The notes beneath the pieces were generated by a model. It had not been told where the DNA came from. It worked only from the letters and a program-made list of their open reading frames with translations, and did not search any database. From Mustelus asterias (lineage: Eukaryota): DNA of 64,000 bases. Position 1 is the first letter of the stretch, and each line of letters begins with the position of its first letter. Both the position numbers and the translations under genes were made by a program. The stretch spans positions 496,001-560,000 of the forward strand of contig NW_027590151.1 of NCBI RefSeq assembly GCF_964213995.1, read 5' to 3'. Positions 1-64,000 of the stretch are shown piece by piece.

Positions 1-589
1 ATAGACCTCAGCATTGTCTAATCTCGCTCCTAATTCGTATGTTCCTAAAATGGGATGCAATACCTTATCTTGTCAGCTTGGATATGATTGTCACTCGTGT
101 GCGAACTGTGAATTGGATTTTGAATTCGGTTGACTGAGCAAGCAAGAAATGGATGACCTCCCCCAAATAAAACCATGCTGACTGTTCTAGATTAATCTCT
201 GCCTCTCCAACTGCAGATGAATTCCCTTTCTCAGAATTACTTCCAATTGTTTTCCCCCACTGATGCCAGACTGCCATGCCTGTGGTTTCCTGATTTATCC
301 TTTCCTTCTTCAGGAAGAATTATACCACATTGAATGTCCTCCAGTCCTCCAGCTGTGGCCATTATAAACAGACAGGTCATTATAAAATTCGTGATTAATG
401 TATCATACAGTGCTCTGTGTTATCTCCAGTACATCATAACGGTGACAGTCAAACACTTCCAGGCATCGAGAAAAGTGCTCTATAATTTTTCTGTGTTCAT
501 TAAACAAATAACCAATTCTCATCGATATGTTTTGTTGTGACGTATTTAGTACAACTGAAACTATGTAATTGAATTAAACGTATCAGATA

Positions 590-2410
590 TCATACATAGA
601 AACATTCTATCATACATAGAAACATAGAAGATAAGAGCAGGAGAAGGCCATCTGGCCGGTCAAGCCTGCTCCGCCATTCATTAGGATCATGCCTGATCAT
701 CCAACTCAATAGTCTAATCCTGCTTTTTCCCCATAACTTTGGGTCCCATTCGCCCCAAGTGCTATTTCCAGCCACCTCTTAAATGCATTCAATGTTTTGG
801 CATCAACTTTGTTCCTGTGGTCGTGAATTCCACAGGCTCTTTGGGTGAGGAAATGTCTCCTCACCTCCGTCCTAAATGGTCTACCCTGAATTCTCAAACT
901 GTGACCCCTGGTTCCGGACTCCTCCACCGTCGGGAACATCCTCCCTGCATCTACTCTGACTAGTCCTGTTAGAAACTTTATAAGTCTCTTTGCGATCTCC
1001 CTCATTCATCTGAACTCCAGCGAAAACAGTCCTAACCTCGTCAATCTCCTCATACATCAGTCCCGCTATAAGACCATAAGACATAGGAGCGGAAGTAAGG
1101 CCATTCGGCCCATCGAGTCCACTCCACCATTCAATCATGGTTGATTTCAACTCCATTTACCCGCTCTCTCCCCATAGCCCTTAATTCCTCGAGAAATCAA
1201 GAATTTATCAATTTCTGTCTTGAAGACGCTCAACGTCTCGGCCTCCACAGCCCTCTGTGGCAATGAATTCCACAGACCCACCACTCTCTGGCTGAAGAAA
1301 TTTCTCCTCATCTCTGTTCTAAAGTGACTCCCTTTTATTCTAAGGCTGTGCCCCCGCGTCCTAGTCTCCCCTGTTAATGGAAACAACTTCCCTACATCCA
1401 TCCTATCTAAGCCGTTCATTATCTAGTAAGTTTCTATCAGATCTCCCCTCAACCTCCTAAACTCCAATGAATATAATCCCACGATCCTCAGACGTTCATC
1501 GTATGTCAGGCCTACCATTCCTGGGATCATCCGTGTGAATCTCCGCTGGACCCGCTCCAGTGCCAGTATGTCCTTCCTGAGGTGTGGGGCCCAAAATTGC
1601 TCACAGTACTCCAAATGGGGCCTAACCAGTGCTTTATAAAGCCTCAGAAGTACATCCCTGCTTTTGTATTCCAAGCCTCTTGAGATAAATGACAACATTA
1701 CATTTGCTTTCTTAATTACGGACTCAACCTGCAAGTTTACCTTTAGAGAATCCTGGACTAGGACTCCCAAGTCCCTTTGCACTTTAGCATTATGAATTTT
1801 GTCACCGTTTAGAAAATAGTCCATGCCTCTATTCTTTTTTTCCTGGAATCAGCCTGATAAACTTTCGCTTTACTCCTTCGAGAGCAAGAACATCCTTCCA
1901 CAGAAAATGAGACCAAAACTGCACACAATACTTTAGGTGTGGCATCAGCAAGGCCCTGTATAATTGCAGCAACTCATCCCTGCTCCTGTACTCGAAACCT
2001 CTCGCAAATGAAGGCCAACATGCTATCTGCCTTCTTTACTGCCTGTTACACCTGCATGCTTACCTTCAGTAACTGGTGCACAAGGACACCCAGGTCCCGC
2101 CTGCACACCCCCTCTCCCAATTTACAGCAATTCAGGTTGTAATCTGCCTTCCTGTTTTTGTTTCCAAAGTGAATAACCTCAACATTTATCAAATTATACG
2201 GCATCTGCCATTGATTAGCCCACTCACCCACCCTGTCCAGGTCATTCTGAAGGAGCTCTGCATCCTCGTCGCAGTTCACTCTCCCACCCAACTTGGTATC
2301 ATCTGAAAACTTTTTGTTTCCTCATCCAAATCATTAATATATATTGTGAATAGGTGGGGTCCCAGTGCCGGTAACTGTGGCACTCCACTAGTTACTGCCT
2401 GCCAATTTGA
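590..2410 (-). mobile_element. Older degenerate CR1-clade LINE 3' fragment, interrupted at ~1066-1843 by a younger CR1
   Basis: Frameshifted RT C-terminal ORFs (706-1005, 2046-2291: ...DLDRVGEWANQWQM..., TRGHSLRI) and a catag-type 3' tail near 590-630; the sequence resumes collinearly after the nested insert. Confidence 0.85.
1066..1843 (-). mobile_element. Young 5'-truncated CR1 LINE nested in an older CR1
   Basis: ORFs 1147-1419 and 1423-1824 (LVRPHLEYC, ERVQRRFTRMIPG); (cataagac)n tail; near-identical to the copy at 27953-28708. Confidence 0.92.
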
Positions 2411-2512
2411 AAAGCAATGATCCCTGATCACAATATTTGCCGAACGCAGTGTTATGTTGGGTGAGGCTCTGAGAGTTTTTGTATAGGTTCAGCCCAGCTC
2501 TGGGCCTCTGTG

Positions 2513-3387
2513 GGTCTCAATGCGCAGTAATACACACCGGCATCTGCCAGCTCTGTTTTAGACATTTTCAGCGGAACGGTGCGGATTTTATCATTGAGCT
2601 CCGCTGATAAACGGTCCCCTGGGAATCTCTCTGTGTTCCCAGTATATTTGCTTCTCATCAGTAGATACTCCATGGATCCGCTGGGATACTGATGGTACCA
2701 GAATAGGTAATAATTGTCAATGCTTGCAGTTGTATAATTACAGAAAAACTGAACATCATCTCCTTTACTCACTGTGACTGCAGCCGACATCTGTGAAACT
2801 GAACCTCCTCCACATTGTCCTGTAAGAGCCAAGAGTAATGCTAAATTAAACGATGTAAGTTCACTTCGTTTAATGGCCGGATTCGGCCCGTCACCCTGGC
2901 CAATAATCTGAAAAATGAATCACAGCATCTAAACAGAAATATATTTCCCGCAACACGCAGGTTGTAGCGGTTAAATGACACTCCGTTAAATGAACACCTT
3001 CGAAGGAGACCAGATCCTCGCCTTCGCTTTACGTTATTTGATGGGAAAACTGAACTGTCCGTGGGTTTATAGATCTCGGGTTTTTCAAAGCTTTTATCCA
3101 GAGTTTATCGAGTTTGTCAAAGTCCCTCACCGGCTCCAGTGGGGCCTGCAATCCCACTTTAACTCTTCGCTCTCATTCAGCTGAGGTATTTTGCCTCCTC
3201 CCTTGGTGAGACAAAATGGATTCTAATTGATATTAGAATCAATATATATTTTACCAATGTGCTAATCTAACTGCGCAATAGAATGCAGTGAATGGTAAAT
3301 ATGTAAAACACAGAGTTTGTAACTTGCGAACCGACCGGTTAATAGAGCTGCAGCTGTGAGGAATAAGCTCAGAGTCACAGGAGACAT
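2513..3387 (-). CDS. TCR alpha/delta V segment, apparently functional (leader exon 3336-3387, V exon 2513-2819)
   Basis: Leader MSPVTLSLFLTAAALLT with G|GTCGGT donor; AG acceptor at 2820-2821; open V frame GQCGGGSVSQ...FFCNY...LFWYHQYP...VYYCALRP; 23-RSS CACAGAG (2506-2512), 23 nt, ACAAAAACT (2474-2482). Confidence 0.93.
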
Positions 3388-3699
3388 GTTTGCAGAGGGG
3401 CCGAGGCGGATGTGAGCAGAGAGGGTTGAAGTTAACATTTTAATTGTCAAGAGCTGGTAAGAAGTTGAGTTACATCCGGGCCATTGTTGATTGGTTCATT
3501 GCTGACAACGTCATTCATTGACATCCAGACTTCGAATGCCATTGTTTTCAAATGACCCAATCAGCGCACGGCTCCTTTGGGTCTCAGCGCCGGGAGAAAG
3601 AAACTAAGTGAGTTTGTTCACCTCTCGGGGACCTGGACAGGGATGAGACCCAAACTTGTCCAGTTAATCTCTTCAACCTGTAAGGCGGAGTGAGAACAG

Positions 3700-4180
3700 G
3701 AAATCGGTTAATTTTTAACTGTTCTCTTCCTTTAATTCCTTTATAGTCTTTCTTATCCGCCTCCTACTCTTTCCCCTTTCCATTTCTTTTCTACTCCTTT
3801 GCTTCCCTTTCCCCCCGTTTTCTCAATTTTACCTCTTTTCCATCCATCTCCCCCCTCCCTCCTTATCTTCATCTGTCACAGCTTACCCTCTGATTTCAGT
3901 TTCTCTGTCGTTTGGCCACTCACACCTCCTATTCTCTCTTCGGACTGCCATTTGCAGCATTTCCCTTTGTTTTTGTGGCTATGACTCATATTTCATTCCC
4001 TCACCAAAAAGTATTAACATCTCCCACTTCTCATGCCTTTTCGCTTTGACAAAGGGTCATCAGGACTCGAAACGTCAGCTCTTTTCTCTCCTTATAGGTG
4101 GTGCCAAAGCAGCTGAGATCTTCCAGCATTTTTCTTTTGGTTTCAGATTCAAGCATCCGCAGTAATTTGCTTTTATTTTA
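3700..4180 (+). mobile_element. Penelope-like element terminal fragment with degenerate hammerhead motif (4043-4079)
   Basis: Pyrimidine-rich tract, then gctTTGACAAagggtcatcaggactcGAAAcgtcagc and a downstream block (ccagcattt...gtttcagatt) that recurs inverted at ~15300-15430 and ~25365-25490. Confidence 0.65.
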
Positions 4181-4502
4181 AATTAGTTAATGTTGTTCCT
4201 GAATCATAGCCGGAGCCCAAATTAAAAGAGCTGATCTCGAACTGTGAAAACTCACCGTAGCTGATGCAAGAGGCCACTGAGTCCTGAGAGAATTGAATAC
4301 AACAATGTGGTAAATAGCCAAACAGCATCTTTTAAATGGGATGAATGGAGGGCTAGAATTGGCTATTTAATAGATTTACGCAGAATGAGAGTGGGTGGAC
4401 TCCGCATGTAGACCCTGACCTTAGGATCTCGATCACTTGCAATATTCGCAGCATACTTATACAAAAAAAATCGTGTTCACGGTAAAGGGTTGGTTCGTCC
4501 AA

Positions 4503-5396
4503 ACTATGTTTCTGCATTTGTTCCTTCAATCAAATTTTCTTCAGTAAAGACACGCGCTCCGATAATGAACTTAATGCAATGTCCTTCTGTCCTCTCCTGG
4601 TGGCAAAAAAGGACTACAATATGCAACTTTAAAACAACCTGTTTCATTTCTGGAAGCAAGATTGATTCCAACAACTGCTGATCATTCTCCTCAGTATGAA
4701 GTATATTTTTAATTTCTCTTCTTTTTGATTGCGCCTGGTGGTATTCACATCTGAGAAAGTACCTGCACCAGTGTTCAACTGGTTTCCAACACTGTGAGAT
4801 TTGGACGCAGGACGAAACGGCAGCTTTGCTTAGTTGCAGCCTAAAGTTGGTTAACATAATGATTTTTTTAAAATGTCGGGTTGCGCAGAAATCGGTTTTG
4901 GCAAACTGCTTGATCATCACCATCAATTGGGTATTTTGTCAGAATTAACACTGGCTATGTTTCATGATGTTAGATCCAGTTTCCACTATTCCCCCCAACC
5001 CGCATCTTGTATTAGAAATAGATTTTATGTCATCCATTCTACTTCTACCTGAACTCCTGAAGATAGAGGTGGAGTGACACAATGATCCGCTCTAAAAGGA
5101 TTGTTGGAACATCGGATGATCAATGAGTTGCAACAATGAAAATCGGATTTAATACCACCAGGCGCAATCAAAAAGAAGAGAAATTGAAAATATACTTCAT
5201 ACTGAGGAGAATGTATGATCAGCAGTTGTTGGAATCAATCTTGATTCCAAAAATGAAACAGGTTGTTTTCAAGTTGTATATTGTAGTGCTTTTTTCCACC
5301 AGGAGAGGGCAGAAAGGCACTGCATTAAGTTCATTATCGGAGCGCGTGTTTTTATTGAAGAAATTTTGATTGAAGGAACAAATCCAGAAACATAGT
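4503..5396. repeat. Long inverted repeat: ~245 bp arms (4503-4745 and 5151-5396) around a ~405 bp spacer
   Basis: actatgtttctg...gcgcctggtggtatt is the reverse complement of aataccaccaggcgc...cagaaacatagt with scattered mismatches; also visible as mirrored ORF translations. Confidence 0.92.
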
Positions 5397-6037
5397 GTTA
5401 ACACTGATAACAAACTTATTATTTTTTGAAATATTCTTATGAATTGTCAATGTTGCCACTCCTGTAGTTATGTAACATACATTCGATGGCTAGACCAGTT
5501 CCCATTGCACAAGTTCCCAAATTATCGAACGATATTTTAGGACTAACATCAGGACCTTCTTCTTGTCAGACCGGGACTGGTCACAGTGTGGAATGAAACT
5601 TCAGAAAGAACGAGAGAGCAAAATGCACTACAATCGTTGGATCGTAGAACAGAAGGAAAGTTGTAAGCTCTCCCGCAATAAAAGAGCCATAACAAGAAGG
5701 AGGAAACAGCTGTTCTCATTTATAACTATCTTGTGAACTGCAACTTGTCGAAGATCCAAGTGAAGAATTGCACCCTGGAATTACCAGTATTCACCAGTAG
5801 AGAGCAGTGTGTCGCGTGAGAAATATTTAATCTGAGCGTGTCAGGTGTGTTCTCAGAGGCTGTGTGGGCCTGTGTCAGTGTGAAACGCTCAGTATGGGTG
5901 GCTAAAGTAGAACCCGCCTAATGTTGTCAGTTCAACATAAACACGGCACTGAACTGAACCCGAAGAAAATACTTGGTTCCGGGTTAATTTTCATCTCCTG
6001 GTTCAAAGCTGATCTCGGTGTTGTGTGTGAACTGAGA

Positions 6038-6370
6038 ATGGTCAGGATTTGCATCGACGTTTTGTTGTTTTTCACTCTGATCTGCACGGGGATGACCGGA
6101 GAAGCTGAGTTGCTGCAGCTCCCTCCACGGATGGTTATCAGTGAAGCGAGAAATATATCCATGAACTGCACTATTTCCATTACGTTTGACACCGTGCGTT
6201 GGTATAAACAGCTCCCGAATCAGTCGCCCCAGCATCTGGTGATGGCCACAAGCGGAACCGATCAACACGGGAGGATCACTGCTTCGATCGGAGAAGGCAA
6301 CAAACTCAGCATCCTGACTGTGAGAGACGTACAGGTTTCAGACACTGCCATCTATTTCTGCACCATGAGG
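6038..6370 (+). CDS. TCR alpha-like V segment with leader and V in one uninterrupted ORF
   Basis: ATG in strong Kozak context (agaATGg); MVRICIDVLLFFTLICTG signal-like peptide runs directly into EAELLQLP...ISMNC...VRWYKQLP...DTAIYFCTMR; 23-RSS CACACTG (6371-6377), 23 nt, ACCAAAACC (6401-6409). Confidence 0.88.
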
Positions 6371-6829
6371 CACACTGTAATAAACACAGGCAGGTCCCGT
6401 ACCAAAACCTGCACCGTTTTCAAAAACCGCTCCGCAGAAATATCAGTGTTTCAACAAGCGCGGTATTAAATTCCAATGGTAAGGGGGGTGAGAGCAAAAC
6501 ATTTCTTGAATCCGAAAATTTTAAAAAGCTTAAAATGAAGAGAGTTGGGAATGTATTCAAAGAAAATGGAAGAGGTTACATGCAAATCAGAATGAAAGAA
6601 AGACAAAGCGAAAAAGTGCAGTAAGAATACGTAAAGAGCTCAAAAAATCCGGAAGCAATGCAAAGAAGAAAGTCAAAAATAGCGACTGTGATGTGATGCA
6701 TTTTGGCAGGAAAGGAGCGTATTAAATAAAAGGTGCGAGATTGCAGAAGTCTGAGATTCAAAGGGATTTGCCTGTCCTCGTGCGTGAATCACAAATGTTC
6801 TCTTACAGGTACAGCAAGAAATGAGAATA

Positions 6830-7010
6830 TTGTCGTTCAGCTCAGTTGCTGGATATCTGGTTAGTGATGCAAAGCATCAATATCTGTACCCGGTGAGGTC
6901 ATTCATGAAGCTGCCGCCATCTCAACCTCGACCGCTCTCCTGAGGCGATGTGCGATCCTCAGGTTAAATCGCCTCCAGCCTCTGCGGCTATGGCGACTTT
7001 GCCTTTATTG
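6830..7010 (+). mobile_element. Degenerate tRNA-derived SINE
   Basis: A-box-like cagctcagttg head and a body (tgaggtcattcatgaag...cctcaggttaaa) resembling shark SINEs. Confidence 0.45.
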
Positions 7011-7025
7011 CCACCGTCTCACGGC

Positions 7026-7058
7026 GTGAGAGCGCCCTCTGCTGAGCACTAACTGGAA
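7026..7058 (-). promoter_or_regulatory. CTCF-like motif just 3' of V RSS
   Basis: Minus strand reads TTCCAGTTAGTGCTCAGCAGAGGGCGCTCTCAC; core CAGCAGAGGGCGC fits the CTCF consensus CCASYAGRKGGCRC. Confidence 0.7.
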
Positions 7059-7070
7059 CACTTACTCTGG

Positions 7071-7848
7071 GGCTTTTGTATCAGATCCGCTATCGCAGTG
7101 TGGGGTTTAAGTCACATAAATATACCTCACGGTCAGTCATCAGCGTGTTGCCGATCATTAACTCGGTAATCTTGACAGTTTTATTTAATGAAGCTGGAAG
7201 CGGTCGCTGATGTCGGTGTGTTTGTACAGTTTCCCTCCCATAATACGAAGCATGTCGTGTGGAGGCTGCCCGGGGCTCTGACTATAACCAGTACACATAA
7301 GGGTTAGAAGTGCTCGTCTTCATGTTGCAGGTAACTGTGACATTACTTTCCTCTTCAGTTGTTATTTTGGCATCCGACTGCTGCACCGTGTCTTGGTGAC
7401 ACCATTCTAACATAAAATAAGGGCAAACATAAAAGTAATGTTTAAATAAAAGTAATTTTATGCCTAGTCCCAGTGGGACTAGGCATAAAATGGTTCGGCA
7501 CAGACAAGAAGGGCCAAAAGGCCTGTTTCTGAGCTGTAATTTTCTATGGTTCTAATCAGTACGAGCCGAATATTCCTCAACAAAATCGTCATCAGAACGA
7601 TCATTATTATTTGTCAGCAATAACATTTGGTTTTGCGGAAAGGAAATACATAAACACGTCGAAGATAGGAGCAGGAGTAGTCCATTCAGCCCTTGGATCC
7701 TGCCCAGCCATTCATTTTGATCAATGTTTGATCATACAACTCAATAACCGGATCCCATTTGCCCCATATCCTTTGATCCCCTTTGCGCCAAGAGCTACTT
7801 ACTGAGCAGTGAGATAATGATGAGGATCGGAATGAGATAGTTTACCAT
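7071..7848 (-). pseudogene. TCR V pseudogene (leader 7803-7848, V exon 7103-7406)
   Basis: Leader MVNYLIPILIIISLL with A|GTAAGT; V frame WCHQDTVQQ...VTVTCNMK...YVYW then two frameshifts; ends VYLCDLNP; RSS CACACTG with spacer shortened to 16 nt before ACAAAAGCC. Confidence 0.88.
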
Positions 7849-8275
7849 GATCCTTCCTGAGTCTGTAACTCTGCAGTGAAAGAAATCCTCTGTCAGAGAC
7901 AGAAATACAGTTGCCCGTCCCACTGCATTGCTCATCCAACCAATGAGAGGAGTGCAGCAATCTGCCCAATCACACAATCGGGTCAGAGTGAGAGCAGCAA
8001 ACGGGCGCGGATACGGAGTGAAGTGTGCGATGACTCTCAGCTGCACTCGGAGCGAATGGAGCGGAAATAGCGATGGTTAAATCTACAGAAGTCTCTGACC
8101 ATTCTGCACCTGCTCACTGTTCAAGTCTCTAACAATAAATAGAGCGACTGGGACATGAAGCAACGAGAATCATAGACTTTTTGAGCAGCGAATGAAGCCA
8201 TTCGTCCTATCTATGTCTCTTTGGAAGAGTTCTCCAAATCATCATTCATCCCTGCAATTGACAGGATTCTTTGTT

Positions 8276-10815
8276 CAAAGAACAAAGAACAGTACAGCAC
8301 AGGAAACAGGCCCTTCGGCCCTCCAAACCTGTGCCGCTCCTTGGTCCAACTAGACCAATCGTTTGTATCCCTCCATTCCCAGGCTGCTCATGTGACTATC
8401 CAGGTAAGTCTTAAACGATGTCAGCGTGCCTGCCTCCACCACCCTACTTGGCAGCGCATTCCAGGCCCCCACCACCCTCTGTGTAAAAAACGTCCCTCTG
8501 ATGTCTGAGTTATACTTCGCCCCTCTCAGCTTGAGCCCGTGACCCCTCGTGATCGTCACCTCCGACCTGGGAAAAAGCTTCCCACTGTTCACCCTATCTA
8601 TACCCTTCATAATCTTGTATACCCCTATTAGATCTCCCCTCATTCTCCGTCTTTCCAAGGAGAACAACCCCAGTCTACCCAATCTCTCCTCATAGCTAAG
8701 ACCCTCCATACCAGGCAACATCCTGGTAAACCTTCTCTGCACTCTCTCCAACGCCTCCACGTCCTTCTGGTAGTGCGGCGACCAGAACTGGACGCAGTAC
8801 TCCAAATGCGGCCTAACCAGCGTTCTATACAGCTGCATCATCAGACTCCAGCTTTTATACTCTATACCCCGTCCTATAAAGGCAAGCATACCATATGCCT
8901 TCTTCACCACCTTCTCCACCTGTGTTGCCAACTTCAAGGATTTGTGGACTTGCACACCTAGGTCCCTCTGTGTTTCTATACTCCTGATGACTCTGCCATT
9001 TATTGTATAACTCCTCCCTACATTATTTCTTCCAAAATGCATCACTTCGCATTTATCCGGATTAAATTCCATCTGCCACCTCTCTGCCCAATTTTCCAGC
9101 CTATCTATATCCTGCTGTATTGCCCGACAATGCTCTTCGCTATCCGCAATTCCAGCCATCTTCGTGTCATCCGCAAACTTGCTGATTACACCAGTTACAC
9201 CTTCTTCCAAATCATTTATATATATCACAAATAGCAAAGGTCCTAGTACAGAGCCCTGCGGAACACCACTGGTCACAGACCTCCAGCCGGAAAAAGACCC
9301 TTCGACCACTACCCTCTGTCTCCTATGGCCAAGCCAGTTCTCCACCCATCTAGCCACTTCTCCTTGTATCCCATGAGCCTTAACCTTCTTAACCAACCTG
9401 CCATGTGGGACTTTGTCAAATGCCTTACTGAAATCCATATAGACGACATCCACGGCCCTTCCTTCATCAACCGTTTTTGTCACTTCCTCAAAAAACTCCA
9501 CCAAATTTGTAAGGCACGACCTCCCTCTTACAAAACCATGCTGTCTGTCACTAATGAGATTGTTCTGTTCTAAATGCACATACATCCTGTCTCTGAGAAT
9601 CCTCTCCAACAACTTCCCTACCACGGACGTCAAGCTCACCGGCCTATAATTTCCTGGGTTATCCCTGCTACCCTTCTTAAACAACGGGACCACATTCGCT
9701 ATCCTCCAATCCTCAGGGACCTCACCCGTGTCCAAAGAAGCGACAAAGATTTCCGTCAGAGGCCCAGCAATTTCACCTCGCGTCTCCCTGAGCAGTCGAG
9801 GATAGATGCCATCAGGCCCTGGGGCTTTGTCGGTTTTAATGTTCCCTAAAAAACCTAACACTTCCTCTCTTGTAATGGAGGTTTTCTCTAACGGGTCAAC
9901 ACCTCCCTCCGAGACACTCCCGGTTAACACGCCCCTCTCCTTCGTGAATACCGATGCAAAGTATTCATTTAGGATCTCCCCTATTCCCTTGGGTTCGAAG
10001 CATAATTCCCCTCCTTTGTCCCTGAGAGGTCCGATTTTCTCCCTGACAACTCTTTTGTTCCTAACGTATGAATAGAATGCCTTAGGATTCTCCTTAATCC
10101 TGCCTGCCAAGAACATCTCGTGACCTCTTTTTGCCCTTCTAACTCCCCGTTTGAGATCTTTCCTACTCTCTCTGTATCCCTCCAGAGCTCCATCTGTTTT
10201 CAGTTGCCTGGACTTAACGTACGCCTCCCTTTTCATTTTAATCAGATCCTCAATTTCCCTGGTTATCCACGGCTCTCGAATCCTACCTTTCCTATCTTTC
10301 CTTTTTACAGGCACATGCCTATCCTGCAGCCTTATCAATAGTTCCTTAGAAGACTCCCACATGCCAGACGCGGACTTACCCTCGAACATCCTCTCCCAAT
10401 CAACATCCACCAATTCCTGCCTAATCCGGCTATAGTCAGCCTTCCCCCAATTTAGCACCCTGCCCGTAGGACAGCACTCATCCTTGTCCATTACTATCCT
10501 AAAGTTAACAGAGTTGTGGTCACTATTTGCCACATGTTCCCCTACCGAAACTTTGACGACCTGACCGGGCTCATTTCCCAGAACTAGGTCCAGTATAGCC
10601 CCCTCTCTGGTCGGGCTATCTACATACTGTTCCAAAGAACCTTCCAGTACGCATTTTACAAATTCCTCCCCGTCCGGTCCCCCAGCTCTAAGCACTTTCC
10701 AGTCTGTGCCAGGGATATTAAAGTCCCCCACTACAACAACCCTATGTTTTCTGCACCTATCCAGAATCTCCTGACATATCCTTTCCTCCACTTCCCGTGA
10801 GCTGTTGGGTGGTCT
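8276..10815 (-). mobile_element. Young CR1 (HER1-type) LINE, 5'-truncated within the endonuclease, uninterrupted 822-aa ORF2 portion
   Basis: APE motifs (GDFN, LDLV, SDH); RT motifs ([30 protein letters not shown]); repeat tail reading (caaagaa)n on the + strand. Confidence 0.96.
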
Positions 10816-11149
10816 CATAGAATCATAGAAACCCTACAGTGCAGAAAGAGGCCATTTGGCCCATCGAGTCTGCACCGACCACAATCTCACCCAAGCCCTA
10901 CCCCCATATCTATCCACTAATCCCTCTAACCTACGCATCTCAGGACACTAAGGGCAATTTTACCATGGCCAATCAACCTAACCCGCACATCTTTGGACTG
11001 TGGGAGGAAACCGGAGCACCCGGAGGAAACCCACGCAGACACGAGGAGAATGTGCAAACTCCACACAGACAGTGACCCAAGCCGGGAATTGAACCCAGGT
11101 CCCTGGAGCTGTGAAGCAGCAGTGCTAACCACTGTGCTACCGTGCCGCC
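10816..11149 (-). mobile_element. Full-length HE1-type V-SINE
   Basis: tRNA-like head GGCGGCACGGTAGCACAGTGG...GGTTCAATTCCC, V-domain core (gtggagtttgcac...gggtttcctccgggtgctccggtttcctccca) and LINE-derived ctatg-repeat tail. Confidence 0.92.
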
Positions 11150-12752
11150 TGTTACATATAATTTCCTTCTAAGTATTTATGTTTAATATTCTGCCACCAT
11201 TTTAGGCAGTGTGTTTCCAGCTTTGAACAACTGGCAGTGCAACAAGTGAACACGATCATTCAATGCCTTTCCTTCTCTTACACTGGCGTATTTGGATTAG
11301 CGAATATTCTACTGATTGAAACAGTTTTGCGTTATCTATTGCTCACTGCTTCCTGTCCTGGACACAGAGACCATAACAAATAGGAGCTGCAGTCGGCCAT
11401 TTGGCCCATCGAGCCTTTTAAACTATTCAGGGAGATAATTCGTTCATCTACCTCAGCATTATTCTCCCCACACTAAACGCATATCCCTTGATATCCTCAA
11501 TATCTAGAAACCAATCAATCGCCCTCTTGAAAATAGTTGATGACTGAGGTTTCACTGTCCTCAGGGGTTGAGAATTCCAAAGCTTTACCACATCCTTGTC
11601 TGTTCCCCATAATCCTTGACACCCTTGTCAGTCAAAGATCTGTCTAACTGGAATATATTCAATGATCCTCAGCCTCCACTGGTCCCTTTGGAAGAGAAAT
11701 CCAAAAGACTCACAACCCTCTGAGGAAAGAGATGTCTGGAAATATATAACGTAGCTACAGTTCCATATTACAAGATATTCAGATCCCAAGGAATATGACT
11801 CTGTCTAGACGTGACGGTTGAGATTTTTGCCTGTGATTCCTCGTTCAAAATCCTGTGAAATGAGTTTGCAAAAGTCATCACAGTCAGTATAGGATAGAAA
11901 TTCAGAGCAGACAATTCTAGTTTCTCTGGAACATTCTTTCCTATTTCATTCCCAAAAAGTTGTAAATCTCCATCCATATCTATGGATTCTATTTAAAAAT
12001 GAAAGTGGATGGGCACTTGATGGAAATAAACTTTCAGGAGAATGAGGATATAGAGTGGGAATGGGACTGGAATGTTATACAGAGAGTGGGCATGGACTCG
12101 AGTTACCAAATGGATTCCTTCTGTGCTGTAACAACTTTATGACTGGAAATGTATAACATCGCTGCAGCATTATATTACAATGCAAGAAATAATAATAAAT
12201 ATATTTTATTACAGAAACATAAATAATGTATCTAATCTGTGTACCATATAATAACACGAGACATATCTCTGTCCTATATTCATTTACTGTCCCCTTAAAT
12301 GTCAGCCATCTCCTGGGGAAAGCTGCCTTTTAATTATGAACATTCGGAAAGAGACCATCCTTGTAGACAGACTGAGTATAAGTCTAACTGAGTCTAACCA
12401 CTGAGCTATGGAGCCAATCTTTAGCAATTGCGTTGCAATAAATGTATAATAATCCTGGAACAGACTACATTTTCAGATGGAAATAGATATGTCTGAGCGG
12501 GAGAGCAGGGAGTTAAAATATGTGGCTTGTAAGGGACCGAATTTGACATGTGCCAGTTACTTCAAACGATCAATGTTTGCCGTGTGCCTGCCGTTATATA
12601 TTCTTCTTCTGAGTTTATATTTGTTGTTACATCTCTGACTTTTCCACCTCTGATACAATTCATCCAGCTTGAAGATTAACCTTGTTTCTCCCTTCACAGA
12701 TGATGTGAGGCCTAATTTCATTTAATGAAGAATTAAACAAACAAAATGTTCA

Positions 12753-12814
12753 CCCCGTGAGTGGGAATCAATCCCGGGCACGGGGCCGAATCCTGACCAC
12801 TAGACCTCCAGAAG
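12753..12814 (-). pseudogene. tRNA-Glu-derived relic with anticodon arm deleted
   Basis: Minus strand ctggaggtctagtggtcaggattcggc...gcccgggattgattccc matches vertebrate tRNA-Glu 5' and T-arm sequence with an internal deletion. Confidence 0.6.
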
Positions 12815-12939
12815 AGCTCATAAGAGAGATTTGCAATTAGACCATAATCATCGCTTTTCCCATGGCCGCATTTCAGGTCATTGTCTAAACTTTGCCAGAT
12901 AGCCACACGGTTATTCTATCATCTTATAAGCAATTACAG

Positions 12940-13110
12940 CAAATACGTGGCAATCCACCGAACATGCACACCTGGACACTGTGGGAGGAAACTGGACACC
13001 CGGCGGAAACTCACACGCACACGGGGAGAATGTGCAAATGCCGCACAATGACTGAAGGCTGGAATTGAAGCCAGGTCCCTGGCGCTGTGAAGCAACCGCG
13101 CCGCCCACTA
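12940..13110 (-). mobile_element. Degenerate V-SINE
   Basis: Homology to the SINE at 10816-11149 (head and V-domain). Confidence 0.8.
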
Positions 13111-13875
13111 TTCCACAATCACTTACACTGACAGCATTGATTACAAGACAAAGATGTCCGTGGAGACATTGGAAACAACGAAGGCTCCCGGTACTGGCAA
13201 TCTTTCAGCACTTTTACTGAAACGTTGCGCTTTAGAACTTGCCGCGCTCCGAGCCAAGCAGTTTCAGTACAACTGCATCACTGGCTTCCACCTGGCAACC
13301 GGCAAATCAAGCCAAACCAATTACCACCAGTTTGCTCTCGGTCATCACGAATGTGACAGAAGGGGTCAACAGACATGGTTTCAATAAGCATTGACTTCGC
13401 AGTAACCAGCTAACAGTTAATCAGAGATGTCTGAACGATGCAACAAATAGAAATCTTCTCCCGTCAGCCTTTGTTCACACATGGACAAAAGAGATGTGCT
13501 CCAGAGGTGTGGCGAATGTGACTGCCTGTGATATCAAGGCACTTAAAGTGCTTTTCTAAATCGTTCTTCCGTGTTCTTAATGTTGGTGTTCCCGCCTCTA
13601 ACAACTTTTCAGGCAGTGGTTTCCAGATTGCCATCACCCTCTGACCCTCTCTTAATATCTTTCTTCATACCTTAAATCTCTGCCGCCTGGTTGTTCATCC
13701 TTCTACTATGGGGAAACGACTACTCCTATCTGCCAATCCATGTCCCTCAAAATCTTGAACACTCAATCATGTCGGCTCTCAGCATTCTCTGCTCAGGCGA
13801 AATCAGCCCCGAGGTATTCCGTCCCTTTTCACAGCTGAAAATCTCCAGCGCCGTGTCCAGAATTAAAACCACCAG

Positions 13876-13957
13876 TAGCAGCGTTTGGATTGGAGCTCAC
13901 GTCTCCCCAGAGACTGGAACCTAAATCCCACGGCTTAGACCACTCGGCCCCGCAACC
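13876..13957 (-). pseudogene. tRNA-Leu(TAG) pseudogene
   Basis: 82 nt collinear with vertebrate tRNA-Leu (GGTTGCGGGGCCGAGTGGTCTAAG...ATTTAGGTTCCAGTCTCT...CGCTGCTA); B-box/T-arm mutated. Confidence 0.75.
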
Positions 13958-14816
13958 ACCAGAAGTGCAAATTATAATCAGGTATTTTATCGGTATTGCT
14001 ACTTAAATAGCTCAGAGGCAAAGAATTTGGTGTGGCCATTGGGTACTTCGGGTCCGTTCCGTCAATTAATCAGAGAAGTTAACTATGCAACAAAGAGAAA
14101 TGTTCTCCAATCAGAAACTCAATGAGCTTCAGTGAAGGACCGGTAAGATTTAAACTGTCCTTAACCTCGTCTGGTTCCTAATCTCCCGCCAGAAATGACA
14201 ATAAAACTTCCTGTTGAATTTGGTCAGGGTCTTCACTTCAATAAGGGCAGGACATGAGGCGAGACCAGGATTTCTGTACTCTGCAGGGAAATAACTGAAA
14301 TTTGTTTCACGGTTTGGACACGAGCAAAAAATCTTCATATCCTGAACTGTAATCAAAACAGCAGTGAAAGTGTCAAACACTATCCACCAGACCAGCAGGT
14401 TACAGCATGTTTTACAATTGGCTTCATCCACGCTCCTTTTGTTATTTTTAACCTCACTAAAAGCACATTCACCCCAAAAGGTTTCTCCTGAAAAATGACA
14501 TCATCTGCTTCAACACCAGTATGTTCAGCCATTGGTAACATACAACAAACACGCCATTCAATTATTACATTCTTTCCGACAGTTCGAAACCGGACAGCAA
14601 TATTTCCAAATGCTTTTCAGTACAGAGTCAGGGAAACGTTTCATAATTTGTGTTTTTGCGAAATGTCAACAGATATGCTGAGTATTTCCAGAATTCTTTG
14701 ATTGCAAAGTCAGCAGTCACTCGGTAAGTGAAGGTCTGTGGTAGAGAGCACGGCAAGATGGGTTAACTGACACAAGGAATGATAGACAAGGCAACATTGA
14801 GCAGGCGATGCTGGAG

Positions 14817-14888
14817 GCCGGATGGTCTCATGGTTCAGAGTCACCGCTTTCATCGCCAGAGCCCAGGCTCAATGACAGGTGACAAATT
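14817..14888 (+). pseudogene. Highly degenerate tRNA-Glu(TTC)-like relic
   Basis: gatggtctcatggtt...cgctTTCatcgcc..gcccaggctcaat resembles tRNA-Glu; the stems are broken. Confidence 0.45.
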
Positions 14889-15974
14889 GTGAAAATACAA
14901 TTTCGGATGAAAAAAATTGTCTCTTTCTTATTCCTGATCAACTAATCACAATTGCTGTTTCAAAGCAGTGCACCAGGATGAATAACCTCTTCCTGTGCTG
15001 TAACTTTATATAATTGTTTCCTTTTCATCCCCACTGCTGCTGCCTTCACGGCAATTCTATCATCCTACAAACAATTGCAGCTATATCCACCTTCTTCACT
15101 TGTGTTCAGCTCTTATGGCCTCATGGGACTGAGTAAATTCAGTGCGAAGATTATCACTTATCCTGAGATTTGGACCGAGATCTGGGCGATATTTGTGTCA
15201 GTGTAAAAGATAAAGTCCGACCCATTACCACCCAAATATGCTTTGGAACACCATCTCCGTGCTTAGCAGCCTATCGCTCTCCTTTGCTTATTAACACAAA
15301 TTATTGCTGATGCTAGAATCTGAAACAAAAACAGAAAACGCTGGATAGTCTCAACAGTTCTTATAGCATCAGATGAAAGAGAATAGGGACAAGGTTTCGA
15401 GTCCTGATGGCCCACCATCAGAGCTCTGAACCTCCGACAAGGTGATTTCGAAACGTTGGCTCCAATCCCATAGAGTCAAAGAGTCATAGAGTCACACAGA
15501 TTTACAGCATTGAATCAGGCCTTTTTTAACGACCAAGCTAGTTCCAATTGCCCGCGTTTAGCCCATATTCCTCGATAGCCATCTTACTCATGGAACTCTC
15601 TAAATGCATTTTAAAAGACAAAATTGTACCTGCCACTACGACTACATCTGGCAGCTTGTTCCAGACACTCACCACCCTCTGTGTGAAAAAAACTGCTCCT
15701 CTGGATCCTTTTATGTCTCTCCCCTCTCACTTTAAACCTATGCCTTCCAGTTTTAGACTCCCCTACCACTGTGAAAATATATTGACTATCTAGCTGATCT
15801 ATGTCCCTCGTTATTTCATAGATCTCTATAAGATCGTCCCTAAGCCTCCTACTCGCCAGAGCAAAAGTCCCAGTCTATCCAAGCTCTCCTTGTAACTCAA
15901 ACTATCAAGTCCTGGTAGCATCCGAGTGAATCTTTTCTACACTCTTTCTAGTTTAATAATATCCTTTCTATAAT

Positions 15975-17097
15975 CTCACGGGATCCAGGGTGAGGTATCT
16001 GAATGGATTCAAAATTGGCTTCTTGACAGAAGTCAGAGGGTGGTTGTGGAGATTTGTTTTTCAAACTGGAGGCCTGTGACCAGCCGTGTGCCTCAGGGAT
16101 CAGAGCTGGGCCCACTGTTATTTGTCATTTATATTAATGATTTGGATGAGAATATAGGGGGCATGGTAAGTAAGTTTGCAGATGGCACCAAGATTGGTGG
16201 CATAGTGGACAGTGAAGAAATTATCTCCAATTGCAACGGGATCTTGATCAATTGGGCCAATGGACTGACGAATGGCAGATGGACTTTAATTTCGACAAAT
16301 GTGAAGTGATGCACTTTGGTAGATTGAACCAGAGCAGGACTTACTCAGTTAATGGTGGGGCATTGGTGAGAGTTACAGAACAAAGAGATTTAGGGGTAGA
16401 TGTTCATAGCTCCTTGAAAGTGCAGTCACAGGTGGACAAAGTGGTGAAGAAGGCATTCGGCATGCTTGGTTTCATCGGTCAGAACATTGATTACAGGCAT
16501 CGGGACGTCTTGTTGAAGTTATATAAGACATTGGTAAGGCCACACTTAGAATACTGTGTGCAATTCTGGTCACCATATTATAGAAAGGATATTATTAAAC
16601 TAGAAAGCGTGCAGACAAGATTTACTAGGAAGTTACCAGAACTTGATGGATTGAGTTATAAGGAGAGGCTGAATAGTCTGGGATTTTTCTCTCTGGAGTG
16701 TAGGAGGCTGAGTGGTGACCTTATAGACTCCAAACTAGTGAGGGGCACATACAAGGTAGATAGTCAATATCTTTTCCCAAAGTTAGGGGAGTCTAAAACT
16801 AGAGGGCATAGGTTTAAGGTGAGAGGGAAGAGATACAAAAGTGCCCAGAGGGACAATTTTTTCACACAGAGGGTGGTGAGAGTCTGGAACAAGCTGCCAG
16901 AGGTAATAGTAGAGGCGGGTACAACTTCGTCTTTTGAAAAGCATTTAGAAAGTTAAATGGGGTACGATCGGTATAGAAGGATATGGGCCAAATGTGAGAA
17001 ATTGGGATTAGCTTAAGGGTTTTAAAAAAAACGGCGGCATGGACAAGTTGGGCCGAAGGGCCTGTTTCCATGCTGTAAACGTCTATGACGCTATGAC
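15975..17097 (+). mobile_element. CR1 LINE 3' fragment inserted antisense into a related CR1
   Basis: ORFs 16040-16309 and 16231-16956; (ctatga) tail; flanking direct repeat TCTATAAT at 15967-15974 and 17098-17105. Confidence 0.9.
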
Positions 17098-17944
17098 TCT
17101 ATAATAGGGTGGCCAGAACTGTACACAGTATTCCAAGTGTGTCCTTATCAATGTCTTTTACAACTTCACCAAGACGTCCCAATTCTTGTATTCAATGTTA
17201 TGACCAATGAAACCAAGCATTCCGAATGCCTTTTCATCTCCCTGTCCACCTGTGACTCCACTTTCAATGAGCTATGAACATGTACCCCGAGATCCCTTTG
17301 TTCTTTAACTCTCGCCAATGCTCTACCATTAACTGAGTAAGTCCTGCACTTGATCGATCTACCAGAATGCATCATTTCGCATTTCGTTAAATTAAACTCC
17401 ATCTGCCATTCGCCAGCCCACTGTCTGAATTGATCAGGATCCCGCTGCAATCCGAGATAACCTTCTACACTTTCCACCGTGCCACCAATCTTGGTGTCAT
17501 CTGTAAAGTTACTAACCATGCCTCCGAAATTTTCATCCAAATCATTAACACAAATGACAAATGAAAATGGACCCAACTGCGATCCCTGAAGCACACTGCT
17601 GCTCACAGGCTTGAAAACCAACCCTCTACCAGCACCCTCCGTGTTCTGCATCAAGGCAATTTTGTATCCATTTGGCTACTTCACCCTGGATCCCGTGAGT
17701 TTTAATCCCATGCAACAACTTACCATGCGGTACGTTGTCAAAGGCCTTGCTAAAGTTCATGTAGACAACATCGACTGCACTGCCCTCATCTACCTTCTTG
17801 GTTACCCCTTCAAAAAACTCAATCAAATTTGTGAGACATGAATTTCCACTCACAAAGCGATGCTGACTGTCCCTAATCAGTCCTTGCCACTCCAAAAGCC
17901 CTTAGACCCTGTCTCTCAGAATACATTTGAGCAACTTAGTTAGC

Positions 17945-18295
17945 AGAGGCGATGGCCTCGTGGTCTCATCCTTTAACTATTAATCTAGAAATTCAGCTAC
18001 TTTTTGGGGACCGGGGTTCGAATTCCACCATGGCAGATGGTGGAATTTGAATTCAATAAAAAAATATTTTGAATTAATAACCTACCGATGACCATGAAAC
18101 CACTGTTGACTGTTAGGAAAACCTATCTGGTTCACTAATGTTCTTTAGGGAAGGAAATCTGCTCCATCGCACAGTCTGGCCTATATGTGACATCAGAACC
18201 ACAGCAATGTGTTTTCCTCTCAACTACCTTTGGGCAACTGGGGATCGGCAATAAATGCTGGCCAGCCAGTGACACCCATGTCCCACAAACGCATG
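17945..18295 (+). mobile_element. tRNA-derived SINE nested in CR1
   Basis: A box tggcctcgtgg, B box ggttcgaattcc, and LINE-like tail ggcaataaatgctggcc. Confidence 0.75.
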
Positions 18296-20523
18296 TAAAA
18301 ACTACAGGTGTGAGCTCACTGGCCCGTAATTCCCAGGCTTTTCCGTGCAGCCCTTTTCAAACAAAGGCACAACATTTGCCACCCTCCAGTCTTCGGGCAC
18401 CTCACCTGTGACTATCGATGATTCAACTATCTCTGCTAGGGGACCTGCAATTTTCTCTCTAGCCTCCTACAACGTCCTAGGATACACTGCAGCAGGTCCC
18501 GGGGATTTATCCAACGGGATACGCTTTAAGACTTCCAGCACCTGTTCTCTGTAATATGTAAACTCCTCAAAACATTATTTATTTCCCTAATTTCCGGAAC
18601 ATCCATGTCCTTCTGATGGTCTCTCTGCAAAAATGCCCTCAGACGTGCTGAGATATGCGAGCCCACTTCTGGTCTCCCTCATCATTCGGAACATTCTTTC
18701 TGAAACTACCCTGTCTCAGCCTGTTAGAATTTTGTCAGTTGCTATGAGTCCTCCCTGAGTCTTCTAAATTAGAGTGAATGGCATGCTAACTGACCTCCTC
18801 ATACGACAGACCTGCCATCCCAGATATAAGCCTGGTAAACTTTCGCTGTACTCCCTGCAGGACAATGAAATCCTTCCAAAGATAATGATACCAAAACTGC
18901 ACACAATACTCCCGATGTGGTCTCACCAACATCCGATACAATTGCAGTAATGGATGAAGAGGCTTGAAAGGCTGAATGGCCTGCCCTTGTCCTTATTCCT
19001 TACGGCCTCATGTTTTGGAACTCTCTTTCTCAATAAGCAGTGGCAGCAGAGAGTTCATTATTTTAAAGGTAGATGTGGATGTTTTTGCTGTGTCATACGT
19101 GATTGGTGATCAGGTGCAGGTGGAGTGCAAATTTGATGTTAGAATTAAGTTTTGAAACGGAGGAGCGGGCTCCATGGGCTTAATCGCCTACGTATCTTCC
19201 TCTTTTGACTGTTCATACGACGATCTGAGAGGCAAAACTTTGCTCATCATTGTCTTTAATGAGCGGCCCCTTACTTTAGATTCTCACCGAAGTGGAAACA
19301 TTCTGTGCACATCCACAATGTCAACATCCCTCAAGATTTTAAACTCTTCCATTAAGTCGCCTCTTACTATTCACACTTCCAGTGTGTACATGTCTACTCT
19401 GTCCAACCATCTCCATGAGACAACCCGCTCATTACTGGAAATCGTTTAGTAAACCTTCTCTGGACTGTCTCAAAGACATTTACATTTCCCTTTTTATATC
19501 GATAGCCAAAGGTATACACATTATTTCTAATATGGGCTCACCATCTGAAGGTTTTGAACATGCAAGGCCACGGAGCAGTTGATAGAATGTGGGATTAGAC
19601 GGAGCCACTAATTCCATTTGTCTCTGTTGTATCCGGAGATGCATGATGGGCTGAATGGCCCGTTTCTGTACCATTACCTTTCTATTCTTCTGTATATCAC
19701 CAGAGTTTTGTGCAACTGAATGGGTATGTCTAAATAATATTGGGTATAATTCAGGTTAAATATGTCATTTTTTGTCAGGTTTACAAATAGGCTGGACTGA
19801 TGATTGTTTTAACTCCGACCAAAAATAACAGAAGGAATTAAATATTACCAGGTAGAGTGAATTGAAAGTGCAATATATTTTGAGAAGGCAGCACGTACAA
19901 ATCGAAGGAATTGCTTCCACACAGGCTGAAAGGAGCAAGTCGTGAGGAAGAAGATGTAAGTTTGAGTGAGGGACACAGGACACATCCTCACTTATCACCA
20001 GTAATACAGGAAATGTTACGTGTGTTTCGGAAAGCAGGTTGGACACGTCATTTGCCTCTCCCTCCGATTAATCTCCATAAAATAATATTTGTGAACAATA
20101 CCAGGGTAAATGATTATTTTTATCGGATTAAGACCTGTTTCTTGCTGAATACCAGCAGTGCAATATTTCCAATCATCCTACTTCCGGCATCTCACTTGTA
20201 TCAGCGGAAGGATCAACATTATTCCCCGAATCTGCAGCTATTTCACGATGACAACTTCATTGAAATTCTGAAATTCTAGATGACATTATGTGATAGAAAT
20301 ATTCCTAACTGTTTTAATTCACTTCAGTTCAGTAACATAGTGTTAACCAATAATCCCAGCTTTCACCACTCCTTGGACCAATGTGTTTGTCTTCAATCAG
20401 ATAATTTACTGTGATTGCAAAAGGCTTTCAAGAAACATGTAATTTGCAATAAAAGCTGAATTCATGTTGTTTGTTCAGCGATTGTGATTAATGTCAGTAG
20501 GTACAGAGTTTAATTGTTTCACC

Positions 20524-20548
20524 GGGGACTTTCCTCGGTCTATAAATA
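20524..20548 (+). promoter_or_regulatory. Putative GPCR promoter: canonical NF-kappaB site plus TATA box
   Basis: GGGGACTTTCC (20524-20534) followed by TATAAATA (20541-20548), ~90 bp upstream of the ATG at 20638. Confidence 0.7.
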
Positions 20549-20637
20549 GGCAATGTTTTTATCGTGCACACCACTGTTAAAAATGAGAGTGGCCTCCAGC
20601 ACAACCAGAGATCATTGAAGCTCAGAGTCGGTAAACT

Positions 20638-22102
20638 ATGTTCTGGGTTGTTCCACTTGAGTTTCGTATAATTTGGGTACTTCACGATATCCAAAGTACT
20701 TACTACCCACTCCTCGCTGCAGTTGGTGTGACTGGTGAGTCTAATTTCACTCCGGTTATTGCCCGTGTCCATGAAAAGCACTTAATAATATTATTATTTG
20801 CAAACGTTATGTTCCTTATGTGCTAATGCAGTTGGAAGATTTCTCTCTCCTCCCGGCAGCCATTCTCCCTACTCGCGCCTGGTGGTTGCACTCTATTTCC
20901 TTCCCTTCCCCCTCTCTGCCAACATCCCCCCCACCCCATCTCCTTGATCACCCCATTCGTTCCCCATCTCCGCCGGCTTCTTTGCTGCCTTGGAGATCAG
21001 ATCTGTTGGTGAATCTGGTTTCTTGCTACATCAGTGCGGTGCTTTATGACTGTACACCCTGTCTCAGCAGAACAGATGAATCAATTTTATTCTTCGGCTG
21101 ATTCTGTAAAAATGCTGCAGCTGTTCCATAGAATCCTGACAGACCACTGCTCCTGTTTTCAGTCTGAAATGTGAGTTAATTGTGTCTCTCTTCCTTACAG
21201 TGAACTTAATAACGATTCTTATACTGTCTCGAGGAAAATGTGGACTTTCCAAATGTGTCACACGTTACCTAATCTCCATGTCAGCGGCAGATCTGCTGGT
21301 CGTCATCATTGATCTCATGTTGAGGCAAATTCCTATCATTTTTAGTGATCAATTTCTATTCGTCTATAATATTAAAGTGTGTAATATCCATGCCGTCCTG
21401 CTTTATGCTGTCACTGATTGTTCTGTTTGGTTTACTGTCACGTTCACCTTTGATCGATTCGTGGCCATTACCTGGCAGAAGCTGAAAATAAAATACTGCA
21501 CCGAGAAAACGGCAGCTGTGGTTCTCGGAACAGTGAGTGTGCTGTTCAGTGTAAAGAACACTTTCTGGTACTTCATGTGTGAGGATACATATTTGTTTGC
21601 AAATTCTCCCTATTTTTGTTCTGTACTTTCAGGTGTCAGGAATTCACCAATATGGGGAGCAGTTGAAAATCTACATTATATTTTAACACCGTTTGTTCCT
21701 TTTTTGTTGATTCTGCTGCTCAATGTTTTAACCGTTAAACATATTCTAATGTCGAGCAAAATCCGCAAGAGATTTCGGAGCCCCACGAGTGGCGAGATTG
21801 CAACTGACCCAGAGATAGAGAAGCGAAGGAAATCTATCATCTTACTGTTTTCTCTATCTGCAAATTTTATCCTGTTATGGTCAGTGTACCTGTTCAGTTC
21901 TTTTTGTCTACGATTGTATGATTTACGTGTAATCATTTTCGACATACCTGGGTGTGTAATCGGACTGGGATTTATGCTTCAACTCCTGAGTTGCTGCACC
22001 AACACATGCATTTATGCAGTGACCCAGACACAATTCAGAAAGGATCTGAAGAAGCTGGTGAAATTTCCATTTACTCGGATTGTGAAGTTAATTAAAGAGT
22101 GA
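20638..22102 (+). CDS. Class A orphan GPCR, GPR139-like; exon 1 20638-20734, exon 2 21201-22102, 332 aa
   Basis: Exon 1 MFWVVP...YYPLLAAVGVT with G|GTGAGT; acceptor ttccttacAG joins in frame to VNLITILILSRGKCGLS; TM2 AADLL, TM3 FTFDRFVAI, TM7 NTCIY; seven hydrophobic segments; no stops. Confidence 0.92.
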
Positions 22103-22914
22103 GCAGATATTCCACCATCACAGCATGTTTGTCTGGGGTCTGCACAGATTAAGTGATGAACAGGAATTAGAGAAATAGTAAAAATGAAATTATTTGGCAC
22201 CTGATGAATTACTCCGGATTTGAACCATTTAAATGTTCTGATGTATCATGAGCTGGGCACATTGAACTCCAGTGTAGAGTGTCCTCCTTTTTACCTGGGA
22301 GGGATGTTATTGACTGCAGCATTTTCCTTCAGCTGCAACATACCTCCTCCCCCCCCCCCCATGAAAAGAGCTGTCATTCCATCCTTCAAGCACAGCCCTA
22401 CCCTCAGCCCATCGGCATTATCACCTGCACCATCCCACCCCCACTCCCACCCACAGCACCACCCCGCACCGCCCCCCCCCCCCCCCCCCACCACCACCAA
22501 CAGCCTTCAGCGCCACACCCATCCCCAATAGTGAACGCTGTGGATTGGATGAGGAATGAATCAGAGTGGATGAGGACACTTTTCTGGGTTCGATTCAAGC
22601 ATCTATGTATTCTAATTCCATTTTCTAGCACTTGACCCGTAGTCTTGTATATTATGGCATTTCAAGTGCTCATCTAAATACTTCTTAAATGATGTGATGG
22701 TTCCCATCTCTATCTCCCTATCAGCCAGTGAGTTCCAAATTTCCACCACCTTCAGGATGAAAATGTTTTCCTAACATCTGCTCTAAAACTCATGCCCCTT
22801 AAAATCAATTCATGCCCCTTGGTTATTGATCCACCTGCTAAGGGGGAAAGTTCTTCCTCTCCGCCCTATTTGTGCCATTCATAATTTTATACACTCCAAT
22901 CGAAGACATTTATT

Positions 22915-23215
22915 TGTTTAATGTTGTCACAAAGAACATAGCATGTATTAATGCTGCAATTAAGTTGTTGTGAAAATCCCCTAGTCGCCATACTCCGACG
23001 CCTGTCGCTAAACTGAGGGATAATTTAGCATGGTCAAAGCACCTAACCAGCTTGTCTTTCGGACTGTGTTCGGAAACCAGAGCACCCGGAGGAAACTCAA
23101 ACAGACATGGGGAAAACGTGCAGACACCACACAAACAGTGACCCAAGCTAGCAATCCAACCTGCGTCCCTGGCGCTGTGAGGTATCAGTACTAACCACTG
23201 TGCCATTGTACCTCC
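22915..23215 (-). mobile_element. V-SINE
   Basis: tRNA head and V-domain; abuts a CR1 fragment at ~23215-23470. Confidence 0.82.
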
Positions 23216-24051
23216 AATCAGGTTCCCCCCCCCCCCCCAGGCTTTTCTGCTGTAATGAAAATAACTCCAGCCTATGCAACCTCTCTTCATGGCCGAAACG
23301 ATCCAGGCCAGGCAGCATCCTGGTGAAGTTCCTCTGCACCTTCTGTAGTGCAATCACGTCCATCCTATTGTGTTACGTCCAGAACTGCACACAGTAATCC
23401 ATCTGTGGCCTCAGAAGTGTTTTATTTTGCTTCATCATAACATCCCTATTCTTGCATTCAATCTCATTCTCTTCCTTCCAGAATGATTATAAGGTTACTC
23501 TTGTCCCCACTTTTCACATCACCAGCGTCTGCATTCACTGAATAATCCTCCACTATTTCCAGCAATTCGAGCATGATGCCATGACAAGAAGAATGCGTTT
23601 AGAAGAATGGTGGGTGATCTCATTGCGGAATGTAAGATGCTAACGGGGATTGACAGAGTGGACATAGAGAGGATATTTCCACGTGTGGGGCAATCTAGAA
23701 CGAGAAGTCATGGCTAAAGGGACAGCAGATTTAGAACAGATGAAGATAAAATTATTTTCTTAAAAGGTTGATAATCTGTGGAATTCTGTATCCCAGAGTG
23801 CTGTAAATGGTAGGTCATTGAGTACATTTAACGCGGATATCGACATTCTTAAAATAAACCTTTTCACAAAATTGATCTCTGTTGGTTTTACATCCCAGAG
23901 GACGTCCTCACTTCATATCACTCACTCAGAATTTTCATCCATTTCTTTCTCCATTATCTCTTTATTTCTCTTCCCTTTGACTGCATCCAGAATCTTCACC
24001 TCCCCAATCCTTATGGTAGTGATGATAGGAGGGGAACATTGTTATTACCGT

Positions 24052-24330
24052 GGGCGGTAGTGGCACAGTGGTTAGCATTGCTGCCTCACAGCGCCACGGA
24101 CCTGTGTTCGATTCCCGTTTTGGGTCACTGTCTGTGTGAAGTTTGCACGTTCTCCCCTTGTCGACGTGGATTTCTTCCTGGTGCCCCGGTTTCCTCCCAC
24201 AGACTGAAAGATGTGTTGGTTTGGTGCATTGAACAGAACAGGCGCCAGAGTGTGGCGACTAGGGGAATTTCACAGTAACTTCATTGCAGCGTTAATGTAA
24301 GCCTTATTTTTCACTAATAGATAAACTTCA
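24052..24330 (+). mobile_element. V-SINE
   Basis: gggcggtagtggcacagtggttagc...gttcgattccc head, V-domain, and aatgtaagcc tail. Confidence 0.85.
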
Positions 24331-25446
24331 ACTTTTAAAAATAAATAATCTAATTTCTAATTATCAAATCAACTCATGATCACCGAGTCCGTGGGCTGAA
24401 CACACATCCCCATTCTGCTCAAATCCATCAAATAGACAATCCGCTTTCCCTCACCATTTAGTTCATTTACAATGTGTTGTTTATCTATTTCCCATTCTGG
24501 TCTTTTCCAATCGCTGAGGACCCAATGTCCGCCGCTATCGACTGCAGGGAATTCTCACCATTATAGAGTAGCGATTTAAATTAGAGCACCCAGAAGAGGT
24601 ACTGGAAAACCAAAAGCTATTTCACCTCTCTATCCACGCCCGAGAGATTGGAAATGTTATACGGTCATCATTCAGTTTGATTGCATTCCAATTCACTGCA
24701 GTGAGATGTTTCCCTCTTTAACAACAGTCCTGATGAGAATCTTGTTTTGTTGACTTCCAGAAACATAGAAAATAGAAGCAGGAGTAGGTCATTTGGCCCT
24801 TTGAGCCTGCTCTGCTGTTCAATATGATCATGCCTGATCCCTTATCTCAACACCATTCTCCACTGATCTCCCCAAACTCCTTGATGCTTTCAGAGTCTGA
24901 ATATATCTCAGAAGGAAATAGATATATTTCTAATGTTTTGGCTTCCACAGCCTTCTGTGCTGGTGAATTCCACAAGTTCACCACTCTCTGCATGAAGATA
25001 TTTCTCCTCATCTCACTCCTAAATGGCCTACCCCATATCATATTTCATATATTTTAATCATGTTTGATTTCAGGCATTATCAAGACCATCTTAGTTTTGG
25101 ATAGTCTTTCATAACCTAAAAATAACTCACTAAATTTTCCCTGACTTTTTTTCCTAAATTAACCCAAATTCAAGTAGAAGTATTGTTGTGCAAAATAAAT
25201 AGTTTTTGACACTGAGGAACCACCTGACTGTTAGTTGTTAGTTTCTTTTTGTTCTGACCATGTGATTATTCCCTTAAACATTCCATTTGGATGTTTGAAT
25301 CAGCCAATCGTATCAATTTATTTTGTCAATTTCAAGTTGAGGAACAATCTCTTAAGATAAAGCAAATGACTGCGGCTGCTGGAATCTGAAACAAAACAGA
25401 AAATGCTGGGATCTCAGCCGGTCTGACAGCATCTGTGGAGAGAATA

Positions 25447-25487
25447 GAGCCGACATTTCGAGTCTAGATGACCCTTCATCAGAGCTC
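25447..25487 (-). ncRNA. Minimal type-I hammerhead ribozyme motif in a Penelope-like repeat
   Basis: gagct-CTGATGA-a-gggtc(atcta)gactc-GAAA-tGTC-ggctc: intact core, stems I and II pair. Confidence 0.7.
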
Positions 25488-25604
25488 AACAATTACATCC
25501 AGCCTTGTTGACTTTAAATGGTGATTTACATCAGCGACATAAACGCTTGCAATCGGTAATATGAGGCTGACTCTGATTGTCATTATTGCTGTTGTTTCTG
25601 TTAG

Positions 25605-25948
25605 AATGGACCCTCCAAGACAAAGTGGAACAAATGGATCCTGAAATATCGGTTAAAGAGGAAAGTAATGTCACACTAACCTGTACCTTGAAAACAAGCG
25701 ATTCCAGCCCTAATGTGTACTGGTACAGTTAGCAGCCCGGGAAAGCTCCAGTGTACATGTTTCAGCTTATAGGAGAGAACGTGCAAAGGAACACCGACCT
25801 CAATGATCGGTTTTCTTCCAAATTTAATAAAAAGAACACGATTACCGAACTAACGATCAGTAACACACTGATCTACGACAGCGCCGTGTACTTCTGTGCC
25901 ACGAAGCCCACACTGCTGCAGAGATATAGTGAATGCCGTGCAAAAACC
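25605..25948 (+). pseudogene. TCR V pseudogene (paralog of the V at 7103-7406)
   Basis: WTLQDKVEQ...VTLTCTLK...VYWYS* (TAG 25730-25732) QPGKAP...DSAVYFCATK; RSS CACACTG (25909-25915), 24 nt, GCAAAAACC; leader exon not identified. Confidence 0.9.
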
Positions 25949-25954
25949 CCAGAC

Positions 25955-25987
25955 TTCCAGTTAGTGCCCAGCAGGGTGCGCTCACAC
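25955..25987 (+). promoter_or_regulatory. CTCF-like motif just 3' of V RSS
   Basis: TTCCAGTTAGTGCCCAGCAGGGTGCGCTCACAC; core starts ~20 bp after the nonamer. Confidence 0.6.
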
Positions 25988-27263
25988 ATTATCGCAGGTA
26001 ATACAGTTTCCACAGAGTGTCGAAAACTCTTAACATTGCAACAAATGACAACACTCAAAAACAGCAACTGGTGTGGTCCCATTGCAGTTATATTTGTCAA
26101 TGATCGTAACTGACATGTGCAATTGAATTAAGATTGACAAATCGATCTGAGATACATCAACGCCTTCTCTTTGGTTTTCGATGCCTTTCCCTGCCTATTT
26201 GTCCCAGACTGTCCTTGTCTGCTGATTTATGGAAATTGTGAACCTTTCCCTTCCCCAACCTTTAACGTAAACATTTAAAGCTTTTTCTGTTACCTCGTAC
26301 ATTCATTGAGAACCTCTCCAATCCAGCTACTCAGCTATTCGGTCCCACTTTCCATCTACATCACTGATGAAGATCCTGCTTTGTATTGGATCATTTACTA
26401 ACCCTGACCTTCCTGGTGCGAGACTGTTGGTCCGCGGTATGGAATGAACATTCAGCTGCCGCTCCTACAGACAGGCAAATTTATATGATTTCCAATGTGA
26501 TAGTGTTATTGAGTTCAATTCCTTGCAGATAAATTCTACTTCTCACCACACTGCCTATGGCAGCCACACCCACAGCTTTCCTGTGTGGTTCTCACTTTGA
26601 CCTGCCTCATCTGTGTTGTTTTATTAGAGATTTTATTGTAGATATTGACCTTTGCTGCTTTTCCCGGTTTGGCACCGATTGGATCAGCAGTCCAATGGCG
26701 TGGCAAGCTATACTTCCACTCTGAAAGAGGATTTCACAGGCGGCAAAGTTACAAATTGAGGGAAGATCGTATGGAAATATCACAGACTCTTCATTATTCT
26801 ATCACTTCTTGTGAAGTACATGTTTCAACTAAAAATTCATCCTCCCCCGCACTGTAGCTGCTATCCCAAACATGATTGATAACAAACTGCTTGACATGTT
26901 GCTGTAGGGATGAACATTGTCATTCTCCATGTCAGAACAGACCCATCAACACTCAGGGGACCGGTCGGTTCATGAAATAACTGTTGAAGAGGAAAATAAT
27001 CCCCTGCCGTGGGATGGCCAACTTCACTTTGTTCCTTCCGTCTCTCCGCCTATGGGGTGAATTGGAGATAAAGGAGCTGTGAGATCATTGGGTGAACTGA
27101 AGAACAAAGGAGCTTGAAGCCGATTGGATGTCATCTGATGATGTTTCCAGCAGTGAACCAATCCACAGGGGCCTGGATATGACTCCGCCTCTTTCAACTC
27201 TTGACTGAAACAATGACATCTCCCACCCGCTCTGGTCAGATCCGCCGCGAGCTCTCTGCAAAC

Positions 27264-28912
27264 ATGTCTCCTGTTACTCGGTATTTATTCCTCACAGCGG
27301 CAGCTCTGTTAACCGGTAATTTCACAAGTTGCTCAAGTCTGTGTTACACATCATTACCACACACTATATTCTGTCAGGCAGTTCCTTCAATGCGAGGGGG
27401 AGGGGGTCGGTGATGAGGGAACGGATTGATCTCAACATCGAAAAGTTACCCGGATTTCGCTGGTCTCATCACTGAACACTGTTGGGATTGGGCACATTTC
27501 CCCCAGGGATTGATAGAGAATGAGTTGGTCTCAGATTCCAGCTCCTCTGATACCAGTGAATCACTTTGGCAAACATCACACTTCAAACAGACCGTGAGCA
27601 GTTTCCAGTTACAGGGACTGAAGTCGAGGAACTGATCTCGTTAGAAAGAACAATGTTTATCGTGGAAGTTTTATTGAATCGCCACAAAAACTTCCCAATC
27701 CAGCCGCTGAACCTTCTCTCTCAGATTATTTTTGCCGATAACGGGCGAATTCTGGGGGAAACGGAGTCAAGTCACAATGTTTAATTTAATATTTCTTTGG
27801 ACTTTTCCAGGACATTCCCGAGGAGATTCTGTTTCACAGACAGCGGCTGCAGTCACCGTCACTGAAGGAAATGATGTTAGGTTGCTCTGTAATTACACAA
27901 GTACAAGCAGCGACCTTTATCTATTCTGGTACCGTCAGTATCCCAGCGGATCATAAGACCATAAGACCATAAGACATAGGAGCGGAAGTAAGGCCATTCG
28001 GCCCATCGAGTCCACTCCACCATTCAATCATGGTTGATTTCAACTCCATTTACCCGCTCTCTCCCCATAGCCCTTAATTCCTCGAGAAATCAAGAATTTA
28101 TCAATTTCTGTCTTGAAGACGCTCAACGTCTCGGCCTCCACAGCCCTCTGTGGCAATGAATTCCACAGACCCACCACTCTCTGGCTGAAGAAATTTCTCC
28201 TCATCTCTGTTCTAAAGTGACTCCCTTTTATTCTAAGGCTGTGCCCCCGCGTCCTAGTCTCCCCTGTTAATGGAAACAATTTCCCTACGTCCATCCTATC
28301 TAAGCCGTTCATTATCTTGTAAGTTTCTATCAGATCTCCCCTCAACCTCCTAAACTCCAATGAATATAATCCCACGATCCTCAGACGTTCATCGTATGTC
28401 AGGCCTACCATTCCTGGGATCATCCGTGTGAATCTCCGCTGGACCCGCTCCAGTGCCAGTATGTCCTTCCTGAGGTGTGGGGCCCAAAATTGCTCACAGT
28501 ACTCCAAATGGGGCCTAACCAGTGCTTTATAAAGCCTCAGAAGTACATCCCTGCTTTTGTATTCCAAGCCTCTTGAGATAAATGACAACATTACATTTGC
28601 TTTCTTAATTACGGACTCAACCTGCAAGTTTACCTTTAGAGAATCCTGGACTAGGACTCCCAAGTCCCTTTGCACTTTAGCATTATGAATTTTGTCACCG
28701 TTTAGAAAATCCATGAAGTATCTTCTGCACACAAATAAATACACCGGGAACACAGGGAGATCCAAAGGGGACCGTTTTTCAGCGGAACTCAATGATACAA
28801 CCCGCACAGTCCCGCTGAAAGTGTCTAAAACAGAGCTGACAGACTCCGGGGTTTATTACTGCGCACTGAGTCCCACAGAGACACAGAGCTGGGCTGAACC
28901 TGCACAAAAACT
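27264..28912 (+). pseudogene. TCR V segment disrupted by a CR1 insertion (leader 27264-27315; V exon 27811-27952 and 28712-28873)
   Basis: Leader MSPVTRYLFLTAAALLT; V halves GHSRGDSVSQ...FWYRQYPSGS and MKYLL...VYYCALSP are otherwise open; intact RSS CACAGAG (28874-28880), 23 nt, ACAAAAACT (28904-28912). Confidence 0.93.
27953..28708 (-). mobile_element. Young 5'-truncated CR1 LINE inserted in a V exon
   Basis: Open RT C-terminal ORF; (cataagac)n tail; short ATC duplication/microhomology at the junctions. Confidence 0.95.
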
Positions 28913-29109
28913 GCCAAAGCCTCACTCAACACAACAGAGCGTTAGGCAAACATTGTGATCAGAGTGAGTCTGATCTGGAACCTGAAATCGTGTTGTTATC
29001 TCAAACTTTTAATTCTAATATATATATATATATGTATTAATAATAAATATATTACCAAACTAAAACAATGGGGGCAGCTTAGGGAATGAACATTTCACTA
29101 TTTGTACAG

Positions 29110-29390
29110 TTTGATGTCCCAAAGTGTTTCCCTGTCACTGTGGAAAACACAGCAGCCAATTTGGACTCAGTGTGACATTTCATTCAGTAATATTGTAGTG
29201 TTCTCTCTGTTTCAGTAATTGTGATTGGTGAACAGATATCAAACAGGACATTTCTCTGCTCTTCTTGGAAACAGTGACCATGTGATGTGTCACCTCCAAC
29301 TGAGAGGGAACACGGTGCCCCCGATTGAACAGGTCACCGAGTGGCTGGCAGCTCTGAAGGTGCAGCGTTCCCTGAGCACGGCACTGTCCC
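29110..29390 (-). mobile_element. Old DeuSINE (SacSINE1/AmnSINE1-like) relic
   Basis: Minus strand cagtgccgtgctcagggaacgctgcac...ccctctcag...ttccaagaagagcag...aaattggctgctg resembles the Deu domain as I recall it. Confidence 0.6.
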
Positions 29391-29939
29391 CTCGGTAAGT
29401 TCCCGGATTCTTATTCCTGCCAGACTGCCTGTGTCCTCTGGAGCGGAAAGAATATCTGAACCGACTGGAGACAGAATCCGGGAAATCCTAGGAAGTGGTG
29501 GCCACTCATTAATCCAATCCGGGAAAGAAACGGATTTAAATTTAAAAAATGAAATTAAAAATAAACTTTTCTGGCCGTGGAAATATGAAGACAATGAATT
29601 TAATCTCCAGAAAGAAATTTCAGTCGAAAACAGCAGTAAAGATTTTTATTGATGCCTTTTACAGACTTCCGATGTCCAAAAGCACTTTCTAACCCAAGGA
29701 AGCTCATTTCCAGTGTCGTGCTGTGGTGATGTTAGAAACTTTATTAACACAGAATACAGTGGGAATGTTTAATTCTCTGTCAGACAGGGTTGCCACACTG
29801 ATCCTGGAGTAAAGAGATTGCGGAGTCCAGGTATTTGAAGGTTACTTTGAACTCTCTCACACACAAGGACACACGCACACACTCTCCCTCTGTCTCTCGA
29901 TGCAAAATCTCTGTCAGAGAGTGTGGCAAAACCTGTGCA

Positions 29940-30251
29940 AAATCTCACTAACTGTCCTGTCTGGAGACAATACACATCTGTTTAACCTGTGCTTAATGCT
30001 CCCTCCACTCACATTGTCTGTACCTTTAAGACTTGATTAGCTGTAAAGACTCACATTCCAATCATTATTCATGTAAATTGAGTTTGTGTCTTTGTGCACT
30101 GTTTGTGATCAGAACTCCCACCCACCTGACGAAGGGGCAGCGCTCCGAAAGCTCGTGGTTTTTGCTACCAAATAAACCTGTTGAACTTTAACCTGGTGTT
30201 GTTAGACTTCTTACTGTGTTTACCCCAGTCCAACGCCGGCATCTCCACATC
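29940..30251 (+). mobile_element. Penelope-like element terminal repeat fragment
   Basis: Contains a hammerhead followed by gctaccaaataaacctgttg...ccagtccaacgccggcatctccacatc, a block recurring near 43.0, 48.4, 49.6, 50.8 and 57.9 kb. Confidence 0.7.
30122..30158 (+). ncRNA. Minimal type-I hammerhead ribozyme motif with intact core
   Basis: ccac-CTGACGA-a-ggggc(agc)gctcc-GAAA-gCTC-gtgg; palindromic AGCT stem III; predicted cleavage after C30154. Confidence 0.78.
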
Positions 30252-31229
30252 TTGTCTAGGTCACCAGAGGAACAGATTGCGAAATCATGAGACATATCTT
30301 TATGGCGCAATGCATGCAGTTAACCTCCAAATCTACTTCAGAGCAGCGGTAATGCAAGCTCCCAGATGTAGAGATCATGTAGCCAAAAATTACTGTTATA
30401 TCATCTTCCAGGGCCGTTAACTGAGATTGCGCCAGCAATTCCTAGAACCAAACATTGGATGTGTCAAAGTCTGCTGTAGTTATGAATACTTGGATTGCTC
30501 AATAATAATTTCAACACAGACTCACCTCGTTAAAAAGGCTGTATTATCCGACAGTACCACGCACCACTTCCTGAATCAGTCGCTAATCAGCCATGCTAAA
30601 CTCTCCCTCAGTGTACCCGAACAGGCGCCGGAGTGTGGCAACGAGGGGATTTCCACAGTAACTTCACTGCAGTGTTTATATAAGCTTACTTGCTACACTA
30701 ATGAATAGACTGAAGCACTGAACTTCTGATCTAACCAATGACAGAAATCGACCAGCGGCAGCAATGTCTCGAAAAGCACAATGGTGTTAGAATGAAAAGC
30801 AGCAACCGGAAACTGTGGCCGGGGTCACCGCAGACTCAAAGCTGATGGAAGTGCGGAGTTCTCAGCGGCAGTCGCAGGTGATGGAGAGGAAACAGCGACA
30901 GCTGAACCTGCAGCAGTCTGTGACTAGCCTGCATCTGCTGACTGCTCAAGTGACTGAGAAAAAATAGTGACGGACGGGCGCGAATGGATCAGAAACAATT
31001 GACTCTCCCTGTGGCTCAATGAAAGATCTTTCCCAATTGCTCTTCTCACCCCGCATTCCACGAGTTGTTTTCCGTTCTCAAGGTCTGGCAATGCCTTTTT
31101 GAAATTTACTATTGAATGCTCTTCCTTTATAGTTTGTGGCGCTCTACTCCAGATGGTAACAAGTGGCAGTGCAATGAATAACATTTATCGATCCCTGTCC
31201 ACTTTTCTGTGAAAATGGGATGACTTGGT

Positions 31230-31620
31230 CGTTTATTTATCGAACAGGTGCATTGCTGTCTTTGTTCGTTCAAGTCAACAGCGAACCGGTCCGAGAGACC
31301 TTGGGACCTATCTCAATGTCTGGCCCTCTACCACTTCATTAAATATCCCATAACTTACCCGGAATACTGCTCTGTCTAGATAGGTACAGAAAGCTTTCAG
31401 ATATGGAGTGACTGTCCCTTAGCACTCCTGACTGGTCTTTCAGAGCGTTCAACTCCGATGGAGTCTGGGAAACTCAATGTCTGTCACTCGTCCCTGCAGC
31501 CGAACTTAGAATGTGTCACAGACTGGAATGGGATTTATCACAGGAAATAGACAAGGATCCTTTTAATATTGACTCACCGAATACCACGATTATTCCAATT
31601 TGGAAGCACCATGGAACATG
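31230..31620 (-). pseudogene. Heavily degenerate, 3'-truncated TCR V pseudogene
   Basis: Leader-like PWCFQIGIIVVF with G|GTGAGT (ends 31578); ctgcAG acceptor (exon from 31493); residual VSQTPSELNALKDQS and GLSDRFAVDLNE; no RSS found. Confidence 0.65.
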
Positions 31621-32016
31621 CGCTGCCCGGATGACATTTCCACAGAAAATAATCCAATTTAAATGTATTTTATCCGTTCTGTTTTGATTTTAAAGAGTAA
31701 ACCCAAATCGGCAACAGATCTCACTGGCCGTGGGGAAGATGTTTCCGTTAGTAGGTGAATCTCGGATCCGAGATCACAACCTCGGAATAAAGGGACGGCC
31801 CTTTAGAATCGAGATGAGAGCAATTTCCTCAGCCAGAGGGTGGTGAATGTGTGGAATTCATTGCCACAGAAGGCTGTGGAGGCCGGGTCATTGGGTGTAT
31901 TTAAGACAGAGATAGATACGTTCTTGATTGGTAAGGGGATCAAAGGTTACTGGGAAAAGGGGAGAAGAATGGAGATGAGAAATTTTGCAGCACGACTGAA
32001 TGGCGGAGCGGACACG

Positions 32017-32224
32017 ACCCCCTCCCCCCCACTCCCCCCATCCTCCCCCCCACTCCACCCCTCCCCCCCACTCCCCCTCTCCCCCTACCCCTCCTCCCCC
32101 CCACTCCACCCCCCTCCCTCCACTCCCCCTCTCCCCCCACTCCCCCCACTCCCCCTCCCCCCCACTCCCCCTCCCCCCCACTCCCCCTTCCCCCCTCACT
32201 CCCCCCCCCCACTCCCCCCCCCCC
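32017..32224. repeat. C-rich low-complexity tract (G-runs on the minus strand)
   Basis: Reiterated C4-C10 runs separated by a/t/ct. Confidence 0.9.
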
Positions 32225-33211
32225 ACACTTCTCTTTCAGGGCAACTGCCTTAACCACCTTTACCTCTGCTCTGCTATTCTGATCGCTTAATGGACATTTT
32301 TAGTATCTCTCTCAGCCATCTTTATCGTTATTTGCATTCCCTTTGTCCAATTACAGCATCCCCCTTCCACCCTCATAATTTAAATCTTTTCTGCTTTTCT
32401 TTGCTCTTAGCTCTGACGAAGGGTCATCCAGACTTGAATCGTTGGCTAGTTACTCAATATTTGTTTTGTTATTCGATATTAAATATGAATACATGTATTT
32501 AATACATACATCTTCATTCTGAGTTGAATATCTCGGGAATATGCAACATTGAATTGCAAACATGACTGACCAATAAAAGAAATCGAGTCACTGGGTAATA
32601 CACATCCCATGGTGCTTATTTGAGACAGTCAGCTTTTAAACAATATCAAATATCTTTAAAGGGAAAAGATTTAATAATGATTTGCTAGTTATACTTGATC
32701 CCTCTTTATTCTGCATGTGAAACATTCTGGCGCCGAGCTCCCGTTCATCTGTAGAAAAGTCCAGCAGATCTACACTGAGTTTCGATTTACTCATCTGCCT
32801 GAGTGATTTTTTTCCCATTTCTTTATTATGAAGAACAATTTTAAAAATATGCTTCCGGGAAATGTGCGCCATTTCCTCCAGTTCAGTTAGTTTCACTTGT
32901 GTCTGTCTTTATGAGCACACACTACTATTACACATGTTTCAGATGATGATTAACTATGTTAGTCTGCATTTATAAATCCAATATATTATGTTATGGACTG
33001 AACAAGTTGCTAATGTGCGCACGGTGTCAAAGTACAAACATTTATTTCCTCATTGCGTCTTAAAATACAGCATTTCTGCTGTTGCTGAGAGCATTTGTGG
33101 CCGAGGTCAGAGCAAAGATAACATGGTTACAACATCGAGATTCGGATAATGTTCAGCAACAACTGAAACCATGGAAAACTTCCCTCATACTAAATGAATA
33201 ATTTCAATAAA

Positions 33212-33284
33212 AGTTTCTGCCCGGTTTCGAACCGGGGACCTTTCGCGTGTGAGGCGAACGTGATAACCACTACACTACAGAAAC
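33212..33284 (-). tRNA. tRNA-Val(CAC)
   Basis: GTTTCTGTAGTGTAGTGGTTATCACGTTCGCCTCACACGCGAAAGGTCCCCGGTTCGAAACCGGGCAGAAAC: full cloverleaf and intact A/B boxes, followed by TTTT; discriminator is T rather than A. Confidence 0.9.
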
Positions 33285-34313
33285 AACTGACAGCATAGCG
33301 CCGCCAATTGGCCTGACCACAATGTTCAACTCCACTGTGTTGCTGCAGGTTCGAATGGTTATACTGAGAGCCCATGTCACTGACTACAAGACAAAAACCG
33401 TTTCTTTCAACCTGATTTCTCAACTTATCTTGAACTTCAACATTTATAAGCGGTCGTCCGGCAAATATCTAAGGGAGCAATGATTTCTGCTCAATTATTA
33501 ATGCATCATTCTCATCTTCCTTTGAATAATTTCAACCAGTTCTCCCCAATATTTGTTCGCTGTTCAATGTTTAATATTAATATATTTTTATTAATTACCT
33601 ATCTCCTCATTCTGAATGAAATATCTCCGAAATATACAACATTGAATTGCAAACATGACTGACCAACAAAAGGAATCGAGTCTCTGGGTAATACACATGT
33701 CACGGTGCTTCATTGAGATTGACCACAATCAGCTTTGAAACAAAATCAAATATCTTCAAAGGGAATAGATTTAAGAATGATTTGTTAGATATACTTGATC
33801 CCTCTTCATTCTGTGTGTGAAACACTCAGGCGTCTAAATCCCGTTCAGCTGTAGGAAAGTCCAGTAGATCCGCACTGATTCTCGATTTCCTCAACTGTCT
33901 GAGTGGTTTTCCCTATTTCTTTACTCTGAAGAACGATGTTAAAGTAATGGTTCTGCGCAATGTGCGCATTTCCTCCAGTTCAGTTACAGTTCCACTTGTG
34001 TCTGCCTTTTTAAGCACACAATCCTATTAGACATGGTTCAGATGATGATTAACTTTGTTAGTCTGCATCAACAAAGCCATTCAATTCTGTTGTGGACTGA
34101 ATGAGTTGCTGATATGTCCACGGTGTCAAAACAGGAACATCTATTTCCCCTCATTGCATCATAAAAATACAAGATTTCTGATTTTGCTGAAAGATTTTGA
34201 GGCCGAGGTCAGAGCAAAGATAACATGGCTTTAATATCGAGTTTCGGATAATGTTTAACAACAAATTTCAATCATGTAAACTTCCCTCACCCTTAATGAA
34301 CAAATTTGAATAA

Positions 34314-34386
34314 TATTTCGGCATGGTTTTGAACTAGGGACCTTTCGTGTGTGAGGTGAATGCAACCACCATTACACTACAGAGAC
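34314..34386 (-). pseudogene. tRNA-Val(CAC) pseudogene (duplicate)
   Basis: Collinear with 33212-33284 but D-arm, T-arm and acceptor stem are mismatched. Confidence 0.82.
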
Positions 34387-34471
34387 TGCTGGCGTCCATA
34401 GGACCCAATGGGACTCTCTTGGAATGTTGCAACATTCATTGGGACTGCTGTAGACATATTGATCCAAGAAT

Positions 34472-36312
34472 GATTTTGATTTGATTTGATTTATTATTGT
34501 CACATGTATTAACATCCAGTGAAAAGTATTGTTTCTTGCGCTATACAGACAAAACAAAGAACAAAGAACAGTACAGCACAGGAAACAGGCCCTTCGGCCC
34601 TCCAAGCCTGTGCCGCTCCTTGGTCCAACTAGACCAATCGTTTGTATCCCTCCATTCCCAGGCTGCTCATGTGACTATCCAGGTAAGTCTTAAACGATGT
34701 CAGCGTGCCTGCCTCCACCACCCTACTTGGCAGCGCATTCCAGGCCCCCACCACCCTCTGTGTAAAAAACGTCCCTCTGATGTCTGAGTTATACTTCGCC
34801 CCTCTCAGCTTGAGCCCGTGACCCCTCGTGATCGTCACCTCCGACCTGGGAAAAAGCTTCCCACTGTTCACCCTATCTATACCCTTCATAATCTTGTATA
34901 CCTCTATTAGATCTCCCCTCATTCTCCGTCTTTCCAAGGATCTCCCCTCATTCTCCGTCTTTCCAAGGAAAACATACCGTTCATAGAGAAGGAAATGAGA
35001 GTATGCAGATTGCAGTGTTACAGTCATAGCTAGGGTGTAGAGAAAGATCAATTTAATGCAAGGTAAATCTATTCAAAAGTCAGATGGCAGCAGGGAAGAA
35101 GCTATTCTTGAGTCGGTTGGTACGTGACCTCAGACTTTTGTATCATTTTCCCGAAGGAAGAACGTGAAGGAGAGAATGTCCGGGGTGCATGGGGTCCTTA
35201 ATTATGCTGTCTGCTTTGCCCAGGCACCGGGAAGTGTAGACAGAGTCAATGGATGAGAGGCTGGTTTGTGTGATGGATTGGGCACAATCACGACATTTGT
35301 AGTTCCTTGCAGTCTTGGGCAGAGCAGGAGCCAAAGCAAGCTGTGATACAACCAGAAAGAATGCTTTCTATGGTGCATCTGTAAAAGTTGATGAGAGTCG
35401 TAGTTGACATGCCAAATTTCCTTACTCTTCTGAAGACGTGGAGGTGTTGGTGGGCTTTCTTAACTATAGTGTCGTCATGGGGGGACCAGGACAGATAGTT
35501 GGTGATCTGGAGACCTAAAAACTTGAAGCTCCCGACCCTTTCTACTTCGTCCCCGTTGATGTAGACAGGGACGTGTTCTCCTTTACGCTTCCTGCAGTCG
35601 ATGACAATCTCCTTCATTTAGTTGACTTTGAGGGAGAGATGATTGTTGCTGCACTAGTTCACCAGATTCTTTACCTCATTCCTGTACTCTTTCTCATCAT
35701 TGTTTGAGATCCGACCCACTATGGTGGCATCGTCAGCAAACTTGAAAATCGAATTGGAGGGGAATTTGGCCGCACAGTCATCTACATAGGTATATAAGGA
35801 GTATAGTAGGGGGCTGAGAACACAGCCTTGTGGGGCACCGGTGTTGAGGATGATCGTGGAGGAGGTGTTGTTTCCTATCCTTACAGATTGTGGTTTGTGA
35901 GTTTGGAAGTTCAGGATCCAGTCACAGAGGAGGTGCCGAGGCCCAGGTCACGGAGTTTGGAGATGAGTTTCGTGGGAATAATAGTGTTGAAGTCTGAGCT
36001 ATAGTCAATAAATAGGAGTCTGTCCTTGTTATCTAGGTGATCCAGGGTTGAGTGCAAGGCCACGGAAATGCCGTCTGCTGTGGACCTGTTGCGGCGGTAG
36101 GCAACTGTAGTGGATCCAGGTGGTCCGGGAGGCTGGAATTGATTTATGCCATGACAAACCTTTCGAAGCACTTCATGATGATGGATGTCAGAGCCACCGG
36201 CCGATAGTCATTAAGGCATGCTGCTTGATTTTTCTTAGGTACCGGGATGATGGGCGTCTTCTTGAAGCAGATAGGGACCTCAGATTGTTGTAATGATTGA
36301 AAATGGTTGACA
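34472..36312 (-). mobile_element. Rex1/Babar-type non-LTR retrotransposon fragment, interrupted by CR1
   Basis: IIPVPKK...[54 protein letters not shown]; tail reading (gattt)n on the + strand; related 3' ends near 43280-43690 and 50710-51010. Confidence 0.85.
34555..34968 (-). mobile_element. Young CR1 3' end, near-identical to 8276-8660
   Basis: Same tail and ORF end (...SSLGMEGYKRLV); ~30-bp tandem duplication (atctcccctcattctccgtctttccaagga) at the 5' junction. Confidence 0.92.
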
Positions 36313-36887
36313 ATGGCAGAGAACAATAAGAGGCCCTTCGACCCACCATGCCTATGCCAGTTATTTTATGACCAGTTACCAAACTGACGTGTCGGTGCGG
36401 GCTTGGTGGGCCGAAGGGCCTGTTCCTGTGCTGCACTGTTCTTTGTTCTCATTTCAATATCCTCCTCTCATTCCATGAAGCTGATTTTTCTCCCTTTCAA
36501 GTCATTGTCAAATTCCCATTGGAAGAAGGCGTTTTGTGGAATCCATGTACAGTTTGCTTTAAGTAACAACGTTTCCCTGACACAGTGCCATGAAGTATTG
36601 GATATAGCTTCCCAATATAGTTTTCAATGTAAACATATTTATTTATGCAATTGATTTCATATCGAATTTGCAAAACGAGTTTAATCGGATGAAGCATCTC
36701 CTCATTATTTTGGAATCATATCTAATAGAACTACATTAACTCCACAAATTTCTACAGAGTGTGGAATATAACAGATGAGAATGAATCACCTATACCTGAA
36801 GCAGTCTCCTTGTGTTGTCCCGAACATTCGATCTGACAAGCTCGAGAATGGGTGGGGAATCTGTCTTACCTTCACTGACCTCACATG

Positions 36888-37180
36888 GGGTGACACGGTG
36901 GCACAGTGGCACAGTGCTGCCTCACAGCGCCAGGGACCTGGGTTTGATTCCTGGCTTGGGTCTGTGTGGAGTTTGCACGTTCTTCCTGTGTCTGTGTGGA
37001 TTTGCTCCATTTTCCTCCCACGGTCTGAAAGACTTGCTGGTTAGGTGCATTGCCATGCTAAATTTCTCCCTTAGTGTACCCGAACAGATGGCGGAGTATG
37101 GCGACTAGGGGATTTTCACAGTAACTTCATTGCATTATTAATGTAATCCTACTTGTGACATTAATAAATAAACTTTAAAC
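36888..37180 (+). mobile_element. V-SINE
   Basis: Head, V-domain and aataaataaac tail; another 5'-truncated copy at ~37770-38040. Confidence 0.85.
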
Positions 37181-38313
37181 ATGATATGGACACATCCAGA
37201 ATGTGTTTGGCTGTAAAGATAAATACATTCATTATTGCTTATTCTCCAAAAGTGTCCACTGTTGAGTCATCAATTAATGATCACCATTGATGAGAAATAG
37301 ATTTCTGGCTGTTCCTGTTGTTAAAATGGACAGTTCCATCGCAATGAATATCTAACACGATATTGCCGCACTGACACGACCCCAGGGAATTCCAGTTCAG
37401 AAAGTTACTCTGGAGCTAGTACGCTTTTGAGATTGTCAGTGAGTGCACTTCTCTTGAGTGTGTCAGTGGCTGTGTTAATCTGTTTGTTTATCTTCCTTAG
37501 TGATTGTCTGTGTATCTATGTTTGAGTCGATCAGTTTGAGAATCGATCACTGTGTTTACTTGTCCCTGTGTCTATGCTTTTGTTGATTCTGTGCGGTATA
37601 CGAGGCTTCTAGTGAACACGGAGTTGGAGTTATTCATGTATTTTCATAGTTAGCAACTCAGACTAATGTGTCAGAAATCTACAGAATAATTCTGTATTTA
37701 TAACGAGGGACGTTAGAATTGATGTCAGTGTCTGGGCATATATCTATATAGTTATATATCCTTACACGTGTTGGTGTTTGCACGTGGCCGTGTGTGTATC
37801 TGCTGTCCCCGTGTCTACGTGAGTTTCCTCGGGTGTTCCGGTTTCCTCCCACGGTCCAAAGATTTGCAGGTGAGTTTAATTGTCCATGCTAAATTGACCC
37901 TCGTGTCAGGGGAATTAGCGGAGTAAATGTATGAGGTTACGGGAATAGGGCCTGGGAGGCTTGTGATCGGCACAGACTCGGTGGGCCGAATGGCATTTTT
38001 CTGTACTGTACAAATTCTATGATTCTATGATTCTATTGTCTGGATATGTGTCAAGTCAGTCTTTGGAGGTTGCCGTGTGTGTCCCTGTTTCCAATATGCG
38101 GCATTGCTGTCCACGGGAGGGCGCTCTCTGATCACTTACGAAAAACCACGATTCCCTTCTCGAGGGAGTGACTGTTTGAAGATGTAAAAATGGGCGGAGA
38201 GACGGAGTCACTTTCGACCTCATAACAGTCCACTGACTGTTTCAACTTCTCCATTTCCAGGTCTTATGCAGACAGTGATCACTGCCTCTGTTTCTGGTGT
38301 TCAGACTGGAACC

Positions 38314-38836
38314 ATGGGGGTGAAGCTCTGTCTGTCTCTGGTTATTGTCCTGATCACAGGTCGGTCATTTTGAACCTTTGACTGAAATCCGCCAATCACC
38401 ATATTCATTGCCCATTTCCATTTCTAGGCGATTATTCCGTTGTTGTTACTCCTTCTCACCCGCTGCGTGTCTGTTGTCTATTTTCAGAGATGAGTAACGG
38501 AGACTCAGTGTCCCAGTCAGAACCAGGAGTTGAAGCAGCAGAGGGTGAAGATTCAGCAATACCCTGCAGTTACTCTGTATCGAGTTTAGCTACAGTCTAT
38601 GTCCTGTTCTGGTATCGACAGTATCCACACCGAGCTCCTCAGTATCTGCTCAGACCCGATAGTTATGGGTTTACCGATACGGCTCCCGGCTTTAAATATT
38701 TCAGCGGGAATCTCAGCCAGACATAAAACACTTTTCACTTGTCCATGAAAGATTCCAAGATGAGAGACAGCGCCGTGTATTACTGTGCACTGAGAGCCAC
38801 AGTGAATGAGGCTCCCGCGGGCCTCGTACAAAAACT
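38314..38836 (+). pseudogene. TCR V pseudogene with one nonsense codon (leader 38314-38359, V exon 38488-38797)
   Basis: Leader MGVKLCLSLVIVLIT; EMSNGDSVSQ...IPCSY...FWYRQYP...SQT* (TAA 38724-38726) NTFHLSM...DSAVYYCALR; near-consensus RSS CACAGTG (38798-38804), 23 nt, ACAAAAACT. Confidence 0.93.
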
Positions 38837-39602
38837 GGCGCAGGTCCACAATCAATGGTTCCTTGTCCGTAAAACACATTGCGTTGGATTTCAGAGAAAA
38901 TGTACAGATGACGAACCTGACAATGCAGCCCCATCTGAGTGGCTTTCCGTCCCTAAGGTCAATGATTGTCACTGTTGGGGAAATGTGACATTTGGCGCTC
39001 AGATTATTCCTGGATAAATCCAATCATTTCCTGGTCCCAATCACAAAACCCACAGATGTCCCGAGTGAGTAATTTAATAAATCAGTACTTCCAATCTTTC
39101 TGTATCAGATGCCTATCTGTCAGGGGACACCTGTTAACTGTGATCCAATATTAAAGGCACACTGAGAGTTGTCACATTTTGAAGTTTCTGGACAGAAATA
39201 ATGTCTGATTGAAATCAGTACTTTCCCAGTATAAGAGTAATCCCAGTGGAAACGCAAGTCAATGTGGACTTGGGTGATGACTTATCCCCGGTATAAATAA
39301 AGCAGTAACTACTATTATGTTCATGCAGTGGATGCACTCATTAATACCCGCAGAGTAAATGAGGGTAAATTATTTATTTCATTTTTAACTTTATTTAGAA
39401 AGAAAAATCTATCTATAAAAAGGGGGATATTGAGTTCGAACGAAAGAGGGTTAACCGAGAAAGCGACAGTATAACTGATAATATTATTCACCTTTCATGG
39501 AGAGAGAAAGAGAGTGAGAAAAATACACACAGCCCGGGATGGAATGTGTTTGGAGGGAGCCAGCTGTGTTTAGTCCTCCATTAACAGTGTTTGGTCCACA
39601 GC

Positions 39603-39610
39603 TGACGTCA
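39603..39610. promoter_or_regulatory. CRE palindrome upstream of a V leader
   Basis: TGACGTCA ~155 bp 5' of the leader at 39765, with CCAAT nearby; CRE-like motifs are typical of TCR V promoters. Confidence 0.55.
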
Positions 39611-39764
39611 TCTAAAGGGGACCAGCCAATTGCAACACTGAGAAAAGCCCCCAATTTGCCTATTGTTGAAGTTATCTCTGATCTGAGTTTACTCCGTGAT
39701 ATAAGACTAGAAGCAACAACATATTTTAAACAGTGTCGCTGTTTACTGTCCAATCAGGAACCAC

Positions 39765-40241
39765 ATGTTCCCTGCGTGTTCTACTGATAATAATGGACAT
39801 GCTGCCCGGTGATTCTGTGCTCAAATCCTCAGTGTGTGTTCAATGGGTTATATTCACTCACAGATTTCTCACACAGTCTATATGTTGTTACAGGAACCAA
39901 TGGCCAAACTTCAGTTTCCCAGGAGCCGCCTGAATGAACGGTTCAGGAAGTACAGACGGTAATTTTGAACTGCAGTTATAAAGCTAAATACGCTGACCAA
40001 ACTCTATTCTGGTACATCCTGTATCCCGGAGAAGCTCCGAGATATTTATTGAAAAGTTACGGCAAGGGGAAGGGGGATAAGTCTCCTGATTTTTCGGACC
40101 AGTTTTCTGCTAATTTGGACAGAGACAAGAAAACAGCTCCATTAAATATCACCGGGGTCCGTGTCTCTGTCTCTGCCGTGTATCTGTAACAGTGTGCGCT
40201 GAACCGCAGTTACAGAGACGCAGTTAGTCCGTACAAAAACC
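39765..40241 (+). pseudogene. TCR V pseudogene
   Basis: Frameshifted leader (SLRVLLIIMDMLP); V exon from 39894 GTNGQTSVSQEPPE*...ILNCSY...LFWY...SAVYL*; degenerate heptamer, nonamer ACAAAAACC at 40233-40241. Confidence 0.88.
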
Positions 40242-41614
40242 AGCAAAGGCATTCTCACCTCCTCTCACTGAATCCGATCTCTGAGCTGGATTGTGAACTG
40301 TTAATATAAACAAAATCATATCATTAAAACCAGTTAAACCGAATGATCAGTTTCTTTGTGCTGAATGTCTGTCAGTGTATGTAAAATCCCTCTTTATAGT
40401 AGTTTCTGTGGTTTACGAGCAACTCTGAATAGGAGACGCTGGTGCTGTTATTACAACATGAAATAAAACTAATCAGAGTCAAATCTCAAAAATCATCTCA
40501 GTCAAAACCCTACATTCGCTTTAATGCACTCTATGTGTCAAAGAGAGCAATGATTGTACAGTCGTTTGATTTCTTGAAGACAGTTGATGGATTTGTGGAT
40601 ATTCAGGGAAATAACGGATATGGAGGTAGTCATAGAGTCATAGAGTCAGAGAGGTTTACAGCATGGAAACAGGCCCTTCGGCCCAACTTGTCTATGCCAT
40701 CCTTTTTTTAACCACTATGCTAGTTCCAATTGCCCGCGTTTGGCCCATATCCCAACAAAACATTTGTCTGAGCATAAAGACTTATCCCGGGGTTTCGATT
40801 TCCCAAAGCACTTCTGGTGATTACAGCAGACTTTTAAAGAAAGACTTTCGGGCATGTGGGCATCGCGGGCTCGGCCACTATTTATTGCCCATCCCTAGTT
40901 GTCCTTCAGGAACTTTCTGACGCTCTTTTCAATTAGGTTTCTGCATTCAGTCTATTTTCTTACCAAATGTTCCAGTGTCTAGAGTACACCAAACCTGTTC
41001 TTAGAGATTATTAATAGAGATATTAATCATTGTTCATTGGATTCTAAGCATTCATTGAAATAAACTTTTGTACCTTTACTGTTAAGAATTCTTAGTTTTA
41101 AAATGTGTCAAGTGTTCATTGTGTTAATATGAGTCACATTCTTCCGAACTCTTTCCAATGAAGTTTCTCTTCGATTCCCAGTTGATATTTTATTTCATTA
41201 CTGTAACATTGAGAGATGTTTAATCAGGCTGTTGTGATTATGAGGATTTGCCTCAGCAGGCGGGCATCAGTTTACACTATTGACTGACATATCAAACCAA
41301 ACTGTATTGGTTTTTTTGCCCCGAGTGTTCTTTGAAACATCAGAACAAGGGTACAACTAGTTCAAGGCGACCTGCAGCATTTTGAATTCTCAATATTAGT
41401 GCCGATTTCCCGGTGATTCCAAATAAACAACAGTTAATTCTTCCCTCGCACGGTGAATGTAACAATCAGACGGAATCTGTGAACGATTTTCGATGGTGTT
41501 TGTGTGAATTGTGGTCGGGTTTGCGTTCACAGGAATGTATTGACGTGTCAGTGTATAACCCGCTGTTAGAAACAGCTCTTGACAGACAGCAGGTGTGACT
41601 CAGAAACCTGCGGC

Positions 41615-42700
41615 AGTTTTTGTACGAGGATTTCACTCATTTTCATCACTGTGAGACTCTGTGCACAGTAATAGACCGCGGTGTCAGACAGCCGCAGCTT
41701 CGAGATAGCCAATCGGTACAAATTGTCTGCCTGCTAGACTGAATCAGAAAACCGGGTCCGAGCGAAATCCGCCTTTAATTCAAAACCGCCGTTCTTGTCT
41801 CTCCGGACTGCAAACTCGGGCTGTCTGCCTGGATATTGACGCTCCCAGAATAACTAATAAGCATCGTCGGTAAAGGTGCAGTTTGAAGTGACATCTTCTC
41901 CCTCTGTCCGTGTGAGTGAGGATTCCCGCCGAGTAACAGAATCTCCATCGCTCAGATCTGAAACACACGGTTAAAGAAAAAACATTGATTAAAAGTTCAA
42001 TTGAACTCAGAGAGAAAATTCACTGACAGTGTAACGTAAAAATATGTATTGAATGTATTGAATCATACCATATTCTCTCCAACTGATCTATGTTCCTGTT
42101 TACAATACCCAGGAAATTCCTCCCTCTCGTCTCTTCTCAATGCATCTGTCCCTTCCTCAGCTGTCTAGTTTAGTTTACCTTTAAATTAGTCTTTGCTCCT
42201 CTCCTCAAGTGTTCATTGTGTTAATATGAGTCACATTCTACCGAACTCTTTCTAAAGATGTTTCTCTCCGATTCCCAGTTGATCTATTTGTTTCATTGGA
42301 ATTGTGGGACATATATTTGGAATCCTCCCACAAGTGGAATCATCCTCTCCCCGTCCACCACACCAATCCTCGATATCATTATAAAGAGATCAGTCAGATT
42401 TGCGTTAGTTTCCTTGGTCAGTCGAGAAAGTAATCATAATCTTGCATTCCGATAGCTCTCATCTCCCAATCCGAGTACCATTTCTCGAAATCGCCTTTTC
42501 AGTGTGCTTTTCGAATCTATTTTCAAAAGACTAAAACCACTCGCAAGGATTCATTTGTGTTCTACAGCATGTCCAATACCTGTATAACATGAATGTCCTG
42601 CTTTTCAACTTTATCTCTCCAGAAAATAACTCATTTTTAAAGTGTTAAACTTACCAACAATGAATGTCACCCAGATCAGAGTGAAAACGGGGAGCCGCAT
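41615..42700 (-). pseudogene. TCR V pseudogene (leader 42655-42700, V exon 41654-41957)
   Basis: Leader MRLPVFTLIWVTFIV with G|GTAAGT; DLSDGDSVT...NCTF...Y*LFWERQYPG...SV*...DTAVYYCAQS (two TAG); RSS CACAGTG (41647-41653), 23 nt, ACAAAAACT (41615-41623). Confidence 0.92.
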
Positions 42701-42791
42701 TGCTGCTGCTCCTGGATTCCAGGGACTTGTTTCTCCGAAAGCTGCAGAAGATCGAACAAGATAAAGCTGAGAGCATTGGCTGTGGCCGGTC

Positions 42792-42799
42792 TGACGTCA
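42792..42799. promoter_or_regulatory. CRE palindrome upstream of a V leader
   Basis: TGACGTCA ~90 bp 5' of the minus-strand ATG at 42700. Confidence 0.6.
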
Positions 42800-43994
42800 C
42801 ATCCTGCAGAACCTATAGTCGGAAGAGTGGAGATCACTGAATAGAGAATAAAGTGCTGATTGGATATCACAATCCACAAGTTGATTTATTCCTGACAGCG
42901 TCATCAGGTGATAATCCAATAAGCTCCTGGGCTCTTTACTCTGGATTCATCCAATCAGCCGAGAGCTCCTTTCGGCTCTAATTCATGACAGTAAGAAGCC
43001 TGACAACACCAGGTTAAAGTCCAACAGGTTTATTTGGTAGCACAAGCTTTCGGAGCGCTGCTCCTAGAATCAGACAAACTGTGAGCACCAGCTCAGTACA
43101 ATATATTTTCAGCATTCTTAATATCGCAATCCGTCATCATAGTTTAAAATTTAAGAAAATGCTCATTAGAATGAATGCCTCTATTTCAGGTTTTATTTCT
43201 CTCATTGTTTTTCTGAATTAAATAACTGAATATTGTTTCAAAAGATGTGAAGGAGGAATTGTCTTGGGTTTGGGTAAATTTGATTTGATTTGATTTATCA
43301 TTTTCACATACACTGGTATACAGTTTCTTGCATGCTATACAGACAAATGCTATACATAGAGAAAATAGGGGAGAAGGACAGGAGAGGGTGCAAGATGCTG
43401 TGTTACAAGTATAGCCAGGGTGGAGAGAAATAACAGCTTAATGTATGTTAGACCCATTTAGAAGTCCGATGGCCGCAGCGAAGAAGCTGTTCTTGAATCG
43501 GTTGGTATGTGATCTCAGACACCTGTTTCTTTTTCCCAACGGAAGAAGGTGGAAGAGCGTATGTCCATTGTGCGTGAGGTCCTTGATTATGCCGGGCGCT
43601 TTTCCGAGGCAGCGGGAAGTGTAGACATAGTCAATGGATGGTCGGCTGGTTTGCGTGATGGACTGGGTTTCTTCAGAACTCTTTGTAAAGAGCAGAGATG
43701 TGGAATTATTTGGATAGTTCATGCGAAGTAATAGCACAGGCACAATGGGCCAACAGACCCCTCCTTGTCTGTACGGTGCACAGATCTCCGTCTGCAACTG
43801 AAGTGACTGAACTAATAACTGCTGCTGGTGCAGACCTGGCTCAAGATCGCGGTGTTGATATTAATTTGGATTAACCTTTCCCGCACAACAGTCAAGAGCT
43901 AAAGGGTAACAAAATGCATCGAAATAAAGAAATGTAAAATACTGACAGGTTTCAAACGGCCCGAGTAACAATTTTCCTGAGGAATGGCTAGCAC

Positions 43995-45830
43995 CATAGA
44001 GTCATAGAAGTTTACTACATGGAAACAGGCCCTTCGGCTCAACTTGTCAATGCCGCCCTTTTCTTTTAACCCGGAAGCGAGTCCCAGTTGCCCGCATTTG
44101 GCCCATATTCCTCTATACCCATCTTACTCAATCAACAGTCCAAATGCTTTTTAAAAGACAATATTGTATCTGCCTCTACTACTACCTCTGGCAGCTTGTT
44201 CCAGACACTCACCAACCGTTGTGTGAAAAAATTGTCCCTCTGGACACTTTTGTATCTCTCTCTCCTCTCACCTTAAACCTATGCCCTCTAGTTTTAGACT
44301 TCCCTAACTTTGGAGAACGATATTGACTACCTAGCTGATCTATGCCCCTCATTATTTTATAGACCTCTATAAGATCACCCCTAAGCCTTCTACGTTCGAG
44401 AGAAAAAAGTCCCAGTCTATCCAACCTCTCCTTATAACTCAAACCATCAAGTCCCAGTAGCATCCTAGTAGATATTGTCTGCACTCTTTGTAGTTTAATA
44501 ATATCTTTTCTATAATTGGGTGACCAGAACTGTACACAGTGTTCCAACTGTGGCCTTACCAATTTCTTGTACAACTTTAAGAAGACGTCCCAACTCCTGT
44601 ATTCAATGCTCTGACCAATGAAACCAAGCATGCTGAATGCCTTTTTCACCACTCTGTCCACCTGTGACTCCACTTTCAAGGAGCTGTGAACATGTACCCC
44701 TCGATCTCTTTGTTTTATAACTCTCCCCAACGCCCTACCATTAACTGAGTAAGTTCTACCCTGGTTCAACCTATCAAAATGCATCACTTCACATTTATCT
44801 AAATTAAACTCCACCTGCCATTCGTCAGCCCACTGGCCCAATTGATCAAGATCCCGTTGCAATCCGAGATAACCTTCTTCACTGTCCACTATGCCACCAA
44901 TCTTGGTGTCATCTGCAAACTTACGAACGATGCCCCCTATATTCTCATCCAAATCATTAATATAAATGACAAATAACAGTGGACCCAGCACTGATCCCTG
45001 AGGCACACCGCTGGTCTCAGGCCTCCAGTTTGAAAAACAACCCTGTGCAACCACCCTCTGGCTTCTGTCATCAAGCCAATTTTGTATCCATTTAGCTACC
45101 CACCCTGGATTCCATGAGATTTAACCTCATCCAACAACGTACAATGCGGTATCTTGTTAAAGGCCTTGCTAAAGGCCATGTAGACAACACCAGCTGCACT
45201 GCCCTCATCTACCTTCTTGGTTACCCCTTCAAAAAACTCAATCAAACTTGTGAGACGTGATTTTCCACTCACAAAGCCACGCTGACTGTCCCTAATCAGT
45301 CCTTGCATCTCTAAATGCCTGTAGATCCTGTCTCTCAAAATACTTCCAACAACGTACTCCACACAGGTGTGAGGCTCAGTGGCCTGTAGTTCCCTGGCTT
45401 TTCCCTTCAGCCTTTTTTAAACAAAGACATAACATTTGCCACCCTCAAATCTTCAGGCACCTCACCTGTGACTATCGATGATTGAAATATCACTGCTAGG
45501 GGACACACAATTTCCTCCCGAGCCTTCCATAATGTCCTGGGATACACTTCATCACGTCCCGGGGATTTATCTACCTTGATACGCTTTAAGACTTCCAACA
45601 CCTCCTTCTCTGTAATATGTACACCCCTCAAGACAGCACTATTTATTTCCCCAAGTTTCCTAACATCCATGCTTTTCTCAACAATAAATACTGACGAGAA
45701 ATATTCATTGAGGATCTCACCCATATCTTGTGGATCCGCACATCGATGACCTTGTTGATCCTTAACTGGCCCTACTTTCTCCCTTGTCACTCTTTTGCTC
45801 TTTATGTATTTGTAGAAGCTCTTTGTATTC
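43995..45830 (-). mobile_element. CR1 LINE fragment
   Basis: RT ORF pieces 44209-45054, 45096-45362 and 45407-45832; catagag tail. Confidence 0.92.
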
Positions 45831-45899
45831 ACCAGTAGTTCACAACTTATTGACGGGAGCAGCGGTATCTGTGGGGATTGTGTACTCGCAATGACTGGG

Positions 45900-47000
45900 A
45901 CGCTGTGTTTTTGGCAAAAAAAAACTTATTCATAAAATATCTGAAAGTACGTTACACAATATTTCAAAATGGCCATAACAGCAAGTGCAATAACATTCAA
46001 GTTTTCGACAATGAAGCTGTTGCACTCTGTGTACAATTAAAGGAACATTACAGAACGTTTCAGAATAGTCTTTACAGAAAGTGCATTGACGTTCAGGTTT
46101 CGTACACAGATAATTTTGCACGCTGACGTGCTTCAACACATTCAATGAAACATTACAAAACTTTGCAAAATGGTAATTTCAGAAAGTGCAGTGATACTGA
46201 AGATTTCTGCAAAGGTATTGTTGCACATTGAAGATGTTCAGTGGAACATAATACATATTTTAAGATCGTCAATACAGGAAGGACGTTGTCATTTAGGTTG
46301 TCTACGTTGAACAATGTGCACTCTGAGGTGCTTCACTAGAATTGCGAGACGTGTAATATTCACTGCATTCCTTCAATGTGAGTCCTACAGCAAGAGGGGC
46401 TCAGAATGAGTTCTGCTCCCCTCAGTTCACAAGGGCCGAATGGTCTCAGTCAGCGGGGTTTTCCCCATTGCGCCTTTGCAGCAACTGCCCCAAGGTTTAG
46501 TGCGTCCCTCAGCAGGGAGTCCTGCGCCCTGGAATGTGCCAGTCTGCAACACTCGCTCGAGGACAATTCTTTGCACATGAAGATCAACCAGTTTCGAGAA
46601 GGCAAAGAGTATATTTTACCGAGTTGAAGATTTTCCAACAGCAATTGGTGCTTGTCTCGGTTTGTGTCCCTGGGAACAGCCCGGAGAGCACAGAGTCCTT
46701 CGTCACAGAGTTGCTTAGGATGAACATATACCAATAAAAGACTTCTCATCACCTCGGGATATAAATGGATAGTTTATTTGCTACGTTCGGGTTTTATGTC
46801 TCAGTGACTCACCGCCACAGTAACACACCCCAGCGCCTGATAGCGATGTGCTATCTCCATTAGGACTGGTCAAAGGTCTTGTTGGGTGAATGAAGAGTTT
46901 GAAGAGTCTGTGGCGTTTCTGCTAACAGATGAAATGACAAATTTCAGACCACGGTTCTGTTGCATGCTGAACGAGCGGATGCTCTCAGGGCATCAGGTGA
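45900..47000 (-). mobile_element. Degenerate Tx1/L1-like LINE 3' fragment
   Basis: ORF 46450-46752 ends ECCRLAHSRAQDSLLRDALNLGAVAAKAQWGK, resembling Tx1-type ORF2 C-termini; repetitive 3' UTR and possible poly-A (+ strand t-run near 45910). Confidence 0.5.
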
Positions 47001-48168
47001 TTGTATTTCACTGGATTTCAATCGATTGTCACTCTTGTGTTAATATCTGCTGTGATTGAGAGATTTCAGACGCTCAACCGATAATTGTCCATGCAAAAGA
47101 AAGTTATTTTTTATGGTCAACACTCTCCAAATAATACTCACTTAAAATCAAAACGTGAAGCTGCAATTCCACTAATTGCCGTTTCCTGGTTTCTGCATTC
47201 CCTGGATCCAGAATATTAAAGGAGAATGGCGTCAATTAAGGTTTAATGGAATACGTAATCATGTATATAACTTCCATGGTAAATACCTTACATATCGTCA
47301 CCGAGGACAATGTAGAAATGCAACACTGATGTGTGGTTTTCGATGAGTTGCCTTGGGACAGAATTTTCATATATCCTTTTCAGTAAAAGGCTGAATTATC
47401 TCCTTTGCTCAGACAACTCGGAGCTTCAAAGTCGCAAAAGTTTAGCCCAGTTTCTCTCTCCACAGAGTCTTTCCAGCAATTTTCTGTTTTTATTTCAGAT
47501 CTCCCTATCATATGTACACATAGACATCCATTATTTCATATTGCCACCGAGAACATTCCCGTCGGTTTAACGTTGCAATTCCTCCTGTGTTTCATTATAT
47601 CCAAGGAAATGACTAATAACGGCATTTGGTGTGGAAATTAATATTTGATATTAATGCGGGAGTGTTTGAAGTCTGTCGATATGTTGGGCGTTGGATATAC
47701 ATGATTTGTACTATGTGTATTGGTTGCAAGTTGTTGATTAATCTCACTCCTTACAACAGCAACATGCATCACATTCTGGAGTACTTCCATGGAGTGGAAA
47801 GTAAAATGACCACTTGGATTTTTTCAAAGTATCAAAACATTACGGTGGACCTGAGCACCAGCTAATGGCCCATTATGCGGGATATCTGTTATTGAAACCT
47901 GTAAGGGAGAGACAAGGGAGAAATGTAGGTGGAGATATGGGAAGAAAGCAAGAGGGATTGAATAATTGGAAATGGAGGCGAGACCTGGAGTTAAGCAGAG
48001 CAAGAACCGGTGATATAAATGAATGAATCAGGAATAGATTTAGAGGAAGATACAATCAGAGAAACAGCTGCAGCAAAACAGACAAATACGAACTAAAACA
48101 TGGGGAATATTTGTTCCAAGTGTTATTTTCACTCCCAGATATTTGATACATTCTGTGTTTTGTTGCAG

Positions 48169-48578
48169 AAACCAATAGTGATGATTCTGTGTCCAAGGAT
48201 CAATCTGAATTAAGGGTTCTCCAAGTACAGAGCATAATGTTGGATTGTAAATACTCGGACAGCTATTCTCCCTATTCTGTTCTGGTATCCGGGCGAAACT
48301 CCGAGATATTTAATGAGGATTTATAGCTCGGAGGATGTGAAACAATATTGTCCACTTTGTACAAAGGAACACTGTTGCTCAAATGTCATGATGTGGAGAT
48401 GCCGGCGTTGGACTGGGGTAAACACAGTAAGAAGTTTAACAACACCAGGTTAAAGTCCAACAGGTTTATTTGGTAGCAAAAGCCACAAAAGCCACACCTC
48501 AAATGTCACCAGGACGCTTCTCTCCGATACCGCCTTATGTTTCTGGTGCAGAGATAGAGCGGATCCCGGACAAAAGCA
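48169..48578 (+). pseudogene. Degenerate TCR V pseudogene with a Penelope-derived insertion
   Basis: Acceptor tgttgcAG; TNSDDSVSKDQSELRV...MLDCKY, YPGETPRYLM, LNVTRTLLSDTA; deletions; heptamer lost, nonamer-like ACAAAAGCA remains. Confidence 0.8.
48389..48497 (-). mobile_element. Short Penelope-terminus-derived insert with 11-bp TSD
   Basis: CTCAAATGTCA at 48378-48388 and 48498-48508; insert matches ~30155-30251 in reverse complement. Confidence 0.85.
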
Positions 48579-48590
48579 CCGCACTGATAG

Positions 48591-48623
48591 TTCCAGTTAG
48601 TGATCAGCAGAGGGCGCGCTCAC
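48591..48623 (+). promoter_or_regulatory. CTCF-like motif 3' of V RSS remnant
   Basis: TTCCAGTTAGTGATCAGCAGAGGGCGCGCTCAC. Confidence 0.68.
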
Positions 48624-49162
48624 TCCGAAAAACAGAAATAATAAGTGAGAGTAACAGAAATGTATTATAATTCCGAGCCAAGGCACTCACCAAAGTGAGT
48701 TAGTGGTTCGTCAGCTGACAGTTTGTCTCTGGTGTTATTTCCTCGTCTGTATCAATTATTGGCCAGCCCTTTCCCATCTCCCCTTTCCGTTTCTCGGTCC
48801 ATTTGATCACAGTCGGTACACAGCGTGTGTGTGAATGCTTTTTTGCGAATATTACTGAATTTCCCCACAGTGCCACTGTCATTTCGGGCGTAATTTTCGA
48901 GCTTTGTTGTTTCCTGACACCTTTTACGGACCAGCCTTACCATAACTAGATAAGGATTTTCTTCTGATTTGATCAACGCCAAAGGACACCTTGCCCTTAT
49001 AAGGAGATTAGTTATACCTCAGTTCAATGTTCTTCCATTGACTCGCAGTCACCTCACCAGACAGGGAATTGTGGACAAAACATGTCGCACATTTTCTCTT
49101 AGCTCGCAAGCATGGATTGAATCGTAAATTTAAACTCACTATCGTCTTATTTCTTTTGTTCG

Positions 49163-49220
49163 GGTTTGAATCTTGGAGATTCTGTCACTCAGCGACTGTC
49201 CTTCGATGTTATCAGTGATC
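49163..49220 (+). pseudogene. 5' fragment of a TCR V exon truncated by a CR1 fragment
   Basis: GLNLGDSVTQRLS after a pyrimidine tract; CR1-derived sequence follows (~49220-49720). Confidence 0.45.
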
Positions 49221-50599
49221 GCTGGATGTACGCCCAGATCTCTCTGCCTGTCAATACTCCTAAGGGTTCTACCTTTCCTGTATAACTCCGACATGCATTG
49301 GACCTTCCAAAATGCATTATCTCACACTTGTCCAGATTAAACTCCATCTGCCATTTTTCCGCTCAAGTCTCCAACCGGTCTATATTTTGCTGTAGCTGTA
49401 TCCTCTGACAATCCTCTTCACTCTCCGCAACTCCACCAGTTTTTGTGTGGTCTGTGGACGTACCAATCATACCAGCTACATTTTCCACCAAATCATTTCT
49501 ATATACTACGAACAACAAAGGTCCCAGAACTGATCCCTGTGGATCATGGCTAGTAAGAGTTTTAACAACACCAGGTTAAAACTCTTACTGTGTTCACCCC
49601 AGTCCAACGCCGGCATCTCCACATCATGACGATCATAGCTAGTCACAGCCTTCCAGTCAGAAAATCACCCCTCTACCGCTACCCTCTGTCTTCTATGGCC
49701 AAGCCCCAGTTCTGTATCCATCTTCTCGCAGAGAACATAAGGCGCATGTGCAGTTTCGCCTTCGGCATCTTTTATATTAAATTAACAATTGTATTTTTAT
49801 TTACATATAAATCACCTCCCGGTGGCGTGTCTGGGTCAGAGTTTCAGTCACCTTCTCCATTTCTGAACAGTGTTTTTTTTTCTTTAAAATAAACGGTGGG
49901 GGTAGGGGCTGGTGGTGACGTCACCGAAATAGGACGGCCCGTCCTTCCCCGCCTCTGGCTCCTGGTGTTCCGCCAAAGAGCTGCACCTAGTCCAGGGTGC
50001 GGCCAAGATGTGACACTGCAAGGAGCAGCAGCAGCAGCTGCAGGGAGTGGTCAAGTGGCCCCTGGCGCCCGAAGGGGAAACAGCAGCAAACAGAGTCTCT
50101 ACCCAATGACTTCCCCAAGTTCAGTTGTTCAGTGACACTGGGAAGCTCTTCAAATCTAATCTTCTACTTCTCAGATTCATCCCCCCATCCATCACTCCTT
50201 CCCTCGATCGGACTCTCGATTCATCCATCCGTCCATCCCTTCCTCCCTCCATCCGTCCCTACATGTGTCCCTCCATTCACACAACAAGAACTATTCAGTC
50301 TGCACAGCAGCTTCAGTCTCATTCCCCCAGTTTGTTTTCCACTCTTTATCACACCAATTCTTCTCCCATATTCTTCACATCCTAACATTACAATACAAAC
50401 TTGATAATCTCTCCAATTTGACATTTGTTCAGGGATACAGACAGCAGATAAATTATCAATTACACTCCCAACCTGGGCTATGGTGATACATTTACACATG
50501 ATCTCATTTCACAATAAAACCCACACACCGGTTTTAAGTTTGCTTCCGTTATTGCTGTTGTGCCCAGCAGGTTGAGTAAAGTGAAATTGACATCAACAC

Positions 50600-52179
50600 T
50601 TTATGGTCTCTGTCTCTCTCTGCGTTTGTGAGACTGCCCGTAATAGTGTGTGTGTGTGGCTGTGTGTGTGTGTGTGCGTGTGTGTGTGCGTTCTTCTGAA
50701 AGTATATGTTTTTGGTTTTATTTTATTTGATTTATTATTGTCACATGTATTAGTATACAGAGAAAAGTATTGTTTCTGGCGCGCTATACAGAGAAAGCAT
50801 ACATTTCATAGAGAACAGTAAGAAGTCTCTCAACGCCAGGTTCAAGTCGAACATGTTTATTTGGAATCACGAGCTTTCGGAGCGCTGCTCCTTCATTAGG
50901 TGAGTGGAGAGGTAGGTTTTACAAACACGGCATTACACGTACATGGAGAAGGAAAGGAGCGAGTGCAGAATGTAATGATACAGTCATAGCTAGGATGTAG
51001 AGAAAGATCAATTTAATTAAAACATTGTTATAGAGTTCAAAAGAGTTAGAATATCGTTTTAAAAGCATAGACCAAGAGTAAAAGATAGCATTAGAGAGAT
51101 GATGGGCACAGCTTGCAACAAGTAGCCACGGTCCGACGCCATCTTGATTTTTTTGGTTTGTCTCTGTGTTTATCTGAGGGTGTGTGTCTGTGTTTGTTGT
51201 CTGAGTGTTTATGTGTATGTGTCCATGTGTGCGACTTTGCTTGTGTCTATTTGTCTGCAATCGTGTGACTGTTTTGCCTGAGGCTGTGTGTGTGTGGATG
51301 TGTGCCTGTGTATGTTTGCTTGTCTGGTCATGTGTGTATATATGTGTGTGTGTTATGCTGAAAGTGTGTGTCTGTGAGTTTGCGAGTTTGCCTATGTTGT
51401 TTGACTGAGATCATGTGTGTGCCCATGTTTGACTGTGTGCATGTATTGCTGTGTGCGTGACTGTGTTTGCCTGAGTGTTTGTGTGTGTGTTTGTGCGTGT
51501 GTGTTTTTCTGTGATTGTATATATGTCTGAGTGGTTGACTGAGACTTGTGTCTAAATGTGTGTGTTTTGTCTGAGAGTTTGTGCTTATCTGTGTGCTTGC
51601 ATCAGAGTGAATTTGTATGCATATGCGTGTTCGTTTGATAGGACATCTGTGTGTGGGTCTGTTTCTGTATGTTTGTCAGCGTGTGTGTGTGTGTGTGTGT
51701 GTGTGCATGCATGTCTGAGAGCATATGTTTTCTTTGTGTGTTTGTCTGAGTTTTTCTCTCTATATGTCTATGTTCACGAGTTTGCTTGTGTGTGTATGTC
51801 TGAGTGTGTGCTTATGACTGTGTGTTTGTCTGTGAGTGCATGTGTATGCCTGTGTTTTTCTGAGACTGTGTGTCTGTGTGTTTGCAAGATTTCCTGTGTC
51901 TGTTCGTCTGCGAAATGTGTGCCTGTATTTGCCTGACTATGTGTTTGCGTGTGTGTTTGTCTGGACTTGTCTGAATGCGTGTGTGTGTTTGTGTCTGTGT
52001 GGTTGGCTGTATGTGTGTGTGTGCTTGTCTGACAGCCTGTCTGTGTGTCAGAAAGAGAGAGAAAGTATGTGTGTGTCTGTGTGTGTCTGAGCGTGTATAT
52101 CCATGTATGTGCCTATGCGTGCGAGTTTGCCTGTATCGGTTTTTCTGAGATCCTGTGTGTGTGCGTGCTCGTGACTGTT

Positions 52180-52210
<31 letters not shown>

Positions 52211-52218
52211 GTGCTCGT

Positions 52219-52256
<38 letters not shown>

Positions 52257-52405
52257 GTGTTTTTCAGGGGTGCATTTGGCTGTGTGTGTGTGTATGTGTT
52301 TGCGAGTTTGCTTGTGTCTGCTTGTTTCAGAACTTGTGTGTTTGTCTGAATGTGCGTGTGTGTATGTTTGGGTATGTGAGTTGGTCTTGGATTGTGTGTG
52401 TGTGA
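50600..52405. repeat. Long degenerate (TG)n-rich array
   Basis: Imperfect and perfect TG runs over ~1.8 kb, interrupted by Rex1 and Penelope fragments at ~50710-51010. Confidence 0.9.
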
Positions 52406-52429
52406 ACATTTAAAATAAAAATGGATGAT

Positions 52430-53520
52430 AGAAAAGCTACAGCACAAACAGGCCCTTCGGCCTACAAGTTGCGCCAAACATGTCCCTACCTACTAGGCTT
52501 ACCTATAACCCTCCATCTTACCAACTTCCATGAACTTATCCAAAGGTGTCTTAAAAGAACCTATCGAATCCGCCTCCACCACCACTACCGGCAGCCGATT
52601 CCACGCACCCACCACCCTCTGAGTGAAAAACGTACCCCGAACATCTCCTCTGTACCTACTCCCCAGCACCCTAATCTCAAACCATCAAGTCCTGGTAGCA
52701 TCCTAGTAAATCTTTTCTGCACTCTTTCTAGTTTAATAATATCCTTTCCATAATAGGTTGACAAGAACTGTAAACAGTATTCCAAATGTGGTCTTACCAA
52801 TGTCTTGTAGAACTTCAACAAGACGTCCCAACTCCTGTATTCAATGTTCTGACCGATGAAACCAAGCATGCCGAATGCCTTCTTCACCACTCTGTCCACC
52901 TGAGACTCCACTTTCAAGGAGCTATGAACCTGTAACCTTAGATCTTTTTGTTCTATAACTCTCCATAACACCCTCCCATTAAATGAGTAAGTCCTGTTCT
53001 GGTTCGATCGACGAAAATGGATCACTTCGCATTCATCTAAATAAAACTCCATCTTCCATTCACCAGCCCACTGGCCCAATTGATTAAGATCCCATTGCAA
53101 TCCTTGATAACCTTCTTCACTTTCCACTATGCCACCAATCTTGGTGTCATCTGCAAACTTACTAACCACCCCTCCTAAATTCTCATCCAAATCATTAATA
53201 TAAATGACAAATAACAGTGGACCCAGCACCGATCCCTGAGGCACCCCGCTGGTCACAGGCCTCCAGTTTGAAAGACAACCCTCTACAACCACCCTCTATC
53301 TTCTGTCATCAAGCCAATTTTGTATCCATTTAGCAACCTCAACCTGGATCCCGTGAGAGTGTTTCCAGCTTCTGCTCCAACCGAACCATGCGGTTTGTGA
53401 GGAGCTGCAGCTGGTCACACTTCCAGCAGACATAGACGCAGGGACACGAGAAATTTCCCTGATCTCCCACATCTGGCAGGAGGAACATATCACGGCCCTA
53501 ACTGCCATCTCTGCACTTGG
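52430..53520 (-). mobile_element. Internally deleted CR1: ORF1 N-terminus fused to the RT region
   Basis: MAVRAVICSSCQMWE zinc-finger-like ORF1 start (~53360-53510) joined to HGIQVEVAKWIQNWL...[10 protein letters not shown]...FADD. Confidence 0.8.
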
Positions 53521-53855
53521 ACACTGAAAAAAAAAGAATAAGAATCTTACTTGCTTTTGACAAAGAGGGACATTCCCAAACTCTGGGTGGCAACAGCCAG
53601 AGGGGGCGCGGGACGAGATTCTCGGGTCGGGAGCTCCGAGGCAGCGATAACTATGGAACCTCGACTGAATGTTCATTGCTTTCCGCCACCTTTAGATTTT
53701 CGAGATTTATTTTAAGCAATGGGCGTGGCCTAAATTGACGACGTTCGGGCCTGATGTCTTTCAGTTCAGCTCTGAGATCCAGTGTCCCAGAGCAGTCCAG
53801 CTCTGCAGTCTCCAGCTCCCCGTCATATAAACCATCAGCTCCGGGCAGCAGAGCG

Positions 53856-54335
53856 ATGGGAATCCTTCTTGTTTTCAGCCTGTGTGTCTGTTTACCCCGT
53901 GAGTACTGATCACACTAAACTACATTGTGTGGATTGAATAGAAAGCTGCCCCAGTCCATCCCAATTACAGACATTGTCTGGAGTTTTAGCCCCGTTGTGT
54001 GGTTCAGCTCTGATGGGCCTTTAAACTCTCTGTGTTTCATTTCCAGGATCTTTCAGTCAGTCAGTGGAACAGAGCCCGGCAGCGGTGACCAGAAAGGAAT
54101 GTCAGTCCCTCACCATCACCTGTGTTTTCTATGGTGGATTCTTTGCTCGTGCTTTGGAGAGGGCGGAATTCTTCAGACAAATACAGGCTGGGACAAAGCG
54201 GGAGCGGGTCTCCGACGGAGGGAGATTTGTTGTGTCGGTGAATAAAGCAACAAAGACATTTTCGTTGGAAATTCGGGATGTGAGAGTTGAAGACGCCGCC
54301 ACCTATTACTGTAAAGCTCATTACAAAGGCGGCAA
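53856..54335 (+). CDS. NAR-TCR N-terminal IgNAR-like V segment (leader 53856-53898, V exon 54047-54335)
   Basis: Spliced MGILLVFSLCVCLPRSFSQSVEQSPAAVTRKECQSLTITC...ERVSDGGRFVVSVNKATKTFSLEIRDVRVEDAATYYCKA: vNAR hallmarks (CDR2 deletion, GGRF..VN...FSL.I..V.VED.ATYYCKA) and an extra FR1 Cys; RSS CACAGTG (54336-54342), 22 nt, ACTAAAACT. Confidence 0.95.
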
Positions 54336-54699
54336 CACAGTGATGGGTCTTGGCTTCCCGCCATACTAAAACTCTCACTGAAGATTTTCACATAAACAAA
54401 TGAAAAAGCGGAGTTAATCTTCCCTGACACCCGCACAGTTCCATCGCACACCGTCAATCCCACAGTCAAGTTTATAATGAGAATTTGATTATTACCGTTA
54501 ACATTCTGAGTGTTATAAACATGAAGTGTGTGCGGAAGCTGATATCTTTCCGGGATTGGCGTTGATGAACGAAGAATGGAAATGACTGATCCCACCTTAC
54601 AAACCCAAACAAAAGATGGGATCATCGTCTCTCAGCTGGAACTGGGAACCGCAGTCCCCGCTGTTTAATTAATGTCCCTACATCTCACACAGTATATGG

Positions 54700-54772
54700 G
54701 GTTTTGATGCTGAATTATAACACTGTGTAAATGATTGGGGGAGTCACAGTGAAAAGGAGCTGAGCAAATACC
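54700..54772 (+). other. NAR-TCR D segment (coding 54728-54744) flanked by two 12-RSS
   Basis: GGTTTTGAT-12-CACTGTG | TAAATGATTGGGGGAGT | CACAGTG-12-GCAAATACC. Confidence 0.93.
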
Positions 54773-55082
54773 TGTGCACAATTACCTTATACATTTGTAG
54801 GGCCCAGAGAGAGAATTATGGGTTGATGTTATGAGCGCTGCAATCTGGATTAATTACATTGCACTTTCCATCACTCACATCTTTCTTTGATATTTTTCTC
54901 AGTTAATATGAAGCGACTATCTCCTACCTGGGGATATTTACTGAGAACGCGGGGCCTCAAAAAGAACAGTTTGAACTGACAGAGACTTCAAAACATTGAA
55001 TAATATTTATTGATTTAAATCCCCCGAATAATGGGAACTTCCAAATGACTGTGATGATTTCCCGTCAAGTTGAGTAATCGGT

Positions 55083-55172
55083 AGTTCTTGTACGGGGAGA
55101 CTGAGATCGGTATCAGTGTGTACTACTGGTATGAAGCCGATGGATCAGGGACGGTGGTGACTGTCACAGCCG
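55083..55172 (+). other. NAR-TCR J segment (coding 55121-55172)
   Basis: AGTTCTTGT-22-CAGTGTG, then YYWYEADGSGTVVTVTA with G|GTAAGT; IgNAR-like xGxGTVVTV. Confidence 0.93.
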
Positions 55173-57367
55173 GTAAGTGACTCCAAACCCCGCCGTGTTA
55201 CAAAATGTCTCGTTTAACGTTCACCGTCATTTTATTATCGTGATCGGGATCGTTTCAGTCCAATTGTTACGGATAAGGATCTGTTTACAAATCCGTTACA
55301 GATTTCGATTTGGGGGCAGGACGTGATTTAGGAGTCGATCCAGGTCAGCCCTGGGGAAAGCGAGTGTGAGACCTGATGCAGAAGGCGGTCAGCGCTGTAG
55401 GGATAGTGGTGGTTGTGGGGATGGAAGTGGAGGGGTGGGGGTGGATGGGCTGTGATGTGAGGTTTAACAGTATTTGGGTCATTATTAGTTTAACGGGCAC
55501 ATTGGGGTTAACATCCATATCAAGGGCTTTCACAATCCTGATAGTTTATAACAAATTATCGGCACTCTGGAATCCACCTTCGGTGTTAATTGTGACGGAG
55601 GGAGATCTGCCTGTCTCGAACAGCCCGGCACTGGGATCGCAGAGCTCTATCCTGGGCAGTAGACTGCAGTCCCTGCCGTGTAATGTGAAGAAGCTTCCGG
55701 TTGAATGAGATCAGTGCCACTGCGGACAGTTCATTTAACCGCAACAGTTCATCCAATAGCTGTCCCGGGAGACAAATAGAATAAAAGAGACAACAGACTT
55801 CAGACATTAGAGACCCTGGTTAGTTCTAGATTGAATTTTTCAATAGAGAAATCAGTTACTGAAATTAGTGAAATTGTACCTGACATTCCTCTAAACATCC
55901 TCCATAGAACCAATCACTTTCCTCATTTTCCACCGTCAAAAGAGGCATAATTTAAAATGAAACCAAATCCCCCACACATGAAAACACTTTTGTTCGAAAT
56001 GAATATAACTGGAGTTTTACCATTTTTATACTGAAATATTAAACTAAACTGACTTAAACCTATACTTTATTTCTAATGTCCAAAAACACTGAAGAGATTA
56101 GTTAAACTATCTTTGTTTCCTGACAGTTGTCATTTACAGAAGAAAATAAATACATAAATTCGAATAAATTCAAACAGGGAGAGCCAGAATGTGGATCTCG
56201 CTGTCACATTGAATGTTTGGAGCAGAGGCGAGTGGTACATTTATGGGAAGACTCGAAAATACTGAAAGGAGAACAGAATAGACCGACAGAGTGAGCTGGA
56301 TTGAAATTATCAATTTGATTTCTGACGGGTGAGGCTGGTCGGGTGTTTCTATGCAGACATCAGTGAGTTAGACCGAATTGCCTGTTCCTCTTCTGCAGTT
56401 TCTATACAATGTAAAACTTAGAGAAAATTCCGCCCAGAGAGAGCAGAAGAGAATCAGTTAAAGAGCAAAAAAAGAATTGAAATTGTCAGAGAGCCAGAAG
56501 AGGCAGTTCCCAGTGAGTAACTGTAAAACCACTGCAGAAACTGAACAGCATAAACCCAACTGACAACTGAGAGACTTTGGGAGAACTTTCCACGATTGCA
56601 ACGAACCCAAACAGCGCAAAATAAATGTTGAAACAAAATAAAACTGACTGTAAATATTTCCAAGTAAAGAGAAAAGGAGAAAAGATGTTCCTGATAGTTA
56701 GATAGCAGAAGAAAACCAAATAGATGAACAAACAGAGATTCCCGGGAAGTGTTAAACAGATATAAAGGAATGACATTTGAGCACCGATGTTCAACATCAT
56801 TCCATCCCCATTGGAGCTGATGAATCACAGTCATTCCCTGTTGGATCTTGCTGTGCGCTTCGACGTAGCGCAGCTGGGTAGTCACTTGGAACGGATTGCC
56901 TCACTGATAATAAAATATTCCCTCGTGTTTGTCTCTTAGGAAGGGAAATAGAAAGTGAAATATAACATACACCATTGAATCATAGAGTGCAAAAGGGTGA
57001 CATTCGGCCCCTCGAGTAGATGCAGCCCTTTATAAGTGAAATCCAGTTCTTCCCCTCAGTCATGAATTTTCCCCATAACCCTATTTTATTCCTGTTCCGG
57101 CGCTTGACTATTCCCGTGTGTTTGTCACTGTTGATTCAGCTCTCACCATCATTCTGACATTGCATTCCAGACCGTTGCATCTTGTTGTGTAAAGAAAACC
57201 TCATTTTCCACTGGTTTACAATAATAATAACAGTGAATACAATTCCATCAGATTTAAAATAATAATAACACCGGATAAAACTGAGCTACTCCCGCAATTG
57301 ACACATTCCCCTGGTAAACAGTGACTGAACCACAGAAGAAAACGCTGTTTCTTTTTTTATCCTCCAG

Positions 57368-57680
57368 ATTCTAGTTCCCTGGTGTCTAAGAATCCGCCTC
57401 TCCAAACCTCTGCTGCCGATGACACGGTTACATTAAGCTGTGAATATTCAGGGTTCTGTCAGTACACAGTACACTGGTACAGTCAGCCCCCAGGGCAGGC
57501 TCTGAAATACCTGCTTCAGACACACACCTCAGGAGGGGAGAATAAAGAAAATGCTGCCGGGGGGAGAATTTCTGCTTCTATCGATTCTGCCGAGAAAATC
57601 AGCTGGTTAAAGATCTCCAAACTGGAACTGAGCGATTCCGCTGTGTATTACTGTGCACTGAGTCGGAGCACATCTGGGAC
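57368..57680 (+). CDS. Leaderless supporting TCR-delta V of NAR-TCR
   Basis: Strong acceptor tttttttatcctccAG, in phase with the NAR-TCR J donor (G+AT=Asp); DSSSLVSKNPPLQ...TLSCEYSGFCQYTVHWY...DSAVYYCALSRSTSG with extra CDR1 Cys; RSS CACAGTA (57681-57687), 23 nt, ACAATAACC. Confidence 0.94.
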
Positions 57681-57847
57681 CACAGTAGTTGAATCTCTCT
57701 TAATGCCCGTACAATAACCTCCCAGCACCACGGGAGAAAACCAAACTCTCTCAATAGCACCCTCCCAACACCACTCCCCACCACCGCCTTCCATCCCCAC
57801 CGAGCGTACACCATTACTGACCCACCCCCACTGGGACACGGCAGAAG

Positions 57848-57909
57848 TTGTGTGGCTTTTGCTACCAAATAAACCTGTTGGACTTTAGCCTGGTGTTGTT
57901 AAACTTCTT
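57848..57909 (+). mobile_element. 62-bp Penelope-terminus-derived insert with 12-bp TSD
   Basis: ACACGGCAGAAG at 57836-57847 and 57910-57921. Confidence 0.82.
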
Positions 57910-59300
57910 ACACGGCAGAAGGACAGAGAAAGGTGGACGAGACCACAATGGATCTTGTTATGGAATCAAACGGTGTGTAACATGGAGAGACTAGAAAGCT
58001 CATCTTTGGCAATGGAAGCAGGCTGATTGTGAAACCCAGTAAGTAACTAATCCTGGATAATGATTACTCAACATGTTACTTTCCCTCCATGACTTCATTG
58101 AGACATACAATCGCTGTGTTATTTCAATTATCACTGTTGTTGTATGGAACGGGTGAGCAGTTCTCATTGGGAATCCAAAGAGCAGCTTCACTGGGCATTG
58201 AGATAGAGCAATGAGAACTTTATTGTTTCCACAATTCAGGATTGTTTCCTTAAAACATTTAACTGGCCTTTATCATGAAAACCCACTTGGGTAGCTGGCA
58301 AGGAGATGTATTGCTGAAATGATTGTGTGTAATGCAATTAAATGATACATTGATAGATAGTTAAAAGAGGAACAGCCCGATAGAGTCATAGAGCCATAGA
58401 GATAGACAGTACTGTAAAAGTTGCTTCAGCCTAATGAGGGACAGAGATAGAGTAGACAGGAAGACACCTATCCCCATAATAGAGGGATCAATGAGCAGTG
58501 CTTTTTGGGGGCGATGCATTGAGTTAAAGTGCGGGGTAGGAGAGTTAGAGAGAATGTGAAGAGAACTTTTCCCCCAAAGGGCGATAGGAGCCTGGGACTC
58601 AGTGCCTGAAAGGCTGGTGTTGACAGAAACCCACACAACATTTAAGGTGTATTTGGATATGCACTTGAAATGCCATATCACAAACGGCAATGGGCCAAGT
58701 GCTGGAAAATAGGATTAGAAAAGTCAGCTGGTTTACCTTTGGTGGGGCAGACACGATGGGCCGCAGGACCTTTGATGTGCTGTAGACTTCTATTTTATTC
58801 CCTGGTGGGAGAGTCAAGGACCAGAGGCATAATCCTAGAGTAAGGGGTTGTCCATTTAAAGAAAGAGATGATGAAGAATTTCTTCTTTCGGATGGTTCCT
58901 AATCTGTGGACATCTTTACCGCAGAGGGCTGTCGTTAATAATGTTCAGTCCTGGGATAGACAGGTTTTAAATCCACAAGGAATTTGAGGGTTATGGGCAT
59001 ACGGTGGGAAAATGGAGTTGAGGATTATCACATCAGATCAGCCATGATCTCATTGAATGGTGAACCGAATAGCCTACTTCTGCTCAGGGAGAGTTATCAG
59101 GGGAGATGGAAAATATGAAGCACAGTCGATTTATTGATCCAATAATGTGCCTTTTAAAATTGTGAAAAACGTAGTAACTAAGTGTGAGGGAGCGGGAAGG
59201 AGGAAACTGTTACATTTCGTTCGGGAGAGAAGCTAATTAAGACGAGTAACATTAACTTAAACTGAATGTAAGCTAGCCCTGTGTTCATGTGGCTGGTTCT

Positions 59301-59388
59301 ATGTTTTGTGGTAGCCGTTATCACTGTTCTATCTACGAAACTGAGAAGCTTGTCTTGGGCAAAGGGACAAAACTCACTGTGAAGCCCA
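59301..59388 (+). other. TCR J segment 1, probably impaired
   Basis: ATGTTTTGT-12-CACTGTT (coding-proximal heptamer base altered); IYETEKLVLGKGTKLTVKP (F>L) with intact A|GTAAGT. Confidence 0.85.
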
Positions 59389-60015
59389 GTAAGTCCTCAA
59401 CTATTTTCCATCCTGATCTATTTACAGTAGGGGGATAATTGAAAGTTACAGTTCGAATATATAAGTTACGATATCGTGTTTTTTTTTCAATCAGTATCGA
59501 CTTTTGGGGAGGAGGGGTAATATAATGGCCATTAATAATTTGAGGAGGTCTTGTGGCGTAGTGTGTTAAAGTCTCTGCCTCTGAGCCAGAAACGTCGGGT
59601 TCGAGTTCTAATCAATGTACTTGATGGCCAAGGAAGCTGAGTTCATAACGCGGCCCAACACTGGTGGTAAGAGTGGGAGCGATTCCTGCTCAGCCACGTT
59701 TGATATGGAGCGTGGCTTCCTAAATCTCTAAGCCCCTGGCAACAGTATAGCGAACTGTTCCAAAAATAGCTAGCTCTGGAAGCAGATTAATTCTGCCTTT
59801 GTGCACCACTGGGTGCAGTAAGGGAATTTGGGGTTAGATGTCCTTCGTGTTATACAATCGTATAAGATTCATTGTTCCTCTGTTGGTGGTAAATCAATTT
59901 TAAGATGAACTCTTCGCACACCATGGCAGCTTTCAAGGCACCCCGCCCATTAGGCAATGTTCCAGTTTCCTTGCTATGTGTATTAGCCAGAAACTGAATG
60001 ACCTTATGCATTGAT

Positions 60016-60109
60016 AGCTTTCTGCTGGCAATGTGTCACGGCGCTTATTACTATGACGGTAGTTAGAAACTCACCTTTGGCAGCGGAATCCAATTGATTG
60101 TTGCGCCAA
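60016..60109 (+). pseudogene. TCR J segment 2, pseudogene
   Basis: YYYDGS*KLTFGSGIQLIVAP with A|GTAAGC; in-frame TAG; degenerate RSS (CACGGCG). Confidence 0.85.
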
Positions 60110-60681
60110 GTAAGCGCCAGCTGATTTCTCGGCATCCTTCGATGGACCTTTCTGCTGAACCCGTGTCCAACAAATGGTGACAAAGAGCGAAAATAATTAA
60201 TTAATTCAATTTAATAATACGTTGTTAAGTAGATCAACGTATCATTAGACAGTTAAGTAGAGAGATAGCGATCCACGGGATATAATTAGTAAATTCACAG
60301 ATAACACAACAAGTGGTGGTGTGGTAAATAGTGAGGAGGAAAGCTTTCAATTGCAGTACGATACAGAGGGATTGATCAAATGGGCAGAGCAGTGGAAAAT
60401 TGAAATTTAACTCTGAAAATGTGAGATGACGCATTCTGGGGGGACTAACATGGCAAGAGAGTTGAGAGAAGTTAATGAAACGCTGCATGGAAGGAACGTT
60501 AAACCTCTAGCTGTGTGTTGTGCTTTTGTGAAATAGAGAAAATCAAATATAATTGGAGTTCGTTGGGGAGTGGTTTCAGGGAGAGTTGCAGTTGCATTTT
60601 CCTCTTGCAACTTGAATCCTAATCTATAGTTAAAACATCAAGCAAGACCTCTGTCATTACTGTTCCCAAGAGAGTAACCGA

Positions 60682-60773
60682 TTTGTTTAGTATCTGGAAC
60701 GACAGTGTCACCCCCGCCGATGAAAGGCTGAACCTTGGCACTGGAACCAAAGTCACTGTGGAACCCAATAAGC
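60682..60773 (+). pseudogene. TCR J segment 3, pseudogene
   Basis: TPADERLNLGTGTKVTVEP; heptamer CAGTGTC; donor reads ATAAGC. Confidence 0.8.
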
Positions 60774-61057
60774 ACCCTCACAAAAAGTGAAGCACTGCGG
60801 ACGCAGAAAATCTGAACAATATTTACTGAGAATTAAATTCCCATTTGTAAAGTGGATAGAAATATATGTCATATGGAGCTAACAGGCTGGAAGAGGGAAT
60901 TGCATTTAAATTGGTGGATGGGGAAATATTTTTCTTTCAAGATATAACCTGCCCTGGCTATTGAAGTCAGCAGAAGCTGAAATTGAACTCAAAACTCAAA
61001 CTCAGGAGAAATAAAATGTAAATAAATCTTATATTTCGGCTCATCTGGTTCGGTTTA

Positions 61058-61150
61058 ATTTTTTGTCACATTGTGTACAGATGTTCTAGCACCAAAACTT
61101 TAAAACTTATCTTTGGCAGAGCAACGCATTCACTATTCAACCGAATAAGA
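61058..61150 (+). pseudogene. TCR J segment 4, pseudogene
   Basis: SSTKTLKLIFGRAT, then frameshift to FTIQP; donor reads ATAAGA; RSS degenerate. Confidence 0.75.
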
Positions 61151-61320
61151 CATTTAAAATTTTCAGTTTGGATCTGGTTAGAATTTAAGTAGCTGAAGTT
61201 TCCTTCAAGGGTCTCAAGGGCTCTTCCTAATGTGAACTTTGTATATATTGCTCTGCCCTCGAATTAATGAGTGTGATTCATCATGCGCTAAATGACAGCT
61301 GCATCTTCACTCCAATGGAA

Positions 61321-61415
61321 GGTTTATGTCTGTGCTCTTTGTACTGTGCATTATGATGATACAGTGAAGCTCATATTTGGCAGAGGCACCCAGTTAACTG
61401 TTGTGCCAAATGAGT
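61321..61415 (+). pseudogene. TCR J segment 5: good 12-RSS and ORF, dead splice donor
   Basis: GGTTTATGT-12-TACTGTG; HYDDTVKLIFGRGTQLTVVP (61349-61409); donor reads ATGAGT. Confidence 0.88.
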
Positions 61416-61659
61416 ACGATTGGAAGTTACATTCATTTTGTTTCATGCAGATTATGTTTTCGCTATATGGTGTCTGACAAATAGCAAGTAGACAACGATA
61501 CAAAGTATTACATGGAATACAATTGAACGCATTCTGCCTGTAAGATGAGCTTCAAGAAGATAGGGAGACAGCTAGCTCAGGTCTCAATGCTTATTTAGAC
61601 ATGCTGCAGGTGGCAGGCCAATCTTTAGGCCTCAGCAATGTGACAGGCATTGATGGGTG

Positions 61660-64000
61660 CCTCATAGAAACATAAAAACGTAGAAGATCGTAGCAGGAGG
61701 AGGCCATTCGGCCCTTCGAGCCTACTCTGCCCTTCATTACGATCACGGCTGATCGTCCAACTCAGTAACCTAATCCTGCTTTTTCCCCATAACTTTTGAT
61801 CCCATTCGCCCCAAGTGCTATATCTAGCTGCCTCTTGAGTACATTCAATGTTTTGGCATCTACTACTTCCTGGGGTAATGAATTCCACAAGCTAGCACTC
61901 CTTGGGTGAAGAAATGTCTCCTCACCTCCGTCCTAAATGGTCCACCACGAATCCTCAGACTGTGACCCCTGATTCTGGACTCCCTCATCATCAGGAACAT
62001 CCGCCCTGCATCTATGCTGTCTCGTCCTATCGGAATTTTGTAAGTCTCCATAAGATTCCCCCCTCATTCGTCTGAAGTCCAGCGAAAACAGTCCTAACCT
62101 AGTCAATCTCTCCTCGTACATCAGCTCCATCATCCCCGGAATCAGCCTGGTAAAGTTTCGCTGCAGTACCTCGAGAGCAAAGACATCCTTCCTCAGAAAA
62201 GGAGACCAAAACTGCACACAATATTCTAGGTGCGGCCTCACCAAGTCCCTCTATAATTGCAATGACACATCCCTGCTCCTGTACTCAAAACCACTCGCAA
62301 TGAAGGCCAGCATACCATTTGCCTTCTTTACTGCCTGCTGCACCTGCATGCTTAACTTCAGCGACTGTTGAATAAGGACACCCAGGTCTCGATGCAAACT
62401 CTCCTCCCCCAATTTAGAGCCATTCAGGTAGTAATCTGCCTTCTTGTTTTTGTTTCCAAAGTGAATAAACTCACACTTATCCAAATTATACTGCATCTAC
62501 CACTGATTTGACAACTCACCCAGCCTGTCCAGATCAGGCTGAAGGATCTCTGCATCCTCGTCACAGTTCACCCTCCCAGCCAACTTGGTATCATCTGCAA
62601 ACTTTGAGATGTTACATTTTGTTCCCTCGTCCAAATCATTAATACATATTGTGAATAGCTGGGGTCCCAGCACCGATCCCTGTGGCACTCCACAAGATAC
62701 TGCCTGCCAATTTAAAAATGGCAAATTAATTCCTACTCTTTATTTCCTCTCTGCCAACCAATTTTCTGTCCATCTAAATACAGTTCCCCAATTCCATGCA
62801 CTTTAAATATGCCCGATAATCTCTTATGCGGGACTTTGCCAAACGATTTCTTAAAGTCCAAATATACCACATCGACTGGCTCCCCCTTGTCAACCCTACT
62901 CGTTACATCTTCAAAGAATTCCAACAGATTTCTCAAGCATGATTTCCCCTTCATAAATCCATGCTGATTCTGTCTGATCCTGCCACTGCTTTCAAAGTAC
63001 TCCGCTATAAGTACTTGATAATGGATTCGAGAATTTTCCCCACTACCGATGTGAGGCTTACTGGTCTATAATTCCCTGTTTTCTCTCTACAACCCTTTCT
63101 GAATATTGGAATAACATTAGCTACTCTCCAATCTGCAGGGACTCTTCCAGAGTCTATAGAATCCTGGAAGATTACCACCAATGCATCCATTATTTCTAGA
63201 GCCACTTCCTCAAGTACTCTGGGATGTAGATTATCAACCCCTGGGGATTTATCCACATTCAATCCCATCAATTTTCCCAGCAACATTTCTCTACTCATGT
63301 TGATTTCCCTCAGTTCTTCCCTCTTACTCAATATTGCATTCTCCAACATTTCTGGTATCTGATTTGTGTCCTCATTTGTGAAGAGAGAACCAAAGTATGT
63401 ATTCAGCTGGTCAGTCATTTCCTTGTCCCCTATTATACATTCCCCCATCTCTGTCTGTAGGGGATCTACATTTAGAAAGTATTAGTGTCAGTCTTTATGT
63501 TCCCTGCAAGTTTACTTTCGGACTGCATTTTCCCCTTGTTAATCAATCCCTTCGTACTTTGCTGAATTCTAAACTGCTCCCAATCCTTAGTCTTATTGTT
63601 GTTCTTGGCCAATCTGTATGCTTCTTCCTTTGATCGGATACTATCTCTAATTTCCTTTGTAAGCCATGGATTGACGCTCTTACTGATTTTGCTTTTGTGC
63701 CAGACAGGGATAAACAGTTGCTACAGTTCCCCCATGCGTTCCTTGAATGTTTCACGTTGCCTATCCATTGTCATCCCTTTAAATATGTCTCCCCAATCTA
63801 TGAAGGCCAAATCACGCCTCATATCCTCATAGTTTCCTTCATTAAGATTCAGCATTGTAGTCTCTGAGTCAACTACTTCACTCTCCATCCTGATAAAAAA
63901 TTCTCTCATGCTATGATCACTCATCCCCAAGGGGTCTCGCACAGCTAATAATTGGCAATTATTACCTTGTCACTACACAGCACCCAGTCTAAGGTGGCCT
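61660..64000 (-). mobile_element. Degenerate CR1 LINE running off the window
   Basis: Serial frameshifted ORFs with [26 protein letters not shown] and VRPHLEYC. Confidence 0.92.

Follow-up and report, generated by a model that had tools for sequence, protein, structure and literature searches.

The 64-kb window (the whole stretch of DNA analysed, G000:C119:496001-560000) contains an intact two-exon class A G-protein-coupled receptor (GPCR) gene within the V block of a TCR-delta / NAR-TCR minicluster, and on balance we favour the view that this gene is a passenger copied together with the block, and that the kappaB-like 10-mer in its promoter was inherited and is probably not a selected NF-kappaB switch. 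When spliced, the two exons give a 999-nt coding sequence for a protein of 332 amino acids with no internal stop; exon 1 and its donor are common to the paralogues, and the N-terminus matches a model from a distant shark (P0004). An earlier note made from the sequence had described an intact 332-aa two-exon seven-transmembrane gene amid mostly decayed V segments, and this is what is present, with six of the eight V exons in the surrounding block broken (by stops and frameshifts, and in one case split by a LINE) and two open (at 2455 on the minus strand and 6038 on the plus strand). Four contigs over the gene cover the intron, have no spliced joint and have no bearing on expression. The features of the gene are as follows:

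20583..20618, plus strand: 11-codon upstream open reading frame within the predicted 5' UTR, with an ATG that is missing from most paralogues
20638..20734, plus strand: GPCR coding exon 1 (32 codons plus one nucleotide) with the ATG at 20638 and a GT donor at 20735
20735..21200, plus strand: intron, GT...AG, phase 1, with the AG acceptor at 21200
21201..22102, plus strand: GPCR coding exon 2 from TM1 to the C-terminus, with DRF, W6.48 and NTCIY, and the stop codon at 22100-22102

The 332-aa protein matches Pfam 7tm_1 (E = 1.4e-12, 48.1 bits against a curated cut-off of 30.5) and has a predicted seven-helix fold (model pLDDT 62) for which the best Foldseek matches are all class A GPCRs with TM-scores of about 0.6; GPR139 appears at rank 15 in this listing, which was obtained with a model of modest confidence. 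Among the class A motifs, DRF and W6.48 are present while P6.50 and the NPxxY proline are missing, and no relative of the exon-1 peptide was found among solved structures. By domain and predicted fold the window gene is a class A (rhodopsin) GPCR for which signalling is predicted; the protein would sense a small ligand by way of its variable extracellular loops and couple to G proteins.

The solved structure matching the family profile best is human GPR139 (PDB 7VUG/9M42, E = 1.3e-14), and the window protein alone matches GPR139 with E = 0.017, ranking below muscarinic M4. The description GPR139-like, which had been given to the gene earlier, is appropriate for the nearest solved relative by profile but not for an orthologue, as the fold alignment gives only 21% identity. 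Human and zebrafish GPR139 orthologues are given as 70% identical and the gene as having two exons (PMC7318219), and the pocket residues named in one account are F109, H187, W241, R244 and N271 (PMC5430874), where the window protein has Y, H, W, Y and F, respectively (read by eye off the profile alignment). The window gene is therefore like the vertebrate GPR139/GPR142 genes in having two exons, an aromatic residue in place of F109 and the H187 and W241 positions, and unlike them in the changes at R244 and N271 and in belonging to a shark family with hundreds of copies where there is one gene in the vertebrate case. As Y and F take the places of the polar R244 and N271, agonism by Trp/Phe is not predicted for the window receptor. 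We excluded a GPR139 orthologue on the basis of the 21% identity (against a benchmark of about 70%) and the altered pocket.

Further comparisons place the window gene in a large family. At least 131 scored matches were found in its own genome among 6079 candidates (a lower bound and not a copy number), and 2023 relatives were found in the databases, with 119 of the 120 listed being shark, skate or ray models auto-named GPR139 with 50–71% identity. The cartilaginous-fish models referred to as 'probable G-protein coupled receptor 139' (e.g. P0004, XP_067836333.1) resemble the window gene in their 60–71% identity, short exon 1 and TM motifs, and differ in that their names were assigned automatically only. 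A quick tree of 50 rows placed the window gene in an own-genome subfamily of 11 rows (SH-aLRT 99) nested inside a cartilaginous-fish clade of 40 rows (SH-aLRT 96), with no true GPR139 row included. By sequence, the window gene is a member of a massively expanded shark orphan-receptor family. We note that salamanders, coelacanth, teleosts and amphioxus have relatives with 27–33% identity (P0240, P0246, P0251, P0271 and P0269), also auto-named GPR139, and the receptor lineage seems to be older than sharks. We rejected the idea that a virus or transposon had carried the family, as the intron, a dN/dS of less than 1 and segmental homology at the kb scale are what ordinary segmental duplication would leave. 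A literature search for published descriptions of a shark GPR139-like expansion found none, and the main texts of PMC11979771 and PMC8455134 have no matches for GPR1 or receptor 139; in passages of the latter, these fishes are described as GPCR-poor (PMC8455134).

The surroundings of the gene are those of an antigen-receptor locus, in which the following features were identified:

2450..41928, no strand assigned: V block, an inverted copy of C119:600001-644666 (95–99.5% identical), with the source arm downstream of C-delta
2480..2919, minus strand: open V with a 23-RSS, which would join by inversion and keep the GPCR gene
6038..6409, plus strand: open leader-V (V6038) with a 23-RSS at 6371
54025..57720, plus strand: NAR-TCR cassette with NAR V (RSS at 54336), D, J (55121) and supporting V-delta
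54728-54744, plus strand: D of the NAR-TCR cassette, with a 12-RSS on both sides
57368-57680, plus strand: leaderless supporting V-delta with a 23-RSS
57978..61410, plus strand: four J segments, near 58.0, 59.4, 60.7 and 61.4 kb

Ten V exons were identified in the window (an RSS-like signal at 46704 was left out of this count), and the NAR V and supporting V at 54–57.7 kb are both open. The J segments near 60.7 and 61.4 kb have no GT donor, and beyond the window there is a fifth J with both RSS and donor at C119:561666, followed by C-delta at C119:572689. Database models of the C exon continue into the TCR transmembrane segment, though they are labelled 'alpha chain-like', and NAR-TCR is described as a delta chain (PMC5931798). 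The NAR V-D-J, the leaderless supporting V, the J segments and the C with a transmembrane exon identify this as a TCR-delta / NAR-TCR locus. C90 and C106 each have a 12/23 D segment ahead of J, and none was found in the interval from the supporting V to the J segments in C119 (window 57720-61410) or C96 (1437000-1455000); the C119 and C96 clusters would join V directly to J, alpha-style. We also note that the J at 61349 (window 60705-61410) has a good 12-RSS and has lost its splice donor, and could serve as a non-productive rearrangement sink. Elsewhere in the window (8350-10833, minus strand) there is an open 827-aa reverse-transcriptase frame from a LINE, which we take to be of the CR1/L2 type, among many decayed copies.

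The two arms of the inverted duplication are 99.2–99.3% identical around the GPCR gene, and an intact twin of the gene is found at C119:625304, beyond C-delta. In C90 and C106, too, there is a 95–99% identical copy, which as with the C119 twin is on the strand opposite to C-delta and 55–60 kb downstream of it, and a GPCR copy is absent from the 200 kb examined near the C96 cluster. As the C90 and C106 copies and the C119 twin are all downstream of C, the upstream position of the window gene is a recent and local derivative. It is the upstream inverted arm that puts the gene between V6038 and the J segments, and we regard it as highly improbable that this arm arose artificially in assembly or from a haplotype, as despite being 99.2% identical at the gene, which would favour such an error, the arms are distinguished by seven amino acids of the receptor, by a LINE insertion and by a segment of about 8 kb with two more V genes, and C96 also has V genes flanking its cassette on both sides. 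The LINE fragment (window 28040-28690) splits a V exon and is missing from the 99% identical inverted arm; this insertion is very recent and dates the duplication.

The earlier note had also proposed that rearrangement of V6038 would delete the GPCR gene clonally. In the 81 kb examined (C119:436001-517000), no open plus-strand V other than V6038 was found upstream of the gene, and its 23-RSS could pair with the plus-strand 12-RSS of the J segments downstream in a deletional geometry. If V6038 were joined to the J at C119:561666 or to that near 58.0 kb, 52–59 kb would be deleted, and with it both the gene and the NAR-TCR cassette. The deletion is thus geometrically possible, but clonal loss would spare the intact 99% identical twin beyond C-delta and so amount to the loss of one of two near-identical copies. 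Few cells would be affected, this being a single V in a single TCR-delta cluster out of at least 19, with minus-strand V genes inverting instead, and we expect that RAG-mediated deletion from V6038 would take the copy out of a minor fraction of gamma-delta T cells and would matter little because the twin remains. Passenger genes of this kind are described in part of the mammalian literature, where trypsinogens in TRB and olfactory receptors flanking TRA/TRD are carried with the locus and trypsinogen loss by rearrangement is expected (PMC7696796). Both the mammalian passengers and the shark GPCR are non-TCR multigene families which sit in or beside a V field and are deletable; the shark GPCR differs in having been amplified with whole TCR-delta/IgH units and in being mostly downstream of C.

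Linkage between the GPCR subfamily and antigen-receptor clusters, which it had been suggested should be looked for, is clear when paralogues are divided by their identity to the window gene. In the group with at least 68% identity, 26 of 55 had a listed C exon (IgH-type or TCR) no more than 300 kb away, compared to 2 of 76 below 68% (Fisher p = 4e-10, inflated by the non-independence of the copies). This count used 80 of the 150 C1-set rows and 19 TCR C rows, having dropped as a group the rows from C13, C8, C22, C16 and C185 (probably other families) as well as second exons of the same gene; retaining C185 adds one to the distant group. The C exon of C96 is presumably IgH-type, and is the sole exon of the linkage set read as such. 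The close GPCR subfamily sits among IgH and TCR-delta clusters, which is new, and the strength of the linkage fits co-regulation and hitch-hiking equally well. In elasmobranchs, TCR alpha/delta V exons and NAR-TCR cassettes are known to be interspersed with IgH clusters (PMC12227049, sections 6 and 15, table S1), and the locus here is alike in the scattering of TCR V and NAR-TCR between IgH clusters. It is unlike in having at least 19 delta-type C exons where TCR alpha/delta in that complex is a translocon, and in the presence of the receptor, there being no mention of a GPCR in the antigen-receptor complex in the text or supplements of PMC12227049.

We suggest that the subfamily would have long been resident on the antigen-receptor chromosome and multiplied with the IgH/TCR-delta units. 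The linkage would also be expected of a lymphocyte-expressed receptor repertoire, driven by NF-kappaB and/or EBF, retained within the Ig/TCR complex so that regulation is shared, and altered in copy number by V(D)J recombination. We consider this unlikely, and while the deletion geometry of V6038 and the age of the subfamily (a distant shark has a relative with 71% identity) favour it, the C90 and C106 copies are downstream of C-delta, a position in which joining of a V gives an inversion and not a deletion, and members bearing the kappaB-like site are also found on C23 and C75 which have no listed Ig/TCR C exon.

A role for NF-kappaB had been suggested by the promoter, of which the relevant features are:

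20471..20492, plus strand: promoter blocks TTGTTCAG and TGTGATTAAT, conservation 0.92–0.95 over 20 paralogues and among the best 10-mers
20509..20528, plus strand: TTTAATT block followed by TCACNNGGGA, the top-ranked conserved windows (0.955)
20524..20534, plus strand: kappaB-like site GGGGACTTTCC, which matches GGGRNWYYCC
20541..20548, plus strand: TATA box TATAAATA, with a 6-bp spacer to the kappaB-like site

The claim that GGGGACTTTCC lies 6 bp before TATAAATA upstream of the gene is exactly so in the sequence, and presumably a gap of this length would set a Rel dimer against the TFIIA/TFIIB contacts predicted upstream of the TATA box, with transcription starting some 30 bp below it. The kappaB consensus is not enriched in the 64-kb window (4 observed compared to 7.1 expected), and in windows simulated with an order-1 Markov model the exact 10-mer occurred somewhere in 30/200 and the consensus within 60 bp upstream of TATAWA in 38/200. 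The other kappaB-above-TATAWA pair in the window, at 30645-30677, is in repeat-like sequence. The placement of the site at the TATA box of this gene exceeds chance for a single gene, but is explained by inheritance.

We aligned the promoters of 20 further paralogues (13 fetched loci plus 7 group representatives from 40 matches) and found that 9/20 matched GGGRNWYYCC, with the 10-mer having a conservation of 0.805 where the promoter as a whole averages 0.77, which ranks it 81st among 188 windows, and TTTAATTGTTTCAC, TTGTTCAG and TGTGATTAAT having values of 0.92–0.96. The kappaB consensus was present in 3/9 intact and 6/11 broken paralogues (p = 0.41), and together with TATAWA in 0/9 and 2/11; TATAWA was found in 3/9 intact paralogues and a (T/A)AAAT core in 8/9. 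TGTGATTAAT was retained with no more than one mismatch in 9/9 intact and 9/11 broken paralogues, and TCACNNGGGA, in which the two N positions vary freely, in 7/9 and 5/11 (p = 0.2). It should be noted that these intact–broken contrasts are not significant and are underpowered, and that the copies are not independent. The commonest older state of the kappaB-like site is GGGACATTCC, with an A-to-T change producing the canonical form in the clade nearest the window gene, and a kappaB-compatible 10-mer is likely to be ancestral in the subfamily with GGGACATTCC as the ancestral state. Three 99% identical copies keep both kappaB and TATA, which is uninformative given their near-identity, and none of four distant promoters (L094, L097, L104 and L120) match the consensus, with L097 one base off; exon 1 was located in just 17/40 of the loci scanned, which leaves the distant subfamilies thinly sampled. 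In most paralogues a long intron puts the promoter more than 1.5 kb upstream of exon 2.

The earlier note had suggested from the site that the receptor may be immune-inducible, and had itself named a lack of conservation of the kappaB site in orthologues or paralogues as a ground for refuting this. In the paralogues this is largely the case: no intact paralogue has both kappaB and TATAWA and only three have the kappaB consensus, so that with a rank of 81/188 selection on the site is not supported. The kappaB-like 10-mer is probably an inherited stretch of promoter rather than a selected NF-kappaB switch, and immune induction of the window gene seems unlikely. For the lymphocyte repertoire described above, the consensus in 9/20 paralogues and its probable ancestry are favourable, but the absence of the joint kappaB and TATAWA arrangement from the intact paralogues and the middling conservation of the 10-mer are not.

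An alternative source for the match is suggested by the better-conserved blocks. We take TTGTTCAG and TGTGATTAAT to carry a homeodomain-like core and TCACNNGGGA to be an EBF/O-E-like half-palindrome, the GGGA of which doubles as part of the kappaB-like site. The pattern suits an EBF/O-E-type palindrome supplying GGGA beside a homeodomain-like TAATT, and we propose that this module would drive the start and give the GGGA half of the 'kappaB' match. Further upstream is a conserved TTTGCAAT block (window 20443-20453) of low information, which we presume resembles C/EBP or octamer sites. EBF also acts as a B-cell factor, and therefore the rival TCACNNGGGA motif does not exclude lymphoid use. A composite Lhx2/Ebf motif with a homeodomain core and a degenerate Ebf site at fixed spacing is described for mouse olfactory-receptor enhancers (PMC5608512), and the window promoter similarly has a homeodomain-like core adjoining a degenerate Ebf-like site at fixed spacing, though this is a loose likeness without a scored match, and here the elements are in the proximal promoter of a non-olfactory-receptor family rather than in enhancers. 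Expression might be expected in a tissue common to the rest of the family, with chemosensory epithelium as a first guess.

Comparison of the window gene with 14 paralogues gave dN/dS values of 0.30–0.41, which shows purifying selection on the subfamily over the long term. Among the four near-identical copies we counted 11 nonsynonymous and 2 synonymous changes (derived from pairwise counts), and no recent constraint on the window copy was detectable among them with these small numbers. The window branch has 5 nonsynonymous changes to 1 synonymous, including one that puts G where the family has E, at a residue aligning with GPR139 D268, the upstream ATG is derived, two of the three closest copies are frameshifted within the last 11 codons near the C-terminus, and there is a broken paralogue 54 kb upstream. 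These suggest a young and unconstrained duplicate heading to decay, open by recency and making little or no protein. We find this doubtful, as the reading frame, splice sites and promoter are all intact and the counts are too small to tell neutrality from mild selection. The broken paralogue (L055, C119:462179-464445) has an 8-bp deletion in exon 1, and together with 11 loci like it (L056-L066) makes about 12 amplified dead copies which are often 110–125 kb from C-delta, showing that amplification of the unit carried dead GPCR copies along no less readily than intact copies.

The unit itself has been multiplied. The C-delta exon has at least 19 matches (of 40 candidates scored) which are 81–100% identical and have no stop, located at C119:572689, three times on the single 20-Mb contig C71, and on C90, C96, C106, C110, C111, C115, C123, C138, C154, C173, C181, C401, C436, C850 and C3311. 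Some of these may be haplotype duplicates, though three share one contig. Of the five C-delta loci examined, all have J segments upstream and four have a NAR-TCR cassette, and on C96 and C71 there are IgH-type C exons within 50 kb of C-delta. On C71 (10999000-11044000, L170-L175) an IgH-type V/J/C cluster is directly upstream of TCR V, J and C-delta in the same orientation, an arrangement which would be a ready substrate for IgH-V to TCR-delta trans-rearrangement. Shark TCR loci have been described as translocons (in parts of PMC12227049 and the review PMC6795676), and a literature search at listing level found no multiple shark TCR-delta C genes in print.

The window gene itself is one among many and its surroundings matter more; with its relatives, hundreds of class A receptors are concealed under the GPR139 label in supposedly GPCR-poor fishes. 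An old GPCR subfamily which has followed the antigen-receptor chromosome provides a direct route to asking if any member is immune. It is a long shot that this unrecognised subfamily of the antigen-receptor complex, multiplied with TCR-delta and IgH miniclusters, is driven in lymphocytes by an element in which EBF and NF-kappaB sites overlap, with V(D)J recombination adding or removing copies clonally, but if true it would be a second, non-rearranging receptor repertoire on shark lymphocytes. The repeated TCR-delta miniclusters are possibly more interesting than the GPCR finding, as if confirmed they would mean that a shark TCR locus has moved from a translocon to an Ig-like cluster organisation, which raises questions of allelic exclusion and inter-cluster rearrangement.
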